A stretch of DNA of 64,000 bases from an uncultured Actinomycetes bacterium (GCA_963704725.1 OY969934.1:2848001-2912000); one strand, 5' to 3'. Counted from the first letter of the stretch, positions 1 to 64,000 are shown. Made by a program: numbers and translations. The notes: generated by a model not told the origin, from the letters alone.

Positions 1-923
1 TCGGCGTCGGGTTCGACGCGGCGGCCCATGCGCCCGGCCCAGCCGTCCCGGCAGGCTCGGAGGTTCATGACCAGGTGATCCATCGCGAGCTTCGGCTCCA
101 GCGGCAGGTTCACGATCGGCTTGCCGATGTTGACCGTCGCGACGCGGGCGGCCGTCCAGGGATGGCCGAACCGCCGGAGCATGTAGATCGAGTTCCGCAG
201 GACGTAGTAGCGACGCCAGTTCATCGGCGCGAGGCGCTTGCCCGGGACCAGGTCCAGCCCCATCCGTCCGGCGGCCTCGCGGCGGAGCTTCCACAGGTCG
301 CCGTGCGCGTAGAAGTGGTAGCCGGCCCGCGTCACCCGGAGGCCGAACTCGATCTCGGACAGGCCGAAGAAGAGCGGGGCGTGGAACGTGCCGGCGTCGC
401 GCACCGCCGAAACGAGATAGAACGGGACCTGGTTGCCGGCGACGTGGTCCACCGCCACGGGACCGTGGAGCTCGCGGTCGGGGACGCGGCGGATCCGGCC
501 CCGCCGCCAGTCGTATCGGCCACCGCTGATGCCGACCCCCGCGGTCCTCGGATCGTCCTGGAGCATCCGCTCGGCGAACCGCTCGAGCTCGGAGAAGACC
601 GTGGAGTACGGCACCGGATCGTCGTCGTCGAGGACGACGATCCAATCGCGATCGTCGGCCAGCTCGAGGACGTGCCGCATCCCCGCCGCCACCCCTCCGG
701 TGAATCCGAGATTGTCGTCCTGCTCCAGGTGGTCGACCTCCTCCGCGACCGCGCGGGCACCCGAGACCGCGTCACGCGACTCGGAGGTCGGCGCGTTGTC
801 GACGACCACGAGACGGTCGAGGCGGCGGTCCTGGTCGGCCAGGCGCTGCAGCGTGATGGCCAGCGCCGCGGGACGCCGATACGTGACGAGGACGCCGAAG
901 AGACGGTGCCGCGGCTCGCTCAC
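1..923 (-). CDS. Glycosyltransferase family 2 (3' end beyond window edge)
   Basis: Read manually, not in the ORF track: GTG at 923 overlaps the TGA of the upstream gene. Translation MSEPRHRLFGVLVTYRRPAAL...LVVVDNAP...DNLGFTGG...WIVVLDDDD shows GT-A fold motifs. Confidence 0.85.
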   Translation of the reverse strand, partial: MSEPRHRLFGVLVTYRRPAALAITLQRLADQDRRLDRLVVVDNAPTSESRDAVSGARAVAEEVDHLEQDDNLGFTGGVAAGMRHVLELADDRDWIVVLDDDDPVPYSTVFSELERFAERMLQDDPRTAGVGISGGRYDWRRGRIRRVPDRELHGPVAVDHVAGNQVPFYLVSAVRDAGTFHAPLFFGLSEIEFGLRVTRAGYHFYAHGDLWKLRREAAGRMGLDLVPGKRLAPMNWRRYYVLRNSIYMLRRFGHPWTAARVATVNIGKPIVNLPLEPKLAMDHLVMNLRACRDGWAGRMGRRVEPDA

Positions 924-1978
924 GCCGGCCCTCGCACCGGCTCGCCCGGAACGAACGACGGGATCCTCCCGGGGAGGCCGCGGGTGATCCCCAGGCCGGC
1001 CCCGAGCACCGCCGCGCCGGCCAGGACCACGAAGGGGAAGTGCAGGACGTAGTCGACGGTGGCCTGGACGGCCAGGACCGACACCCCGGCCGCCGACAGG
1101 ACCGCCACGCGGCCGGGCGCCCCTTCGGCCAGGGCGGCGAACCCCCACACGAAGACGCCGACCAGGAGGGCGTACCCGACGAGCCCCGTCTCGGCCCCCG
1201 CCTGCAGGAACTCGTTGTGCGCCCAGCGCAGGTCCGGATCCGACAGCGCGATCGGGCTCGTCCGAGCGAATCGGCCGGGTCCCACGCCGAACATGGGACG
1301 TCGCGCCGTGATCGACAGGGCGTCGTTCCACAGCGCCACCCGCTCCTGCGAGAGCGTCGCATCGACGAGCCGGTCGAGGGGGCCGGCGCCCGACCGGACC
1401 CCGATCGCGCCGAGCACGATCGTGGCCACGAGGGCCACGAGGAACACGCCTGCGCAGGCCGCAACGGCGGCGCGAGCGCCGCGAAGGCGCTCCACGCCGA
1501 GCGCGACGGCAACGAGGAGGGGCAGGCCGATCCCCGCCGTCCAGGACGCCGAGACGAGCACGAGCGGTGTGAAGGCGATCGCCGCCGCCGCGCCGACGAC
1601 CCGGAGTGGGCCGCGACCGACGACGGTCAGGAGGAGGGCGGCCACGAACGCCTGCGCGAAGAACGCGGCCGAGGCGTTCGCATAGCCGAACGGCCCCTCG
1701 AGCGGTCCGGCGCGCAGCGTCGCACCGGCGTCCGACCCGAAGACCGCGATCGCGGCCCCGACCAGGCCGAGCAGGACGAGCGTGGGCCGGCGAGCGGCGG
1801 CCACCCACGCCACGACGAGCGTCGTCGCGGCTCCACCGATGAGCGCCACGGCAGGTGCGGGGGAACCGCCCGCGCTCGTGCCCGAGACCAGCCACCATGC
1901 GCCGGCCGCGCCGAGCAGGGCCACGCCGCCCACCGCCGAGCCGGCCGACCACTCCGATCCGCGCTGGAGGGCGCTCAT
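920..1978 (-). CDS. O-antigen ligase/polymerase (Wzy_C/WaaL-like) membrane protein
   Basis: C-terminal part of ORF 920..4243 from the ATG at 1978 (ATGA overlap). Many TM helices; GPFGYANA, R-x-ALW, FGVGPGRF and WAHNEFLQAGAETGLVG motifs. Confidence 0.8.
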   Translation of the reverse strand: MSALQRGSEWSAGSAVGGVALLGAAGAWWLVSGTSAGGSPAPAVALIGGAATTLVVAWVAAARRPTLVLLGLVGAAIAVFGSDAGATLRAGPLEGPFGYANASAAFFAQAFVAALLLTVVGRGPLRVVGAAAAIAFTPLVLVSASWTAGIGLPLLVAVALGVERLRGARAAVAACAGVFLVALVATIVLGAIGVRSGAGPLDRLVDATLSQERVALWNDALSITARRPMFGVGPGRFARTSPIALSDPDLRWAHNEFLQAGAETGLVGYALLVGVFVWGFAALAEGAPGRVAVLSAAGVSVLAVQATVDYVLHFPFVVLAGAAVLGAGLGITRGLPGRIPSFVPGEPVRGPA

Positions 1979-3348
1979 GTGCGAGCCCCCGCCAACACCG
2001 ACGGCTCGGGGACGGCTCCCACGGCGGATGGCTCGTCGACGCGCCGCCGGGCCGTGACGCACAGCAGGACGAAGAACATCGGATAGAGCAGCGTCCGCTG
2101 GCGGGCGATGATCCCGAAGTTCGCCACGGCCGACAGCGCGACGATGGATCCGGCGACGTAGACGACGGCCACCGCGACGTACGGGGTCCTGCGGACCGAG
2201 CGCAGCGCCGCCAGGATCGACCTGAAGCGCACGACGACGACGAGGAGCAGGAGCGACCCCTCGATCGAGGTGACCGCCGCCTCGACCGTGTTCGCTTCGA
2301 ACAGGAAGGGCCGGAAGAGCACCGTGACGACCGAGAGCGCGAGGCCCGACGGCGAGGTGATCGATGGCGCGTTGAACTGTGAACCGCCCGCGCTCGTCAC
2401 CCGCTGCTGCTCGGCGACGACCGTGTCGAAGCTCGAGCCGAGGCCGGAGCGCGCCAGGTAGCCGCGCATCGTGACGCCGAGCACGACGAGGACGCCGGCG
2501 AACAGGACGACGGTGGCCAGCTTGGCGATCGGGCCGAGCTGTCGCAAGCTGTGGCTCGGCTTGCGCAGGAGACCCCCGACGACGAACCCGACCCCCATGA
2601 GCGCGGCGATGGGCGCCCGAACGAGCGCGGCCAATCCGATCCCGATCGCCGCGATCAGGAGCCCCGGCACGATCTTGCGCGCCAGCATCGTCGCCGCGCC
2701 GAACGCCGCGATCCCCAGCCCGAACATCATCCACGACTCCTTGCCGATGCTCGAGGGCCAGAACAGGATCGAGGGCATGAAGAACAACCAGCGGGCGTAG
2801 CTGCGCCGGTTCCCCTCGGGCAGCGCCAGCACGAACGCCCGGTAGAAGTAGAAGGTCCCCCAGAACGCCAGCCACGCGTAGATCAGGAACCCCGCGATCA
2901 CGCTGGGCCGGATGATCGTGTAGACGATCCCGGTGAACAGCCGGATGAAGTTCGTGTCGTACAGGTTCCCGAGCTGCGGATCGAAGTTCCCGTGCAGGAA
3001 CCGCTCGGCGATGTCCGTTCCGAAGTTGTCGAACGAACGGGCGTCTGCCTTCTCGACGACGTGGAACGCGTGGAACCAGCGGAAGAGCGAGAACGCCATC
3101 TTCACGGACAGCGCGGCGACCAGGAACCAGAAGACCCGTCGGTCGCCCTCCCGCCGGGCCTGACGGGCGAGCGCCGGAAGCGTGGCCACGAACAGCACGG
3201 GGCCGACGAGCATCGCCCCCCACGAGTCCCAGGACGTCCGGTCCATGAGATAGAAGAGCAGCGTCAGGTAGCCCGCCACGAACGCGAGCCCCACCACGAC
3301 GATCGTCCGGTTGGGCGAACCCTCGCGGATGCGCTCGGCGCCGACCAT
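1975..3348 (-). CDS. Polytopic membrane protein, putative Wzy-like/GT-C polysaccharide polymerase
   Basis: About 11 TM helices; PSILFWPSSIGKES motif and C-terminal NFGIIARQR; lies within a glycan locus. Confidence 0.65.
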   Translation of the reverse strand: MVGAERIREGSPNRTIVVVGLAFVAGYLTLLFYLMDRTSWDSWGAMLVGPVLFVATLPALARQARREGDRRVFWFLVAALSVKMAFSLFRWFHAFHVVEKADARSFDNFGTDIAERFLHGNFDPQLGNLYDTNFIRLFTGIVYTIIRPSVIAGFLIYAWLAFWGTFYFYRAFVLALPEGNRRSYARWLFFMPSILFWPSSIGKESWMMFGLGIAAFGAATMLARKIVPGLLIAAIGIGLAALVRAPIAALMGVGFVVGGLLRKPSHSLRQLGPIAKLATVVLFAGVLVVLGVTMRGYLARSGLGSSFDTVVAEQQRVTSAGGSQFNAPSITSPSGLALSVVTVLFRPFLFEANTVEAAVTSIEGSLLLLVVVVRFRSILAALRSVRRTPYVAVAVVYVAGSIVALSAVANFGIIARQRTLLYPMFFVLLCVTARRRVDEPSAVGAVPEPSVLAGART

Positions 3349-4380
3349 TCAGAACACCTCCACGTCGCCGGTGGCGAGCGACCACGACGACAGGAGCCGG
3401 GGATCGGGGGCGAGGCCCTCGCGCAGAGGGTTCACCACGAAGGTCATGCCCTTCGGGGCGCGGATCGTGGTCGGTCCTCGGTGGGCCCGTCCGGCCGAGG
3501 ACCCCGGCGGGAACGCGGCCGCCACGTACGCGACGTCCGCGGACCGGCGGACGGCGGCGAGCAGCCGCCGTGCGCCCTGCACGTCGCCGGGACGGACGAT
3601 GACGTCCCCCACCGAGATCCCCCACAGTGAGCCCTCGGCACGGAGCCGGAACAGCGCCAGCCCGGTGACCTCGCCGCCTCGTTCCTCGAGCACGGCGTGA
3701 TAGTCGAGGAGCGGCGCCCGGCCGTAGCGCCACCGCAGGTACTCGACCGACCTCGGCGTGGCGTAGCCCGGGCCCGGCGGCTGGGCGCGATCGAGCAGCG
3801 CCGAGATCCGCATCTCGTCGCCCAGGACCTCGTCGGCGCGGGGGGCGGACACGAGGGGACGCTCGGAGGCGTTCGACCGGCCGCGGCGGAGCTTGCCGAG
3901 CGCGAACGCCATCGGGCGACGGACGCGGACCGACACGGGGATCCGGCCGGTGATCTGCCAGCCCATCTTGAGATAGCCGGGCAGGCTGTTCTCGTTCGGC
4001 GTGTTGAAGATCAGGTCGACCTCGCCCTTCAGGGAGTCCAGCGCGGCCCGTGTGAGCGTGGAGAAGACCCCCCGGCCTCGCTCCTGCGGGTGGGTCACGG
4101 TGTCGACGGGACGCGCCGCCTCGATCGTCCGGTCCCCTATCCGGAACCGCCACCGCATGAGAGCCCGGAAGCCGATGATCCGCCCGCCGGTCTCGGCCAC
4201 GATCATGAACGAGCGCCCGAAGGGGTTCTCGAGATGCTTCCACCGGAAGTACTCGGGCGTGCGCTGGCCTCCCGGGCCGCCGCCGAGCGAGCCGCGGAGG
4301 AGGTCGAGGACCTCGGGCTCCTCGGCGTCCCGGTACGGCCGGACCAGCAGGTCGGTGCGCATCGACGTGTCCCCGCTCAC
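3349..4380 (-). CDS. GNAT-family acyltransferase (tandem GNAT fold)
   Basis: YFRWKHLENPFG, VDTVTHPQERGRGVF (motif A), FNTPNENSLPGYLKMGW, second-domain YLRWRY. GTG at 4380 overlaps the upstream stop; alternative ATG at 4362. Confidence 0.85.
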   Translation of the reverse strand: MSGDTSMRTDLLVRPYRDAEEPEVLDLLRGSLGGGPGGQRTPEYFRWKHLENPFGRSFMIVAETGGRIIGFRALMRWRFRIGDRTIEAARPVDTVTHPQERGRGVFSTLTRAALDSLKGEVDLIFNTPNENSLPGYLKMGWQITGRIPVSVRVRRPMAFALGKLRRGRSNASERPLVSAPRADEVLGDEMRISALLDRAQPPGPGYATPRSVEYLRWRYGRAPLLDYHAVLEERGGEVTGLALFRLRAEGSLWGISVGDVIVRPGDVQGARRLLAAVRRSADVAYVAAAFPPGSSAGRAHRGPTTIRAPKGMTFVVNPLREGLAPDPRLLSSWSLATGDVEVF

Positions 4381-5540
4381 GCCAGGAGCTCCCCGTACAC
4401 CTGCTCGATCCGTCGCACCGCCTGCCGCACGTCGAACGCCCGGGCCCGCTCGCGCGCGCCCGCGGCGAGCCTTCGCCGGAGACCGTCGTCCTCGAGCAGG
4501 CCCAGGACCGCCCTCGCCTGCTGCTCCGGCCGGCGGGCCTCGACCGTGACGCCGTTCACGCCGTCCTCGATGACCGCCCGGACGCCGCCGACGCGGGTGG
4601 CCACCGGGGGACAGCCCAGGGCCATGGACTCCAACAGCGCGAGGGGGAGCCCCTCGTGGATCGACGACATGGCGAAGACGTCGAAGGATCGGACGAGCCG
4701 GAGCGCGTCCTCCCGGAAGCCGGCGAACACGATCGTGTCGGCGACCCCCAGCCGGCGGGCCTCGGCCAGCATCTCCTGCTCCATCGGTCCCTGCCCCACG
4801 AAGACGAACCGGACGTCCGGCCGCTCCCGGGCCACGTGCGCCGCGATCTGCAGCATGTACTCGTAGCCCTTGTGAGGCTTGAAGTTCGCCACGGTCCCGA
4901 CCACGGGCGCTCCGGGAGCGATACCCAGCTCGTCCCGGACGCCGTTCGGACCGGGAGTGGCGACCACGCGGTCGACGTCGATCCCGTGATGCAGCGTCTC
5001 CAGCCGCGGCGTCGGGAGGAATCTGAGGGCTCGCGGGTAGCGGATCGACTGCCGCACCTCCTCCGAGACCGCGAAGACGTGATCGTTGCGGGGGAACGTG
5101 ATCGCGTTGGCCCAATAGGTCGAGCGGTGGTACCGCTCCCACACGTTGTGCTCGGTGGTCACCAGCACGGGGCGCGCTCGACCGAGGGACGCGCGGACCA
5201 TCGCCGCGACGTACGGCGAGTGCACGTGGAGCACCTCGATGCCGCGACCGCGGATCAGGGAGCGGAGACGACCGATCCATCCCATGCCCCGCGCCCCCTG
5301 CAGGCAGGTCACCTGGACGCCGAGGGCCTCGAGCTCGGGGACGAACGCGTCCTTCCACGGGAGCAGGTACGCGACCTCGTAGTCGAACCGCGTCCGGTCG
5401 CCGTGCTCGACCGCGTTCACGAGGAGCTGCTCGGCCCCTCCGCGACCGAGGCCCTTGATGAGCAGCAGGACGCGAGCCCGGGATGCGCCCGCCGGCGCAG
5501 CGGCGTCGCCCACGGCCTCGAGGGCTTCTCGGGTCCTCAC
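4377..5540 (-). CDS. Glycosyltransferase family 4
   Basis: LIKGLGRGGAEQ, KPHKG, EGLPLALLE (E-x7-E); GTG start at 5540. Confidence 0.9.
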   Translation of the reverse strand: MRTREALEAVGDAAAPAGASRARVLLLIKGLGRGGAEQLLVNAVEHGDRTRFDYEVAYLLPWKDAFVPELEALGVQVTCLQGARGMGWIGRLRSLIRGRGIEVLHVHSPYVAAMVRASLGRARPVLVTTEHNVWERYHRSTYWANAITFPRNDHVFAVSEEVRQSIRYPRALRFLPTPRLETLHHGIDVDRVVATPGPNGVRDELGIAPGAPVVGTVANFKPHKGYEYMLQIAAHVARERPDVRFVFVGQGPMEQEMLAEARRLGVADTIVFAGFREDALRLVRSFDVFAMSSIHEGLPLALLESMALGCPPVATRVGGVRAVIEDGVNGVTVEARRPEQQARAVLGLLEDDGLRRRLAAGARERARAFDVRQAVRRIEQVYGELLA

Positions 5541-6652
5541 GCCGCCACCGTCTCGTACAGGTCCGCGACCCGCCGGGCCACGCTCGCGATGTCGAAACGA
5601 GGCAGGCATCGCGCCGCCGCCGCAGCGCCCATCGCCTCGCGGAGCGCGCGGTCCTCGAGCAGCTGCAACGTCCGCTCTGCCAGGGCCGCGTGGTCGCCCG
5701 GGGGGACGACGAAGCCGGTGACGCCGTCGGCCACGACCTCCGGCACGCCCGCCAGGCCGAACGAGACGACGGGGACGCCGGCCATGCCGGCCTCGATCAC
5801 GCACCCGGGCATCCCCTCGGTCCGGCTGGCCAGCACGAGCAGGTCGCTGGCGCCGAGCAGGTCGCCCACGTCCGACCGGGTGCCCAGCAGCCGGACGTGG
5901 TCCCCGAGGCCCCGCGCCCGGACCTCGTCGCGGACCTCGTCGCGCATCGGCCCGTCGCCGGCCATCATGTAGGCGATGTCGGGCAGGGACCCCGCGATCT
6001 TCGCGCACAGGTCGAGGTGGGCGAGCGGGTCCTTCTCGGGGCTGAGGGCGCCGACCGAGATCGCCACGGGCGCCGCGCCGTCGATGCCGAGCTCTCGGCG
6101 GACCTCGTCGCGTCCGCGAACGGGGCGGATGCGGTCGGGGTCGATGCCCCTGGGGATGGTCACGACCCGTTCCGGCGGGATCCCGAAGACCTCGAGGGTC
6201 TCCCGGCGCACCGACTCGGCCACCGCGACGATCCCGCCCGCCCGGCGCAGGAGCGCGGCGTGCATCGCCCGTCTCGGCCCGCGCGTGATGCTCGCCGGCG
6301 CCGTCCCGATCCGGCGGTAGACGGTCCCGGTCCCGGTCCCGGCCGCTCCGATCGCCGCGTACTTGAAGGCCTCGCCCCCATGCGCGTGCACGATGTCGGG
6401 CCGGAACCCGGTGATCGAGCGGCGGAGGTCCGCCAGGGTGGCGGCATCCATCCGAAGACCGGGGACCCGACGGCCGTCCGAGCGCAGGGGCCGCACGGGC
6501 GCGTCGTACGCCACGGCCGTCGGCCACGGCCCGTGCAGGAACACCACCCGCTGGTCGTAGCCGCCCATCCCGTCGAGGGCTCGCACGAGGTCCGAGGCGA
6601 ACATCTCGGCCCCCCGGCGCTGACCCGTGGCGACGACGTGCAGCAGCCGCAT
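5537..6652 (-). CDS. Glycosyltransferase family 4
   Basis: MRLLHVV...RRGAEMF, LSPEKD, EGMPGCVIEA; ATG at 6652. Confidence 0.9.
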   Translation of the reverse strand: MRLLHVVATGQRRGAEMFASDLVRALDGMGGYDQRVVFLHGPWPTAVAYDAPVRPLRSDGRRVPGLRMDAATLADLRRSITGFRPDIVHAHGGEAFKYAAIGAAGTGTGTVYRRIGTAPASITRGPRRAMHAALLRRAGGIVAVAESVRRETLEVFGIPPERVVTIPRGIDPDRIRPVRGRDEVRRELGIDGAAPVAISVGALSPEKDPLAHLDLCAKIAGSLPDIAYMMAGDGPMRDEVRDEVRARGLGDHVRLLGTRSDVGDLLGASDLLVLASRTEGMPGCVIEAGMAGVPVVSFGLAGVPEVVADGVTGFVVPPGDHAALAERTLQLLEDRALREAMGAAAAARCLPRFDIASVARRVADLYETVAA

Positions 6653-6653
6653 G

Positions 6654-7832
6654 TCAGGCCACCTCGACACCGTCGTCGACGGCGAGCACGCGCGACTCGG
6701 AGCGGGCGACCCGGCGGCACAGGTCCACCATCCGTTCCGTGCTCCGCTCCAGCGTGAAGCGGCGGGTGAAGATCTCCCTGCCCCGCGCGCCGAGCCCGGC
6801 GGCCCGGGCCGGATCCGCCAGGAGCGAGGAGATCGCCGAGCCGAGCGACGGCGGATCGCGCGGCGGGACGAGCACCGCGCAGCGACCGTCCTCGACCACC
6901 TCGCGGACCGGATCGAGCCGGCTGGCCACGATGGGCACGCCGAGCGCCATGGCCTCGAGCACCGCCCCGCCCAGTCCCTCCCACAGCGAGGGGAACGCGA
7001 ACAGGTCGGACGCCGCGAGGACGTCCGGCAGGTCGTCCCGGTGGCCGAGGAAGCGCACGGCGCCGTCGAAGGGTGCGGCCAGCGAGCGCAGGTGCGCCGT
7101 CTCCTCACCCTCCCGGCCGGCGAGCAGCAGGACGGCGGCGGGGTGCGCGGCGAGGACGGCCGGCATGGCCTCGAGCAGGAAGCGGTGGCCCTTCTGGAAC
7201 TCCTGCCGACCCACGGCGACCAGGACCGGTGCGTCCGGCTCCAGGCCGAGCCGCTCGCGAGCGCGGGCCCGCCGCTCCGGTCCCGGCTCCCCGAGCCGTC
7301 GCGGGTCGCGGCCGCGCTCCACGACCGTGATGCGGGACGGCGGCACGCGGAGCGTGGCGGCGGCCCACGTCTTCACCGCGCCCGTGATCGCGTGGAAGTG
7401 CGAGGTGAGATGTCGCGAGGTCCACCCGTCGACCGCCCGGATCCCCCGCAGGGCGACCGGACGGACGTGCGGATCCGCCATCCGCTCGGGCGTGTACGAC
7501 TGGTTCACGAGGCTCGTGAGCACGGGGATCCCCGAGCCCGCCGCGGCGAACCGTCCGGTGAGGGTGGCGGCCGCGAGGGTGGTGTGCACGAGGGACGGCG
7601 ACGTTTCGCGGATCAGCCGGCGCAGGGCTCGAACCCGGGCCGCGGGCGGACCGGGCAGGAACCGGACGTCGAAGCCCGCGGCGAGGACGTCGTCCTCGAC
7701 GCCGCCGGGGCGGCGCCGCAGGCAGGCCACGACGGGCTCGATGCCGGCCTCGGCCAGACCGGGCAGGAGCTCGGCTAGCGAGCGCTCCGCGCCGCCGAAC
7801 CCCAGCCCGTCGATGACGCTGAGCATCCGCAC
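6654..7832 (-). CDS. Glycosyltransferase family 4
   Basis: GLGFGGAERSL, GRQEFQKGH, WEGLGGAVLEAMA. Confidence 0.9.
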   Translation of the reverse strand: MRMLSVIDGLGFGGAERSLAELLPGLAEAGIEPVVACLRRRPGGVEDDVLAAGFDVRFLPGPPAARVRALRRLIRETSPSLVHTTLAAATLTGRFAAAGSGIPVLTSLVNQSYTPERMADPHVRPVALRGIRAVDGWTSRHLTSHFHAITGAVKTWAAATLRVPPSRITVVERGRDPRRLGEPGPERRARARERLGLEPDAPVLVAVGRQEFQKGHRFLLEAMPAVLAAHPAAVLLLAGREGEETAHLRSLAAPFDGAVRFLGHRDDLPDVLAASDLFAFPSLWEGLGGAVLEAMALGVPIVASRLDPVREVVEDGRCAVLVPPRDPPSLGSAISSLLADPARAAGLGARGREIFTRRFTLERSTERMVDLCRRVARSESRVLAVDDGVEVA

Positions 7833-7833
7833 C

Positions 7834-8754
7834 TCAGACCCCTCCTCGGACCCGGTGCACGGTGGGATGGAGTCCGCTGGTGATCGTGCGGAACCGGTCG
7901 AGCGTCGTGGTCGAGTTCACCCGGAGTCGGGAGATCGCGAACGGGTCGCTCGGGTGGAGGGAGCTGAGCCGGTGGTCGAACAGGAACGCGGCCTCGTAGC
8001 CGAGCTCGCCCAGGATCGTCGCCGCCCGAACGTCGCGGTCTCCGTCCGGGTAGGCGAACGCCCGGGGTTCGTGACCCAGCGCCTCGGTGAGCATCCGATG
8101 CGACGTCTCGAGCTCGCTCCGGCAGACCCGGTCCGAGCAACGGCCGAGGCACGGGTGCGACCACGTGTGGTTGCCGACGGCGATCCCGGACGACTCGAGC
8201 GCCAGGAGCTCCGCGCTCGTGAGCTGGCGCATCGGCGGCGCGGCCGTCACGGCGGTCCGGCGGAGCTCCTCGACGGCGGCGAGGCGGCGCTCGTCGGGCA
8301 TCCGCTTGAGCGCCCGGACGACGTCGGGCGGCGCCACCGGGGGCAGCCCGGTCACGGTGCCCCCGTGGCTCGCCAGCTCGACCACCTCGCTCCACCAGAA
8401 CGGGCGGTCCGATCCGACGAGGCCGGCGACGACGAACACGACGGCCGGAAGCCCGCGCTCCACGAGCATCGGCATCGCGACGTCCACGACGCTTCGGTGG
8501 CCGTCGTCGAACGTGATGAGGACGGCCCGCCGAGGCAGCGCCGGCCCCGAGCGCATCGAGTCGAGCACCTGCTCGAGCGAGACCGGGTAGGACGTCCTGC
8601 GCAGGTGGTCGAGGTGGCGGCCGAAGCGCTCGGCGTCGTCGATCCCGTGGTAGGCGAGAACGGCCAGCCGCCGCGCCGCCCGCCAGTCGAAGACCGGCTG
8701 CGCCGGGCTCCGCGAGAGCACGGCGTCCAGCCACACCTCGGCGCGAGGGTTCAC
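7834..8754 (-). CDS. Polysaccharide deacetylase (CE4, IcaB/PgaB-like)
   Basis: VLAYHG, LITFDDG, GNHTWSHP, FAYPDG motifs; GTG at 8754. Confidence 0.9.
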   Translation of the reverse strand: MNPRAEVWLDAVLSRSPAQPVFDWRAARRLAVLAYHGIDDAERFGRHLDHLRRTSYPVSLEQVLDSMRSGPALPRRAVLITFDDGHRSVVDVAMPMLVERGLPAVVFVVAGLVGSDRPFWWSEVVELASHGGTVTGLPPVAPPDVVRALKRMPDERRLAAVEELRRTAVTAAPPMRQLTSAELLALESSGIAVGNHTWSHPCLGRCSDRVCRSELETSHRMLTEALGHEPRAFAYPDGDRDVRAATILGELGYEAAFLFDHRLSSLHPSDPFAISRLRVNSTTTLDRFRTITSGLHPTVHRVRGGV

Positions 8755-9623
8755 CCGACCGCCCTCAGACCCGCCGGCGTGTCGCCCGGCCGCCACAGCG
8801 GTTGGCCGAGCCAGGCCTCCAGGCGCGCCACGTCGGCCCACATCGGGGTCAGCACGTCGTCGGGGATGGGGGCTCGCGAGGCCTCGAGCCGGCGGGCGTA
8901 GGTGTCGCCCTCCCGCGCGAACACCCGCTTGGCCACGCGCCGGAGCGGCTTCGGCACCCGGGCGATGCGGCGGGAGTTCACCAGACCCCGGCTCTTGGCC
9001 CAGGCCATGGCGCGCGTCCACTGGGCCTTCTCGGCGTTCACGTTGTGCGACCCTTCGGGCAGCGGGCGATCGGACAGCGACAGGAAGCGCAGGACCTCCG
9101 ACCACGCCGGCGCCGGCTGCCTCACGAGGTCCTCGAACCGGACGACGAGGATCCGCTCCCGGGGGAACCGGTCGACGTAGGGCTGCAGGCAGGCGGCGTA
9201 GCTGCTGTGGCCGAGGTACGGGTTGCCCGGCTCGCGCAGCGCCTCGACGAGCGACCGGGACTCGCGCCGGCGCTGGACCTCGTGGCGGTAGTGGGATCGG
9301 ATCCGCTCGACGGGGTGCCGGATGATGTAGATGAGGCGCGCGGACGGGATGAGCTCCGCCATCCGCTCGGCGGCGTCCGGCGCGTATACGGGGCTCGTGT
9401 AGTTCTGGGAGGCCTCGCCGAGGATCTGCTCGGGCGTCGCCTCCGCGAACTTGCTCTCGTACCACGCCCGGCCGTTCGGCCACAGATCGCTGAAGAAGCG
9501 CGTCTCCTTGGGGTGGGCCATGCACGTCTCCGGCTGCTCGTCGAGCCACCGGAACAGGGACGTGGTGGCGGACTTCATCGCCCCGATGATCACGAAGTCC
9601 GGCATGCGGGCCGGCTCAGCCAT
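8751..9623 (-). CDS. Sulfotransferase (heparan-sulfate N-/3-O-sulfotransferase-like fold)
   Basis: 5'-PSB loop PDFVIIGAMKSATTSL, KETRFF, GEASQNY, 3'-PB IIRHPVERIRSHY. Confidence 0.9.
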   Translation of the reverse strand: MAEPARMPDFVIIGAMKSATTSLFRWLDEQPETCMAHPKETRFFSDLWPNGRAWYESKFAEATPEQILGEASQNYTSPVYAPDAAERMAELIPSARLIYIIRHPVERIRSHYRHEVQRRRESRSLVEALREPGNPYLGHSSYAACLQPYVDRFPRERILVVRFEDLVRQPAPAWSEVLRFLSLSDRPLPEGSHNVNAEKAQWTRAMAWAKSRGLVNSRRIARVPKPLRRVAKRVFAREGDTYARRLEASRAPIPDDVLTPMWADVARLEAWLGQPLWRPGDTPAGLRAVG

Positions 9624-10860
9624 GCTCCGCCGCCTCCATGCCTCCGCCGGACCAGCCCGCGGCGAGGTTGACCGGACCGAACCCCTCGGGGAGGGATCCG
9701 CTCCCGTTTCGGTCGACGACGACCGAGCGGTCGAGCTGCCACCGGTCGCGAACCGTGCCGTCCTCCGACAGGATCGCGACCACCGGGAAGTAGATGCCCG
9801 ACCGCAGCGGGATCGGCCGGATCGTGCACGTGATCTCGCCCGACGGCTTGTGGAGCGCGAGCGACGGAGACGCGGCGGCCCCGATCTCGTGGCCGCCCTC
9901 GTCGATGAAGCCGACGCAGAAGATCGCGCGGTCCAATTCCGAGTCCTCGTAGGCGATCCGGAAGTCGATCTCGGTCCCGCCCTGCGCGACCTCTCCGACG
10001 TGCACCTGCTCCACGCGCACGCCGCCCATCCCCCACCGGTTCATGCCGCGCTGCATCATCAGCTTCTTGACCTGCCCCTTCGCCCGGACCTCCTCCGGCG
10101 CCTCGCGACGCTCCATGGCGCGGCCGTACTCGAGCAGGATCGAAGGCGTGTCGCCGTCGCTCACGACCTTCCCGTGGTCGAGCCACACGGCGCGATCCGT
10201 CATGCTCCGGACGAGCCCGAGGTTGTGGGAGACGAACAGGAGCGTGCCGCCGGAGGCCCGGTACCCCTCGAGCCACGTCGCGCACTTCTTCTGGAAGTTG
10301 GCGTCACCCACCGCCAGCACCTCGTCGATGAGGAGCACCTCGGCGTCGAGCGTGGTGATGGCCGCGAACCCGATCCGCGTGATCATCCCGGCCGAGAAGC
10401 GCTTCAGCGGCGTATCGAGCTGCTCCGTGATCTCCGCGAACTCGATCACGCGGTCGATACGGCTGCGCATGGCTCGGCGGCCGAGGCCGTGCATCGCGCC
10501 CAGGAGGAAGATGTTCTCCCGGCCCGTGAGGTCGGGGTGCAGGCCGACGACGACGTCGATGAGCGCGGCCACCCGGCCTCTCGTGGCGACGTGGCCGGTC
10601 GTCGGTGCCGTCACACCGGCGATGACCTTCAGCATCGTCGTCTTCCCGGCCCCGTTGTGACCGACGATCCCCACGGAGGATCCGGCGGGGAAGGTCAGCG
10701 AGACGTCGTGGAGCGCGTCGAACGTGTCGCGCGCCCACCAGTTCGGGAACGTCCGGCGGACGAGCGAGTCGATCGGGAACGGCAGCATCTCGCGGACGCG
10801 GGCTCGGCCCACCCCGACCCGGTAGGTCTTGGTCACGGATTCCAGCGTGAGGAGATCCAT
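9616..10860 (-). CDS. wzt: Polysaccharide ABC exporter ATP-binding subunit with C-terminal extra domain
   Basis: GHNGAGKTT, LTGRENI, FSAGMITRIGF, LLIDEVLAVGDANFQKKC, VSHN; ATG at 10860. Confidence 0.9.
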   Translation of the reverse strand: MDLLTLESVTKTYRVGVGRARVREMLPFPIDSLVRRTFPNWWARDTFDALHDVSLTFPAGSSVGIVGHNGAGKTTMLKVIAGVTAPTTGHVATRGRVAALIDVVVGLHPDLTGRENIFLLGAMHGLGRRAMRSRIDRVIEFAEITEQLDTPLKRFSAGMITRIGFAAITTLDAEVLLIDEVLAVGDANFQKKCATWLEGYRASGGTLLFVSHNLGLVRSMTDRAVWLDHGKVVSDGDTPSILLEYGRAMERREAPEEVRAKGQVKKLMMQRGMNRWGMGGVRVEQVHVGEVAQGGTEIDFRIAYEDSELDRAIFCVGFIDEGGHEIGAAASPSLALHKPSGEITCTIRPIPLRSGIYFPVVAILSEDGTVRDRWQLDRSVVVDRNGSGSLPEGFGPVNLAAGWSGGGMEAAEHG

Positions 10861-11633
10861 CAGATCACGTCCGCGAACCGCGACTTGGTTGCGCCGAAGT
10901 ACCACACGCCGATCACGAGCGCCACGACCGCGCCGACGATCGAGGGCCACAGGTCGCCGAGGTCGGGCGCGTGGCCGCCGATCAGCACCCGGCGGAAGGA
11001 CATGATGAGCCCGGTCATCGGGTTGGCCCTGTAGAACGGCAGGAGGCTGTGCGGGACCTTGCTCAACGGGTACATCACCGGGGTCAGGTAGAGCCACATC
11101 TGCGTGATCAGCGGCACCGCGAGGCGGATGTCGCGGGCGAACACGTTCAGCGCGCTCCCGAACAGGATCAGCCCCGTGGCGAGCACGATCTCGATCAGGA
11201 GCAGGGGGAAGGCCCACAGCGACGTGAGTGGGAGACCGATGCCGCTCGCGATCACGACGATGATGAAGAGGACCACCGTGATGGCGAGGTCGATGAGCCC
11301 CGTGCCGATCATCGACAGCGGGATCGACGCCCGTGGGAAGGCCAGGCGCGTCACCATCGTCTGCTGCATCGCCACGCTCGGCACACCGGCCGTGAGCACG
11401 CTCGAGAAGAACGACCAGGGGGCGAGGCCGGAGAGCGCGAACAGGTAGTACGGCGTATCGCCCGACTCGACCCCGAGCGCCTTGTGGAACACCACCGTCG
11501 CCACCAACAGGCTGATGAGCGGTGGGATCACCGCCCATCCGAGACCGGCCAGCGACTGCCGGTACCTGAGCTGGTACTGCCGTCGGACGAAGGACAGCAC
11601 CAGGGTGCGTCCCCTCCACGTCTCAGCGATCAT
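10860..11633 (-). CDS. wzm: Polysaccharide ABC exporter permease
   Basis: RYRQSLAGLGWAVIPP, LNVFARDI, YLTPVMYP, NPMTGLI, C-terminal RFADVI. Confidence 0.9.
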   Translation of the reverse strand: MIAETWRGRTLVLSFVRRQYQLRYRQSLAGLGWAVIPPLISLLVATVVFHKALGVESGDTPYYLFALSGLAPWSFFSSVLTAGVPSVAMQQTMVTRLAFPRASIPLSMIGTGLIDLAITVVLFIIVVIASGIGLPLTSLWAFPLLLIEIVLATGLILFGSALNVFARDIRLAVPLITQMWLYLTPVMYPLSKVPHSLLPFYRANPMTGLIMSFRRVLIGGHAPDLGDLWPSIVGAVVALVIGVWYFGATKSRFADVI

Positions 11634-11666
11634 CCATCGACCTCGTCTCTCGTGTCGTGCGAACGT

Positions 11667-12773
11667 TCATCGGTGTCGCCCGATCAGGTGGATCCAGTGC
11701 AGCGGGACGCTCCACCTCGCCAGGTAGGACCCGCGAGCGCGGGCCCGGAGGAACTCGCGGCTGGGCAGCAGCAGCTCGGCAAGGTACACGGTCTTGGCCC
11801 GCACGCCGGGGATCGCCCTCGTCGCGGCCAGCGCCATCCCTCCGGCGCGGCGGCGCTCCGTGTAGGCACGCATCGCCCGGCGCTCGGCGCGGCGAGGGGC
11901 CCGCGCCGCGATGCGCCGGGCCGGGGCGGGCAGGTCGGCCTCCAGCTCCCGCCCCGCCACGGCGAAGGCGTGGGAGAAGGCGGCGCCGAGGTGCCACCGC
12001 TCCGCCCAGGACCCGACCCGGTCCCAGTCCACGCCGGGGTGCGCCGCCGTCTGGACCACGTCGCACAGGGGCAGCAGCAGGGGCGGCGACGCTCCGAGCC
12101 CCGCGTGCAGCGCGGCGTTGACGAGCATCCCGGTGCGGTCGAGCCGCTCCAGACGCCGCCCGGCGAGGTCGAAGGTCTCCGTGTGCCGGCACAGCTCGGC
12201 CGGGTCGAGCCACAGGCCGAACGGGCCGAGGACGAGCGTCCGGTGCAGGTCCACCTGCATCCCGGACGCGTCCGAGTGCGTGGCCGCCTTCCCGAACCGC
12301 TCATCGAAGCCGTGCCGAGGTTCGGGAAGGTCGCGGTGGTATCCGTTCGCCTCGAGCACGTCGCACGCGCGGTGCCAGTCCGCGGTCGAGACGAGCAGGT
12401 CCAGGTCGCCGAACGGGCGCATGGACGGGTCGGGGTAGACCGCGTGCGCCACCGCCGGTCCCTTCAGCACGACGACCCGGATCCCGGCGGTCTCGAAGGC
12501 GGCCGCGAGACGCAGGAGGCGCTGCTCGATCGTGAGCGCCTGCACCATCGCCGCCTGGTGGTGCGTAAGCAGACCGTCGACCTGCTCGTCGGAGAGCTCC
12601 ACCGAGCCCGATTCACAGGCGACCATGGCCACCCCCGTGAGCCGATGCAGGTCGAGCCCGGACAGCACGAGCGGCCAGCGGTCGGCCGTGACGCGGACGG
12701 GCTCGGCCGAGCCTCGAAGGCCCGCCGCGGCGATGCGACGGACCTCGGGCGCCGCGACCGGCGCGTCGCTCAC
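11667..12773 (-). CDS. Uncharacterised nucleotidyltransferase (NTP_transf_5 type)
   Basis: VVLKGPAVAHAVYPDPSMRPFGDLDLLV and VDLH motifs; GTG at 12773. Confidence 0.85.
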   Translation of the reverse strand: MSDAPVAAPEVRRIAAAGLRGSAEPVRVTADRWPLVLSGLDLHRLTGVAMVACESGSVELSDEQVDGLLTHHQAAMVQALTIEQRLLRLAAAFETAGIRVVVLKGPAVAHAVYPDPSMRPFGDLDLLVSTADWHRACDVLEANGYHRDLPEPRHGFDERFGKAATHSDASGMQVDLHRTLVLGPFGLWLDPAELCRHTETFDLAGRRLERLDRTGMLVNAALHAGLGASPPLLLPLCDVVQTAAHPGVDWDRVGSWAERWHLGAAFSHAFAVAGRELEADLPAPARRIAARAPRRAERRAMRAYTERRRAGGMALAATRAIPGVRAKTVYLAELLLPSREFLRARARGSYLARWSVPLHWIHLIGRHR

Positions 12774-13048
12774 GATCCACCCCCCCGAACCAGCCACCCC
12801 GCCGACTCGAGCTCGGCCACGAGACCCGCGACGCGCTCGTCGATCTCGGGCCGTCCGACCTCGAACTCGTCCGCGAGCGCGTCGGCGATCTCCGAGAGCG
12901 TCCGCGGCCGGTCCAGGAGCAGCCAGGCCGCCGACGCCGGCAAGGACAGGGCGTGGACGTCGGATCGCTCCGCGGTGGTCAGCACCACCTCGGCGCCGGA
13001 CCGCCTCCACAGCGCGGTCGCCGATCGACCGTAGAAGGGTCCCGTCAA
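12770..13048 (-). CDS. PqqD/RRE-family protein (copy 3)
   Basis: TTG at 13048 overlaps the upstream TGA. 92 aa with HALSLPASAAWLLLDRPRTLSEIADALADEFEV...LVAELESAGWL. Confidence 0.8.
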   Translation of the reverse strand: MTGPFYGRSATALWRRSGAEVVLTTAERSDVHALSLPASAAWLLLDRPRTLSEIADALADEFEVGRPEIDERVAGLVAELESAGWLVRGGGS

Positions 13049-14352
13049 AGCCGCACCACGTTCGAGCGGCGATCTGAGCCGAACGCGTTCCGTGCGTCGA
13101 AGAGCAGCGCGGCGTGATCCGCGATCCAGTCGAGGTCGTAGGCGCGGTGCGGCGTGAGCAGCGCCACGCAGTCGGCGGCGGCGATCTCGCGCTGGGTGAG
13201 CTCGACGCTGGACATGACCGTCCCGTTCGCCTGCACCCGGGGGGCGTGCGGGTCGTGGTACACCACGTCCGCGCCGCGACGCCGCAGCAGCGCGATCACC
13301 TTCAGCGATGGGGACTCCCGCACATCGCCCACGTCGGGCTTGTACGCCACGCCCAGCACCAGGACGCGCGCACCCTTCACGGCCTTCCCCGCCTCGTTCA
13401 GCGCGTCGCCGATCCGAGTCGCGACGTGCCGCGGCATGTGCGCGTTGACATCCTGCGCCTGCTCGAGGATCCGGAACTGGTGGCCGACGTCGCGGCGGAC
13501 CTGCCAGGCCAGGTACGCGGGATCCAGGGGGATGCAGTGCCCGCCCACGCCGGGGCCCGGGCTGAAGGGCATGAACCCGAAGGGCTTCGTCGCGGCCGCC
13601 TCCAGGACCTCCCAGACGTCGATGCCCATCTCGTGGCACAGGGTCGCCATCTCGTTCACGAGCGCGATGTTCACCTGCCGGAAGGTGTTCTCCAGCAGCT
13701 TGGACAGCTCGGCGGCCCGGGACGAGGAGACGACGACGACCTTCTCCACGAGCTGCTCGTAGAACAGCGCCGCCAGACCCGTGGACTCCGGTGAGATGCC
13801 GCCCACGACCTTCGGGGTGTTCCGCAGCCCGAACACCTCGTTGCCCGGGTCGATCCGCTCGGGCGAGTAGGCCAGCGCGAAGTCACGGCCGGCGGCCAGG
13901 CCCGTGCTCTCCAGGATGGGCCGGACGAGCTCCTCGGTCGTGCCCGGATAGGTGGTGGACTCGAGGACGATCAGGGACCCGGGCGTGAGCCGCTCGGCGA
14001 CGTCGCGCGTGGCCCGTTCCACGAACGAGAGGTCCGGGGTGTGGTCGCGGACCGGCGTCGGCACGCAGATCAGGACCACGTCGGCCCCCTCGATGGCGGC
14101 GGCGTCGACGGAGAACGTCGCGTTCCCGGCCTCGATCCCGGCCTGGAAGAGCTTCGGGTCCACGCCGGGGACCGAGAGCACGCCCGCGGCGAGGTCGGCG
14201 GTTCGACCCGCATCCGTGTCGACGCCCACCACCCGGAACCCCGCCTCCGATGCCGCGGACGCGAGGGAGAGGCCGACGTAGCCCTGACCGATGACGGCGA
14301 CGCTCGCACGCCGGGAGACGATCCGGCGCCGAAGGGATGCTGTTGCTCTCAT
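13045..14352 (-). CDS. Nucleotide-sugar (UDP-GlcNAc/GalNAc) 6-dehydrogenase, WbpA/WbpO-like
   Basis: IGQGYVG, ICVPTP, ESTTYPGTT, SPERIDPG, KLLENTFR, GPGVGGHCIPLDP, YKPDVGDVRESP. Confidence 0.93.
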   Translation of the reverse strand: MRATASLRRRIVSRRASVAVIGQGYVGLSLASAASEAGFRVVGVDTDAGRTADLAAGVLSVPGVDPKLFQAGIEAGNATFSVDAAAIEGADVVLICVPTPVRDHTPDLSFVERATRDVAERLTPGSLIVLESTTYPGTTEELVRPILESTGLAAGRDFALAYSPERIDPGNEVFGLRNTPKVVGGISPESTGLAALFYEQLVEKVVVVSSSRAAELSKLLENTFRQVNIALVNEMATLCHEMGIDVWEVLEAAATKPFGFMPFSPGPGVGGHCIPLDPAYLAWQVRRDVGHQFRILEQAQDVNAHMPRHVATRIGDALNEAGKAVKGARVLVLGVAYKPDVGDVRESPSLKVIALLRRRGADVVYHDPHAPRVQANGTVMSSVELTQREIAAADCVALLTPHRAYDLDWIADHAALLFDARNAFGSDRRSNVVRL

Positions 14353-15407
14353 CGAACGACCTCCGAGCCGATGTCCGTTGCAGAGATGTCGGCCGGACCC
14401 TCGTCGAGGGCCGGCGGTCGGTGCGGCAGGGCCCTCGCGACCCGCCGGCGAAGCTTGCGGCCGCGGACACGCGCGCCGTGTGCCGCCCGTCGGAGCTGGG
14501 TGGCAAGGCGGTACCGGCCGGCCGCGAGCCGGGCGGCCACGCCCGGTCGCGGCGCGGCGCGCTCGTACCCGAGCTCGTCCAGCAGGTCCCCCGCGAGCGC
14601 CTCGAAGACGGCGACGTCCCTGGGCGCGAGATCCCGCCGCCAGTCGCGCAGCCCCGCCGTCGGCGGCTTGTACAGGTTCCCGTGGTGCTCGTGGTGCGAC
14701 AGGCTCGGGACGAGCCGGTCGGCGCGCTCGTGGTAGCGGAGCATGCGCTCGTCGAAGTCCAGGCCGACGAACGCGCACACGTCTTGCAGGACGCGCTCCG
14801 GCGCCGCGACGAGCTCCTCGTACCGGACCTCCAGGTACCGCTCCGGCCCGAGGCGCGCCCCCACCGCGCGCCCGACCCGGACGAACCGATCCCAGTACAC
14901 GGCCGCCTGCCCCAACGTCCTCGATCCGAAGTCCGCGGCGAGGTACGACAGGGCGACGTCGCGGCCGTCCCGGATGAGGTGGACGAACCTGGCCTCGGGG
15001 AACGTCGACGCGAGGAGGTCGATGTTGAGCACGTAGCTGGGCGTCTTGTCGCCGTAGCGGGTCTTGCCGTGATGCCGGGCGTAGGTCGCGAAGACGGTTC
15101 GGATCGCCGACGGGACGTCGGGCGGCGCCTCGGCGACGAAGGCGGCCCGCACCTCGTCGCCGGGGAGCCCCCACCGGCGGAAGGCCCAATGATCGAGCAG
15201 GTCCCGGCCGAAGGCGGCGAGGTCGAACCCCGCCTCCGTCTCGTACCGGCGCCTCCGCTGGGCGAGCTGCACGACGAAGTGCGACTCGTTGGGGATGGCC
15301 ATGTCCGGGTGCGCGTCGAGCATGGCCCGCAGGAGCGTGGTGCCGGAGCGGCCGCGCGCGACGACGAACGGGAAAGACCGCTCGGGGGCCAGGGCGTCCG
15401 GGGTCAC
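14349..15407 (-). CDS. Sulfotransferase (Sulfotransfer_3 type)
   Basis: FVVARGRSGTTLLRAMLDAHP, YGDKTP, HLIRDGRDVALS, VRYEEL; GTG at 15407. Confidence 0.9.
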   Translation of the reverse strand: MTPDALAPERSFPFVVARGRSGTTLLRAMLDAHPDMAIPNESHFVVQLAQRRRRYETEAGFDLAAFGRDLLDHWAFRRWGLPGDEVRAAFVAEAPPDVPSAIRTVFATYARHHGKTRYGDKTPSYVLNIDLLASTFPEARFVHLIRDGRDVALSYLAADFGSRTLGQAAVYWDRFVRVGRAVGARLGPERYLEVRYEELVAAPERVLQDVCAFVGLDFDERMLRYHERADRLVPSLSHHEHHGNLYKPPTAGLRDWRRDLAPRDVAVFEALAGDLLDELGYERAAPRPGVAARLAAGRYRLATQLRRAAHGARVRGRKLRRRVARALPHRPPALDEGPADISATDIGSEVVR

Positions 15408-16624
15408 GCACCCTCCACGCTCGCCGGGGGCGGGATGCCGTCCTCCCGAAGTCCGGTTCCGAGCGCCGCCATGCGCCGGCGGAGCCCGGCGATCACGAAG
15501 AGCTGCCCGATCACGACCAACAACGTGACCATCGCCACCGCAACGACGATCACGCCCACCGAGGACCCGCCCTCTGAGGCCCGGGTCGACCGCGGAGCGG
15601 ACCCCACCTCGGACGCGTGGTCCTTCCCCTGTGGGGCCGAGCCGCCGGACGGCGCCACCGGCGAGCCCGTGGGCGCAGGTGCCTGGCCCCCCTTGCCGTC
15701 GCTCCCCTGCGATCCCGACCCCCCCTGCGGCGCGGTCGAAGGCGCAGGCCGGCCGGTGATCCACGCCTGGACGTAGGGGATCACCTGGTCGAGGATCTTG
15801 TTGCCGCCGCCGTAGCCGGCCCCGTGGCCCCCCTGCGCGATCAGCACGTGGTTCTCGACCCCGGCCGCGGCGAGGGCATCGCCCATCGACTGCGCCTGAT
15901 CGATCGGGACGATCTCGTCGGAGCCGTTCACGAGGACCATCGGCGGATCGGAGGGGTCGACGTGGACGATGGGCGAAGCCGCCCGCGCCGTGTCGGCGCA
16001 TGACGGGCCACCCGAGCACCCGAGGAACGTCCGTACGGCCGACCGCATGACCTCGTCGGACGAGTCCACCAGAGGACGCAGGTCCATCATCCCGGACCAG
16101 GACGCCACGACGGACACCCGGGCCCCCTGGTCGAGCGGCCCGGCTCCCATCGCGGCCACGAGCGCCGCCAGATGTCCGCCGGACGAGACGCCGATCGCCC
16201 CGAGCTCGCTCGGATCCACCTGGTACTGCGCGGCGTGTGAGCGGACCCATCGGACCGCGGACCGGACGTCCCGCACGGCGGCGGGGTACGGGAACTCGAG
16301 CGCGGACCGGTACTCGATCGAGAAGGCCGCGATGCCGTGCTGGGCGAAGTACGCCGGCACGTCCGCGTGCTTGGTCTTGTCGATCTCCACCCACTTGCCG
16401 CCCGGGATCACGATCACCGCGGGGAACGGTCCATCGCCGGGCGGCAGGTAGACGTCGAGCGCCAGCGGGATACCGCCGTGCGTCGCGAAGTGGATGTCGG
16501 ACTCGACCTGGACCTCGGTCTGGGCCGCGCTCCGTCCCGGGATCGCGAGGAGCGCGACGAGCACCGTCGCCGCCGCGACCCTCGACGCCGTCCGGCTCAC
16601 CGCCGCGACCCTCCTCACTCCCAT
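15404..16624 (-). CDS. Secreted, C-terminally membrane-anchored alpha/beta hydrolase (esterase)
   Basis: Signal peptide ending SAA-Q, LALDVYLP, IPGGKW, GVSSGGHL, NGSDEIVP, GGHG; P/S/G-rich linker, then a TM helix and RRR. Confidence 0.85.
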   Translation of the reverse strand: MGVRRVAAVSRTASRVAAATVLVALLAIPGRSAAQTEVQVESDIHFATHGGIPLALDVYLPPGDGPFPAVIVIPGGKWVEIDKTKHADVPAYFAQHGIAAFSIEYRSALEFPYPAAVRDVRSAVRWVRSHAAQYQVDPSELGAIGVSSGGHLAALVAAMGAGPLDQGARVSVVASWSGMMDLRPLVDSSDEVMRSAVRTFLGCSGGPSCADTARAASPIVHVDPSDPPMVLVNGSDEIVPIDQAQSMGDALAAAGVENHVLIAQGGHGAGYGGGNKILDQVIPYVQAWITGRPAPSTAPQGGSGSQGSDGKGGQAPAPTGSPVAPSGGSAPQGKDHASEVGSAPRSTRASEGGSSVGVIVVAVAMVTLLVVIGQLFVIAGLRRRMAALGTGLREDGIPPPASVEGA

Positions 16625-18219
16625 GACCACGCCTTCGACATCGCCTCGTCCTCCACCGCGCGGCGATCGACCTTCCCGGTGGACGTGGTGGGGAGCCCGG
16701 CCCGCACCTCGACACCCACCGGGATCATGTGGCGGGGCAGCCGGCGCGCCGCCCCCCGCTTGAGATCGAGCGCGGTCACCTCCGCCCCGTCCCTCGGAAC
16801 GACGTACGCGACGATCGCCTTCCCCCAATCCTCATGAGGAACCGCCACCGCGACCGCGATCTCGACGGCGGGATCGGCGTTCAGCGCCGCCTCGATCTCG
16901 CCGAGCTCGATGCGGTAGCCGCGGCTCTTGACCTGGTGGTCACGGCGACCGAGGAAGTCGTAGTCGCCGTCCGGTCGGAGCCGGACGAGATCTCCCGTCC
17001 GGTAGACCGGCTGGGGAAGCTCGGGCCGGAGCGGATCGCGGACGAGGACCTCCGCCGAGCGCTCGGGCCGGCCCCAGTACCCCTGCATGACCGCCGATCC
17101 CCGAACGTAGAGCTCGCCCTCCTCGCCCACGGCGGCGAGCGTCCCATCCTCCCGGAGCGCGAACACGTCCGTGTTCTCGCACGCGCGTCCGATCGGGATC
17201 GTGGCGTCGTCCTCCGGAAGATCGCGCACCGGGTAGTAGGTGCAGACGTTCGTCTCGGTGGGTCCGTAGAGGTTCCACAGGTCGGCGTTCGGAACGAGGG
17301 TGCGGAGCGCTCGCAGGTGTTTCGTGGGGTAGACCTCGCCGGCGAACACCACGGCCCGCAGGTCGGGGATCGTGTCCCCCTCACGCGACGCGCGCGTCAG
17401 CACCATGAGGGCGGACGGGACCGAGTACCACACGGTGATCCGCTCCCGGCGCACGAACTCGGCCAGGTCGCGGCCGAAGTACGCCCACTCCTCAGGGACG
17501 ACCGTCACGGTGGCGCCGCCGAACGCGGCCACGTAGAAGTCGAAGACCGACAGGTCGAAGTGGAGCGGCGCGTGGTTCGAGAAACGGTCCTCGGGGCCGG
17601 TCCCGATCGCCGACGCGCACCACTCGACGAACGTGAGGGCGTGCCGGTGCGTGAGCATGACGCCCTTCGGCACGCCCGTCGACCCGGACGTGTAGAGGAT
17701 GTAGGCGAGGTCGGTGTCGATGACGGGGATCCGCACCTCGGTCGGGCCGGAGCGCACGACGTCGTCGAACCGCACGGTCGCCAGGCCGGGGAGGGAGGCG
17801 TCACCGTCGCCGACGAGGATCGCGAGGCGCGGCCGGTGGCCCTCGAGCGCGTCGAGCAGCCCGGGTGCCCGGTCCGCGGTGGACACGATCGCGCTCACCG
17901 TGCAGTCCCTGGCGATGGCCCCGGCGCGCAGGACGGGCGATTTCGGATCGATCGGCACGTACGCCGCCCCCGCCCGCAGCACGCCGTACATCGCCGTCAC
18001 CGTCTCGACGCCCTTCGGTGCGTAGAGCGCGACGCGGTCGCCCCGGCCGACGCCCGCGTCCAGGAGCGCTGCAGCGACGGCCGCGGAGCCGCGCGCCAGC
18101 TCCCCGTACGTGAGCGATCGCCCGTGGCTGCGGATCGCCTCGTGGTCGGGCGACGAACCCGCGACCCGGTCCACCAGTTGATGCAGCGCGAAGACCGACA
18201 CCCCGTTGCTCCTCGTCAT
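16615..18219 (-). CDS. Standalone L-proline adenylation enzyme (PltF/RedM/CloN4-like)
   Basis: YILYTSGSTGVPKG, NHAPLHFDLSVFD, VWYSVPS, FAGE, NLYGPTETNVCT, YRTGD, GKVDR. Specificity code read by eye: DLFYVALVCK. Confidence 0.85.
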   Translation of the reverse strand: MTRSNGVSVFALHQLVDRVAGSSPDHEAIRSHGRSLTYGELARGSAAVAAALLDAGVGRGDRVALYAPKGVETVTAMYGVLRAGAAYVPIDPKSPVLRAGAIARDCTVSAIVSTADRAPGLLDALEGHRPRLAILVGDGDASLPGLATVRFDDVVRSGPTEVRIPVIDTDLAYILYTSGSTGVPKGVMLTHRHALTFVEWCASAIGTGPEDRFSNHAPLHFDLSVFDFYVAAFGGATVTVVPEEWAYFGRDLAEFVRRERITVWYSVPSALMVLTRASREGDTIPDLRAVVFAGEVYPTKHLRALRTLVPNADLWNLYGPTETNVCTYYPVRDLPEDDATIPIGRACENTDVFALREDGTLAAVGEEGELYVRGSAVMQGYWGRPERSAEVLVRDPLRPELPQPVYRTGDLVRLRPDGDYDFLGRRDHQVKSRGYRIELGEIEAALNADPAVEIAVAVAVPHEDWGKAIVAYVVPRDGAEVTALDLKRGAARRLPRHMIPVGVEVRAGLPTTSTGKVDRRAVEDEAMSKAWSWE

Positions 18220-18232
18220 GCGAACGCCCGCC

Positions 18233-19399
18233 TCACAGCCCGAGACGCTTGGCGATGATCCGGCGCTGGATCTCCGACGTCCCCGAGTAGATCCGCCCCC
18301 CGACCGCGTCGCGGAGCGCGCGCTCGATCTCGAACTCCGTCGTGTAGCCGTACCCGCCGTGGATCTGCACCGCGTCGAGGTGGGTCCGGACGTTCGCCTC
18401 GCTGATGAAGAGCTTGGCGATCGCGGATTCGAGCGTCGTCTCGCGGCCTTGGTCCATGAGCCATCCGACGCGGAGGGCCAGCGCGCGACCGGCGTCCACC
18501 GCGACGCGCATGTCGGCGATCTTGTCCGAGACGGACTCGAACCGCCCGATCGGCTGTCCGAACTGCCGGCGATCCTTCGCGTACCGGATGCAGGTCTCCA
18601 TCGTGCGACGCATGAGGCCGACCTGGCTCGCCATGATGCACGCGCGCTCCCACTGCATCGAGCGCATGAAGACCTCGGCCCCCCGGCCGACGCGGCCGAG
18701 GACCGCGTCGTCGGGAACGAAGCACTCGTCGAACGCGACCTCCGCCATCGGTGAGGTCCGCAGGCCCATCTTGTCGATCTCGCCGGTGGCGTCCATCCCG
18801 GGAGTGCCGCCCGGGACGATGAACGCGGTGATCCCGTAGGGTCCGATCCCCTCGCTCGTCCTGGCGAACGCGATGAGCAGGTCCGCGACCGGCGCGTTGG
18901 AGATGAACGTCTTCCGGCCCTTCAGGACCCAGCCACCCGGAGCCCGCATGGCGGAGGTCGTGATCGAGAACGGATCGGAGCCCGCGTCGGGCTCCGTCAT
19001 GGCATGGCAGCCCACGAGGGCGCCCGAGCAGAGCCCGGGGAGCCAGGTCCGCCGCTGGTCCTCGGTCCCGAAGTGCCACAGCGGAACGACGCTCGTCCAC
19101 ATGTGTGCGTTGATGGCGAAGACGAGCCCGTTGTCGACGCATCCGTAGCCGAGGGCCTCGAGCGCGAGGATGGTCGTCACGACGTCGGCACCGCCGCCGC
19201 CGTACTCCTCCGGAGCCGGCAGCCCGTGGATCCCGAACTCCCCGCACCGATCCCACACCTCGCGCGGGAAGATGGCGTCGCGATCGTGGGCGCGGACGTC
19301 GTCTCGGGGCAGGGTGCGGGCGAAGCCGACGACGGCGTCGTAGAACGCCGCCTGCTCGGGCGTCACCCACTCGAGGAGGGGCGGCGCCGTGACCGTCAC
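18233..19399 (-). CDS. Acyl-CoA dehydrogenase family, prolyl-S-PCP dehydrogenase type (PltE/RedW/CloN3-like)
   Basis: EALGYGCVDNGLVFAINAH, TEPDAGSD, KTFISNAP, MQWER, RQFGQPIG, IHGGYGY, IYSGTSEIQR; GTG at 19399. Confidence 0.85.
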   Translation of the reverse strand: MTVTAPPLLEWVTPEQAAFYDAVVGFARTLPRDDVRAHDRDAIFPREVWDRCGEFGIHGLPAPEEYGGGGADVVTTILALEALGYGCVDNGLVFAINAHMWTSVVPLWHFGTEDQRRTWLPGLCSGALVGCHAMTEPDAGSDPFSITTSAMRAPGGWVLKGRKTFISNAPVADLLIAFARTSEGIGPYGITAFIVPGGTPGMDATGEIDKMGLRTSPMAEVAFDECFVPDDAVLGRVGRGAEVFMRSMQWERACIMASQVGLMRRTMETCIRYAKDRRQFGQPIGRFESVSDKIADMRVAVDAGRALALRVGWLMDQGRETTLESAIAKLFISEANVRTHLDAVQIHGGYGYTTEFEIERALRDAVGGRIYSGTSEIQRRIIAKRLGL

Positions 19400-19641
19400 G
19401 CGGCGGCGACCTTCCGTTCCACCAGGGCGGCGATGTCCTGGACCGTGCCGAAGTGCGCCGACGTGAGCTCCTGGTCGTCGACCTCGATCTCGAACCGCTC
19501 CTCGATGAACGTGATCAGCTGCATGAGCCCGACGGAGTCGAGCACACCCCCCCACAGCGGGGTGTCGTCGCTCAGCTGTGTGTCGTCGTCCAGGAGCAGC
19601 TCGGTCTTGATGTAGTCCCGGATGCTTGCGGCACGGTCCAT
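19396..19641 (-). CDS. Acyl/peptidyl carrier protein
   Basis: 81 aa, acidic; GVLDSVGLMQL phosphopantetheine site; SD GGAGG upstream. Confidence 0.9.
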   Translation of the reverse strand: MDRAASIRDYIKTELLLDDDTQLSDDTPLWGGVLDSVGLMQLITFIEERFEIEVDDQELTSAHFGTVQDIAALVERKVAAA

Positions 19642-19681
19642 GGTTCCTCCCCGGCGTCCTTGGCTCGATCGTGGAACGGCG

Positions 19682-20038
19682 TCAGGCGGCCGAGCCGCTC
19701 TTGAGCTCGACGATGCGCTTGATCGCCGAGGCCCGACGCCGGAAGCACTGTCGGCGCGAGATCCCCAGCGTCCTCGCGATGCTCGTGGCCGGCTCCTGCA
19801 CGACGTACCACAGATACAGGAGCCGGCGATCCGGCTCGCTCAGGTGCTGCATCCGTCGGCGCAGCTCCGACCGCTCGTCCAGCCGGTCCAGGAGCCCGGT
19901 TCCGATGCCGTCGGCCATCTCGCTGGAGCGCCTCGCGGCCCCCACCAGCAGCACCGAAGACGAGGTCGGCTGCCACCAGTCCGTGTACGTGATGAGCCCG
20001 CGGACCACGTCGGATGCGGAGTCGAGAATCGCCGACAT
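19682..20038 (-). CDS. Small HTH protein with sigma-70 region 4-like C-terminus
   Basis: LSEPDRRLLYLWY...SIARTLGISRRQCFRRRASAIKRI; no region 2 recognisable. Confidence 0.65.
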   Translation of the reverse strand: MSAILDSASDVVRGLITYTDWWQPTSSSVLLVGAARRSSEMADGIGTGLLDRLDERSELRRRMQHLSEPDRRLLYLWYVVQEPATSIARTLGISRRQCFRRRASAIKRIVELKSGSAA

Positions 20039-20046
20039 CTTGCAGG

Positions 20047-21831
20047 CTACTCCTTCGTGGCGGGACGCGACAGGTGGGGGATACCCTCATCCGATCTCGT
20101 CGCCTCGCCGTTCCCGTGCGCGGCGGCCTCGCCGTTCCCGTGCGCGGCGCCGCCGTTCGTCTCGTGAACCAGCACGACGGGCGGAGCCGGCGGTTTCGAG
20201 GACGCCGACCGATCTCGTGCCGGAGCCTGGTAGCGGTACCGCGAGCGATCGGTGGCCTGCCGGATGAGACCCCGGGCCACCCCGTTCAGGATGACGCCGG
20301 TGACGGGCGCCTTGAGGAGCCCGAGGACCTCGGCGGTCCGCCGAGCCGATCCCGCATCGGTCGCCCCCGCGCGCGCTACCACGATGACCGCGTCGACCGA
20401 CGGGATCAGCTGGGTCCAGTCGCTCGCCGTGAGCACAGGCGACGTGTCGACGACGATGACGTCGGCCGACGAGCGCAGGGCGGCGAGCAGCTCCTGGACG
20501 CGATCGGACCCGAAGAGGCCGGCCGTCCTGTTGGGCACCCGCCCGGTGGAGATCACGCGTAGGCCCTCGAGCGCCGTGTCCTGCAGCACCGACTCGAGCC
20601 GAACGGCCCCGCCCTCGAGGAACTCGGTCAGGCCGGGCTCCAGCGCGACGCCGAGCGCGGCGTGCAACGTCGGGTGACGATAGTCGGCGCCCACGACCAC
20701 GACGCGCTTGCCGTTCTCCGCGAACGTGGCGGCGAGGTTGGCCGCCACGGTCGACCGTCCCTCGCGCGGTTCACCGCTCGTCACGAGCACCGTGTGCGCG
20801 AAGCCGGCGTCGCCCTGGCCCTCACCCGGCGAGCCCTGCTGCCAGCCCAGCTGCAGGGACGCGGCGAGGAGCCGGAACGCGTTCGCGGCGGGACCCCGCG
20901 GTGCGGTCTCCATGAGGAGGGCGGCGCGGCGCCGCCTCCCCGTCGACGGGATCACCGCGAGCACGGGGAGCCCGTAGGCGTCCTCCGCGGCGGGCTTCCT
21001 CCGGATCCTGGTGTCGAACCGCTCCAGCAGGAGCGCCAGCGCGATCCCGAGCAGCAGTCCGATCCCGCCGGCGATCGCCAGGCGGATCGTCCGCGAGCGC
21101 GGCGCCTGGATGCCGGGGTCGGTGGCGACCCGCGTCGCGGTCGCGGGCTCCACGACCTCGTACCCGGCGAGGTTGCCGCCGGAGTCCGTGGACAGGTTGG
21201 TGAGCTGCTGCTGGAGGATCTGGCGTTGTCCGTCGAGCGAGTCGATCTGCGCCTGGATCTGAGAACCCTCCCCGCCTCCGGTGGACGGAACGGTCGAGTG
21301 GATCCCGCTGTCCCCGGCCGCCGGCGGCGGCAACTGGTCGGTGAGTCGCGCGATCCGCCGGTCGAGGCGGTCGATCTGACGCCGCAGCGACTCCACCTGG
21401 ACCGTGGTTCGGTCGGAGAGGAACCCGATGAGCTCGTTGGCGAACGTGTCCGCCACGAGCTTGGCGCGCGCGGCCGTCGGAGCCCTCGCCGTGATGTTCA
21501 GCAGCTGCGTCGTGTCGTCGGGCACGGCCGAGACGGTGGCGGCGAGCGCCGCAGGATCCCCGTCGAAGCTGATCGTGTCCGCGACCCGTCGCGGGACCTC
21601 GCCCAGGGTGGCCAGGGCGGCCACGGTGTCGAGGCTCCCGCCCCCCCGCACGCCGAAGCTCGTGGAGGTGCTGAGGAGGTAGGTCGTGGCCGTGAACCCG
21701 GTGCTCGGCGCCTCGACGTGCGAGGGCTCGTTCGGCGACAGCAGCCAGCCGACGGCGAGCGCGACGATGAGGCAGGCCAGGACGACCTTCCATCGCCGCG
21801 CGATGCCGCCGAGGTATTCGGTCAGACCCAT
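20047..21831 (-). CDS. Wzc-like polysaccharide co-polymerase/BY-kinase with degenerate catalytic motifs
   Basis: Two TM helices flanking a coiled coil; ERFDTRIR, LPVLAVIP, TSGEPREGRSTVAANLA, VVDTSP, GVILN. Confidence 0.85.
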   Translation of the reverse strand: MGLTEYLGGIARRWKVVLACLIVALAVGWLLSPNEPSHVEAPSTGFTATTYLLSTSTSFGVRGGGSLDTVAALATLGEVPRRVADTISFDGDPAALAATVSAVPDDTTQLLNITARAPTAARAKLVADTFANELIGFLSDRTTVQVESLRRQIDRLDRRIARLTDQLPPPAAGDSGIHSTVPSTGGGEGSQIQAQIDSLDGQRQILQQQLTNLSTDSGGNLAGYEVVEPATATRVATDPGIQAPRSRTIRLAIAGGIGLLLGIALALLLERFDTRIRRKPAAEDAYGLPVLAVIPSTGRRRRAALLMETAPRGPAANAFRLLAASLQLGWQQGSPGEGQGDAGFAHTVLVTSGEPREGRSTVAANLAATFAENGKRVVVVGADYRHPTLHAALGVALEPGLTEFLEGGAVRLESVLQDTALEGLRVISTGRVPNRTAGLFGSDRVQELLAALRSSADVIVVDTSPVLTASDWTQLIPSVDAVIVVARAGATDAGSARRTAEVLGLLKAPVTGVILNGVARGLIRQATDRSRYRYQAPARDRSASSKPPAPPVVLVHETNGGAAHGNGEAAAHGNGEATRSDEGIPHLSRPATKE

Positions 21832-22370
21832 GCGCGGTCACCTCCACCGCTCCTCGAGAGGAAGAGTCCGACTGCGGCCGCAGCGTTCGGCACCCCCAGC
21901 TTCGAGAAGATCTTCGTCTTGTGACGCTCCACGGTCTTCGGACTGATGCCGAGCTGGCGTGCGACCTGCTTGCCGGCGAGGCCCCGCGCCACCAGCGTGA
22001 GCACCTCGCTCTCGCGGCTCGTCAGGTGGTGCGGTCTGGCGTGCGGCGATCCACCGTTGGGGTTGAGCGCGGCGGCGAGCGAGGCGACGCGCGCCTCGGG
22101 CGAGACGCGGACGGATTCGCCGTCCGGGTCGTCGCCGCCGATGAACACGACGCGGATGCCGAGGCTCCGCAGCCGGCGGGCGGCGCTCTCCGCCTCGGGC
22201 ATCTCGGTGTCGATGGCCACGGCGTCCACCCGGTGGCCGAGCCGGACGACCTCGGTCTCGGTGGTGGCGGTCCCTACGGCGGCGATGCCCGGATACCGGC
22301 CCAGCGCCGTCGCCAGGCCCTCGGCGAACATGGCCTGCCGGTGGGCCACCACGACCGTGCAGACGGTCAT
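21822..22370 (-). CDS. LuxR-family regulator with shortened, degenerate receiver domain
   Basis: LTSRESEVLTLVARG...LGISPKTVERHKTKIFSKLGV; N-terminus VVAHRQAMF lacks the DD pair. Confidence 0.85.
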   Translation of the reverse strand: MTVCTVVVAHRQAMFAEGLATALGRYPGIAAVGTATTETEVVRLGHRVDAVAIDTEMPEAESAARRLRSLGIRVVFIGGDDPDGESVRVSPEARVASLAAALNPNGGSPHARPHHLTSRESEVLTLVARGLAGKQVARQLGISPKTVERHKTKIFSKLGVPNAAAAVGLFLSRSGGGDRAWV

Positions 22371-24226
22371 ACGCGTACCACGTCCGGCACGAATCCGGTC
22401 TGCGCGAGGTCCTTCATCCGTCCGGCGAGGATCTCGTGGTCGTCCTGGAGGAGCTCGAGCTCGCGGAGCGCCCGCTTCAGGGCGGCCCGGTCGGGCGCCT
22501 CGGGGCGGGAGACCATGATGCCCTCGTGGCCGCTTGCCTCGGGGTGCTCCCGCGGGTCGAGCAGGTCCTCGATGAGCTTCTCCCCGGGGCGCCGCCCGAC
22601 CACGTCGATGCGGACGTCCTTGCCGGGGACCCGCCCGGAGAGATGGATCAGGCGCCGCGCCAGATCCAGGATGTTCACCGGCTCACCCATCTCGAGCGTG
22701 AACACCTCGCCCCCCTCCGACATCGCCGCGGCCTGCAGGACGAGACACACGGCCTCCTGGATGCTCATGAAGAACCGGGCCATCGAGGGATCGGTGACGG
22801 TGAGGGGGCCGCCGGCCGCGATCTGCCGGAGGAACGTCGGGACGACGCTGCCCCGGCTCCCGAGCACGTTGCCGAATCGAACCGCGCACATGACGGATCC
22901 GGTGGCCTGCAGGCTCCGGACGATCTGCTCCGCGAACCACTTCGAGGAGCCCATCACGCTCTCCGGGCGGACCGCCTTGTCGGTGGAGACCAGGACGAAC
23001 CGGCCCACGCCGACCGCAGAGGCGGCCTCCGCCACGTTGGCGGTGCCGAGCACGTTCGTGCGGAAGGCCTCGGCGGGGTGGGTCTCCAGCAGCGGGACGT
23101 GCTTGTGGGCGGCGGCGTGGAAGACCACGTCGGGCCGCTCGGAGAAGAAGACCTCGAGCACCCGGTCCCGGTCGCGGACGTCGGCCAGCGCGCAGCTCAC
23201 CGGCAGCGCCGGGTCGAGGTCCGACATCACGTCGTGCAGATGGGTCTCGTCGTGGTCGAGGAGCGTCACGTGCTCGGGCTCGAACGTGAGGACCTGGCGG
23301 ACGATCTCCGATCCGATCGAGCCCCCGGCGCCCGTGATCAGCACCCGCTGCCCGGCGAGCATGGTGCGGACCGCCTCGTCGTCCATCGCCACCTGCTGCC
23401 GCCCCAGGAGGTCCTCGATGCTCAGGTCGCGGATGTCGCGGGCGGTGACCCGCCCGCGAACGGTCTCTCGGACCGTGGGGAGCACGCGCAGGGTCAGCCC
23501 CACCTCCTCGCACCGCGACGCGACGTCGCGGACGAGGTCGCTCGTCGCCGACGGGATCGCCAGGAGCACCTGGTCGGCCTGCGTCCGCCTGGCGATCGCG
23601 TCCAGCGCCGCGCGCGAACCCTGCACCCGGATGCCGTGCAGCGACAGTCCGACCTTCCGCGGGTCGTCGTCGACGTATCCGACCGGCACCAGGCCGAGCT
23701 CGTGGCTGCGCAGGATGTCGCGGACCACCATGGACCCGGCCTCGCCGGCTCCCACCACGAGGACCCGGGTCGGCTCGTCATGGGCGACGCGCCGCCGGAA
23801 GGCGAACAGGCGACTCTGGAAACGGACCGCACCGAACGCGATGAACGCGAGCGTGGGACCGAACACGGCCACCGACAGCGGGATCACGTGGACCTCCACC
23901 GCGGTCACCTCAACCAGAGCCACCACGGCCCCCAGGGCCGTCACCCCGGCCAGCACGACCCGGCGCGCTTCCTGGACGCTCGCGTATCGCCACATCTGCC
24001 CGTACAGGCCGAACAGGAAGTTGCAGGCAACGTGGATCAGGACGATCGCCGGAAGGAACCGCCAGAACGAGTGCCACCAGCTGGGCTCCACCGTTCCCTC
24101 GAGGCGGACAACCAGGCTTCCCAGGTAGGAGCCGATGACCAGCAGGATGTCCAACAGCACCAGTGGCGCATCGCTCCGGACCCTGGCGACGATTCGCGAG
24201 GCGGCGTTGACCGGCTCCTCGGTCAT
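22367..24226 (-). CDS. CapD/PglF-type membrane-bound UDP-GlcNAc 4,6-dehydratase
   Basis: N-terminal TMs, VVGAGEAG, IEDLLGR, TGAGGSIGSE, HAAAHKHVP, STDKAV, VRFGNVLGSRGSVVP, RPGEKL. Confidence 0.92.
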   Translation of the reverse strand: MTEEPVNAASRIVARVRSDAPLVLLDILLVIGSYLGSLVVRLEGTVEPSWWHSFWRFLPAIVLIHVACNFLFGLYGQMWRYASVQEARRVVLAGVTALGAVVALVEVTAVEVHVIPLSVAVFGPTLAFIAFGAVRFQSRLFAFRRRVAHDEPTRVLVVGAGEAGSMVVRDILRSHELGLVPVGYVDDDPRKVGLSLHGIRVQGSRAALDAIARRTQADQVLLAIPSATSDLVRDVASRCEEVGLTLRVLPTVRETVRGRVTARDIRDLSIEDLLGRQQVAMDDEAVRTMLAGQRVLITGAGGSIGSEIVRQVLTFEPEHVTLLDHDETHLHDVMSDLDPALPVSCALADVRDRDRVLEVFFSERPDVVFHAAAHKHVPLLETHPAEAFRTNVLGTANVAEAASAVGVGRFVLVSTDKAVRPESVMGSSKWFAEQIVRSLQATGSVMCAVRFGNVLGSRGSVVPTFLRQIAAGGPLTVTDPSMARFFMSIQEAVCLVLQAAAMSEGGEVFTLEMGEPVNILDLARRLIHLSGRVPGKDVRIDVVGRRPGEKLIEDLLDPREHPEASGHEGIMVSRPEAPDRAALKRALRELELLQDDHEILAGRMKDLAQTGFVPDVVRV

Positions 24227-24321
24227 GACATCCTGCACGGGCCCTCCTGCCGAAGGAAAACGAAGTCCCGAGTCTAGGTAAGGCGGATCTGCGCTCTCAT
24301 CCATCGCCGCGCGTATCTTGC

Positions 24322-25164
24322 CTACGTCAGGGCGCGTACCCCGCCGACCGGCCCGGTGAGCTCGGCCAGCGTCTCGAGCACCTGGCTCGCGCTCATCGGG
24401 GCGATCCCGTAGCAGACCGCGGTCGACACGAGCCGCCCGAGGCCCTCCAGGGTTCGGCGCCCTCCCACCGCGGGGAGGTTCTGGCTCATCGCCGCGAACC
24501 GGTACAGGACGGACGAGCGAGAGACCGGCTCGAAGGGACCTGCCGGCCGGTCGCTGACCAGGCAGACGGCGTCGACCGAGGTCGGTCGGTCGAGGAAGAA
24601 CCGGTCGATGCGACCCTCCCACCCCGGCCCGACCAGGCGCTGCACCGCGTCCGGGGGGATCCGCAGCATCCTCGCCGCCGGGACGGCGCGGCCGGTGGCC
24701 GGATCGATCGCCACCCAGGTGGTCGCCGGCAGCCGCAGCCCGAGCCGCTCCGCCCGGCGGCTCTGGGGGGCCAGGGCGGGCGTGAACGAGGACGGGATCA
24801 GCGCGATCCCGCCGTCCCCGGCGAGCAGCGAGGCGTCGAGGTAGACGGCGTCTCGTCGAGCGCGGAACGTGTGCGATTCGATCTCGTCCAGGAACGCGCG
24901 GGCCAGGGTCCCGAGGTCGGCCGTCCGGCACACCGGCACGGTGCCCTTGTACAGGACGTGGAGGTTCCGCCGTCCCGCCCGCTCGTCGCCCTCGGCGACG
25001 ACCAGCGAGTAGAACGCGTCCGTCCACCGGGTCATCCGATGCTCGGCCAGGACCTCGTCGATCCAGGCGCCGACCCGCTCCGACGTCGTCCGCACGCCGA
25101 CGCGCGCGCCGCCGAGCTTGAACGTGCCTTCCACCACCCACCCGAGGTGGTCCAGCTTGACCAT
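24322..25164 (-). CDS. Hypothetical protein resembling HprK-related kinases but lacking the P-loop
   Basis: YLDASLLAGDGGIALIP aligns by eye with the LHAAxxxxxGxALLxP segment that precedes GxSGxGKS in HprK-like proteins; adjacent to PqqD genes. Confidence 0.5.
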   Translation of the reverse strand: MVKLDHLGWVVEGTFKLGGARVGVRTTSERVGAWIDEVLAEHRMTRWTDAFYSLVVAEGDERAGRRNLHVLYKGTVPVCRTADLGTLARAFLDEIESHTFRARRDAVYLDASLLAGDGGIALIPSSFTPALAPQSRRAERLGLRLPATTWVAIDPATGRAVPAARMLRIPPDAVQRLVGPGWEGRIDRFFLDRPTSVDAVCLVSDRPAGPFEPVSRSSVLYRFAAMSQNLPAVGGRRTLEGLGRLVSTAVCYGIAPMSASQVLETLAELTGPVGGVRALT

Positions 25165-25236
25165 TCAGGTGCTGCGCGGCTTGCCGATCCGAGCCCGTCT
25201 GCGGGCGTCGTACGGCCGCATCCCCGGCTCGGTCAT
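25165..25236 (-). CDS. Putative 23-aa small peptide MTEPGMRPYDARRRARIGKPRST
   Basis: Its ATG overlaps the PqqD stop (ATGA) and its TGA directly abuts the next ATG, filling the gap exactly. Confidence 0.35.
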   Translation of the reverse strand: MTEPGMRPYDARRRARIGKPRST

Positions 25237-25517
25237 CTGGCGGGCTCGGCGCGGCCGTTCATCAGGCCCAGCGATCGGAGCCTCCGGATCAGGGCCCGGA
25301 TCTCCGATTCGACCTGGTCGGCCGGTACGCCGAACGCGTCGGCCACCTCCGCCGCGAGCTCGCGGACCGTGGCGGTCCCGTCCAGGAGCCCGAAGACCAA
25401 CGTGGCCGAGGGGTTGAGGTGGTGGAGCTCACCCGAGCGCTCGTCGTAGATCACCGCCTCCCCGTCGAGCTCGACGACCGTGAGGTCCTCGCGGACGCGG
25501 GGGCGCGAGGCGGCCAC
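25233..25517 (-). CDS. PqqD/RRE-family protein (copy 2)
   Basis: ELDGEAVIYDERSGELHHLNPSATLVFGLLDGTATVRELA...LRSLGL. Confidence 0.9.
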   Translation of the reverse strand: MAASRPRVREDLTVVELDGEAVIYDERSGELHHLNPSATLVFGLLDGTATVRELAAEVADAFGVPADQVESEIRALIRRLRSLGLMNGRAEPAR

Positions 25518-25518
25518 G

Positions 25519-25803
25519 TCACCCCTCCCAGCGAAGGATGCCCAGGCGCTCGAACTCGACCAGGGTCCGCCGGACGTCCTCGGTCACCACGTCGGCGTGC
25601 AGCCCGGACACCTCGCAGATCGCCTCCACCATCTCCTCGAGGGTGGTCTGTCCGTCGCAGAGCTCCCAGATCGCTCGCGCGGTCTCGTTCAGCAGGTGGA
25701 GCCCGCCGGTCGCCGGGTCGAAGACGGCGTTCTCGTTGCCGCTGGCCCGGAGCCAGACGCCCTCGCGACGCGCCGGACGTCCCTGCCGAACCTCGTTGGT
25801 CAT
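25519..25803 (-). CDS. PqqD/RRE-family protein (copy 1)
   Basis: ATG at 25803; AVFDPATGGLHLLNETARAIWELCDGQTTLEEM...FERLGIL. Confidence 0.9.
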   Translation of the reverse strand: MTNEVRQGRPARREGVWLRASGNENAVFDPATGGLHLLNETARAIWELCDGQTTLEEMVEAICEVSGLHADVVTEDVRRTLVEFERLGILRWEG

Positions 25804-26480
25804 CGACCTGCCGCGGCCAGCTCGCGGAGCATCCCGCTCTGCAGCACGAAGGCCGCGGCCTCCAGCCGAGAGTGCACCCCGAGCTTGTGGAGCACGTTCT
25901 GGACGTGCGTCCGGGCGGTCTCGGGGCTGATCACCAGGCGCTGCGCGATGGAGTCGTTGTCGGCGCCGTCGGCGAGCAGGGCCAGGACCTCGCGTTCGCG
26001 GCGGGTCAGCTGCGACACCCGCTTGCGGGCCTCCTCCTCCTCCCGGTGCCGGTGGATGAGATGGGCCAGGAGGGAGCCCAGCATCCCGGGGGGGATGAGC
26101 GTCTCGCCGGCGGCGAGCCGCCGGGTGGCGTCCATCAGCTCCGCGAGCGGGATCTCCTTCGTCAGGTATCCGCGGGCGCCCGCCTCGAGCGCCTCCACCA
26201 CCTGCCCGAGCTCCGAGCCCACCCCGAGGATGAGCACCCGGCACGTCTCCAGGCTCTCGGAGATCAGCCTCGTCGCGCGGATCCCGTCGCAGTTGGGCAG
26301 GCCGGCGTCCAGGATCGCCACGTCCGGGCGGACCCGCTCCGCCTCCGCCACCGCCTGGAGCCCGTCTCGCGCCTCGGCGACGACGTCGAAGTCCTCCTCG
26401 CTCTGCAGCACCGCGCGAACCGCCTCGCGGAACAGCGACTGCTCGTCCGCCAGCAGCACCCGAATCCGCTCCGAGCTCAC
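25800..26480 (-). CDS. NarL/LuxR-family response regulator
   Basis: RVLLADEQ, ILDAGLP, GYLTK, LTRREREVL...ISPETARTHVQNVLHKLGVHSRLEA. Confidence 0.92.
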   Translation of the reverse strand: MSSERIRVLLADEQSLFREAVRAVLQSEEDFDVVAEARDGLQAVAEAERVRPDVAILDAGLPNCDGIRATRLISESLETCRVLILGVGSELGQVVEALEAGARGYLTKEIPLAELMDATRRLAAGETLIPPGMLGSLLAHLIHRHREEEEARKRVSQLTRREREVLALLADGADNDSIAQRLVISPETARTHVQNVLHKLGVHSRLEAAAFVLQSGMLRELAAAGR

Positions 26481-26518
26481 TCGCCCTCCCCTCCAGCCCC
26501 CCGCTGGTGACGCTAGCG

Positions 26519-26564
26519 GTAGCGGACCTACGGTGCACGCGGCGAGGAGCGTAGACAGCCTACG
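26519..26564. promoter_or_regulatory. Two GTAG-N5-CTAC inverted repeats (putative response-regulator boxes)
   Basis: GTAGCGGACCTAC at 26519-26531 and CGTAGACAGCCTACG at 26550-26564, 32 bp apart, upstream of the regulator/PqqD operon. Confidence 0.45.
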
Positions 26565-26636
26565 TCCTTCGCCGCAGATCCGCGAGGGACCGTGCTCGGG
26601 CCCTCCCCGGGTTCGGTGCGCATCTACGCGGCGACC

Positions 26637-27335
26637 TCAGGATCGGGACGTGGGCCGTACGAGGCCGTGCCTGACCGCGAACGCGGCCGCCTCCAGACGC
26701 GAGTGCACCTGCAGCTTGGACAGGATGCTCTGGACGTGCGTGCGGACCGTGTTGGGCGCGACCCCCAGGGCCTTGGCGATCTCGCGGCCCCCCGCCCCCT
26801 GGGCCAGCATCTGGAGGACCTCGACCTCGCGCGGCGTGAGCTGCTGGCCGAGCAGTCGTGCCTGCGACCGACGGCTGTCCCGGGAGGAGGAGCGGGCGAG
26901 CCGGGGCGGGAACACCACCTCGCCGCTCAGCACGACCTGGATGGCGCTGAGGAGCTGCGAGACCTTCGCGTCCTTGAGCAGGTAGCCCCGGAAGCCGGCG
27001 CGAACGATGTCCTCGGCCAGGCGCTGGTCGTCCATGGCGGTCACGGCGACCACGCGCGTGGCGGGACTGACCTCCATGATCTTGCGACCCACCTGCAGCC
27101 CGGTCTCGTCGGGCAGGCCGATGTCGACGAGCGCCACGTCGGGCTGCTGCTTCTGGGCTGCCGGGATCGCCTCGCTGGCGCTCCCCACGGGCTCGCTCAC
27201 CTCGTAGTGATGGCGAACGAGCGCCGCTCGGATCGCGTCGGCGAAGAGCTTGTGGTCGTCGACGATCAGGATGCCGCCGATGGCGGATTCCCCCCGTCTC
27301 CGGCGGCGGGACCGCGGAGCTCTTGTCTCGAGCAT
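26637..27335 (-). CDS. NarL/LuxR-family response regulator
   Basis: ILIVDDHKLF, LVDIGLP, GYLLKD, LTPREVEVL...NTVRTHVQSILSKLQVHSRLEA. Start uncertain. Confidence 0.92.
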   Translation of the reverse strand: MLETRAPRSRRRRRGESAIGGILIVDDHKLFADAIRAALVRHHYEVSEPVGSASEAIPAAQKQQPDVALVDIGLPDETGLQVGRKIMEVSPATRVVAVTAMDDQRLAEDIVRAGFRGYLLKDAKVSQLLSAIQVVLSGEVVFPPRLARSSSRDSRRSQARLLGQQLTPREVEVLQMLAQGAGGREIAKALGVAPNTVRTHVQSILSKLQVHSRLEAAAFAVRHGLVRPTSRS

Positions 27336-27348
27336 GACCGGATCGGGC

Positions 27349-28947
27349 TCACCTGGCGAACCCCCTCCTGGCCGCCAGCCGGATGAAGAACGTGGTGCCG
27401 TCGGAGTCCGACTCGAACCAGATCCTTCCGCCGTGAGCCTCCACGACGCGCCGCGCGATGAACAGACCGAGACCCCGCCCCGCCGGATGCCGGTCGCCGC
27501 TGTCGGTGCGGACGAACGGGTCGAACAGCGACGGGCCGCCCGCCGGGATGGGCGCTCCCTCGTTGTGGATCCCGACCAGGACCATGCCGTCCCCGACCTC
27601 GACGGACACCTCGACCTTCGTCCCCTGGCGCGAGTACGTCAGCGCGTTCCGGACGATGTTGAGCACCGCGGTGCGCAAGTGCACGGCGTCCACCCGGGCC
27701 ATGGCCGCTCCCGGCGCGTGGACGACGACGCGGTCCTGCCCGAACTCGCTGGCACAGCTGCGGGCGACGTCATCCAGCAGGGCCACGAGGTCGACGGGTC
27801 GGCGCTGGAGGGGCTGCGCCCCGGCGCCCCACGCCAGGAGCCCTTCGACCAGGCCGGCGAGCTGCTCCAGCTCCTCGAGAGATCGGGACAGCCGCTCGCG
27901 ATCCGTCTCGTCGACGGTGCCCCCTTCCAGGAGCGTCAGCTCGAGCGCCGCCTTCACGCCGAGGAGCGGCCCTCGCAGCTCGTGAGCCGTCCAGGCAATC
28001 CCGAGCGACCCGCGGCCGGCGCCGGTGAGGTGCGGCGACGCCGAGCGCCGACGCAGGGCCTCCTCGAGCATGCCGGCGACGATGCCCATCGGGGCCGACG
28101 GCGCGGACGGCGAGATCCCGACGAGCATGACGGCGTCGCCGGCGTCGACGACCTCGGCGCGCTCGATGCCGAGCAGCAGGCGCGAGAACTCCTTGGCCAC
28201 CGCCTCGTGCGGCGCCCGCGACGCACGTGGGCCGCGCGGCAGCGTCGGAAGGGCCGCGCGCAGCTCGCGGCGCTTGCGGTTCCCCACGCCGCGGACGTCG
28301 ATCAACCGAAGGTCCGGCGAGTCGTCGGAGGCGCACCACACGGCGACCGGGGCGCGGAACCGGTCGGACACGAACCTGGCCGCCGCCCGCAGCGCCGTCT
28401 CCGTCGTGCCGGCCGAGGACATGGTCTTGCCCACCGAGACGGCCCGGCGAACCGCACCGAGCTCGCTGCGGACCTGCTCGTGCCGGCGCACGTGGTGCAG
28501 CGCGATCGCGAGCTGACTCGCCACGGCGGTGAGGGGCTCCCATCGCCACGTGATGGCGTCGATGGGGGCGACGACCTCGAGCACCCCCAGGCCCTCCCCG
28601 CGGGAGACGAGCGGCAGCATCGCGAGCATGGCCCCGGACGGGGCCTGGAGCTCGAACCGCATCGCCCGCCGCGAGACGAAGACGGCCCGGCGGCGAGCCG
28701 ACCGCTTGCGGCCGCCCTGCTGGAGACCGGGGTCGGCCCACGCGGGGCGGAGCCGGCCTCCGGCATCCGGGAGCGAGATCCTGACGTGCGCCTCGGATAC
28801 CCCGAGGGCGGCACGGACCCAGCCGGGGGTGGAGGAGACGGCTTCGTCCTCCGTATCGGCCGAGGCGAAGGCGTGGCACAGCGCCCGGAGCACGGCCCGC
28901 TCGTCCTGCCAGGGCGTGGGGCGGGGGGCGCTCTCGATACTCCGCAT
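27349..28947 (-). CDS. Soluble sensor histidine kinase with GAF-like N-terminal domains
   Basis: H-box AHELRGPL, N-box NIVRNAL, LFDPF, GRGLGL; no TM helix seen; ATG at 28947 chosen. Confidence 0.88.
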   Translation of the reverse strand: MRSIESAPRPTPWQDERAVLRALCHAFASADTEDEAVSSTPGWVRAALGVSEAHVRISLPDAGGRLRPAWADPGLQQGGRKRSARRRAVFVSRRAMRFELQAPSGAMLAMLPLVSRGEGLGVLEVVAPIDAITWRWEPLTAVASQLAIALHHVRRHEQVRSELGAVRRAVSVGKTMSSAGTTETALRAAARFVSDRFRAPVAVWCASDDSPDLRLIDVRGVGNRKRRELRAALPTLPRGPRASRAPHEAVAKEFSRLLLGIERAEVVDAGDAVMLVGISPSAPSAPMGIVAGMLEEALRRRSASPHLTGAGRGSLGIAWTAHELRGPLLGVKAALELTLLEGGTVDETDRERLSRSLEELEQLAGLVEGLLAWGAGAQPLQRRPVDLVALLDDVARSCASEFGQDRVVVHAPGAAMARVDAVHLRTAVLNIVRNALTYSRQGTKVEVSVEVGDGMVLVGIHNEGAPIPAGGPSLFDPFVRTDSGDRHPAGRGLGLFIARRVVEAHGGRIWFESDSDGTTFFIRLAARRGFAR

Positions 28948-29370
28948 CCGGGGGGCAGCTCCAATCAGTCGGGGCGAGAAGAGTAGGACGCGGAGCGCGT
29001 TCCTGTAAACCCTTCGGAAGGACCGAATCTCATCCGTTCGACGGACCTGGTCCCACCGATACGACGTATCCCGCCCGCCCCGGCCGGGGGGACGACGCTC
29101 GGGCTCGCCCCGGGGCCCTTCGAGACCGTCCGGGGGGCTCGCTGCCCGGCCGTCGGCGCGCCGGAGAAGGTCACGACCGGCGTTCGCCGCTCCGGGCCCC
29201 GCGGATCGCAGGCCACCCTCGAGCCCGACCCTGGTGGTCTGGGGGGAACACCACAACCAGTGAACGTGCTGTGGACTGGGAAGGTTACGGAGAATGGATG
29301 CTGGTATCCGGAATGCATCGTCACTAGGATTCGATGGCCCCTGCCGCGGGACCGAGATACGACGTCGTGG

Positions 29371-29835
29371 GTGATCGTCAAGGTGGATCTGTCGCACGAG
29401 ATCGGTCGGGTGCTCCGGCACGTCCGGATGGCCCGGAAGATGACGCTCCGAGGCGCGGCGCGCGCTTCGCAGGGGCGCTTCAAGCCCTCGTCGATCGCCG
29501 GGTACGAGCGCGGTGAGCGCGCCATCACCGTTCAGCGCTTCTGCGACCTGGCGGCCGTGTACGAGGTCGACCCGGCCCGGCTGATGGACGGCATCCTCTC
29601 CGATGCGCACGGCGAGCCCCGGATCGAGCTCGACCTGACCGCCCTCGACCGGCTCGACCTGCCGGAGGCGGCCACGGTGCTGAGCTTCGCCGACCGCGTG
29701 CGCGACCTCCGCGGATCCCCCAACAGCGAGATGGTGACCCTCCGCCACGCGGACCTCGAGGTGATCGCGCGGGTCGCCGGCCGCGACCGCGGCGAGCTGC
29801 TCGAGCTTCTGTCGCCCGCCCGGCGCCCCTCCTGA
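29371..29835 (+). CDS. BldD-like XRE transcriptional regulator (full length)
   Basis: SQGRFKPSSIAGYERGERAITVQR resembles BldD SQGRWKAVVVGSYERGDRAVTVQR; the CTD LDLTAL...RGSPNSEMVTLRHADL resembles LDLERL...RGDYNGKVLSIRQDDL. Confidence 0.8.
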   Translation: MIVKVDLSHEIGRVLRHVRMARKMTLRGAARASQGRFKPSSIAGYERGERAITVQRFCDLAAVYEVDPARLMDGILSDAHGEPRIELDLTALDRLDLPEAATVLSFADRVRDLRGSPNSEMVTLRHADLEVIARVAGRDRGELLELLSPARRPS

Positions 29836-29906
29836 CCGGCCGGGACGACCTCGCCCCCCGACCGCCCGGAGGTGTCCGCGAGCGCGATCGGGGGAAGGAC
29901 TCCCCC

Positions 29907-30230
29907 ATCGACGCCTCGACGACCGCAACGTTCGCGGCGGCGGCGGGCGAGGTCCTGCGCCAGGTCCGGGTGGGGCGATCCCTGTCGCTGCGGCAGGTCA
30001 CCGTCCGCTCCGGCGGCCGCTTCAAGCCGTCCTCGATCGCCTCGTACGAGCGCGGGGAGCGGCAGATCTCGCTGGAGCGCCTGTTCGCGCTGGCCGAGGT
30101 GTACGAGGTCGCGCCCGAGCGGATCGTCGCGGCGATCGCCCACCGCCTGGAGCGGGACGAGGAGGGGTCCGGGTCCGAGCCCGTCCTGGTGGTGGATCCG
30201 CTCGGACTGGGGCGCGCCGGTCTCCGCTGA
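29907..30230 (+). CDS. Second BldD-like XRE protein, DNA-binding domain only
   Basis: GEVLRQVR...SGGRFKPSSIASYERGERQISLERL. Homology extends upstream of the GTG at 29970; an in-frame ATC at 29907 follows SD-like GGAAGGA. Confidence 0.65.
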   Translation: MDASTTATFAAAAGEVLRQVRVGRSLSLRQVTVRSGGRFKPSSIASYERGERQISLERLFALAEVYEVAPERIVAAIAHRLERDEEGSGSEPVLVVDPLGLGRAGLR

Positions 30231-30236
30231 CCGGCC

Positions 30237-31181
30237 TCAGACGCCCCGGATGAACGCGACCGTCTCGCCGAGTCCGTCCTCGAGGTGCGTCCAGGGCCGC
30301 CACCCGAGAACCTCGGCCGCCGCCGCGATGTCCAGAACGCTCCGGCGGAGGTCTCCGGCGCGCGGGGGACCGTGTGCCGGCTCCCCGGTGAAGCCGGTCA
30401 GCTCCGCGAGCATCCGGTAGAGGCCGTTCACGGAGGTCTCGACGGCGGTCCCCACGTTCACGACCCGGCCGCTCCCCCGGTCGGCGGCCAGGGCGAAGGC
30501 GTGGACGACGTCGTCGACGAACACGTAGTCGCGCGTCTGGTTGCCGTCGCCGAAGATCGCCGGGGCGCGGCCGGAGAGCATCATCGCCGAGAAGATGGCG
30601 ATGACCCCGGCCTCCCCATGCGGGTCCTGCCGTGGCCCGTACACGTTGGCCAAGGCCAGCGCCGTCCACTCGATCCCGTGGTAGCGCTCGTAGAACGCGA
30701 GGTAGTCGATGACGACCTTCTTGCTGATCCCGTAGGGCGACACCGGCCGCGCGCCGCCCTGTGCCGTCTCCTTCACCGGGAGGCGACGGGGGTCGCCGTA
30801 CAGCGTGCCGCCCGACGCCGCGAACACCACCTTGCGCACGCCGGCACGCCGGGCGCACTCCAGCACGTTCAGCGAGCCCATCGCGTTCACGGACCCGTCG
30901 AGCGCCGGGTTCTCCATCGACACCGCGACGGAGGACTGCGCCCCGAGGTGCATCACGACCTCGGGACGGTGGCGCTCGAACAGCGACAGGAGGCCGTCGC
31001 CGCGCAGGTCCATGTTGAAGAACGTGAAGTCCTTGCCGTACCCACGGGCCTCCGAGAGGTTGGCGATCCTGCCCGTGGACAGGTCGTCGACGGCGATCAC
31101 GCGGTGACCCTCGGCGAGGAGCCGGTCGCACAGGTGGGAGCCGATGAACCCCGCTCCGCCCGTCACCAGGTAGGTCGTCAT
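30237..31181 (-). CDS. NAD-dependent epimerase (UDP-glucose 4-epimerase-like)
   Basis: TGGAGFIGSH, ASGGTLYG, SPYGISK, NVYGPRQDPHGEAGV, TRDYVFV. Confidence 0.9.
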   Translation of the reverse strand: MTTYLVTGGAGFIGSHLCDRLLAEGHRVIAVDDLSTGRIANLSEARGYGKDFTFFNMDLRGDGLLSLFERHRPEVVMHLGAQSSVAVSMENPALDGSVNAMGSLNVLECARRAGVRKVVFAASGGTLYGDPRRLPVKETAQGGARPVSPYGISKKVVIDYLAFYERYHGIEWTALALANVYGPRQDPHGEAGVIAIFSAMMLSGRAPAIFGDGNQTRDYVFVDDVVHAFALAADRGSGRVVNVGTAVETSVNGLYRMLAELTGFTGEPAHGPPRAGDLRRSVLDIAAAAEVLGWRPWTHLEDGLGETVAFIRGV

Positions 31182-32182
31182 CCCGCCAGCACCATCGAGG
31201 GGTCGACCGAGACGTCCAGCGGCGTGCGCTCCCCGAGCGCCAGGCGCGACGCCCCGGCGCGGGCGATCATCGCGCCGTTGTCGGTGCACAGGGCGGGCGA
31301 CGGGAACACCACTCGGACGCCGCGCTCCTGCCCGGCGGCCGCCATGCGTTCGCGGAGGCGGGAGTTGGCCACGACGCCGCCCCCCAGGAGCACCGTCGTG
31401 ACGCCGAGCTCCGACGCCGCGCGCATCGTCTTGGACACCTGGACGTCGACGATGGCCTCCTGGAACGAGGCGGCCAGGTCGGCGGCGTCGACCTCGCGAC
31501 CGGCGGCGCGCTCCCGCTTGACGTGGCGAAGGACCGACGTCTTCAGTCCCGAGAGGGAGAAGTCGTAGTCGTCGGTCGTCGCCATCGCGCGGGGGAAGGA
31601 GATCGCGGCCGGGTCGCCGGCCCGGGCCAGCCGGTCGAGGGCCGGTCCCCCCGGGAACCCGAGCCCGAGGAAGCGGGCGATCTTGTCGAAGGCCTCGCCC
31701 GCGGCGTCGTCGACGGTCTGCCCGAGCACGCGATATCGATGCTCCTCGGGCATGTGGACGAGCATCGTATGCCCTCCCGAGACCACGAGGCACACGGCGG
31801 GCACGAGCGGCCCCGGGTGCTCGAGGAAGTTGGCGTAGATGTGGCCCTCGAGGTGGTTGACGCCGACGAGCGGCGTTCCCGTGGCGAACGCCACCGCCTT
31901 GGCCGCGGCGATCCCGACGAGCAGGGCGCCGACGAGCCCGGGTCCCACCGTCACGGCCACCCCGTCGAGGTCGGCGAAGCGGCACCCCGCCCGGTCCAGC
32001 GCCTCCTCCATCAAGGGGTTGAGGGCCTCGACGTGCGCGCGGCTCGCGATCTCCGGGACCACGCCCCCGAAGCGGGCGTGCAGGTCGACCTGGCTGCCGA
32101 TGAGGTCGCACAGCACGCGGCCGTCCTCGACGATGGCGACGCCGGTCTCGTCGCAGGACGTCTCGATGCCGAGGACCTTCAC
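31178..32182 (-). CDS. tsaD: tRNA threonylcarbamoyltransferase TsaD
   Basis: LGIETSCDETG, GGVVPEIASRAH, NHLEGH, VSGGHT, DDAAGEAFDK, CTDNGAMIA. Confidence 0.97.
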   Translation of the reverse strand: MKVLGIETSCDETGVAIVEDGRVLCDLIGSQVDLHARFGGVVPEIASRAHVEALNPLMEEALDRAGCRFADLDGVAVTVGPGLVGALLVGIAAAKAVAFATGTPLVGVNHLEGHIYANFLEHPGPLVPAVCLVVSGGHTMLVHMPEEHRYRVLGQTVDDAAGEAFDKIARFLGLGFPGGPALDRLARAGDPAAISFPRAMATTDDYDFSLSGLKTSVLRHVKRERAAGREVDAADLAASFQEAIVDVQVSKTMRAASELGVTTVLLGGGVVANSRLRERMAAAGQERGVRVVFPSPALCTDNGAMIARAGASRLALGERTPLDVSVDPSMVLAG

Positions 32183-32739
32183 TCGCGCCCGTCCGGACGG
32201 ATGCCCTGGGGCGCCTCCCCCATCAGCTCGCGCATCCGCTCCTCGAACTCCGGCGTGCGGACGGCGTCGAGCCACATGATCAGCGCGTCCTCGTTGATCT
32301 CCTGGTAGTAGTTCTTGCGCACGCCGACGGGCCGGAACCCGAACCGCCCGTACAGGCGCTGGGCCCCCCAGTTCGTCACGCGCACCTCGAGCGAAACGGA
32401 CTCGGCCCCCATGTCGACCGCGGCGAAGATCAGGTCGTGGAGGATGCGGCTGCCGATCCGCCGCCGATGCTGCAGGGGGTCGACCGCCACGTTCGTCACG
32501 TGGGCCTCCTCGCCGTAGCAGATCAACCCCCCGTACCCGACGACCTCCCGGTCGATCCGCGCCACCAGGTAGCACCGGTTGCGGGACTCGTTCATCTCCG
32601 AAAGGAACAGGTTCGGGCTCCACGGGCGTGGGTACACCTGACGCTCGATCGCCATCACGCCTCGCAGATGGCGGCGTCGCATCCGGGTCACCTCAAGTCG
32701 AGGCGCCTCGAGCTCGCTGATCCCAGGCGATCTCCGCAT
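32179..32739 (-). CDS. rimI: Ribosomal-protein-alanine N-acetyltransferase RimI
   Basis: PWS, HVTNVAV, LEVRVTN, RKNYY, EDALIM; located between tsaB and tsaD. Start uncertain. Confidence 0.92.
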   Translation of the reverse strand: MRRSPGISELEAPRLEVTRMRRRHLRGVMAIERQVYPRPWSPNLFLSEMNESRNRCYLVARIDREVVGYGGLICYGEEAHVTNVAVDPLQHRRRIGSRILHDLIFAAVDMGAESVSLEVRVTNWGAQRLYGRFGFRPVGVRKNYYQEINEDALIMWLDAVRTPEFEERMRELMGEAPQGIRPDGRE

Positions 32740-33400
32740 CCGTCTTCCTCAGGTACAGCGGTACGACGTCACTCGGCCGGTCGGATTGCTCCCGGATGAA
32801 CCGGGGTGCCGCCACCTCCACGAGCGCCGGAGCCCACGGATGGGCCAGCGCCGCAGGGGCGAAGGCGACCCGGCTGCCCGGCTCCTCCAGCTCCCGTCGG
32901 TACAGGATGGCACCGTTCCCGACGAGCAGCACCTCCTCCGGGCTCGCCACCAGCTCGGCGGCGAGCGCTCCCGGCCGGTCGACACGATAGGCGCCCTCCC
33001 GCACGATGCCGCCCGGCACGCTCCGGTAGAAGGCGAAGAAGACCTCCCCCCGCCGCGCGTCCAGGATCGCCGCGATGCGCCGGCGGGCCGTTCGGAACGG
33101 GAACGCGAGCACGTCCAGCGAGGCGATGCCCAGGATGGGGACGCGCAGGACCTGGGCCAGGGACTTGCCGACCTCGATCCCCACCCGCAGGCCGGTGTAC
33201 AGGCCGGGGCCGAGCCCGACCGCGATCCCGCCCACGCTCCCCAGGTCCGTCCCGGACCACTCGAGGAGGCGCCGGATCGCCGGCACCACGTCGTCCTGCT
33301 TCCGAGGACCCGCGAACTGCGCCTGGGCCATCGTCCCCATCTCCGTCCCGAGCGCGATCGAGGTGTGGCTCGTCGACGTGTCGATCCCGAGGACGATCAC
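32693..33400 (-). CDS. tsaB: tRNA threonylcarbamoylation protein TsaB
   Basis: LGIDTS, GPGLYTGLRVG, DARRGEVF, PLYLRKTDAE. Confidence 0.95.
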   Translation of the reverse strand: MIVLGIDTSTSHTSIALGTEMGTMAQAQFAGPRKQDDVVPAIRRLLEWSGTDLGSVGGIAVGLGPGLYTGLRVGIEVGKSLAQVLRVPILGIASLDVLAFPFRTARRRIAAILDARRGEVFFAFYRSVPGGIVREGAYRVDRPGALAAELVASPEEVLLVGNGAILYRRELEEPGSRVAFAPAALAHPWAPALVEVAAPRFIREQSDRPSDVVPLYLRKTDAEIAWDQRARGAST

Positions 33401-33885
33401 CCCCGACTCCAACCGTCCAGAGCCTGCTCGAGCCGCTCCCACCGGCTCGCCCACCCCGCCCCCACGGGCCGGACCTCGAGCTCCCGCTCGTCCCCCTCGC
33501 CGGGGACGGTGAGCTCGACCACGAGGTGATCGTCGGGCAGCAGCGCCTCGACGGCGTCCCCCCACTCCACGACCAGGACGCCGCGGTCGTCGAGCATCTC
33601 CGCGAGACCGAGATCGACCGCCTCCTGCACGCGGTCGAGCCGGTACACGTCGGCGTGCAGGAGCGTGATCGACGGCGCGCGGTACTCGCGCACCAGCGTG
33701 AAGGTCGGCGAGGCGACCGCGCCCTCGTAGCCGAGCGCGCGGGCCATGCCGTGGACCAGCGTCGTCTTGCCGGCGCCGAGCTCCCCGGTCAGCGCGACGG
33801 CGTCGCCCGGACGCAGGAGGGAGGCCAGCGCGCCGCCGATGGCCCGGGTGTCCTCGGCCGTCGGCGCGGCCAGCTCGAGGGGCAT
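33397..33885 (-). CDS. tsaE: tRNA threonylcarbamoylation ATPase TsaE
   Basis: GELGAGKTT, SPTFTLVREY, HADVYRL, VVEWG. Confidence 0.96.
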   Translation of the reverse strand: MPLELAAPTAEDTRAIGGALASLLRPGDAVALTGELGAGKTTLVHGMARALGYEGAVASPTFTLVREYRAPSITLLHADVYRLDRVQEAVDLGLAEMLDDRGVLVVEWGDAVEALLPDDHLVVELTVPGEGDERELEVRPVGAGWASRWERLEQALDGWSRG

Positions 33886-34484
33886 CAGAACAGCCCGAGC
33901 TGCTCCTCGGCGGGCTGGGGGCGCTCGGCGAGCGCGCGGAGGATCTCCTGGAAGTCCATCCGCAGCGCCGCCATCTGCCGGGAGTTCTCACCGCCGCCGT
34001 GCAGGATCGCCGCCGGGTGGAACGTGGGGATCACCGTCCGTCCGTTCCACCGGAAGCGCTGGCCCCGGACGCGGCTGATCGAGACGTTGCCGCCGAGGAT
34101 GTACCGCGTGGCCCAGTTGCCGAGCGTGACGATCACGACCGGGTCGATCAGCGCGATCCGCTCGTCCAGCCACGGCTTGCACGCGTCGGTCTCGTCCGGG
34201 AGGGGATCCCGGTTGCCCGGCGGCCGGCAGTTCACGACGTTGTTGATGTAGACGTCCTCGCGCCGGATCTGGATCTCCGCCAGGAGGCGGTTCAGGAGCT
34301 GCCCCGCCGCCCCGACGAACGGCTCCCCCTGCTTGTCCTCGTGGAAGCCGGGTCCCTCGCCGATGAACATGAGATCGGCGTTCGGATCCCCCACGCCGTA
34401 GACGACCTGCGTCCGGCCCTGCGACAGCCGGCATCTCGTGCACGTGGCGGCGTCGAGGGCCGCCTCCTCCAGCGTTCTCGTCAT
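33885..34484 (-). CDS. Family 4 uracil-DNA glycosylase
   Basis: [37 protein letters not shown]. Confidence 0.93.
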
Positions 34485-35407
34485 CGTCCCTCCGGTGCGC
34501 GGCTACGCCGGCCCCCGCCGACCGCCGGGTAGCCACCGAGCGGCTCGGCCAGCCGGACCGCCCTGCGGATCGCCCCGGCCACCGCCCGCGTCGCCATGGA
34601 CTCGAGCAGCGGCTGCGGGGCAGGCAGCGCCCCCGTCCCCAGCGCGAACACCGTGTCCCCGTCCCACATCGTATGCGAGGGCCGCACGGCGAGCGAAAGC
34701 CCCTCCGAGCCGGCCTGCGCGAGCAGCTGGGCGCGCTCCTTGGTCAGCGTGGCGTTCGTGGCGACGACCACGAGCGTGGTGTTCCCGCCGGGCCAGCCAA
34801 CGGGCTCGGCCTCCGGGTTGCGGTTGGCGGCGATCGGGGTGCCGTCGTCCTGCGTGATCGCGCCGCTCGCGTTCACCGCGGCGAGGGCCGCCACGATCAG
34901 GTCGCCGTCTTCCTCGGCGGCGGTCCCCACGCCACCCTTCCACCCCGCCGTGGGATCCGGGGCCTTGGCCACGGTCGCCCCCGTGCCCGCCCCCACGCTG
35001 CCCTCGGCGACCTCGCCGTCGGTCGCCGCCTCGCACGCCGCCGCCCCGGCCCCGGCGTCCGGCCGGGCGGCCGGGTCCCCCACCGCGAGGTCGAACAGCA
35101 CGGCCGCCGGCACGATCGGGACCCGGGCGACCCCGGTGTCGAACCCGATCCCGCGCCCCTCGAGCCACCGGACGACGCCGTCCGCCGCGGCCAGGCCGAA
35201 CGCGCTCCCCCCCGTGAGCAGGACGGCGTGCACCTCGGGCGTGAGGGTGCCCGGCCGGATCGCGTCGGTCTCGCGCGTTCCCGGCGCCCCACCCTTCACG
35301 TCCACCGAACCCGCCGTCCCGGGCGGGCACAGGACCACGGTGCAGCCGGTGAGGCCCTCTCGGTCGGTCCAGTGACCCACCCGGATGCCCGGCACGCGCG
35401 TGATCAC
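34481..35407 (-). CDS. P1/S58 family peptidase (DmpA-like)
   Basis: VGHWTD, GGAPGTRET, LTGGSAFGL, GSVGAGTGA, NTTLVVVATNA, DGDTVF. Confidence 0.9.
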   Translation of the reverse strand: MITRVPGIRVGHWTDREGLTGCTVVLCPPGTAGSVDVKGGAPGTRETDAIRPGTLTPEVHAVLLTGGSAFGLAAADGVVRWLEGRGIGFDTGVARVPIVPAAVLFDLAVGDPAARPDAGAGAAACEAATDGEVAEGSVGAGTGATVAKAPDPTAGWKGGVGTAAEEDGDLIVAALAAVNASGAITQDDGTPIAANRNPEAEPVGWPGGNTTLVVVATNATLTKERAQLLAQAGSEGLSLAVRPSHTMWDGDTVFALGTGALPAPQPLLESMATRAVAGAIRRAVRLAEPLGGYPAVGGGRRSRAPEGR

Positions 35408-35426
35408 GGGCGCCTCGGCGCGCTGC

Positions 35427-36473
35427 TCACGCGCTCCTCCGGCGGCGCCCCTTCGGCGCGCCGAGCACCCGCTCGGCGAAGGCGGCGAGCCGGCGATTGA
35501 ACTCCTCGTGGGCCTCCATCATCGGGATGTGCCCGGCGTCCTCGATCACCTCGAGTCGTCCGTCGGGCAGGTCGCCGGCCAGCGCGACGGCGGAGGAGGG
35601 GGGCGTGACGCGGTCGTGCTCGCCGACCAGGACGAGGGCCGGGACGCCGACGTGGCGGACGGCGTGTCGAAGGTCCATGTCCATGAGCCCCGCGAGCGCG
35701 TCCGTCCACACCTCCGACGGCGCCCGCCCGGCGAGCTCGACGACGTGGTCGACCACGTGCGGCGACGCGTGCGGCCCGAACTGCGTGACGCGGGCCACGA
35801 GGTGGCCCACGTCCCGCGGACCCGACAGCACGTGCTGGCGCATCCGGTTCACGCGGGTCGCGGCCTGGCGCAGCGATCCGAGCCGCGGCCGGAACAGCCC
35901 CGTGATCGAGCCCATCGCGCCGCGCAGCAGATCGCTGGCGGCGGCACCGGCGAACGCGCACCCGGCGATCCGAGTCCCGAACAGCTCCGGGCGCGCCTCC
36001 GCGAGCGCCAGGATGGCCATCGACCCCATGCTGTGCCCGACCACCAGGACCGGGCGATCGGTGGCCGTGGCCTCGAGCACCGCGGCGAGATCCGATCCGA
36101 ACGCCGCGGGCGACAGGTCTCCCCCCGCGGCCCGGGCGCTCCGCCCGTGCGAGCGCAGGTCGAACAGGATGCAACGGTACGCGGCCGACAGCTCGGTCCA
36201 TTGGTAGTGCCACGCGGTCATGTCGAGGCTGAACCCGTGGACGAACACGATCACGGGCAGCTTGGGGTCGCCGGCGGCGCGCACCGCGAGCTCGGTCCCG
36301 TCGAAGGACCGGACGGGCCCCAGGTCGTCGGGTGGCAGGAGGGACAGCGGTTCGAGGGCCTCCGCGTCGCCCCGGCGGCGGCGGGCGTTCAACAGCGTGC
36401 GGCCCACCATCCCGGCGGTCACGGCGCCGGCGGCGACGCCGGCGGTCACGAACGCGGTGCGGCGGCCGCTCAC
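35427..36473 (-). CDS. Alpha/beta hydrolase
   Basis: FVHGF, DLRSHG, VGHSMG, GEHD, AGH; follows alr as in other actinobacteria. Confidence 0.88.
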   Translation of the reverse strand: MSGRRTAFVTAGVAAGAVTAGMVGRTLLNARRRRGDAEALEPLSLLPPDDLGPVRSFDGTELAVRAAGDPKLPVIVFVHGFSLDMTAWHYQWTELSAAYRCILFDLRSHGRSARAAGGDLSPAAFGSDLAAVLEATATDRPVLVVGHSMGSMAILALAEARPELFGTRIAGCAFAGAAASDLLRGAMGSITGLFRPRLGSLRQAATRVNRMRQHVLSGPRDVGHLVARVTQFGPHASPHVVDHVVELAGRAPSEVWTDALAGLMDMDLRHAVRHVGVPALVLVGEHDRVTPPSSAVALAGDLPDGRLEVIEDAGHIPMMEAHEEFNRRLAAFAERVLGAPKGRRRRSA

Positions 36474-37576
36474 GAGAGGTGCTCCCTCGGCACGCGCTCG
36501 GAGATCGCCGTGACGATCTCGTATCCGATCGTGCCGACGTGCCCGGCGAGCTCCTCGGCGGTGATCCGTTCGCCCCCCTGGGAGCCGATCAGGACCACTT
36601 CGTCGCCCGCCTCCACGGGCTCGTCGCCGCAGTCCACGAGGATCTGGTCCATCGTCACCGTGCCGGCCACTCGGTGGCGACGCCCTCGGATCAGCACGTC
36701 CGCCTTCGAGGACAACGCGCGCTGGTACCCGTCCTCGTACCCGACGGGGACCGTGGCCACGGTGGCGTCCCGCTCCAGCGTGTAGCGCCACCCGTACGAG
36801 AGCCGCTCGCCGGCGGGCAGGCGCTTGACCATCGTCACCGCCGAGCGCCACGTGAGAGCCGGCCGGAGCCCGAAGGCCGGACCGATCCCCCCGCCCGGGT
36901 CGATCCCGTAGACGGCAGCCCCGGGGCGCACCAGGTCCAGGCGGCTCTGGGGGAAGCGGATCGTGGCGGCGCTGTTCGCGGCGTGCAGGCACGCGGGAAC
37001 GGCGCCCTCGCGGGCCAGGACGTCGCGCGCCTCGAGCAGCCTCCGGAGCTGCTCCCGCGTTCCGGCCTCGTCCTCCTCCGACGCCGCGAAGTGGGTCCAC
37101 AACCCCTCGAGCCCCAGGCCCGCCGCGCGCACGGCGGAGGCGAAGGCGCCGGCGGCCGATGCAGGCCACAGCCCCACGCGGTGCATCCCGGTATCGAGCT
37201 TGAGGTGAACGCCCACGGGGCGGCCGAGGGACCCCGCGGCCTCGGCCAGACCGGCCAGGCCGTCCCCGGTGTACACGGAGGGCGTGAGGGCGGCGGCGAG
37301 GGCCTCCTTCTCGGCTCCCGGAGGGAACTCGGACAGCACGAGGATGGGGGCGTCGATGCCGCGCTCGCGCAGGTCGATGCCCTCCTCCACGAGCGCGACG
37401 CCGATCCGCGTCGCTCCCGCCTCGAGCGCGGCCCTGGCCACGGGCGCGGCACCGTGCCCGTACCCGTCCGCCTTCACCACGGCCAGGAGCTCGGCGCGGG
37501 CCGGCTTCAGGAGCCGCACGTTGTGACGCACGGCGTCGAGGTCGACCTCGACCACGGTCGGGCGGAATCGCGTCAC
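36470..37576 (-). CDS. alr: Alanine racemase
   Basis: AVVKADGYGHG, KLDTGMHRVG, ANSAA, VRPG, GYEDG, TIGYE. Confidence 0.97.
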   Translation of the reverse strand: MTRFRPTVVEVDLDAVRHNVRLLKPARAELLAVVKADGYGHGAAPVARAALEAGATRIGVALVEEGIDLRERGIDAPILVLSEFPPGAEKEALAAALTPSVYTGDGLAGLAEAAGSLGRPVGVHLKLDTGMHRVGLWPASAAGAFASAVRAAGLGLEGLWTHFAASEEDEAGTREQLRRLLEARDVLAREGAVPACLHAANSAATIRFPQSRLDLVRPGAAVYGIDPGGGIGPAFGLRPALTWRSAVTMVKRLPAGERLSYGWRYTLERDATVATVPVGYEDGYQRALSSKADVLIRGRRHRVAGTVTMDQILVDCGDEPVEAGDEVVLIGSQGGERITAEELAGHVGTIGYEIVTAISERVPREHLS

Positions 37577-39096
37577 CGCCGCGTCACCTCGGCGACGGCC
37601 TGGGCGAGCCGGTCGAGCACGTCGCCGGCCGTTGCGCCCTCGCCGCGGACCTCGGCCGCCGCGGAGCCGGCCACGCCGTGGACGAACGCCGCCGCGGACG
37701 CGGCGTCCGCCGGCGCGAGCCCCCGGGCCAGCAGACCGGCGATCGCGCCGGTGAGCACGTCCCCCGTCCCACCGGTGGCGAGGAACGGCCCGCCCGTGGG
37801 GTTCACCCGCACCGTGCCGTCCGGGCTCGCCACGAGCGTGCGCGACCCCTTGAGCAGGACCACCGCCCGGGTCTGCGCGGCGAGCTCGCGCACCCGCGCC
37901 ACGCGATCCGCGGCGACCTCACGGGATCCCGCGCCGGCCAGCCGGGCGAACTCGCCGCCGTGCGGGGTGAGCACGAGCTCCGACTTGCGGTCGGCGAGCT
38001 CGGGCGCCCGGCCGGCGAAGGCGTTCAGTCCGTCGGCGTCGAGGACGACCGGGATCTCCGAGGTGCGGACGAGCTCGCGGATCCACGCCGCGGTGCGCTC
38101 GTCCGTCGTCATCCCCGGGCCGACGGCGAGGGCGTCGGCCTGCCCGAGGATCTCCTCCAGCCGGTCGCTGCCGCCCTCGATCGACCCCGCGTCGGTCTCC
38201 GGCAGCGGCGCGAACACGGCCTCGCGGATCGCGCCCTGGACCACCGGCAGGATCGAGGCCGGCACGGCCGCGGCGACCAGGCCGGCGCCGACCCGATAGG
38301 CCGCCCCGGCCATCAGGGCCACGGCGCCGGTCATGGTCCGCGACCCCCCGACCACGACCGCGTACCCCGCCGCCCGCTTGTGCGTGTCGGGCTCGCGGGC
38401 CGGGAGCCAGGCGACCACGTCCTCCTCCTCGACCAGGCCGAGCTCGCCGGCGACGAGGTCCGCGGGGAACCCGATGTCGGCGACCTCGACGACGCCGGAC
38501 CGCGCCGCCCCCGGGTGGAACACCACACCCGGCTTGGCCGCGCCGAACGTGACGGTCAGGTCCGCGCGAACCGCGTCGCCCGCCACCTCCCCCGTCGCGC
38601 CGTCCACCCCGGAGGGGATGTCGACGGCGACGACCGGCACGGCCCCGTCGAGGCCGCGGATCGCCTCGGCGTGGACCCCCTCCGGGACGCCGCGGAACCC
38701 GGTCCCAAAGATCGCGTCGACGGCCACGTCGGCCCGCGCCAACTCGCGGAGGGCGGCGACGGCCGTCCACGGGCGCACCCGGACGCGCGTCGCGCCCAGG
38801 CGCTCACGGTTGGACGCCGCCGGCTCGCGGAGATCCGTCTCCGGCTCGAGCAGCAGCACGCAGACGCCCATGCCCCACGACGCGAGGTACCGCGCCGCGA
38901 CGAACCCGTCGCCCCCGTTGTTCCCCCGGCCGCACACGACGACGGCCCGGCGCCCGTAGCTCCCGCCGGCCAGGCGGACGGCGGCGCTCGCGACCTCGCG
39001 GCCCGCCCGTTCCATCAGCGCCGAGGCCGGCACGCCTCGCTCCTGCGAGGCCCGGTCGAGCTCGGCCGCCTCGGCCGGCGACAGGATCGGCCTCAC
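37573..39096 (-). CDS. nnr: Bifunctional NAD(P)H-hydrate epimerase/dehydratase
   Basis: GRGNNGGDG, DAIFGTG, DIPSG, LDADGLN, TPHGGE, ATGGTGDVL. Confidence 0.95.
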   Translation of the reverse strand: MRPILSPAEAAELDRASQERGVPASALMERAGREVASAAVRLAGGSYGRRAVVVCGRGNNGGDGFVAARYLASWGMGVCVLLLEPETDLREPAASNRERLGATRVRVRPWTAVAALRELARADVAVDAIFGTGFRGVPEGVHAEAIRGLDGAVPVVAVDIPSGVDGATGEVAGDAVRADLTVTFGAAKPGVVFHPGAARSGVVEVADIGFPADLVAGELGLVEEEDVVAWLPAREPDTHKRAAGYAVVVGGSRTMTGAVALMAGAAYRVGAGLVAAAVPASILPVVQGAIREAVFAPLPETDAGSIEGGSDRLEEILGQADALAVGPGMTTDERTAAWIRELVRTSEIPVVLDADGLNAFAGRAPELADRKSELVLTPHGGEFARLAGAGSREVAADRVARVRELAAQTRAVVLLKGSRTLVASPDGTVRVNPTGGPFLATGGTGDVLTGAIAGLLARGLAPADAASAAAFVHGVAGSAAAEVRGEGATAGDVLDRLAQAVAEVTRR

Positions 39097-39473
39097 CCGC
39101 GCACCGCCACCGCGAACGCGACCGCGCTCGTCCGCTCGTGGGTGAAGGTGACGAGGATGCGGTCGATCCCGAGCCGATCGGCCCGCTGCTTCGCGTTGCC
39201 CTCGAGTCGGATCGACGGCGCGCCCGAGGGGGCGCGCGTCACGCTGATGTCGTGCCAGCCCTTCCCCCGGTAGCCGCCCATCGCCTTGATGACGGCCTCC
39301 CGCGCCGCGAACCGCCCGGCGTAGGACTCGGCGGGGCGAGCCTTCCCGTCGCAGTACGCGATCTCCTCCGGCGTGAAGACCCGCTGGCGCATCGTGGGAT
39401 GCCGCTCCAGGGCCCGTTCCATGCGCGCGATGTCGCAGATGTCCACGCCGAGGCCGAGGATCTCCACGGCCAC
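39093..39473 (-). CDS. acpS: Holo-ACP synthase
   Basis: GLGVDI, VFTPEE, GRFAAREAVIKA, TH. Confidence 0.93.
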   Translation of the reverse strand: MAVEILGLGVDICDIARMERALERHPTMRQRVFTPEEIAYCDGKARPAESYAGRFAAREAVIKAMGGYRGKGWHDISVTRAPSGAPSIRLEGNAKQRADRLGIDRILVTFTHERTSAVAFAVAVRG

Positions 39474-39504
39474 ACTCTAGCCAGCGAGGGCGGCCCCGGA
39501 GGGG

Positions 39505-41328
39505 CTACTCGACGGTGACGCTCTTGGCCAGGTTCCGGGGCTGGTCGACGTCGCAGCCGCGGAGCTTGGCGACGTGGTAGGCCAGGAGCTGCAGGGGCGG
39601 GGTCACCACCACGGGCGCCAGCAGCTCGGGGACGCGCGGGACGAACAGGACGTGCTCGGCGTACCGGCCGATCTCCTCGTCGCCCACGCTGGCCACGGCG
39701 ATCACGAGGGCGCCGCGGGCCCGCACCTCCTGGATGTTCGAAAGCATCTTGGGATACACGTGGCACTCGGTCGCCACGGCCACGACCGGCACGCCCTCCT
39801 CGACGAGCGCGATCGGCCCGTGCTTCAGCTCGCCGGCGGCGTAGCCCTCGGCATGGACGTAGCTGATCTCCTTCAGCTTCAGGGCGCCCTCGAGGGCGGC
39901 GGGGAAGCCCGTGTGGCGGCCGATGAACAGCACGTCCCGCGCGTCGCGGATCCGCTCGGCGATCCCGCGGACCTGCTCATCGAGCGCGAGGGTGGCCTCG
40001 ACCTGGTCGGGCAGCTCGCGCATCCGCTCGACGACCTCGCCGACCTCGTCGGGGAACATCGGCCCGCCGACCTGCGCGAGGTACAGCGCCACGAGATGCA
40101 GCGCGACCATCTGGGTGGCGAACGTCTTCGTCGCGGCGACGCCGATCTCCGGCCCGGCGTGCGTGTACATGACGGCGTCGGCCTCCCGCGCGAGCGAGGA
40201 GCCGACGGTGTTCGTCACGGCCAGCACCCGCGAGCCCTGCCGGCGCGCGTGGCGCGCGGCCTCGAGCGTGTCGATCGTCTCGCCCGACTGGCTCACGGCG
40301 AGGGTCAGCGTGTCGGGCCCCAGCACCGGGTCGCGGTAGCGGAACTCCGAGGCGATGTCGATCTCGACAGGGATGCGCGTCCAGTGCTCGATCGCGTACT
40401 TGGCCACCAGGCCCGAGTGGAACGCCGTGCCGCACGCCACGACGAACACCTTGTTCACGTTGCGCAGGAGGTCGGGGTCGACGTGGACCTCGTCGAGCGT
40501 GAGCATCCCCCGCTCGTTCAGGCGGCCGACGAGCGTGTCGCGGATCGCCGCCGGCTGCTCGTCGATCTCCTTGCGCATGAAGTCGTCGTAGCCGCTCCGC
40601 TGCGCGTGGGCGACGTCCCAGCTCACCTCGAACGGCTCGACCGCGATCTCCGCGCCGTCGAAGTCCGTGACCCGCACCGAGTCGGCGCGCACCTCGACCA
40701 CCTGGTGCTCGGCCAGCGGGAGCACGCGGCGGGTGCGCGAGAGCACCGCGGGGATGTCCGACGCGAGGACGTTCTCGCCGTCACCGAGCCCGACGATCAG
40801 CGGCGAGGAGACCTTCACGCCCACGATGACCTCCGGATCGTCGAGCGAGAGCACGACGAGCGCGTACGCGCCCTCGAGCTCGCGCACGGTCGCGCGCACG
40901 CGCTCGGGCAGTGGGCCCTCTTTCTCCTCGATCAGGTGGGCGACGGCCTCGGTGTCGGTGTCCGAGCTCAGGGTGTGGCCGCGCTTCTCCAGGTCCGCCC
41001 GCAGCGAGGCGAAGTTCTCGACGATCCCGTTGTGGATCACCGCGATCCGACCCGCGCAGTCGACGTGGGGGTGCGCGTTCCGGTCGGTGGGGGCTCCGTG
41101 CGTCGCCCACCGCGTGTGGCCCATCCCCACGGTGCCGGGTGGCGGGGCCTGCTCAGCCAGCGCGCCGTCGAGCTCGGACAGCTTGCCCGAACGCTTGACC
41201 ACGGCCAGGCCGTGATCGATCAGCGCCACGCCGGCGGAGTCGTACCCGCGGTACTCGAGGCGTCGAAGACCCTCGAGGATGACGGGGAGCGCCTGGTCGG
41301 GGCCCACGTAGCCCACGATGCCGCACAT
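39505..41328 (-). CDS. glmS: Glutamine-fructose-6-phosphate transaminase
   Basis: MCGIVG, LEYRGYDSAG, HTRWATHG, SQSGET, PRNLAKSVTVE. Confidence 0.98.
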   Translation of the reverse strand: MCGIVGYVGPDQALPVILEGLRRLEYRGYDSAGVALIDHGLAVVKRSGKLSELDGALAEQAPPPGTVGMGHTRWATHGAPTDRNAHPHVDCAGRIAVIHNGIVENFASLRADLEKRGHTLSSDTDTEAVAHLIEEKEGPLPERVRATVRELEGAYALVVLSLDDPEVIVGVKVSSPLIVGLGDGENVLASDIPAVLSRTRRVLPLAEHQVVEVRADSVRVTDFDGAEIAVEPFEVSWDVAHAQRSGYDDFMRKEIDEQPAAIRDTLVGRLNERGMLTLDEVHVDPDLLRNVNKVFVVACGTAFHSGLVAKYAIEHWTRIPVEIDIASEFRYRDPVLGPDTLTLAVSQSGETIDTLEAARHARRQGSRVLAVTNTVGSSLAREADAVMYTHAGPEIGVAATKTFATQMVALHLVALYLAQVGGPMFPDEVGEVVERMRELPDQVEATLALDEQVRGIAERIRDARDVLFIGRHTGFPAALEGALKLKEISYVHAEGYAAGELKHGPIALVEEGVPVVAVATECHVYPKMLSNIQEVRARGALVIAVASVGDEEIGRYAEHVLFVPRVPELLAPVVVTPPLQLLAYHVAKLRGCDVDQPRNLAKSVTVE

Positions 41329-41663
41329 CGGAACGCGAGGGTAGCAGGCCCACGATGCGATTGCGGCGGAGGCCGAATCCCTCCGCTCCCCGGGATCGAC
41401 GGCCGGATCGGCGGGCGTTGGGAGGCGTTGCGAGCCGCGTTCCCGGCCGCCCCCAGCAGCCGCTGCTCCTCGCGGTACACGAGCTCGGCGACCGCGGCGT
41501 CGACCGAGAAGCGAGCTCGCCGACGATCTCCGGCAGCGCCACGTCCCGAAGGCACCGCGGGTCGTGGGGCCCGTCCGCGGAGGCCCCCTTCCTGATCGCG
41601 GCTGGCCCCACGTGGGCGTCGACGAACGTCCCCGTCACGGACGAGCCGTTGAGGCTCGGCGCC

Positions 41664-44600
41664 TCAGGCCACGATCACCTGCCTCGTCGTCGTCCCCGAC
41701 CGCTTCCACACGTCGCTCACCGTGAGCGTCACCGTGTATGTGCCCGCGGCCGCGTAGGTGTGGGACGGCGTCGACGACGTGCTTGTCGGCGTGCCGTCGC
41801 CGAAGTCCCACAGGTAGGTCATGGCGTCGCCGTTCGGATCCGTCGACCCGATGCCCGAGAACGAGCAGACCAACCCCGTGCAGACCGGGCTGCTGATCAG
41901 CGGCGCCGGCGCCGCGTTGTCCGACGGCTCGGTCCGGGTGATCTGGATCCACGTGCTCGCCGACCTCCCCCACCCGTCGGTCACCGTGAGCGTGACGGTG
42001 TAGGTGCCCGAGGCGGAGAACGTATGGGAGAGCGCCGTCGACGTGCTCGTCGGGGTCCCGTCGCCGAAGTCCCACACCCGGGTGAACGTGTCGCCCACGT
42101 TCGGGTCCGTGGACGCCGCGCTTGAGAGGTTGCACGTCAGCCCGGCGCACGACGGTGTGCTGATCACTGGCGTCGGGGCGACGTTCCCGGTCGGCTCCGC
42201 GATCGTCACGGTCTGGGAGGACGAGCCCGTGGCGCCGTACTCGTCCCTCACCGTCAGCGTCACCGTGAACGCGCCGGCGGCCGTGTACGTCCGCGTCGGC
42301 ACGGGCCCCGATCCCGACCCGTTGCCGAAGTTCCAGGAGTACGTGAGGGTCACCGCGTGCTCGTCGGTCGACGACCGGCCGTCGAACGAGCACACGTTCT
42401 GGACGCAGCTGTACGTGAAGCTCGCGACGGGCGGGTCGTTCGGCGGCACCTGCACCGTCACGCCGCGCTCGATCGGAGGCGTCGTGGAGAAGCCGTGTTG
42501 GTCGACACCGCGCGCGAAGACCGTGTAGGCGCCCGCCGGGATCGCCGGCGACGTGTAGGCGAAGCTCGACCCGGGCGAGCCGGGACTGTTCAGGAACGCG
42601 GTTCGCCAGCTCTGCGTCGTGCTGGTGAACGTACCGGTCGAGCTCATGTACCGGCCGAGGCTGTCCCGGATCGAGACCTGCACGGACGCCATCTGCTGGT
42701 CGTCCTCGAATCGGCCGCTCACGAGGATCCTCGCGTCGGTGAAGACGGCGCCCTCGGAGGGGGCAAACACCTCCGTCGAGGACAGCGCCGGAGGCGTGTC
42801 GCCGGGGAAGACGACGTATCGAGCGGTCGCCCCCGACGTGGAGGCGTCCTGTTGGTCCGACGTGTCGAAGGCGAACGCCGTAACCGAGTAGTCGCCGGCG
42901 TTCGGCAGGTCGACGGCCAGCGACCAGCTCGAGCTCGTCGCATTCGGGTTGGCGAGCGTCGCGACGAGCCCGGAAAACAAAGCGCCCATCGTGCCGTTCG
43001 GCTGGACGTACAGGCTGGTATCGCGGTCCTGGATCGACACCTGTACGGCCTTGACGCCCATGTCGTCGGTCGCCGTGCCGGTCAGGTCGAGGTGCAGCAC
43101 CTGCAGGCCGGTTTGGGTACCGGTGACGTCGAGCCCTGTGTCCGGGAAGGCGTCGCCGGGGACCTGGACGGTGATCGTCAGGGATCCGCGGTTCGCCGAT
43201 GAGGTGGTGAGCTCCAGGTTGTCGGTCGCCCGGACCTGGAAGGTGTACAGGCCGGGCTTGAGGTTGAACGGCGTCGTGTACGACCAGTTGTAGCTGGTCC
43301 CCGTGAGGTTCAGCGGAGTGATCCGGTACCACCCCGCAACCACGCCCGCTCCCCACGTGCCGTCCGAGGCGAGGTTCTCCCGGGTGACGGAGTTGCGCAG
43401 CGAGACCTCGACGCTCCTCAGGGCCTGGTCGTCGGTTGCGGACCCCGAGAAGCTCACCGGATTCCCGGGCGACATCGTCAGCGGGCTCGCCGGCGTCGGC
43501 GGATTCATCACGGCCGGCGTCGTAATCGACACACTCGGCGCGATGGCGTTCGCGCTCACGAGCCACGTGCGCACCGAGCTTCGCAGGTCGGACTGACCCG
43601 TGGTGTCGACCGCCGTCGCCTGCATCTTCCACTCGCCCTCGAACGGAACCGTCCACTCCCACGACCACGTGGCGTTCGTCGCGCCGATGACGTCGGGGGC
43701 GCCGCGGAAGGAGTTGTAGATGGGGTCGACCGTCCCGTCGTCCTGCAGGTATCGCTCCTGCTCGTCCTGCAGCGAATACCTGATCGAGTTGACGCCGAGG
43801 TCGTCCTGTGCCGTACCGGTCGCGGTGAAGGTCAGCGTTGGGATCACCGCAGCGGTGGGACCCGTGATCGACGTCGTGGGGGTGGCGTCCGCCAACCCGA
43901 ACGTCTCGAACTTCTTGGTCGGAAGGGAGTTCTCACGGCTTCCGTTCACGCCGAACGTCCGTGACCGGACCAGCAGCGTTCGGTTCCCCGAGATCGTGTA
44001 CGGCAGGGACCATGCCGTCGACGTCGCGCCCGGCGACACGAGGTTCGCGTTGATCGCGTTGAACGCCGTCGACCACGTCACGAGGTCGTCCTGGAGCCAT
44101 CGCTGCGGACTCCCGCGCTGGATCATCTCCACCTGCACACGCTGGACGCCGCTGTTGGCGCTCGCCGTGCCGTCGACGACGAACTCGACGTCGGCCTCCT
44201 CCACGCGGCCCTCGATCGGGTTCACGATCCTCGACTCGTTCGCCTCGGGCGCCGGGAGCGTGTCGAGGTCGTAGAAGGCGACCCGCCCGGTAGTCACGTC
44301 GCCCTGGAGGTTGCCGTCACCTCCCGCGAAGAGGCCGCGGGGAGTGACGAGCATGGCCTCGTTCCCGTGCGACGAGTTCGACCCGGGGTTCCACTCGAGC
44401 GCGTGTCCCGTGACGGGGTCGAGCGCGGCGATGTGATCGACCCGGACGACCTCGTCGCCGAGCCCGTAGCCGGACAGTCCCTGACCCGTGCCGTAGCCGA
44501 CGTCGTCGAGCCCGGGCCACGGGTCCGGAGCGGTCGGCGACTCGGTGAACTGGAAGTGGCCGCCGATGTACACGGCGACCTCGCTGATCGCGATCGAGTA

Positions 44601-46463
44601 GATGCTGTCGAAGTTCCGCGTGATCCATAGTGGCTGCACGCCCTCGCCACCGTCGATCGGGAAGGCGATCGCGGTATCGCTGATCGGCGGGGCGTCGCCG
44701 CCGTTGCCCGACGTCACGACGAAGTACTGGTCGTTCGGAGCGATCGCCCCCGCGAAGATCCGCTGGATCCCTCCGACGGCCTGGAGGTTGTCCGCCCAGA
44801 TCGTGGAGTGCCACGGAAGCAGCTGATTGGTCCGTAGGTCGATCAGGGCGACGCCGTGCCGGTCCTGCCCGTTGACCTGTCGTCCGGTGTGGACGACGAC
44901 CAGCTTGGTTCCGTCGTGCGTGACCACGAGTGCGTGGACGGTCAGACGACCCTCCGTGGCGATGCCGCCGGAGATGTTGTTGACGAAGCTGGAGACGACC
45001 TGGCCGGTACCGGCGTTCACCGCCGCGAGGCCGACATGCGGCTCGCCGTTGACGGCGGTGAAGTCGCCGCCCAGGTAGACGGTGGTGTTCGTCGCATCGA
45101 CCGATTCGACGACGGCGCTCGCGTTCGCAGTGAAGCCGGCGATCGTTGCACCCGTCGTGGGGTTGAGCGCGACGACCTTGCGCTTCGTTACGCCGTTCAC
45201 GGTGTTGAACCGACCGACAGCGTAGAGCCTGGTGCCGTCGGGCGACGCTTCGATCTCGTTGATGCTGCCGTCGAACGTGGGGCGGAAGGCCGTGTCGACG
45301 AGCCCCGAGTCGATGTTGTACGCCGCGAGCCTTGGCTGATTCACCGTGGTCGTGTTGGTCGGCGTATTGTTCCGGATCGAGGTGAACGACCCGACGATGA
45401 ACACCCGGTTCCCGATGGCTTCGATATCCGTGACGCGGCCCGACGTGATCCGCGGAAGGTTGTTCCGCGCCGTGGCGGGGACAAGTGTCGTGTGGCCCGG
45501 ACCCGGTTGCGGCACCGGCGAGGAGACCGTGATCGACGCCGACGGGGGGCTCTTGGCGCTCGCGTTGTTGGCCGCGTCGACGGCGTCGACCGTGTAGGTG
45601 TGGGTCGACCCGTTCGCGAGACCCGTGTCGCCGAATGAGGTGGCGGTCGTCGCTCCGACCGGCGTCGCCCCCCCGTCACGGTAGATGCGGTAGGTGATCG
45701 GTTGCGACGCGTCCGTGGACGCGGCCCAGGAGATCTGGATGGTGCCCGGCAGGGGGCTGCTTCCCGTGGGCTGGCCCGGCGTGGTGGGGGGCGTCGTGTC
45801 CGCCACGCCCTCGTCGCCGACCGACTGGTCGAGGATCACATGGTCGAAGTTGGCGGTGAACGTCTTGGCCGAGTTGTCGCCGATCATGATCCGGCCCACC
45901 GGCGTCGTGCCGGTATTGGCCTGCCACGCGTTCACGATCCGGATCTGGTCCCGGTACAGGTCCCACGTCGAGCTCGTTCCGATCGAGCCGCAGACCTCGA
46001 CGTTGTGCCAGCCCGATCCCAGTGCCACACCCGAGACCCTCTGCGTGCCCGACGCGTCGGAGCGGATCGCGAGCGCACCCGCCGACGTCACGAAGACCCT
46101 CAGGATCGCGCCGTTGGCCGCGGTGCGAAGGCGAAGCAACACGATGCTGGACCCCGACGCCAGGTTGACGTCCTCGCTCATGCACACCTGGGCGTAGGTC
46201 GACCCGAGCTGACGATCGGCGAACGCCGACTGACCCGTGACCTGCGCCCGCGCGCTCGGCGCGGCCGGCGAGCCGCTGCCGTTGTCGATCGTGAGCCGCG
46301 TCGCCGACGTCCAGTTGGAGAAGCTCCCGCTCGCGAAGTCGTCGGAGAAGATCGGCGCCGCAAGGGCCGGCGTCGCCACCGCCTCCAGCAGTCCGGCCAG
46401 TAGGACCGTGAGCCCCAGCAGCAAGATCGCGCGACGTCTGCCGTTGCGCCTTCGTACCCTCAT
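41664..46463 (-). CDS. Large secreted multidomain protein (ConA/LamG-like, FN3, beta-propeller, about 5 Ig-like, 3 PKD)
   Basis: Signal peptide (PALA-A); FN3 DTTPPTTP...YTVDAVD; repeats GTAxDD..V..V; three WxFGxG...YTVTLTVxD PKD units. Confidence 0.85.
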   Translation of the reverse strand: MRVRRRNGRRRAILLLGLTVLLAGLLEAVATPALAAPIFSDDFASGSFSNWTSATRLTIDNGSGSPAAPSARAQVTGQSAFADRQLGSTYAQVCMSEDVNLASGSSIVLLRLRTAANGAILRVFVTSAGALAIRSDASGTQRVSGVALGSGWHNVEVCGSIGTSSTWDLYRDQIRIVNAWQANTGTTPVGRIMIGDNSAKTFTANFDHVILDQSVGDEGVADTTPPTTPGQPTGSSPLPGTIQISWAASTDASQPITYRIYRDGGATPVGATTATSFGDTGLANGSTHTYTVDAVDAANNASAKSPPSASITVSSPVPQPGPGHTTLVPATARNNLPRITSGRVTDIEAIGNRVFIVGSFTSIRNNTPTNTTTVNQPRLAAYNIDSGLVDTAFRPTFDGSINEIEASPDGTRLYAVGRFNTVNGVTKRKVVALNPTTGATIAGFTANASAVVESVDATNTTVYLGGDFTAVNGEPHVGLAAVNAGTGQVVSSFVNNISGGIATEGRLTVHALVVTHDGTKLVVVHTGRQVNGQDRHGVALIDLRTNQLLPWHSTIWADNLQAVGGIQRIFAGAIAPNDQYFVVTSGNGGDAPPISDTAIAFPIDGGEGVQPLWITRNFDSIYSIAISEVAVYIGGHFQFTESPTAPDPWPGLDDVGYGTGQGLSGYGLGDEVVRVDHIAALDPVTGHALEWNPGSNSSHGNEAMLVTPRGLFAGGDGNLQGDVTTGRVAFYDLDTLPAPEANESRIVNPIEGRVEEADVEFVVDGTASANSGVQRVQVEMIQRGSPQRWLQDDLVTWSTAFNAINANLVSPGATSTAWSLPYTISGNRTLLVRSRTFGVNGSRENSLPTKKFETFGLADATPTTSITGPTAAVIPTLTFTATGTAQDDLGVNSIRYSLQDEQERYLQDDGTVDPIYNSFRGAPDVIGATNATWSWEWTVPFEGEWKMQATAVDTTGQSDLRSSVRTWLVSANAIAPSVSITTPAVMNPPTPASPLTMSPGNPVSFSGSATDDQALRSVEVSLRNSVTRENLASDGTWGAGVVAGWYRITPLNLTGTSYNWSYTTPFNLKPGLYTFQVRATDNLELTTSSANRGSLTITVQVPGDAFPDTGLDVTGTQTGLQVLHLDLTGTATDDMGVKAVQVSIQDRDTSLYVQPNGTMGALFSGLVATLANPNATSSSWSLAVDLPNAGDYSVTAFAFDTSDQQDASTSGATARYVVFPGDTPPALSSTEVFAPSEGAVFTDARILVSGRFEDDQQMASVQVSIRDSLGRYMSSTGTFTSTTQSWRTAFLNSPGSPGSSFAYTSPAIPAGAYTVFARGVDQHGFSTTPPIERGVTVQVPPNDPPVASFTYSCVQNVCSFDGRSSTDEHAVTLTYSWNFGNGSGSGPVPTRTYTAAGAFTVTLTVRDEYGATGSSSQTVTIAEPTGNVAPTPVISTPSCAGLTCNLSSAASTDPNVGDTFTRVWDFGDGTPTSTSTALSHTFSASGTYTVTLTVTDGWGRSASTWIQITRTEPSDNAAPAPLISSPVCTGLVCSFSGIGSTDPNGDAMTYLWDFGDGTPTSTSSTPSHTYAAAGTYTVTLTVSDVWKRSGTTTRQVIVA

Positions 46464-46680
46464 GACTACCCCCCGTTGCATGTCTTGTTGCACGTTCCGT
46501 CACTGTCCGGTCGACGATCACGTCTGAGCGGATCGGTCGACCGGATGCCAGCGGCGGACGCCCGAACAGGTGAGTTCGATTAGGGCAATCATGGCGGTTC
46601 AACCCCGCGCGGACCTCATCCGAACGGCTCATTTGCTGCCATCTGGTGGACGTTCGTCCTAAGCCACACGCCGACGCCGA

Positions 46681-46711
46681 GAGGGCCCGGCCGTGCCTCG
46701 GCCGGACCCTC
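46681..46711 (-). terminator. GC-rich hairpin after the GH26 gene
   Basis: GAGGGCCCGGCCG...CGGCCGGACCCTC inverted repeat about 20 nt after the stop; no U-tract. Confidence 0.4.
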
Positions 46712-46729
46712 GCGCCGCGCGGCCCGGGT

Positions 46730-48652
46730 CTAGCGGGCAGGTCCCAGGAACGTCGTGAAATCGACGGCCGCGTCGTCCGCCCAGAAGGTCACGTCCGATC
46801 CGACAACCCCGCAGGGGCCGAGCTCGACCTCGTCGGTGACGGTACCGATGGCTTGACCGGCGGGCGACGTCACGGCCTGCGTCGCCTTCGTCGCGCTCGC
46901 CTTGTTGAACAGCTTGATCTGCACGAGGCCGGTCGTGTGATCCACTCGCCACTCGATGCGCACCCATCTCCCGGCGGCGACCGACGTCGACGTCGTCGCG
47001 ATGGCGACGCCGGCGCCGTCGCGAACCCGGAGGCGGCCCGTCTGCGTGACTTCGATGGAGAGACCGAGCCTATCGTCGCCCGATGCGGTGACGAGCCGGA
47101 CATCACCGGCTGGGAGCCGCTCGAACCACAGGTACATGCGTCCGAACCACAGGCTCTGCTCTCCGAACGCCGAGCTCCACGCGTAGTACGACTCCAGGCC
47201 GGAGCCAGCGACGTGCTTGGCCGAGAGGCCCTCGCCTCGCGTGTGCTTGTCGTCGAAGACAAGGCTCGCGCCCGGATCTGCCTCCACCTCGTTGAACGCG
47301 GTCCCGCTGCTCCCACCCGTGTTCGTCGGGGTGAGGGCGGCGCCCACTTGCCCACCGTCGAAGGAGTTCGTGATGGGACCAACGACCGGTGACGGGCTCG
47401 GGGACGGTGACGGGCTCGGGGACGGTGACGGGCTCGGGGACGGTGACGGGCTCGGGGACGGTGACGGGCTCGGGGACGGTGACGGGCTCGGGGACGGTGA
47501 CGGGCTCGGGGACGGTGACGGGCTCGGGGACGGACTCGGAGACGGAGATGGACTCGGGCTCGGGGACGGACTCGGGCTCGGGGACGGACTCGGGCTCGGG
47601 GACGGACTCGGAGACGGAGATGGGCTCGGAGACGGGGACGGGGTCGGCGCGCCCGGGTTGAACCAGGCGGTCGCTCCGGCCTCGCGGAAGCCAGCGGTCG
47701 AGGATGGCGACGTGTCGATCCACCACTGATAGGGGTTGTCGCTGTCGAAGTAGATGACGGCACGAAGATCCGGCCACTGCTGCGCCGTCGTAGTCAGATC
47801 ACGGAACCACATGCCCTTGCGTCCCGGCGTGGCCGGGTCCTCCTGGACGCCGGTCTCGGCAACCATCCACGGCTTCCCGTGCGCGAGCGCGAACGACCGC
47901 GCGTACTGGAAGACGTTCTGGAAGGAGGACCACGAAGATCGGGCTCGTCCCGGGAACCAGCTGTAGCCGTCCGCAGCCAGCAGGTCGACGTAGGCGTCGC
48001 CTGGATACCAGGCCGACGGGTTCTGCCCGGACCGTGAGTCGAAGGACCAGGCCATCAGGTTCCATACGAAGGCGACGTTCGTCACGCCCTGAGCCCTGAA
48101 GATGTCGACGACCCGCCGATACGCGTTCACGTAGTCGGCCGCCGTGCCGAACTGGCCCACGTTGTCCTCGGGCTCCGCGTCGAACGAGAGATACATCGGG
48201 CTGCCCATCGCCTTGACGGCGTTGGCTCGCTGCGTGATCCACGCGTTCTCAGCACCGGCCGCGATGGAGGTCCACGTGACCGAGGCGCCGTTCAACCGAA
48301 CGGGCTTCCAATTCAGGAAGGGAATCCGGCCTTGGCCGGCCGTCCATGTGTCGTAGGAGGTCGGGAAGGCGTGATCCCACTTTCGGTATTGGTGATCGAC
48401 GGCGAACCGGCGACCGACCATGGACTCGACCCGCTGGATCGCCTGCTGCTGCGTCTCGCCGACATGCGCTTTCGTCCACGCACCGAAGTAGGCGCCGTTC
48501 GTCGGGAGCAGCACGCTCGGGGGAGCCGTCGGGGTGGCCGATGCCGCACCGGTCGGGACGGTGGCGACGGCGATCGCCGTGGTCATGGCGGCAGCGAGGA
48601 ACAACGTCCGCCAGTTCGCTCGAGCTGGACCCTCGCGTCGATTCCGGTGCAT
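46730..48652 (-). CDS. Secreted GH26-like glycoside hydrolase with (SP)n linker and C-terminal ConA-like domain
   Basis: Signal peptide; [46 protein letters not shown]; ATG at 48652 after GGGGAGG. Confidence 0.85.
47388..47645. repeat. Coding tandem repeat (18-nt GGTGACGGGCTCGGGGAC and variants) encoding a Ser-Pro linker
   Basis: Near-perfect 18-bp tandem units with no spacers; translates to about 40 SP dipeptides. Confidence 0.95.
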
Positions 48653-48783
48653 CTCCGACCTCCCCTTCCGATCCGAAAGGAGGGAGATCTGGTCGAGGCG
48701 GCTTCGTCGCTGGCTCGGGCCCGGGAAGCACCAGGGCCGTACACTCGCCTCGCCACGGGGTGCCGCTGGGCAGGTCTCCCTCT
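48653..48783 (-). promoter_or_regulatory. Structured 5' leader with alternative SD-sequestering pairings (riboswitch-like)
   Basis: On the minus strand GAGGGAGACCTG pairs with CAGATCTCCCTC, which can alternatively pair with the SD region GGGAGGTC; inner stems CGAGGCG/CGCCTCG and GGCCC/GGGCC. Confidence 0.5.
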
Positions 48784-48972
48784 GATGTCTCGATCCAAAT
48801 CGGCCAGGGATCGGGGAAAGCTCAGGGGATGAAGACCTAGTCCCGACGGGCCATCCGGCCTGGCCCACTCAGGGGAGCGTCGTGCTCAGGCATGCCCGGC
48901 CGCACGCTGTGGGGGACGGAGCTCTCGACCGTCGCCGACTCGGGGATGCCCCGAAGACGACACGGTCGAGGA

Positions 48973-50301
48973 TCAGCCCAGCGCAGAGCGAACGGAGGCC
49001 GCCAGGGCCTCGGCGTGACGCCGGGCGACGTCCTCCGACTCCGCCTCGACCATGACGCGCACGAGAGGCTCGGTGCCGGAGGCGCGGACCAGCACTCGGC
49101 CGGTCTCCCCCAGCTCCGCCTCGGACGCGCGCACCGCGGCCCACAGGTCGTCCGCGCCCTCCAGCGCCTCGCGCCGCGCCACCTCGACGTTGACCAGGAC
49201 CTGCGGGAACCGCCGCATCGCGCCGGCCAGATCGCGCACGGAGACGTCTCGACGGCGGGCGAACGAGAGGAACCGGGCGGAGGTGACGAGCCCGTCCCCG
49301 GTCGTGGCGTGGTCGCGGAAGATCAGGTGCCCCGATTGCTCGCCGCCGAGGACCGCGCCGTGCTCCTGCATCTGCTCGAGGACGTAGCGGTCCCCCACGG
49401 GCGCCTCGATCACGCGGATCCCCGCCTCCCGCATCGCCAGGCGCAGCCCGAGGTTCGACATCACCGTCGTGACGACGAGATCGCCCTCCAGGCGGCCCTC
49501 CTCCTTCATCGCGATCGCGCAGGCGGCCAGGACCTGGTCGCCGTCGATCACGTTGCCCTCCGCGTCGGCGAACAGCGCGCGGTCGGCGTCCCCGTCGTGC
49601 GCAACGCCGACGTCGGCGCCCGCGGCCCTCACCGCCCCCGCCACCACGTCCGGATGGAGCGCGCCGCACCCCACGTTGATGTTCGAGCCGTCGGGGTCGG
49701 CGAAGATCGGGAACACCTGCGCGCCGAGGCGGCGGAGAGCCTCGGGCGCCACGCGCGAGGCGGCGCCGTTGGCGCAGTCGACCACCACCCGGAGCCCGTC
49801 CAGGCGGCACTCGGCCGCCGCGACGACATGGTCGACGTAGTCGGGCGCGTCCGCGGGGAGGTCCAGGACGCGCCCGCCGGAACGGGACGCGGTGTCACCG
49901 CGCGCGAGCACCGCCTCGATCTCGTTCTCGAGGTCGTCGGAGAGCTTGAACCCGTAGGGGCCGAAGAACTTGATGCCGTTGTCCTCGGGCGGGTTGTGGG
50001 AGGCCGAGATCACCACGCCCGATCCCGCCTTCAGCGCGGGGGTGAGGAACGCGACGGCCGGCGTGGGCTCCACCCCCACCAGGTACACGTCCCCGCCCGC
50101 CCCCGTGATCCCCTCGACGAGCGCCGCCTCGAGGAGCTCGCCCGAGGCCCGCGTGTCCCGTCCGATCACGAAGACGGGGGCCTCGCTCTCGTACCGCGTC
50201 AGCACGGCCACCGCGGCCCGTCCCAGATCGCGGGCCAGATCGGTCGTCAGCTCGCGACCGAACCGCCCTCGGACCCCGTCCGTCCCGAAGAGCCGCCCCA
50301 T
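48973..50301 (-). CDS. glmM: Phosphoglucosamine mutase
   Basis: LFGTDGVRG, ISASHNP, HDGDADR, GGEQSGH, RASGTEP. Confidence 0.97.
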   Translation of the reverse strand: MGRLFGTDGVRGRFGRELTTDLARDLGRAAVAVLTRYESEAPVFVIGRDTRASGELLEAALVEGITGAGGDVYLVGVEPTPAVAFLTPALKAGSGVVISASHNPPEDNGIKFFGPYGFKLSDDLENEIEAVLARGDTASRSGGRVLDLPADAPDYVDHVVAAAECRLDGLRVVVDCANGAASRVAPEALRRLGAQVFPIFADPDGSNINVGCGALHPDVVAGAVRAAGADVGVAHDGDADRALFADAEGNVIDGDQVLAACAIAMKEEGRLEGDLVVTTVMSNLGLRLAMREAGIRVIEAPVGDRYVLEQMQEHGAVLGGEQSGHLIFRDHATTGDGLVTSARFLSFARRRDVSVRDLAGAMRRFPQVLVNVEVARREALEGADDLWAAVRASEAELGETGRVLVRASGTEPLVRVMVEAESEDVARRHAEALAASVRSALG

Positions 50302-50365
50302 GTGGGCCGCAAGCGTACCGGCGGCGCCGGGGAGCTCCACGCCGGGCGACGCCCCCACCAGACGA

Positions 50366-51121
50366 TCAGGTCGCCCCGACGGCGCCCCGGCGCGCCCGCA
50401 CGATGGCGGCGAAGATGCCGTCGGGACCCTCGTTCGTCGGGACGATCTCGATCCCTTCGAAGCCGGCCCGCGCCAGCCCGTCGCGGTACTCCGCGAACGA
50501 GAGCGCCCCGGCGATGCACCCGGCGTAGCTCCCGCGCTCGGCGCGCTGCTCGGGCGTCAGCTCGTCGGAGGCCACGACGTCCGCGACGCCGACGCGCCCG
50601 CCCTCGCGGAGCACGCGGTGCATCTCCGCGAACACCTTCGACTTGTCGACCGCCAGGTTGATCACGCAGTTGGAGATGACGACGTCGACGCTCGCGTCCG
50701 GAAGCGGGACCTCCTCGATGTACCCCTTGAGGAACTCCACGTTCGTGACGCCGGCCTCGTCCGAGTTCCGCCGGGCCAGCTCGAGCATCTCGTCGGTCAT
50801 GTCGAGGCCGTAGGCCCTGCCGGTCGCCCCGACCCGCTTGGCCGACAGGATCACGTCGATGCCTCCTCCGGAGCCGAGGTCCAGCACGGTCTCGCCCGCC
50901 CGGAGCTCGGCCACCGCCGTGGGGTTCCCGCAGCCGAGGCTCGCGAGCACGGCGGCGTCCGGCAGGTCGGCGCGATCCAGGGTGCCGTAGAAGGAGGATC
51001 CGTCGTCCTCGGCCGCGCCGCCGCAGCACCCGTCGTCGCAGCACCCGCCCGCCTGCTGGTCGAGCACCTTCAGCGCGGCACCCCGGTAGTGCTCCCGGAC
51101 CTCATCTCGCACGTCGGTCAT
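50366..51121 (-). CDS. arsM: Arsenite S-adenosylmethionine methyltransferase
   Basis: [40 protein letters not shown]; N-terminal CC motifs; follows arsR. Confidence 0.93.
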
Positions 51122-51474
51122 CTCGTCGCCTCCTCTTTCGGCCGGAACACGACCGCCAGGCGCTCCAGCGCCTCGCGGTTCACGGAGTAGTAGGCCCAGG
51201 TGCCGCGCTGCTCGCGCTCGAGCAACCCGGCCTGGGCGAGCTTCTTCAGGTGGAAGCTCACGGTTGGCTGGGACAACCCGAGCTGCGGCGTGAGGTCGCA
51301 GACGCAGACCGGCTGGTCCGCCGTGGCCAGCAGGTTCACGATGCGCACGCGGCTCGGATCCGAGAGCGACTTGAACACGCTCGCCGTCGCGGAGGCCTCC
51401 TCCTGGGACATGCCCACCTCGGCCAGGGGCACGCAGCACTCGGCCGGCGGCTGCAGCACCGTCAGGGCCCGCAT
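51118..51474 (-). CDS. arsR: ArsR/SmtB metalloregulator
   Basis: ECC, FKSLSDPSR, VCVCDL, LSQPTVSFHLKKL, RGTWAYY. Confidence 0.92.
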   Translation of the reverse strand: MRALTVLQPPAECCVPLAEVGMSQEEASATASVFKSLSDPSRVRIVNLLATADQPVCVCDLTPQLGLSQPTVSFHLKKLAQAGLLEREQRGTWAYYSVNREALERLAVVFRPKEEATR

Positions 51475-51673
51475 CCTCAGCCGACCCGAAGGCCCAGCCG
51501 GGGAGACAACCGCAGGATCTCCTCGTCCCGGGCGGCCCGTCGGCACTCGGCGTCGCATTCGGCGCCGCAGCAGTACTCGAATCGAAGGGGAGCCGAGCGA
51601 TCGGCCCGATCGTCGTGCCTGCGTCCTCGGAAGCTCCCCATCGCGCATCCTCCCTCGCCGTCGCGATCTCATT

Positions 51674-51725
51674 CATCGACGTTCGTCGATGCAGAGTCTG
51701 ACGGATACATCGACAACTGTCAATG
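51674..51725 (-). promoter_or_regulatory. ars promoter with two ArsR-type palindromic operators
   Basis: CATCGAC-N4-GTCGATG (51674-51691) and CATCGAC-N4-GTCAATG (51708-51725); minus-strand TTGACA-N17-CAGACT overlaps them. Confidence 0.75.
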
Positions 51726-51771
51726 CCTTCAGCGTCGCGGCTCCGGGCGGCCGGAGTGGGAGGATGAGACC

Positions 51772-52002
51772 GTGAACGACGACCTGGTGCGCGTGCTCAC
51801 CACGTCCTCCGTCCCGGAGGGAGAGATCGCCAAGGGCCTGCTCGAGGAGGAGGGGATCCCCGTCCTCATGCAGGGCGGAGGCGAGGGCCCCTACCGGCTG
51901 GGCCCGATCCACCTCCTCGTGCCGGCCGGTCTCGAGGTGCAGGCGCGGCTGTTGCTGGCGTCCGCGGCGGAACCCGTCTCGGACGCCGAGGACGACGCCT
52001 GA
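51772..52002 (+). CDS. DUF2007-type small protein
   Basis: EGEIAKGLLEEEGIP...LLVP...QARLLL pattern; GTG at 51772. Confidence 0.7.
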   Translation: MNDDLVRVLTTSSVPEGEIAKGLLEEEGIPVLMQGGGEGPYRLGPIHLLVPAGLEVQARLLLASAAEPVSDAEDDA

Positions 52003-52072
52003 GCGGACGACCTCCGCGGCGGACGGCTGAGCGCTCGACGGCCGGCGACGCGAACGGTGTTCGCGCCCGACG

Positions 52073-52462
52073 TCAGCGCTTGGAGTACTGAGGCGCCTTG
52101 CGGGCCTTCTTCAGCCCGTACTTGCGACGCTCCTTCTCGCGGGGATCACGCGAGAGATAGCCCTCCTTCTTGAGGGCGGGTCGGAGCTCGGGATCCATCT
52201 CGATGAGGGCCCGGGCGATGCCGAGCCGGAGGGCGCCCGCCTGCCCGGAGACCCCGCCGCCCTCGATCCGGGCGACGACGTCGAGCTCCTTGTCGCGTCC
52301 GGCCAGCCGCAGCGGCGCCGCGACGACCATGCGGTGGGCGCGCGTCGTGAAGTACTCGTCGAGTGAGCGCCCGTTCAGCCGGAACTCGCCGGTCCCGGGG
52401 ACCAGGCGGACCCGGACCACGGCTTCCTTCCTTCGGCCGGTCGCGATCTGCGCCACGCTCAC
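52073..52462 (-). CDS. rpsI: 30S ribosomal protein S9
   Basis: [33 protein letters not shown]. Confidence 0.98.
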
Positions 52463-53169
52463 TCCTCCTTCTTGGTCCGCCGGACCGCGACGCGCTTGCG
52501 GGCCGGGGACTTCGCGGCGGTCGACTTCGCCGTCGCACGCTTGGCGGTGCTCTTCTTGGCGGTGCTCTTCTTGGCGGCGGGTTTCTCGGCGGCCGGCTCG
52601 GCCGTGGGGGCCTTCGCCGCCGGCTTCGCGGCGGCGCGCTTGGCGGTGCTCCGCTTGGGAGCGGCCTCAGCGGCCTCGTGCGGGACGGGCTTGGCCGGGC
52701 GGTCCTGCGGCTTGGGAAGACCCTCCCACTTCGGGATCTGTCCGAGCACCAGCGGCTCCGGCTTCTGGGCCCGGTGGGGGTGATCGGGGCCCGGATACAC
52801 CTGGAGCTTCTTGAACATCGCGCGGCCGAGACGGTTCTTGGGGAGCATCCCCCGGATCGCCTTCTCGACGGCGAACGCGGGCTTCTCCGCGAGGAGCTTG
52901 CCGTACTTGGTCGCCGTGAGGCCACCCGGATAGCCCGAGTGGCGGTAGGCGACCTTGGTCTCCTCCTTGCCGCCGGTGAGCCGGACGCCCTTGGCGTTCA
53001 CGACGATCACGTGATCGCCGGTGTCCATGTGGGGGGCGAAGATCGGCTTGTGCTTGCCGCGAAGGATCGCGGCGACCTCGCTCGACAGGCGTCCGAGAAC
53101 AGCCCCGCTGGCGTCGATCACGTACCAGCGGTGCTCGATGTCGCGCGGTCTCGGCGAGTAGGTCTTCAT
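52459..53169 (-). CDS. rplM: 50S ribosomal protein L13 with long Lys/Ala-rich C-terminal tail
   Basis: [35 protein letters not shown], followed by about 90 extra residues. Confidence 0.97.
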
Positions 53170-53203
53170 ACAGGAAGATGCCGGCCGGGAAGGCCGACGC
53201 ACC

Positions 53204-53233
53204 ATGCTACCTGCGGTTTCTCGCAAGCGTCAA
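53204..53233 (-). promoter_or_regulatory. Putative housekeeping promoter of rplM-rpsI
   Basis: Minus strand TTGACG-N18-TAGCAT. Confidence 0.6.
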
Positions 53234-53319
53234 AGGTGCGGAGGGACGGCCCGGCCCATGCCGGAGCGTGACCGATCCACCCGCAGGCGGACCCGCCGCC
53301 CCAGGGCGGGCGGCCCGAC

Positions 53320-53988
53320 CTACCAGACGCGCTCCTTGGCACCCGCGTGCTCGGGCTTCAGCTCCGGGCCGATCGTCGTCTCGACCGGCACCGGCGGCTC
53401 CTTCCACAGGGGCGCTCCGACCGGCGCGAGCTTGCGGCCCGCCATCCCGTTCAGGACGCCGGCCGCCGAGGTGTACCAGGCGACCGCGGCCGTGATGATC
53501 CCGATCACGCCGCCGGCCTTGATGATGCCGTCGGCCTCGCGGAAGAACCCGATCGACAGGACGATCTCGGTCACCTCGAGCGTGAAGAAGACCAGGAACA
53601 CCGCGACCGAGACCCGCGAGCTCCACAGGAGCATGTAGGTGTTGAAGATGGCGAAGGCGAGCAGGATGAACCCGAGGTCGTTGAGCGGGTTCGCGCTGCC
53701 GCCCTCGGCGAGCAGGACGTACAGGCCGAGGCCGATCCAGAACGCCCCGTAGGTCGAGAACGCGGTCGCCCCGAACACGTTGCGGTTCCGGAACTCCCAC
53801 ATCCCGGCCAGGAGCTGCGCGAGACCGCCGTAGGCGAACGCGAAGCCCAGCCACGCGTTGCCGCCGTCGGTCCAGCCGGCGTTCTTCGCTGAGAGCAGGA
53901 ACGTGGTGAGCGCGAAGGCGGCCAGCCCGAGCGGTGCGGGGTCGGCGACCGCCGCGAGCTCGACGCGGCGCTGCGGGGTCTGGTCCAC
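53320..53988 (-). CDS. Acetate uptake transporter, SatP (GPR1/FUN34/YaaH) family
   Basis: ADPAPLGLAAF, YGGLAQLLAG, FGATAFSTYGAFW. Confidence 0.92.
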   Translation of the reverse strand: MDQTPQRRVELAAVADPAPLGLAAFALTTFLLSAKNAGWTDGGNAWLGFAFAYGGLAQLLAGMWEFRNRNVFGATAFSTYGAFWIGLGLYVLLAEGGSANPLNDLGFILLAFAIFNTYMLLWSSRVSVAVFLVFFTLEVTEIVLSIGFFREADGIIKAGGVIGIITAAVAWYTSAAGVLNGMAGRKLAPVGAPLWKEPPVPVETTIGPELKPEHAGAKERVW

Positions 53989-54091
53989 GGGGTTCCTCCC
54001 ATTGTGAGACGGCTCGACGGTCCGATGTTCCCGTCGCCGGCGCGACCCGAGCACCGCCGAAGGTCCCCTCCCCCGGGGGCGGAGTGGGCCC

Positions 54092-54832
54092 CTACCGGCG
54101 CCCGTAGCCGACGCGCTCGAGCGTCAGGCCGTGCGGGGGCGCGAGCTCCCCGGCCCGGCTCCGGTCCCGCGAGGCCAGGATCGCGCCGATGGCGTCCGGG
54201 TTCCGGCGGCCCTCCCCGACCGCGACCAGGGTCCCGACGAGGCTCCGCACCATCTGATGGACGAACGCGTTCGCCCGGGCCGAGATCTCCACCCGGTCGC
54301 CCGCTCGGGAGACCGAGAGCCGGTCGAGCCGCCGCACGGTCGGCGATCCGTCCCGAGGGGCGCGGCCGAAGGCCGCGAAGTCGTGCTCGCCGAGGAGGGC
54401 CCGGGCGGCGGCTCGCATCTGGCGAAGGGAGGGCGCGCCCGGGTGATGCCAGACGTACCGAGCCTCGAACGGATCCGGCCACGGACCGAGGTCGATCCGG
54501 TATCGGTACTCGCGGAACGTCGCCGAGAACCGGGCGTCGAACCCGTCCGGGGCGAGCCCAGCCTCGAGCACGACGACCTCGGGGGCGAGCATGGCGTTCA
54601 CCGCCCGCTGCAGCTTGGACGGATCCGGCCGATCCGCGCGGAACGACGCCACTTGGCCCCGTGCATGCACGCCGGCGTCCGTCCTGCCCGCCACCGAGAG
54701 CTTCGGCGGCGACCCCAGGACGCGAGAGAGGGCGCCCTCGAGGGCGCCCTCCACGGTGCGAAGGCCCCGCTGCCTGGCCCAGCCGCGGAACCCCGTCCCG
54801 TCGTACGCGAGCCGCATCCGCACGACCGTCAC
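54092..54832 (-). CDS. truA: tRNA pseudouridine(38-40) synthase
   Basis: YDGTGFRGW, AGRTDAGVHA, FDARFSA, GEHDF, APPHGL. Confidence 0.97.
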   Translation of the reverse strand: MTVVRMRLAYDGTGFRGWARQRGLRTVEGALEGALSRVLGSPPKLSVAGRTDAGVHARGQVASFRADRPDPSKLQRAVNAMLAPEVVVLEAGLAPDGFDARFSATFREYRYRIDLGPWPDPFEARYVWHHPGAPSLRQMRAAARALLGEHDFAAFGRAPRDGSPTVRRLDRLSVSRAGDRVEISARANAFVHQMVRSLVGTLVAVGEGRRNPDAIGAILASRDRSRAGELAPPHGLTLERVGYGRR

Positions 54833-54846
54833 GGCGGCCGGCGGAG

Positions 54847-55206
54847 CTACTCGTTCCCGACGAGCTCGATCCTCGCCATGGGCGCGGCGTCGCCCAGCCG
54901 CTGGCCGAGCTTGAGGATCCGCGTGTACCCCCCGTTGCGCTCGGCGTAGCGGGGACCGATCTCGCTGAACAGCTTGTGCACGATGTCGCGGTCGGGGATC
55001 TGCTTCAGCACCTCGCGCCGCGCCGCCACGTCGCCCTTCTTGGCAAACGTGATCAGCTTCTCGGCGACGGGGCGCACGGCCTTGGCCTTCGCCTCGGTCG
55101 TGTTGATCCCCTCGTGCGTGAACAGCTGCGCGGCGAGCCCGTTCAGCAGGAGCCGCTGGTGCGCCGGACCCGAGCCGAGGCGCGGGCCCTTCTTCGGCCT
55201 GGGCAT
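54847..55206 (-). CDS. rplQ: 50S ribosomal protein L17
   Basis: [24 protein letters not shown]. Confidence 0.98.
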
Positions 55207-55208
55207 CC

Positions 55209-56138
55209 CTACTCCTCCCGCAGCCCGAGGCCGAGCTCCTCGAGCTTGGCCTTGACCTCGTCGATCGACTTCTGGCCGAAGTTGCGGATGTCCATGAGCT
55301 CCGCCTCGGACTTCTGGACCAGGTCGCCGACCGAGTTGATGCCCTCGCGCTTCAGGCAGTTGTACGAGCGGACCGACAGGTTGAGCTCCTCGACCGTGAT
55401 CGCGTAGTCCGAGGGGACGGACTCGTCCTCGGCCGGTCCCACCTGCATCGACGGAGCCTCGGCCAGGTCGCTCACGAGCTGCACGAGCTCGAGGAGCGTC
55501 CCGCCGGCGCTCGCCAGCGCCTCGCGCGGGCTGATCGAGCCGTCGGTCTCGACGTCCAGGATCAGCCGGTCGCGGTCGGTCATCTGCTCGACGCGCGTGT
55601 TCTCGACCGCGTAGGAGACGCGGCGCACCGGCGAGAAGATCGAGTCCACCGGGATCACGCCGATCGGGTCGCGGGGCTTCTTGTTCTTGTCGGCCATGCG
55701 GTATCCGACGCCACGCTCGACCGTCATCTCCATCTCCAGCGACCCACCCTTGCCGATCGTGGCGATGTGGAGGTCGGGGTTAAGGATCTCGACGCCCGCC
55801 GGGGGCGCGATGTCGCCGGCCGTGACCTCGCCGGGCCCCTTGGCCTTGAGGTACACCGTGACCGGCTCGTCCGCCTCGCTGCGGATCACGAGCTCCTTGA
55901 TGTTGAGGATCACGTCGGTGACGTCCTCGGTGACCTTGGGGATCGTCGAGAACTCGTGCAGCACGGTCTCGATCCGGATCGAGCTGATCGCGGCGCCGGG
56001 GATCGACGACAGCAGCGTGCGCCGCAGTGAGTTCCCGACGGTGTACCCGAACCCCGGCTCGAGGGGCTCGATGACGAACTTGGACCGCGTCGTGGAGACG
56101 GACTCCTCCTGGATCTGCGGTCTCGCGACGATGAACAC
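55209..56138 (-). CDS. rpoA: RNA polymerase alpha subunit
   Basis: [39 protein letters not shown]. Confidence 0.98.
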
Positions 56139-56257
56139 CTGGCTACCTCCTCCGGCGGGGGATCATCCACTCCTACCCCACCTCTGCGTTGCGGGGCTAC
56201 CGCTTCGCTGCTCGAGCCCCGTGACGCCCGCGTCGACCTGGCGCGGACGGGCCGGCA

Positions 56258-56650
56258 CTAGACGCGCCGGCGCTTCTTGGGCCGGACGCCGTTGTGCGGC
56301 ACCGGCGTGACGTCCTGGATGCCCGCGACCTCGAGGCCGGTCGCCGCGAGCGAGCGGATCGCGGTCTCGCGACCCGACCCAGGGCCCTTCACGAACACGT
56401 CGACCTTCTGCAGGCCGTGCTCCTGCGCCTTGCGTGCGGCGGACTCCGCCGCCAGCTGGGCCGCGAAGGGCGTGGACTTCCGGGAGCCCTTGAACCCGAC
56501 GTTCCCGGCGCTCGCCCAGGAGATCGTGTTGCCCTGCAGGTCCGTGATCGTGACGATCGTGTTGTTGAACGTGGACTTGATGTGGGCCTGGCCGTGGACG
56601 ACGTTCTTCTTCTCGCGACGCTTGGTCTTCTTGGCCTTCGGCTTCGCCAC
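56258..56650 (-). CDS. rpsK: 30S ribosomal protein S11
   Basis: [25 protein letters not shown]. Confidence 0.98.
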
Positions 56651-56662
56651 GGATACGCCCCT

Positions 56663-57043
56663 TTACTTCTTCCCGGCCTTCTTCTTGCCGGCGACCGTCT
56701 TGCGCGGTCCCTTGCGGGTCCGCGCGTTCGTGTGCGTCCGCTGCCCGCGGACCGGGAGGCTCCGGCGGTGCCGGATCCCCTGGTAGCTCCCGATCTCGAT
56801 CTTCCGCTTGATGTCCTGCGCGACCTCCCGGCGGAGGTCACCTTCGACCTTGTACGTGCGGTCGATGAACTCGCGGATCCGGCTGACCTCGTCCTCGGAG
56901 AGGTCGCGCACCTTGGTGCCGCCCTCGACGCCCGACCCCTGGACGATCTGGAACGCCCGGGTGGGGCCGATCCCGTAGATGTAGCGGAGCGCGACATCGA
57001 CCCGCTTGTCGCGGGGGAGGTCGACGCCTGCGATTCGGGCCAC
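56663..57043 (-). CDS. rpsM: 30S ribosomal protein S13
   Basis: [27 protein letters not shown]. Confidence 0.98.
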
Positions 57044-57064
57044 GCTGGTCTCCCCTCTCTCCGA

Positions 57065-57178
57065 CTACCCTTGCCGCTGCTTGTGCCGGGGGTTCGAGCA
57101 GATCACCCGGATCTGGCCGCGCCGGCGGATGATCTTGCACTTGTCGCAGATCTTCTTGACCGACGGGCGGACCTTCAT
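57065..57178 (-). CDS. rpmJ: 50S ribosomal protein L36
   Basis: Read manually: [37 protein letters not shown]. Confidence 0.97.
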
Positions 57179-57209
57179 GGCGCCGAACCCTTCCCTTGCC
57201 CCGAGACAC

Positions 57210-57428
57210 TCACTTGTAGCGGTACACGATCCTGCCGCGCGAGAGATCGTACGGCGACAGCTCCACCAGCACCCGGTCCCCGGGCAGGATCCGGATGTAG
57301 TGCATCCGCATCTTGCCGGAGATGTGCGCCAGCACGTTGTGCCCGTTCTCGAGCTGCACCCGGAACATCGCGTTGGGGAGCGGCTCGGTCACCGTTCCCT
57401 CGACCTCGATCGCGTCCTTCTTCGGCAA
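57210..57428 (-). CDS. infA: Translation initiation factor IF-1
   Basis: [25 protein letters not shown]. Confidence 0.98.
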
Positions 57429-57581
57429 GCTCCGGCTGTTTCCTCGTCATGGGCACGCCCGACCCACCCGCGGGCGAGCCGGAACCGCCACCGGACGATG
57501 GCGGACCTGCAGTATAGGGCGGAAGGACCAAACCGTCCATGAGCAGGGCGAACGGGCTCTGAGCTGGGTGTTCGACCTCGC

Positions 57582-58259
57582 CTAGGAGGGATCGCCCGAG
57601 GCGCCCGGTGAGGGATCGCTCGACGGGGGCGCGCTCGGCTGCGGGGCGGGGGGAACCTTCCCCACCGGCTCCTCCAGGACGATCACCCTGGGCTGACCCG
57701 GCTCGTCGGGCACCGCCGCATCGAGCTCCCGGAGCGAGGCCCGCATGCGGTCGCGCAGCTCGCGAACGTCACTCATCGTGGACGCGCGCAGGGTCTCGAC
57801 CTGCTCGCGGATGCGAGCCGCCTCCTCCCGCGCCTCGGCGAGCATCCGCTCGGCCTGGCCCCGGGACTGGTCCGCGACCGACTGCGCGTCCATCCGCATC
57901 CGGGCGGCCTCGGTCCTGGCCTCTGCGAGCAGGCCGGTCGCCTCCAGGTCGGCCATGCGCCGCTGCCGCTCGATCTCCTCGTCGAACCCCCGGACGAGGT
58001 CCACCACGTGCTGCGAGACGCCCTCGAGCGGATCCCGGCGGGCGGTGGCGGCCGACTCCACGCTCTGCCGGGCGTCGGCGAGCTCACCCACGGCGCGGGC
58101 CAGGCGCGCCTCCAGCTCCCGCATGCGCTCCTCCCCGCGCTTCAGATGCTCCCGGACCTGGTCGGGGCTGTACCCCCGACGCACGAGATCGAAGGAAGGC
58201 TCGGCCTGAGCGGGCGGCGGTCCCGCCGCCCCGGCGAGCTCGGGCTGCTCAACGGCCAT
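57582..58259 (-). CDS. DivIVA-domain coiled-coil protein
   Basis: FDLVRRGYSPDQV motif followed by coiled coils; Pro-rich C-terminus. Confidence 0.7.
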   Translation of the reverse strand: MAVEQPELAGAAGPPPAQAEPSFDLVRRGYSPDQVREHLKRGEERMRELEARLARAVGELADARQSVESAATARRDPLEGVSQHVVDLVRGFDEEIERQRRMADLEATGLLAEARTEAARMRMDAQSVADQSRGQAERMLAEAREEAARIREQVETLRASTMSDVRELRDRMRASLRELDAAVPDEPGQPRVIVLEEPVGKVPPAPQPSAPPSSDPSPGASGDPS

Positions 58260-58383
58260 GGTTCCCCTGTCCGGACGGGCGGTCGGAGTCGCCCTCCCGG
58301 CAGGCAACGTACCCCCTTCGGGCGACCCCCGGCACGTGCCGAAAGGCGGTTTTCTGTGCGTACGGGCCGGCGAAGGTCGGTGC

Positions 58384-59157
58384 CTAGCCTCGCGCGGTCA
58401 AGATCTCGTGCCCGTCCTCGGTCACCGCGATCGTGTGCTCGAAGTGGGCGGAGAGCGACCCGTCCTCGGTGACGACCGTCCAGTCGTCGGCGAGCACCCG
58501 GGTGGACCAGTCGCCGACGTTGACCATGGGCTCGACGGCCACGACCAGGCCGGGCTTGAGTGGAACGCCGCGGCCCGGCTTTCCGTAGTTGGGGATCTGG
58601 GGGTCCTCGTGCATGGCCCGGCCGATCCCGTGGCCGACGTACTCGCGCACGACCGAGAAGCCGGCTCCCTCGGCGACCTGCTGGACGGCCGCCCCGATGT
58701 CCGACAGGCGGGCGCCGGGCCGGATCTGCGAGATCCCCGCCTCGAGCGCGTCCTCGGTCACGCGCACGAGCTTCTCCGCCTCGGCCGACGGGGGGTCGCC
58801 GACGATCACCGTGACCGCCGAGTCGGCGTGGAACCCCTCCCAGATCGCCCCGAAGTCGAGCGACAGGATGTCGCCCTCGGCCACCACGCGCTTGGGCGAG
58901 GGGATCCCGTGGACGATCTCCTCGTTCAGCGAGGTGCAGATCACCGCGGGGAACGCCTTGCGCGTCGACGAGCCGCCATAGCCCAGGAACGAGGGCTTGG
59001 CGCCCTGCTCGCGGATGTACGCGTCGGCGACCGCGTCGAGCTCGGCGGTCGTCACGCCCGGCTTCACGGCGCCGACGACGCGGTCGATCGTCCCGCCGAC
59101 GATGCGCCCCGCTCGGCGCATCTTGTCGATCTCGTCGCGCGACTTGTAGATGATCAT
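58384..59157 (-). CDS. map: Methionine aminopeptidase type I
   Basis: VHGIP, DFG, HADSA, GHGIG, MHEDP, EPM, AHFEHT. Confidence 0.97.
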   Translation of the reverse strand: MIIYKSRDEIDKMRRAGRIVGGTIDRVVGAVKPGVTTAELDAVADAYIREQGAKPSFLGYGGSSTRKAFPAVICTSLNEEIVHGIPSPKRVVAEGDILSLDFGAIWEGFHADSAVTVIVGDPPSAEAEKLVRVTEDALEAGISQIRPGARLSDIGAAVQQVAEGAGFSVVREYVGHGIGRAMHEDPQIPNYGKPGRGVPLKPGLVVAVEPMVNVGDWSTRVLADDWTVVTEDGSLSAHFEHTIAVTEDGHEILTARG

Positions 59158-59816
59158 CCGTACTCCTCGGTGAGGTCCGCGATCGCCTCGACCGTTCGGT
59201 CGGCGACGACCTCCTCGGCGGCCTCGGAGTCGATGTCCCGCAGGAGCCCGCGCTCCCAGAAGTACAGGACGAGGGGCTTGGTCTCGTTGTGGTAGACCTC
59301 GAGGCGACGCTGGATCGTCGCCTCGTCGTCGTCGCTCCGGCTCTTCAACTCGTGCCCGCAGACGTCGCAGATCCCCTCGACGCGGGGAGGTTTGAATTCG
59401 AGGTTGTAGCTGCGCTTGCAGTTGGGGCACACCAGCCGGGCGGTGAGGCGCTTGAGCGCGACCGCGTCGGAGATCTTGAAGTTCAGCACGGCCTCCAGGG
59501 GCCGGCCGGCCGCCGCGAGCGCGAGCTCCAGCGACTGCGCCTGCGGGACCGTCCGCGGGTAGCCGTCGAGGATGAACCCCTCGTGCGCATCGGGCTGGCC
59601 GAGCCGGGCCAGGACCATCTTCGTCGTGATCTCGTCGGGGACGTACTCGCCGCGGTCCACGTACTCCTTGGCGCGCATGCCGAGCTCCGTCCCCCGGGAG
59701 ATCTGTTCGCGGAAGATGTCGCCCGTCGAGATCCAGGTGAGCCCGTACCGCTCGACCAACCGCTTGGCCTGCGTCCCCTTCCCCGCGCCCGGAGGGCCGA
59801 GCAGGATGATCCGCAC
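59154..59816 (-). CDS. adk: Adenylate kinase (Zn-lid)
   Basis: GPPGAGKGTQ, STGD, LDGYPR, CxxC...CxxC lid. Confidence 0.97.
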   Translation of the reverse strand: MRIILLGPPGAGKGTQAKRLVERYGLTWISTGDIFREQISRGTELGMRAKEYVDRGEYVPDEITTKMVLARLGQPDAHEGFILDGYPRTVPQAQSLELALAAAGRPLEAVLNFKISDAVALKRLTARLVCPNCKRSYNLEFKPPRVEGICDVCGHELKSRSDDDEATIQRRLEVYHNETKPLVLYFWERGLLRDIDSEAAEEVVADRTVEAIADLTEEYG

Positions 59817-59825
59817 GGGGCCCCC

Positions 59826-61121
59826 CTAGCTCAGGAATCCCTCGTAGTGCCGCATGAGCAGCTGGGACTCGAGCTGCTTCATGGTCTCGAGCGCGACGCC
59901 CACGGTGATGAGCAGCGACGTGCCTCCGAACGGGAACTGGCCCACCGGCAGGAAGTACGCGAAGAAGATCGCCGGCAGGAGCGCGATCGTCGCCAGGAAG
60001 ATCGAGCCCGGCAGCGTGATCCGGTTCAGGACGAAGCTCAGGTAGTCGGCCGTGGGTGGACCCGGCCGGATCCCGGGGACGAACCCGCCGTACTTGCGGA
60101 GGTTGTCCGCGGTATCGACCGGGTTGAACGCGATCGCCGTGTAGAAGTAGGCGAAGAAGACCACCAGCAGGCCGTAGAACGCCATGTACACGAGGCTTCG
60201 CGTGTTGACCACGTAGTTGTTGACGAAGTTCGTGAACCACGCCGCGTGGTAGACGCTGACGAGCAGCGTCGGGAAGTACAGCAGCGAGCTGGCGAAGATG
60301 ATGGGGATGACGCCGGCCTGGTTGACCTTGAGCGGGATGTACGTGCTGCCGCCGGTGGTCATCCTCCGGCCGACGACCCGTTTCGCGTACTGGACGGGGA
60401 TCCTCCGTTGTCCCTGCTCGACGAAGATGACCCCCACGATGATGGCCATCCCGATCACCAGGATCGTGACGAACTTGGGCCCGCCGCCGGACAGGAGGAT
60501 CGCGTGCCCCTCCTGCGGCAGCCGAGAGATCACGCTCGCGAAGATGAGGATCGACATGCCGTTGCCGATCCCGCGCTGCGTGATGAGCTCGCCCATCCAC
60601 ATGATCATCGCGGTGCCGGCCGTCATGACCAGCACGATGAGCGCGATGTTCGGCGCGGTGAACGCGCCCGCGGGGAAGATGTCGATCCGCAGGCCCTGCG
60701 AGCTGTTTGGGTTGTGGAACAGGAACACCAGACCGGTGGATTGCAGCAGCGCCAAGACCACCGTCACGTAGCGCGTCCACTGGTTGATCTTCTTGGTGCC
60801 CTGCTCCCCCTCCTTCTGCCACGCCTCGAGCTTGGGGATCACCACGGTCAGGAGCTGCATGATGATCGAGGACGTGATGTAGGGCATGATCCCCAGCCCG
60901 AACACCGCCATCCGGGTGAGCGCGCCCCCCGAGAACAGGTTGATGAAGTCGAGGAAGCCGCCCGCACCCTGGTTCTGCAGCGCGTTCTGCAGGATGTTGA
61001 TGTCCACCACGGGGACCGGCACGTGGGAGCCGAGCCGGTACATCGCGATGATGAACAGCGTGAAGAAGATCTTGTTCCGGAGGTCCGGGACCTTGAACGC
61101 GTTGACGAAGGCTCGGAGCAC
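59826..61121 (-). CDS. secY: Preprotein translocase SecY
   Basis: GIMPYITSSII, GIGNGMS, AGVIPIIFAS, PGIRPG, GGTSLLI. Confidence 0.98.
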   Translation of the reverse strand: MLRAFVNAFKVPDLRNKIFFTLFIIAMYRLGSHVPVPVVDINILQNALQNQGAGGFLDFINLFSGGALTRMAVFGLGIMPYITSSIIMQLLTVVIPKLEAWQKEGEQGTKKINQWTRYVTVVLALLQSTGLVFLFHNPNSSQGLRIDIFPAGAFTAPNIALIVLVMTAGTAMIMWMGELITQRGIGNGMSILIFASVISRLPQEGHAILLSGGGPKFVTILVIGMAIIVGVIFVEQGQRRIPVQYAKRVVGRRMTTGGSTYIPLKVNQAGVIPIIFASSLLYFPTLLVSVYHAAWFTNFVNNYVVNTRSLVYMAFYGLLVVFFAYFYTAIAFNPVDTADNLRKYGGFVPGIRPGPPTADYLSFVLNRITLPGSIFLATIALLPAIFFAYFLPVGQFPFGGTSLLITVGVALETMKQLESQLLMRHYEGFLS

Positions 61122-61133
61122 GAGGTCCCTATC

Positions 61134-61580
61134 CTACGCCCGCTCGGCGATGACCTCGGCGGTGCCCCCGGCGGCCTCGATCTTCGCCCTGGCGGCCTCG
61201 GAGAAGGCGTGTGCGCGGACCGTGAGCGCGGCCTGCAGCTCGCCCCGGGCCAGGATCTTCACCGGCCGACCCTTCCGCACGAGCCCGCGCTCGTAGAGGG
61301 AGGCCGGATCGACCTCGCCGCGCTCGAACACCTTGCCGAGCGTCTCCACGTTCACGACCGCGTACTCGACGCGGTTGGGGTTGGTGAAGCCGTTCATCTT
61401 CGGCACGCGGCGCTGGAGCGGCATCTGGCCGCCCTCGAACCCGGGCTTGGGGTTGTGGCGGGCGCCCCAGCCCTTGGTGCCCCGGCCCGCGGTCTTGCCG
61501 CCGGCGCCGGCCCGGCCGCGCCCGACGCGCTTGCGGTCGCGCTTGGCCCCCTCGGCTGGCTTGAGATGATGGAGCTTCAC
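61134..61580 (-). CDS. rplO: 50S ribosomal protein L15
   Basis: [18 protein letters not shown]. Confidence 0.98.
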
Positions 61581-61765
61581 GATCCCTCGACCTCCTCCAC
61601 CGTCACCAGGTGGATGACCTTGCCGATCATGCCTCGCACGGCCGGGCTGTCGTCCTTGACCACGGAGTCGCGGATGCGGTGCAGCCCCAGCCGGCGGACG
61701 GTGTCCTTCTGGTCCTTCGGCCGATCGATCACGCTGCGAACCTGGGTCACCCGGAGCTTGGTCAT
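61577..61765 (-). CDS. rpmD: 50S ribosomal protein L30
   Basis: [11 protein letters not shown]...LGL...[11 protein letters not shown]. Confidence 0.96.
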
Positions 61766-62409
61766 CGCCGGCCTCCTCGCGGGCCGGAGGGCGGGCGCGT
61801 GTCCGGGGAGGCTCCGGCCTGGTCGCCGTAGACCTCCTCGAGCTTGGCGGCGCGCGTCGCCGACAGCCGCGCCTGGGCGGCGGCCACGGCCTCGAGCATC
61901 GGCCGGGGGGCCACGTCCCGGAGCTCGCGGCCGCGCAGGCGGGCCACCTCCTCGGGGCGCTTCAGGCTCTTCAGGCCGGCCATGGCCGCCTTGACGATAT
62001 TGATGCCGTTGGAGGACCCCAGCGACTTCGACAGGATGTCCTTGATGCCGGCGCACTCGACGAGCGCCCGGACCGGGCCCCCGGCGATCACGCCGGTGCC
62101 CGGGGCGGCAGGCTTCAGCAGGACGACGCCGGCTCCGTCCTCGCCGGTCACCTGGTGCGGGATCGTGGTGCCCATCATCGGCACCTCGAACATCTTGCGC
62201 TTGGCCTCCTCAACGCCCTTGGCGATCGCCGCGGGCACCTCCTTGGCCTTGCCGTAGCCCAGGCCGACCCTGCCGGCCCCGTCGCCGACGACGACGAGCG
62301 CGGCGAACGAGAAGCGGCGGCCGCCCTTGACGACCTTGGCCACGCGGTTGATCGCGATGACCCGCTCCTCGTAGATGCTCTTCTCGCTCTGGTTGTCGTA
62401 TCGGCGCAT
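61762..62409 (-). CDS. rpsE: 30S ribosomal protein S5
   Basis: [21 protein letters not shown]. Confidence 0.98.
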
Positions 62410-62765
62410 CAGATGTGCAGTCCCTTCTCGCGCGCTCCCTCGGCGAGCGCGGCCACGCGCCCGTGGAACAGCCGGCCCCCGCGGTCGAACACCACCCGGT
62501 CGATCCCCGACGCCTTGGCCCGCTCGGCGATCAGCGCGCCGACCGCCTTGGCCGCCTCGGTCTTGCCGTCGCCGCCGCCTTCGACCTCGCGGTCGGAGGC
62601 CGACGCGATGGTCCGGGCGGCGTCGTCGTCGATCAGCTGGACGTAGATGTGCCGGTTGGAGCGGTACACGGCCAGGCGGGGGCGCTCGGCGGTCCCGGCG
62701 ATCTTGCGCCGGACCCGGACGTGGCGCCGCACGCGTGCCCGGCGTTTGGTCTTGGCTTCCATCAC
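62409..62765 (-). CDS. rplR: 50S ribosomal protein L18
   Basis: [18 protein letters not shown]. Confidence 0.97.
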
Positions 62766-63310
62766 GCGCTGCCCTTCGCGGCCTTGCCGGCCTTCTTCCG
62801 GACGTACTCGTTCTCGTACCGGATGCCCTTGCCCTTGTACGGCTCGGGCTTGCGGATCTTCCGGATGTTGGCGGCCACCTCGCCGACCTGCTGCTTGTCG
62901 TTGCCGCGCACCACGATGGACGTGGCGCTCGGCGTCTCGAACTCGATCCCCGCCGGCGCCGGCACGAGCACCGGATGCGAGTACCCCACCTGGACCTCGA
63001 GGTCCGAGCCCTTCATGGCGGCTCGGTAGCCCACGCCCACGATGGCCAGGCGCTTCTCGTAGCCCTTGGTGACCCCCTCGACCATGTTGGCGATCAGGGT
63101 CCTCGTGAGGCCGTGGAGGCTGCGGTGCATCCCCTCGTCGCTCGGCCGCTCGACCCGGATCGTGGCGTCCTGCTTGACGATCCGCATCTCCGGATGCAGG
63201 CGCTGGACCAGGGTCCCCCGCGGGCCCTTCACGGTCACGACGGCGTCCTCGCCGACCTGCACGTCGACGCCACTCGGGATCTCGATGGGCTGCTTCCCGA
63301 TCCGACTCAC
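62762..63310 (-). CDS. rplF: 50S ribosomal protein L6
   Basis: [19 protein letters not shown]. Confidence 0.98.
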
Positions 63311-63323
63311 CCTGCTCTACCCC

Positions 63324-63716
63324 TCACCACACGTAGGCCAGGACCTCGCCGCCGATCCCCTTGCGGGAGGCGTCGCGGTCCGTCATCACACCCTGCGACG
63401 TCGAGACGATCGCGATCCCCAGCCCCCCCAGCACCCTGGGGAGACCGTCGCGCCTGGCGTACAGCCGCCGTCCCGGCGTGCTCACGCGCTTCAGCCCGGT
63501 GATCGTGCGCTCGCGCTTGGGGCTGTACTTCAGCGTCACGCGGAGCACGCGCTCGATGCCCTCGCCCTCGGGGGCGTACGAGGCGATGAAGCCCTCGGTC
63601 TGCAGGATCTTCAGGACCGCGTCGTTCATCTTCGACGCCGGCACCAGCAGGTCGTCCTTGTACGCGAGGTTGGCGTTGCGGATCCGCGTCAGCAGATCGG
63701 CGATCGGATCCGTCAC
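63324..63716 (-). CDS. rpsH: 30S ribosomal protein S8
   Basis: [24 protein letters not shown]; alternative ATG at 63737. Confidence 0.97.
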
Positions 63717-63730
63717 GTTGGTCGCGAGCC

Positions 63731-63916
63731 TCACCATGACGCCTTCGTCACCCCCGGCAGCTCGCCGGCGTGCGCCAGCTCGCGGAAGCAGATCCGGCAC
63801 AGCAGGAACTTGCGGTACACGGCCCTGGGGCGCCCGCACCGGGCGCACCGGGTGTACTCGCGCACCTTGAACTTGCCCTGTCGCTGCTGCTTGTTGATCA
63901 GCGTCTTCTTCGCCAT
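63731..63916 (-). CDS. rpsN: 30S ribosomal protein S14 type Z
   Basis: [23 protein letters not shown]. Confidence 0.97.
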
Positions 63917-63928
63917 ACGTCGTCTCCG

Positions 63929-64000
63929 TCAGGACGCGGCCGCCGTCACCACCGGGATCCCCTCGAACGGGAACCCCAGCGCGACGAGCAGCGCCCGACC
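63929..64000 (-). CDS. rplE: 50S ribosomal protein L5, C-terminal fragment
   Basis: [14 protein letters not shown]...; located upstream of rpsN. Confidence 0.85.

Follow-up and report, generated by a model that had tools for sequence, protein, structure and literature searches.

The analysed window, a 64,000-nt stretch of the genome of an uncultured Actinomycetes bacterium, contains a cassette of three minus-strand genes at 16615-19641. The first encodes a stand-alone acyl or peptidyl carrier protein of 81 residues (19396-19641; PF00550, PP-binding, 27.6 bits, cut-off 20.8). All 16 orthologues examined retain the attachment site, Asp35-Ser36, and the top NCBIfam match of the carrier is an ornithine-lipid carrier family (62.5 bits, cut-off 130). 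The TGA stop codon of the carrier gene overlaps, as GTGA, the GTG start codon of the second gene (18233-19399), which encodes an FAD-dependent enzyme of 388 residues that resembles prolyl-carrier-protein dehydrogenases and contains all three domains of the ACAD fold. The longest mechanical open reading frame in this region, 18216-19370, was rejected as the dehydrogenase frame; it is an Arg-rich wrong frame. The third gene (16615-18219) encodes a stand-alone adenylation enzyme of 534 residues (AMP-binding, 286.5 bits; amino-acid adenylation domain model TIGR01733, 394 bits, cut-off 317). The original prediction had placed the outer boundaries of the cassette exactly, and had assigned the trio to the PltF/PltE/PltL kind, the usual role of which is to make the pyrrole building block of antibiotics. 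This assignment is upheld by the pocket residues and by the PDB and NCBIfam matches.

The pocket code of the adenylation enzyme, originally read by eye as DLFYVALVCK, was reproduced by aligning the enzyme to PltF (6o6e_B), a prolyl ligase of solved structure, and also from motif positions. In the printed alignments, the pocket reads DLFYVALVC in our enzyme, DLLYLALVC in PltF and DLFYIAWVC in the prolyl ligase 7thn_B, an identity of 7/9 to each. The pocket fragment scores 137.7 bits against PltF, 88 bits against 7thn_B and 66 bits against DltA; for the whole protein, the scores are 365 bits for PltF versus about 200 bits for DltA. The code DLFY[V/L/I]A[L/W/I]VCK is present in all 19 sequences examined (the window's enzyme and 18 orthologues of 47-72% identity), and one orthologue has a pocket identical to that of 7thn_B at 9/9 positions. 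The pocket is of the Pro type, not one for alanine or serine, activation of which would speak against the original prediction. It is highly improbable that a non-proline amino acid, such as a proline analogue, is activated and that the product is not a pyrrole. Two pocket positions do differ from PltF (239, Phe for Leu; 299, Val for Leu), but both substitutions are conservative and recur among solved prolyl ligases or orthologues, and the partner dehydrogenase belongs to the prolyl-carrier type.

The signatures from which the dehydrogenase was first recognised, GYGCVDNGLVFAINAH and WER, both occur in the protein, where they align with 4irn, a prolyl-ACP dehydrogenase of solved structure. The top PDB matches are 4irn (374.5 bits), 6cxt_B (306 bits; deposited as a 'butyryl-CoA dehydrogenase', which we take to be Bmp3) and the L-prolyl-PCP dehydrogenase 5zw0 (292.6 bits), with generic ACADs at 267 bits or less. 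Among NCBIfam models, PigA (413.5 bits) and RedW (410.4 bits) come first and the next family scores 288.6 bits, but the protein falls below both equivalog cut-offs (500 and 650, respectively). 4irn, the best solved match, is presumably AnaB, which carries out a two-electron oxidation that ends at pyrroline. The higher rank of 4irn over 5zw0, together with the missed cut-offs of the two four-electron equivalog models, favours a reading in which the flavoenzyme removes only two electrons, or catalyses no oxidation that matters, so that a pyrroline-carbonyl or prolyl group reaches the glycan instead of a pyrrole. We consider this doubtful, given that PigA and RedW lead the next family by more than 120 bits and that PltA/5buk-type halogenases, whose substrates are aromatic acyl-S-carriers, directly adjoin the cassette in three relatives.

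The genes from 29748 down to 3 are all on the minus strand, and overlap or are separated by short gaps. Just upstream of the cassette is a small sigma-70 region-4-like HTH protein (19682-20038; weak Sigma70_r4_2 match), homologues of which adjoin the cassette in related loci L013, L019, L035-L037, L067, L068 and L074. It is preceded by a Wzc-like chain-length determinant or tyrosine autokinase (20047-21831; TIGR01007, 112.6 bits, over the cut-off), a LuxR-type regulator (21822-22370; GerE, 64.5 bits) and a membrane-anchored CapD/PglF-like nucleotide-sugar 4,6-dehydratase with TM segments (22367-24304; Polysacc_synt_2, 348 bits). On the other side, the end of the adenylation gene is overlapped by the start of a gene for a BD-FAE carbohydrate-esterase-like alpha/beta hydrolase (15404-16630; PF20434, 141.8 bits). 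An N-terminal signal-like segment and a C-terminal hydrophobic segment are visible in its sequence, as expected for a secreted, C-terminally membrane-anchored protein, and its top PDB matches are the carbohydrate esterase 6tkx and the acetyl xylan esterase 6xyc. Then follow a sulfotransferase (14349-15407; Sulfotransfer_3, 139.6 bits), a nucleotide-sugar dehydrogenase (13045-14352; TIGR03026, 413 bits), an ABC exporter pair at 9616-11633 (Wzm, 10860-11633, ABC2_membrane; Wzt, 9616-10950, ABC_tran) and a second sulfotransferase (8751-9623; Sulfotransfer_3, 65.4 bits). The gene at 7834-8750, which automated gene calling had passed over and which was read by eye in frame -2, has motifs that we take to be those of a polysaccharide deacetylase, and has a homologue in the same place in L074. 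The remainder of the window up to its first base encodes three GT4 glycosyltransferases and a GNAT-fold protein (3349-7832), a multi-TM protein of no family, unk457 (1975-3348), an O-antigen-ligase-like membrane protein recognised only by eye (about 920-1975) and, at 3-923, a GT2, the gene for which ends 41-43 nt beyond the window start. The claim that all neighbours of the cassette are glycan genes is thus nearly correct, the exceptions being the two small regulators and the secreted esterase.

Beyond the window, on the same strand and after a gap of 13 nt from the GT2 gene, are four alpha/beta-hydrolase genes in the order hydr2, hydr1, hydr2, hydr1, starting 57 nt before base 1. The motif G-x-C-x-G is invariant in 65/65 hydr1 sequences, and its Cys, at the nucleophile elbow, lies between strand and helix in the predicted model (pLDDT 85.6). 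In hydr2, the nucleophile position is occupied by Arg in at least 90% of 105 sequences. Hydrolase pairs occur at most 1.2 kb from a cassette gene in 7/23 related loci, and within the examined stretch in 12/23. A second ligase-carrier set of the same genome (FAAL, carrier, P450) includes a fused hydr2-hydr1. Relatives of hydr1 and hydr2 occur very widely, in 5039 representative clusters at E values of 0.001 or better. The extended locus also encodes a DegT aminotransferase and a benzoate-CoA-ligase-family enzyme. The hydrolase pairs, the DegT and benzoate-CoA-ligase genes, the export signal of the esterase and a distant halogenase gene (see below) did not figure in the original prediction, because they lie outside the window or need tools to be seen.

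The genome, a complete single contig of 3.45 Mb, encodes no condensation domains, one real ketosynthase (beside a FAS carrier) and one KAS III (FabH, beside FAS genes). The cassette is therefore an orphan. That the window lacks a PKS, NRPS, halogenase and KAS III had been seen correctly, and the same holds genome-wide for PKS, NRPS and additional KAS III. The one exception is a PltA-type halogenase, encoded among unrelated genes about 68 kb before the window and 85 kb from the cassette, which scores 542-565 bits against PltA (5dbj), 5buk and 7fco. We also searched the 123 genomes of the class with a completeness of at least 90%; 17 contain a dehydrogenase orthologue and 106 lack the cassette. 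No condensation domain exceeded the cut-off in any of the 17 cassette-bearing genomes, and 16 of these have a single ketosynthase. Neither just outside the window nor in relatives did we find the cognate PKS or NRPS that would have argued against the original prediction.

Both hydr1 and the halogenase co-occur with the cassette. A hydr1 homologue is present in 15/17 cassette genomes versus 8/106 without cassette, and a halogenase in 12/17 versus 3/106, cross-tabulations that overstate the association because kin are not independent. The two cassette genomes in which hydr1 was not found are both fragmented assemblies. The counts include three unpublished genomes (G041, G049, G065), each positive for all three features; when these are excluded, hydr1 is present in 12/14 and the halogenase in 9/14 cassette genomes. 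L013, L014 and L032 have PltA/5buk-like genes next to the cassette; L013 has two copies, and in L032 the gene directly adjoins that of the carrier. The glycan setting is conserved in that 16/23 related loci contain homologues of the window's glycan genes; of the other seven, two are short contigs. Several loci interleave genes of the cassette with glycan genes: L067 and L068 have the order HTH-ACAD-Wzm-Wzt-GT2-hydr2-hydr1-sulfotransferase, and L069 has ACAD-ACP-hydr2-hydr1-Adom within a GT4/GNAT/sulfotransferase locus. The cassettes of L016 and L017 are found amid unrelated genes (NAD synthase, SIMPL, Kelch, E1 dehydrogenase, MsrA).

With moderate confidence, we propose that a pyrrole-2-carbonyl group, possibly halogenated, passes from the carrier via the Cys hydrolase to a polysaccharide that is sulfated and exported by the ABC transporter, and does not prime a PKS or NRPS. 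From homology, the adenylation enzyme would activate proline and load it onto Ser36 of the carrier, and the flavoenzyme would oxidise the prolyl-S-carrier, most likely by four electrons to the aromatic pyrrole and less likely to pyrroline. The later steps, including the arrival of the acyl group on the polysaccharide, we infer from the gene neighbourhood. The ring may be halogenated by the PltA-type enzyme encoded elsewhere in the genome, although this halogenase could instead serve the benzoate-CoA-ligase-family enzyme of the extended locus. Cytoplasmic hydr1, with its hydr2 partner, would accept the acyl group as a thioester and hand it to a hydroxyl or amino group on a sugar of the lipid-linked glycan. 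A candidate acceptor is a 4-amino sugar, the synthesis of which is suggested by the presence of the CapD/PglF-like dehydratase and the DegT aminotransferase. The glycan would be extended by the GT4 and GT2 enzymes, sulfated and exported by Wzm/Wzt, and the secreted, membrane-anchored esterase may trim or remodel ester-linked acyl groups extracellularly.

It is equally conceivable that the hydrolase pair acts as a thioesterase and releases the free acid. In the main rival to acylation of the polysaccharide, the trio and the halogenase would, with hydr1/hydr2 as thioesterase, produce free (halo)pyrrole-2-carboxylic acid, or a halopyrrole if decarboxylation follows, and the glycan genes would be mere neighbours. 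Dienelactone hydrolase is an example of a Cys-nucleophile alpha/beta hydrolase that does hydrolyse. According to the available part of PMC6195506, the four genes bmp1-4 suffice for tetrabromopyrrole without PKS or NRPS, a system that resembles ours in its orphan conversion of proline to pyrrole, its halogenase and its hydrolytic release. The match of the dehydrogenase to 6cxt_B, the co-occurrence of halogenase and cassette, and the loci without glycan neighbours (L016, L017) point in the same direction. The carrier in our cassette, however, is a stand-alone protein, unlike that of Bmp1, which is fused to a thioesterase, the setting is a glycan operon, and the halogenases are PltA/5buk-like (277-565 bits) and not 5bul/5bva-like (116-170 bits). 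No halogenase was found at E 1e-40 or better in two genomes with the cassette, G026 (the closest relative with full synteny) and G071. Cassette and glycan genes are interleaved in several gene orders across families, and the adenylation gene shows translational coupling to the gene of the secreted carbohydrate esterase. In one genome of the same genus, which lacks the trio, the place of the cassette between the genes for Wzc and the sugar dehydrogenase is taken by a different halogenase-carrier pair. That a locus has two or three hydrolase pairs is more suggestive of acceptor or donor diversification than of a single release step. On this evidence, release of a free pyrrole appears rather unlikely.

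An acceptor other than a glycan, such as a membrane lipid, the head group of a lipid-linked precursor or a protein, with the locus serving several envelope functions, seems improbable to us. It would fit the ornithine-lipid family match of the carrier, the partnership, at another genomic site, of the same carrier type with a fatty acyl-AMP ligase and the wide spread of hydr1/hydr2 relatives. But no lipid-synthesis genes were seen among the scanned proteins of the window and its extension, and the genes conserved alongside the cassette are those for glycosyltransferases, sulfotransferases and an ABC glycan exporter.

The cassette shares its Pro-type adenylation enzyme, small carrier and ACAD-fold dehydrogenase with the pyoluteorin (PltF/PltL/PltE), prodiginine and undecylprodigiosin pathways. 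It differs from these pathways in its polysaccharide operon, in a dehydrogenase under the equivalog cut-offs and in the absence from the genome of a PKS, NRPS or extra ketosynthase as acceptor. The original prediction invoked Dlt, in which acylation of an envelope glycopolymer likewise depends on an adenylation enzyme and a small carrier; AlmEFG, which adds glycine to lipid A, is a related case. This analogy has proved weak. unk457 matched no Pfam family, MBOAT (DltB-type) included, none of the window proteins scanned gave a DltD-like match, the carrier reaches 27 bits against DltC (cut-off 68), and the ligase is likewise far under the Dlt cut-off and nearer to PltF than to DltA. Unlike in Dlt, the proposed transfer would be cytoplasmic, through Cys hydrolases and ahead of ABC export.

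Exopolysaccharide loci with the XrtA (exosortase-A) set also combine an AMP-forming ligase with a carrier and two dissimilar alpha/beta hydrolases. ligase_PEP_1 (TIGR03098) is the second-best NCBIfam model for our ligase, and hydr1_PEP (TIGR03100) and hydr2_PEP (TIGR03101) are the best for the hydrolases, all scoring well under their cut-offs (328.8/592, 65.9-70.4/168 and 78.7-93.2/203, respectively). The XrtA set includes a decarboxylase, and the prolyl-carrier dehydrogenase distinguishes our cassette from it; to our knowledge and from a literature search, the XrtA ligase/carrier/hydrolase set is uncharacterised. The closest functional precedent for carbohydrate acylation is provided by CloN1-N7 of clorobiocin and CouN1-N7 of coumermycin, in which pyrrole-2-carboxyl is made from proline on a carrier and then transferred by acyltransferases. 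As described in the available part of PMC11218499, CloN2, CloN1 and CloN7 move this group from the carrier to a sugar hydroxyl in clorobiocin, and the available part of PMC8748450 describes the same transfer for CouN7. In these systems, a second carrier is used and the acyl group is received by the deoxysugar of a small molecule, an aminocoumarin, whereas we propose a polymer as acceptor. CloN/CouN transfer and the XrtA set are closer analogues than Dlt. Because the cassette lies in a glycan cluster, and because this bacterium has no antibiotic assembly lines, its pyrrole is probably carried on the polymer.

The original prediction of a carrier protein, a dehydrogenase and an adenylation enzyme in one cassette was confirmed. 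Gene calling on codon-position G+C places nearly all genes of the window on the minus strand. The carrier (19396-19641, 81 aa), the acyl-CoA-dehydrogenase-fold enzyme (18233-19399, 388 aa) and the adenylation enzyme (16615-18219, 534 aa) are all minus-strand genes of a genome that is a single contig of 3.45 Mb with ~72% G+C. The stop codon of the carrier gene and the GTG start of the dehydrogenase gene overlap as GTGA, 13 bases separate the dehydrogenase and adenylation genes, and the end of the latter is overlapped by the start of the next gene (15404-16630). A purely mechanical call of the longest ORF in the dehydrogenase region (18216-19370) picks the wrong frame; its translation is Arg-rich nonsense. 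The carrier is a stand-alone ORF with stops on both sides, matches PF00550 above the cut-off, and has a phosphopantetheine site in which Asp-Ser is invariant (16 of 16 orthologues). Elsewhere in the window, a minus-strand ORF of 1609 aa (41664-46493) lies in a stretch whose G+C content is lower, at ~0.68.

The adenylation enzyme scores 394 bits against the NCBIfam amino-acid adenylation domain model (cut-off, 317) and 328.8 bits against its second-best family, TIGR03098, the ligase of the XrtA set (cut-off, 592). Its best single-domain relative of known structure is PltF, an L-proline-[L-prolyl-carrier protein] ligase (6o6e_B, 365 bits), with DltA entries at ~200 bits. When only the pocket region was compared (residues 195-345), PltF scored 137.7 bits, the prolyl ligase 7thn_B 88, the next entry 69 and DltA 66. 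In GrsA numbering, the nine residues that line the pocket in the alignments are DLFYVALVC in our enzyme, DLLYLALVC in PltF and DLFYIAWVC in 7thn_B, an identity of seven out of nine positions with each of the two solved prolyl ligases. The A10 lysine is found in TSTGKVDR, which completes the code as DLFYVALVCK. The code in 18 orthologues (47-72% identity) is DLFY[V/L/I]A[L/W/I]VCK, and one orthologue equals 7thn_B at all nine pocket positions. The code originally read by eye is therefore correct, and the most likely substrate is proline.

The dehydrogenase is most similar to the NCBIfam families PigA and RedW L-prolyl-PCP dehydrogenase, with 413.5 and 410.4 bits (cut-offs, 500 and 650, respectively), and the family after these two scores 288.6 bits. 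The top matches of known structure are 4irn, a 'prolyl-ACP dehydrogenase' that we take to be AnaB (374.5 bits), 6cxt_B, deposited as a butyryl-CoA dehydrogenase and presumably Bmp3 (306.2 bits), and 5zw0, an 'L-prolyl-PCP dehydrogenase' (292.6 bits); ordinary acyl-CoA dehydrogenases follow from 267 bits down. The printed alignments reveal GYGC.DNGL.FA.NAH and WER motifs in common with 4irn, and a serine (in YSGTSEIQ) at the position of the catalytic Glu of medium-chain acyl-CoA dehydrogenases. Since the best matches are of the prolyl-carrier type but fall below the cut-offs, the enzyme is placed by similarity with the prolyl-carrier dehydrogenases at the level of the clade, not as a PigA or RedW equivalog, and a placement of this kind does not distinguish two-electron from four-electron chemistry. 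Metagenomes contain at least 120 clusters of relatives at ≥66% identity; one source gives three of them the name 'L-prolyl-PCP dehydrogenase', and the NCBI names among the clusters are Actinomycetota MAGs. Conversion of proline to a pyrrolyl-S-carrier is the likely function of the cassette.

The cassette is an orphan in a conserved glycan setting. We found no condensation domain in the complete genome, and no PKS, NRPS or ketosynthase taking a pyrrolyl unit; its one true ketosynthase lies beside the FAS carrier, and its one KAS III (FabH) adjoins those FAS genes. A third PP-binding match (G000:C1:1699584-1699727) is in a 308-aa open frame away from both the FAS genes and the cassette. We then considered a sample from the same class, 123 genomes with a completeness of ≥90%, of which 17, including our own, contain an orthologue of the dehydrogenase at E 1e-110 or better; tallies from this sample are descriptive only, as the relatives are not independent. 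Condensation domains above the cut-off occur in two of the 123 genomes and in none of the 17 with the cassette, 16 of which have a single ketosynthase, with two in the remaining genome (G048). Given these counts and the Pro-type code, neither of the observations that were named as speaking against the original prediction, an Ala or Ser pocket and a cognate PKS or NRPS nearby or in relatives, was made.

The genes around the cassette are all on the minus strand. It is preceded by genes for a CapD/PglF-like dehydratase (22367-24304), a LuxR-type regulator (21822-22370), a Wzc-like tyrosine kinase (20047-21831) and a small HTH protein (19682-20038). It is followed by genes for a BD-FAE hydrolase (15404-16630), a sulfotransferase (14349-15407), a nucleotide-sugar dehydrogenase (13045-14352), a PqqD-like ORF (12770-13048), an NTP_transf_5 protein (11667-12797), Wzm and Wzt (9616-11633), a second sulfotransferase (8751-9623), a deacetylase-like protein recognised by eye (7834-8750), three GT4 glycosyltransferases (4377-7832), a GNAT protein (3349-4380), a multi-TM protein matching no Pfam or NCBIfam family (1975-3348), an O-antigen-ligase-like protein, again recognised by eye (~920-1975), and a GT2 enzyme (3-923) whose gene ends at genome position 2847958-60. 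Thirteen bases past this end are four α/β hydrolase genes (genome 2844219-2847944), and past these another deacetylase-like gene, a GT4, a Glycos_transf_4 initiating transferase, a DegT aminotransferase and an HprK-related-kinase-like gene. Still further are two DAHP synthases, a benzoate-CoA-ligase-family enzyme (TIGR02262, 403 bits; cut-off, 375) and a GT2. The benzoate-CoA-ligase-family gene and the DAHP synthase genes beside it, one of which has a long extension, are located outside the window (L039:3081-7047, equal to G000:C1:2831081-2835047) and may serve a second aromatic acyl decoration. Most related loci retain both sulfotransferases, an indication that the surface polysaccharide is sulfated. 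Several other genes recur with the locus in relatives: two PqqD genes (25233-25803) and the PqqD-like ORF, the NTP_transf_5 nucleotidyltransferase, the HprK-related-kinase-A-like protein (L039:9952-10878) and a 280-aa protein of no family (24322-25164).

The N-terminus of the 15404-16630 product is hydrophobic, carries positive charge and ends in AAQ; the protein continues with a BD-FAE domain containing GVSSG, and ends with a Pro/Gly/Ser-rich linker, a hydrophobic helix and RRR. Among proteins of known structure, it best matches a carbohydrate esterase, 6tkx, and the acetyl xylan esterase 6xyc. We considered this protein as a cytoplasmic CouN7-like acyltransferase and rejected the idea because of the export signal, the linker, the C-terminal membrane anchor and the carbohydrate-esterase matches; with this predicted topology, it cannot meet a cytoplasmic carrier. 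After export of the polymer, its ester-linked acyl groups may be trimmed by this esterase, whose presence is a hint of such esters outside the cell.

From each of 23 published genomes (at least six families), we took the stretch that surrounds the orthologue of the dehydrogenase and compared it by tblastn with the window proteins. The adenylation gene is within 19 of the 23 stretches and was found elsewhere in the genome in the four cases where it is absent (G083, G064, G262 and G250); the carrier is present at ≥35% identity in 18. Homologues of the window glycan genes are found in 16 stretches, one of which (L011) shows full synteny with our locus. On contig 185 of G083 nearly the whole locus is repeated, with three hydrolase pairs, a DegT gene and an 80%-identical copy of our halogenase (see below). 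This genome also has a split cassette (L034 and L074), in which the dehydrogenase shares a contig with one carrier, and the ligase lies with a second carrier in the glycan locus. By tblastn, none of the window glycan genes is present in the other seven stretches, two of which are on contigs of <6 kb; in two of the seven (L016 and L017) the cassette lies among unrelated housekeeping-type genes. In L019 (G018:C1:919100-939099) and L037 the copies of the cassette and of the Cys-type hydrolase are fragmented or broken by stop codons, suggesting decay of the module in some lineages.

The four α/β hydrolases beyond the GT2 gene are of two types, one with Cys (hydr1) and the other with Arg (hydr2) at the nucleophile position, in the order hydr2, hydr1, hydr2, hydr1. 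Each type has its best hit to its own NCBIfam model: our hydr1 genes score 65.9 and 70.4 bits against TIGR03100 (cut-off, 168) and our hydr2 genes 78.7 and 93.2 bits against TIGR03101 (cut-off, 203). In three relatives (L012, L014 and L015) two small α/β hydrolases flank the cassette, and their best models are again TIGR03101 and TIGR03100 ('hydrolase 2' and 'hydrolase 1, exosortase A system-associated'), far below the cut-offs. Hydrolase genes are ≤1.2 kb from a cassette gene in seven of the 23 stretches, and anywhere in the stretch in 12. In the class sample, a hydr1 homologue is present in 15 of the 17 cassette genomes (12 of 14 without the unpublished G041, G049 and G065) vs eight of the 106 others. 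In a second carrier cassette of our genome (G000:C1 ~666,600-671,800; L040:8622-13805), a 624-aa fusion of hydr2 and hydr1 is encoded together with a cytochrome P450, a fatty acyl-AMP ligase and a carrier of 91 aa that is of one type with the window carrier.

Among 65 relatives of hydr1, down to 33% identity, G-x-C-x-G is invariant, and His285 and Asp149 are nearly so. The AlphaFold model (pLDDT 85.6) has Cys121 between a strand (114-120) and a helix (122-133), the predicted nucleophile elbow. In 105 relatives of hydr2 (in our genome, for instance, L039:19021-19944 and 17148-18092) the motif is G-x-R-x-G, Arg replacing the catalytic nucleophile in at least 90%; there is also a near-invariant Cys57 and a WW motif. 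hydr2 may be a pseudo-hydrolase, or its active site may be laid out in a new way. Its family is large: a threshold of E 0.001 gives 5039 representative clusters, and one of 1e-30 gives 318. Inspection revealed no signal peptide in either protein. A Foldseek search of the PDB with the hydr1 model returned only generic α/β hydrolases (TM ≤0.60) and no informative neighbour, and the predicted complex of hydr2, hydr1 and the carrier had a median score of 0.30 vs a mark of 0.32, which weighs neither for nor against such a complex. The thiol nucleophile of hydr1 would fit acyl transfer from a thioester: SyrC and CmaE are Cys aminoacyltransferases of the α/β fold. CmaE and CouN7 are described as such acyl shuttles in PMC8748450.

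A halogenase family matching Pfam Trp_halogenase is present in L013 (two copies), L014 and L032, with 5buk (285 bits) and PltA (5dbj, 277 bits) as its best solved matches. These PltA/5buk-like enzymes adjoin the cassette in three relatives; in L032 the order is halogenase-carrier-dehydrogenase-ligase, the halogenase being next to the carrier. A halogenase homologue at E 1e-40 or better occurs in 12 of the 17 cassette genomes (nine of 14 without the three unpublished ones) vs three of the 106 others, and those three have hydr1 and only ordinary acyl-CoA dehydrogenases. This co-occurrence speaks for an aromatic pyrrole as the product, at least in some lineages. Our own genome has a sole halogenase locus (genome 2778595-2780007), among unrelated neighbours, whose product matches ChlB4 (7fco, 565 bits), 5buk (555 bits) and PltA (5dbj, 542 bits). 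We downgraded this enzyme as proof of pyrrole halogenation in view of the benzoate-CoA-ligase-family enzyme and the two DAHP synthases in the extended locus. It could instead act with this benzoate-type ligase, an orthologue of which has a halogenase and hydr1 as neighbours in G103. G009, a genome of the same genus that lacks the trio, has a halogenase-carrier pair in the slot between Wzc and the sugar dehydrogenase (L073, equal to G009:C50:10000-29999), with three hydrolase pairs upstream. Since this pair occupies the same slot, the locus seems to swap acyl-carrier cassettes, by analogy with glycan loci that swap sugar genes.

In genomic pattern, the closest system is the XrtA-associated set of ligase, carrier and hydrolases, itself uncharacterised, which goes with a PLP decarboxylase (TIGR03099); the ligase and hydrolases described here are below the TIGR03098, TIGR03100 and TIGR03101 cut-offs. 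The literature searched (subscription journals being outside its scope) contained nothing relevant on pyrrole-decorated polysaccharides and no functional study of the XrtA set, one paper merely listing TIGR03100. The Dlt-type analogy of the original prediction holds only in its general logic: the adenylation enzyme scores 287 and 281 bits against the DltA models (cut-offs, 476 and 560) and the carrier 27 bits against DltC (cut-off, 68), and a Pfam scan of 30 window proteins (genes up to 33454 other than 7834-8750 and ~920-1975) gave no MBOAT or DltD-like match. The main rival to transfer onto a glycan is a Bmp-like route to a free halopyrrole, with which the halogenases next to the cassette would be compatible. 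A thioesterase fusion is a feature of Bmp1, whereas the carrier here stands alone. Among orphan pathways, bmp1-4 (PMC6195506) is the nearest. The trio works like PltF/PltL/PltE, here without the acceptor of that family. The two carriers of G083 recall CloN5/CloN1. For transfer of the unit from its carrier to a sugar, CloN/CouN is the nearest functional precedent (PMC11218499, PMC8748450).

That the acyl group reaches the polymer through hydr1 and hydr2, our preferred explanation, has about an even chance of being correct. More tentatively, these uncultured, little-studied high-GC bacteria (Actinomycetota in the source records) might put pyrrole-2-carbonyl, halogenated in many lineages, on a sulfated, ABC-exported surface polysaccharide, and the hydr1 (Cys)/hydr2 (Arg) pair might represent a new class of glycan acyltransferase that depends on a carrier protein and works for benzoate-type and fatty acyl cassettes as well. 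Pyrrole-2-carbonyl and halopyrrole units are pharmacophores of small antibiotics; we know of no pyrrole unit as a decoration of a bacterial surface polymer. If the proposal is true, an aromatic, possibly halogenated acyl group would be new to bacterial polysaccharide chemistry, and the long-unexplained exosortase-A-associated ligase, carrier and hydrolase genes would acquire a function. A very widespread, unnamed hydrolase pair would also gain a testable role. Genome-mining tools would label such loci as cryptic pyrrole gene clusters, although natural-product cassettes that look 'orphan' because the genome lacks PKS and NRPS genes would then be able to serve envelope biosynthesis.
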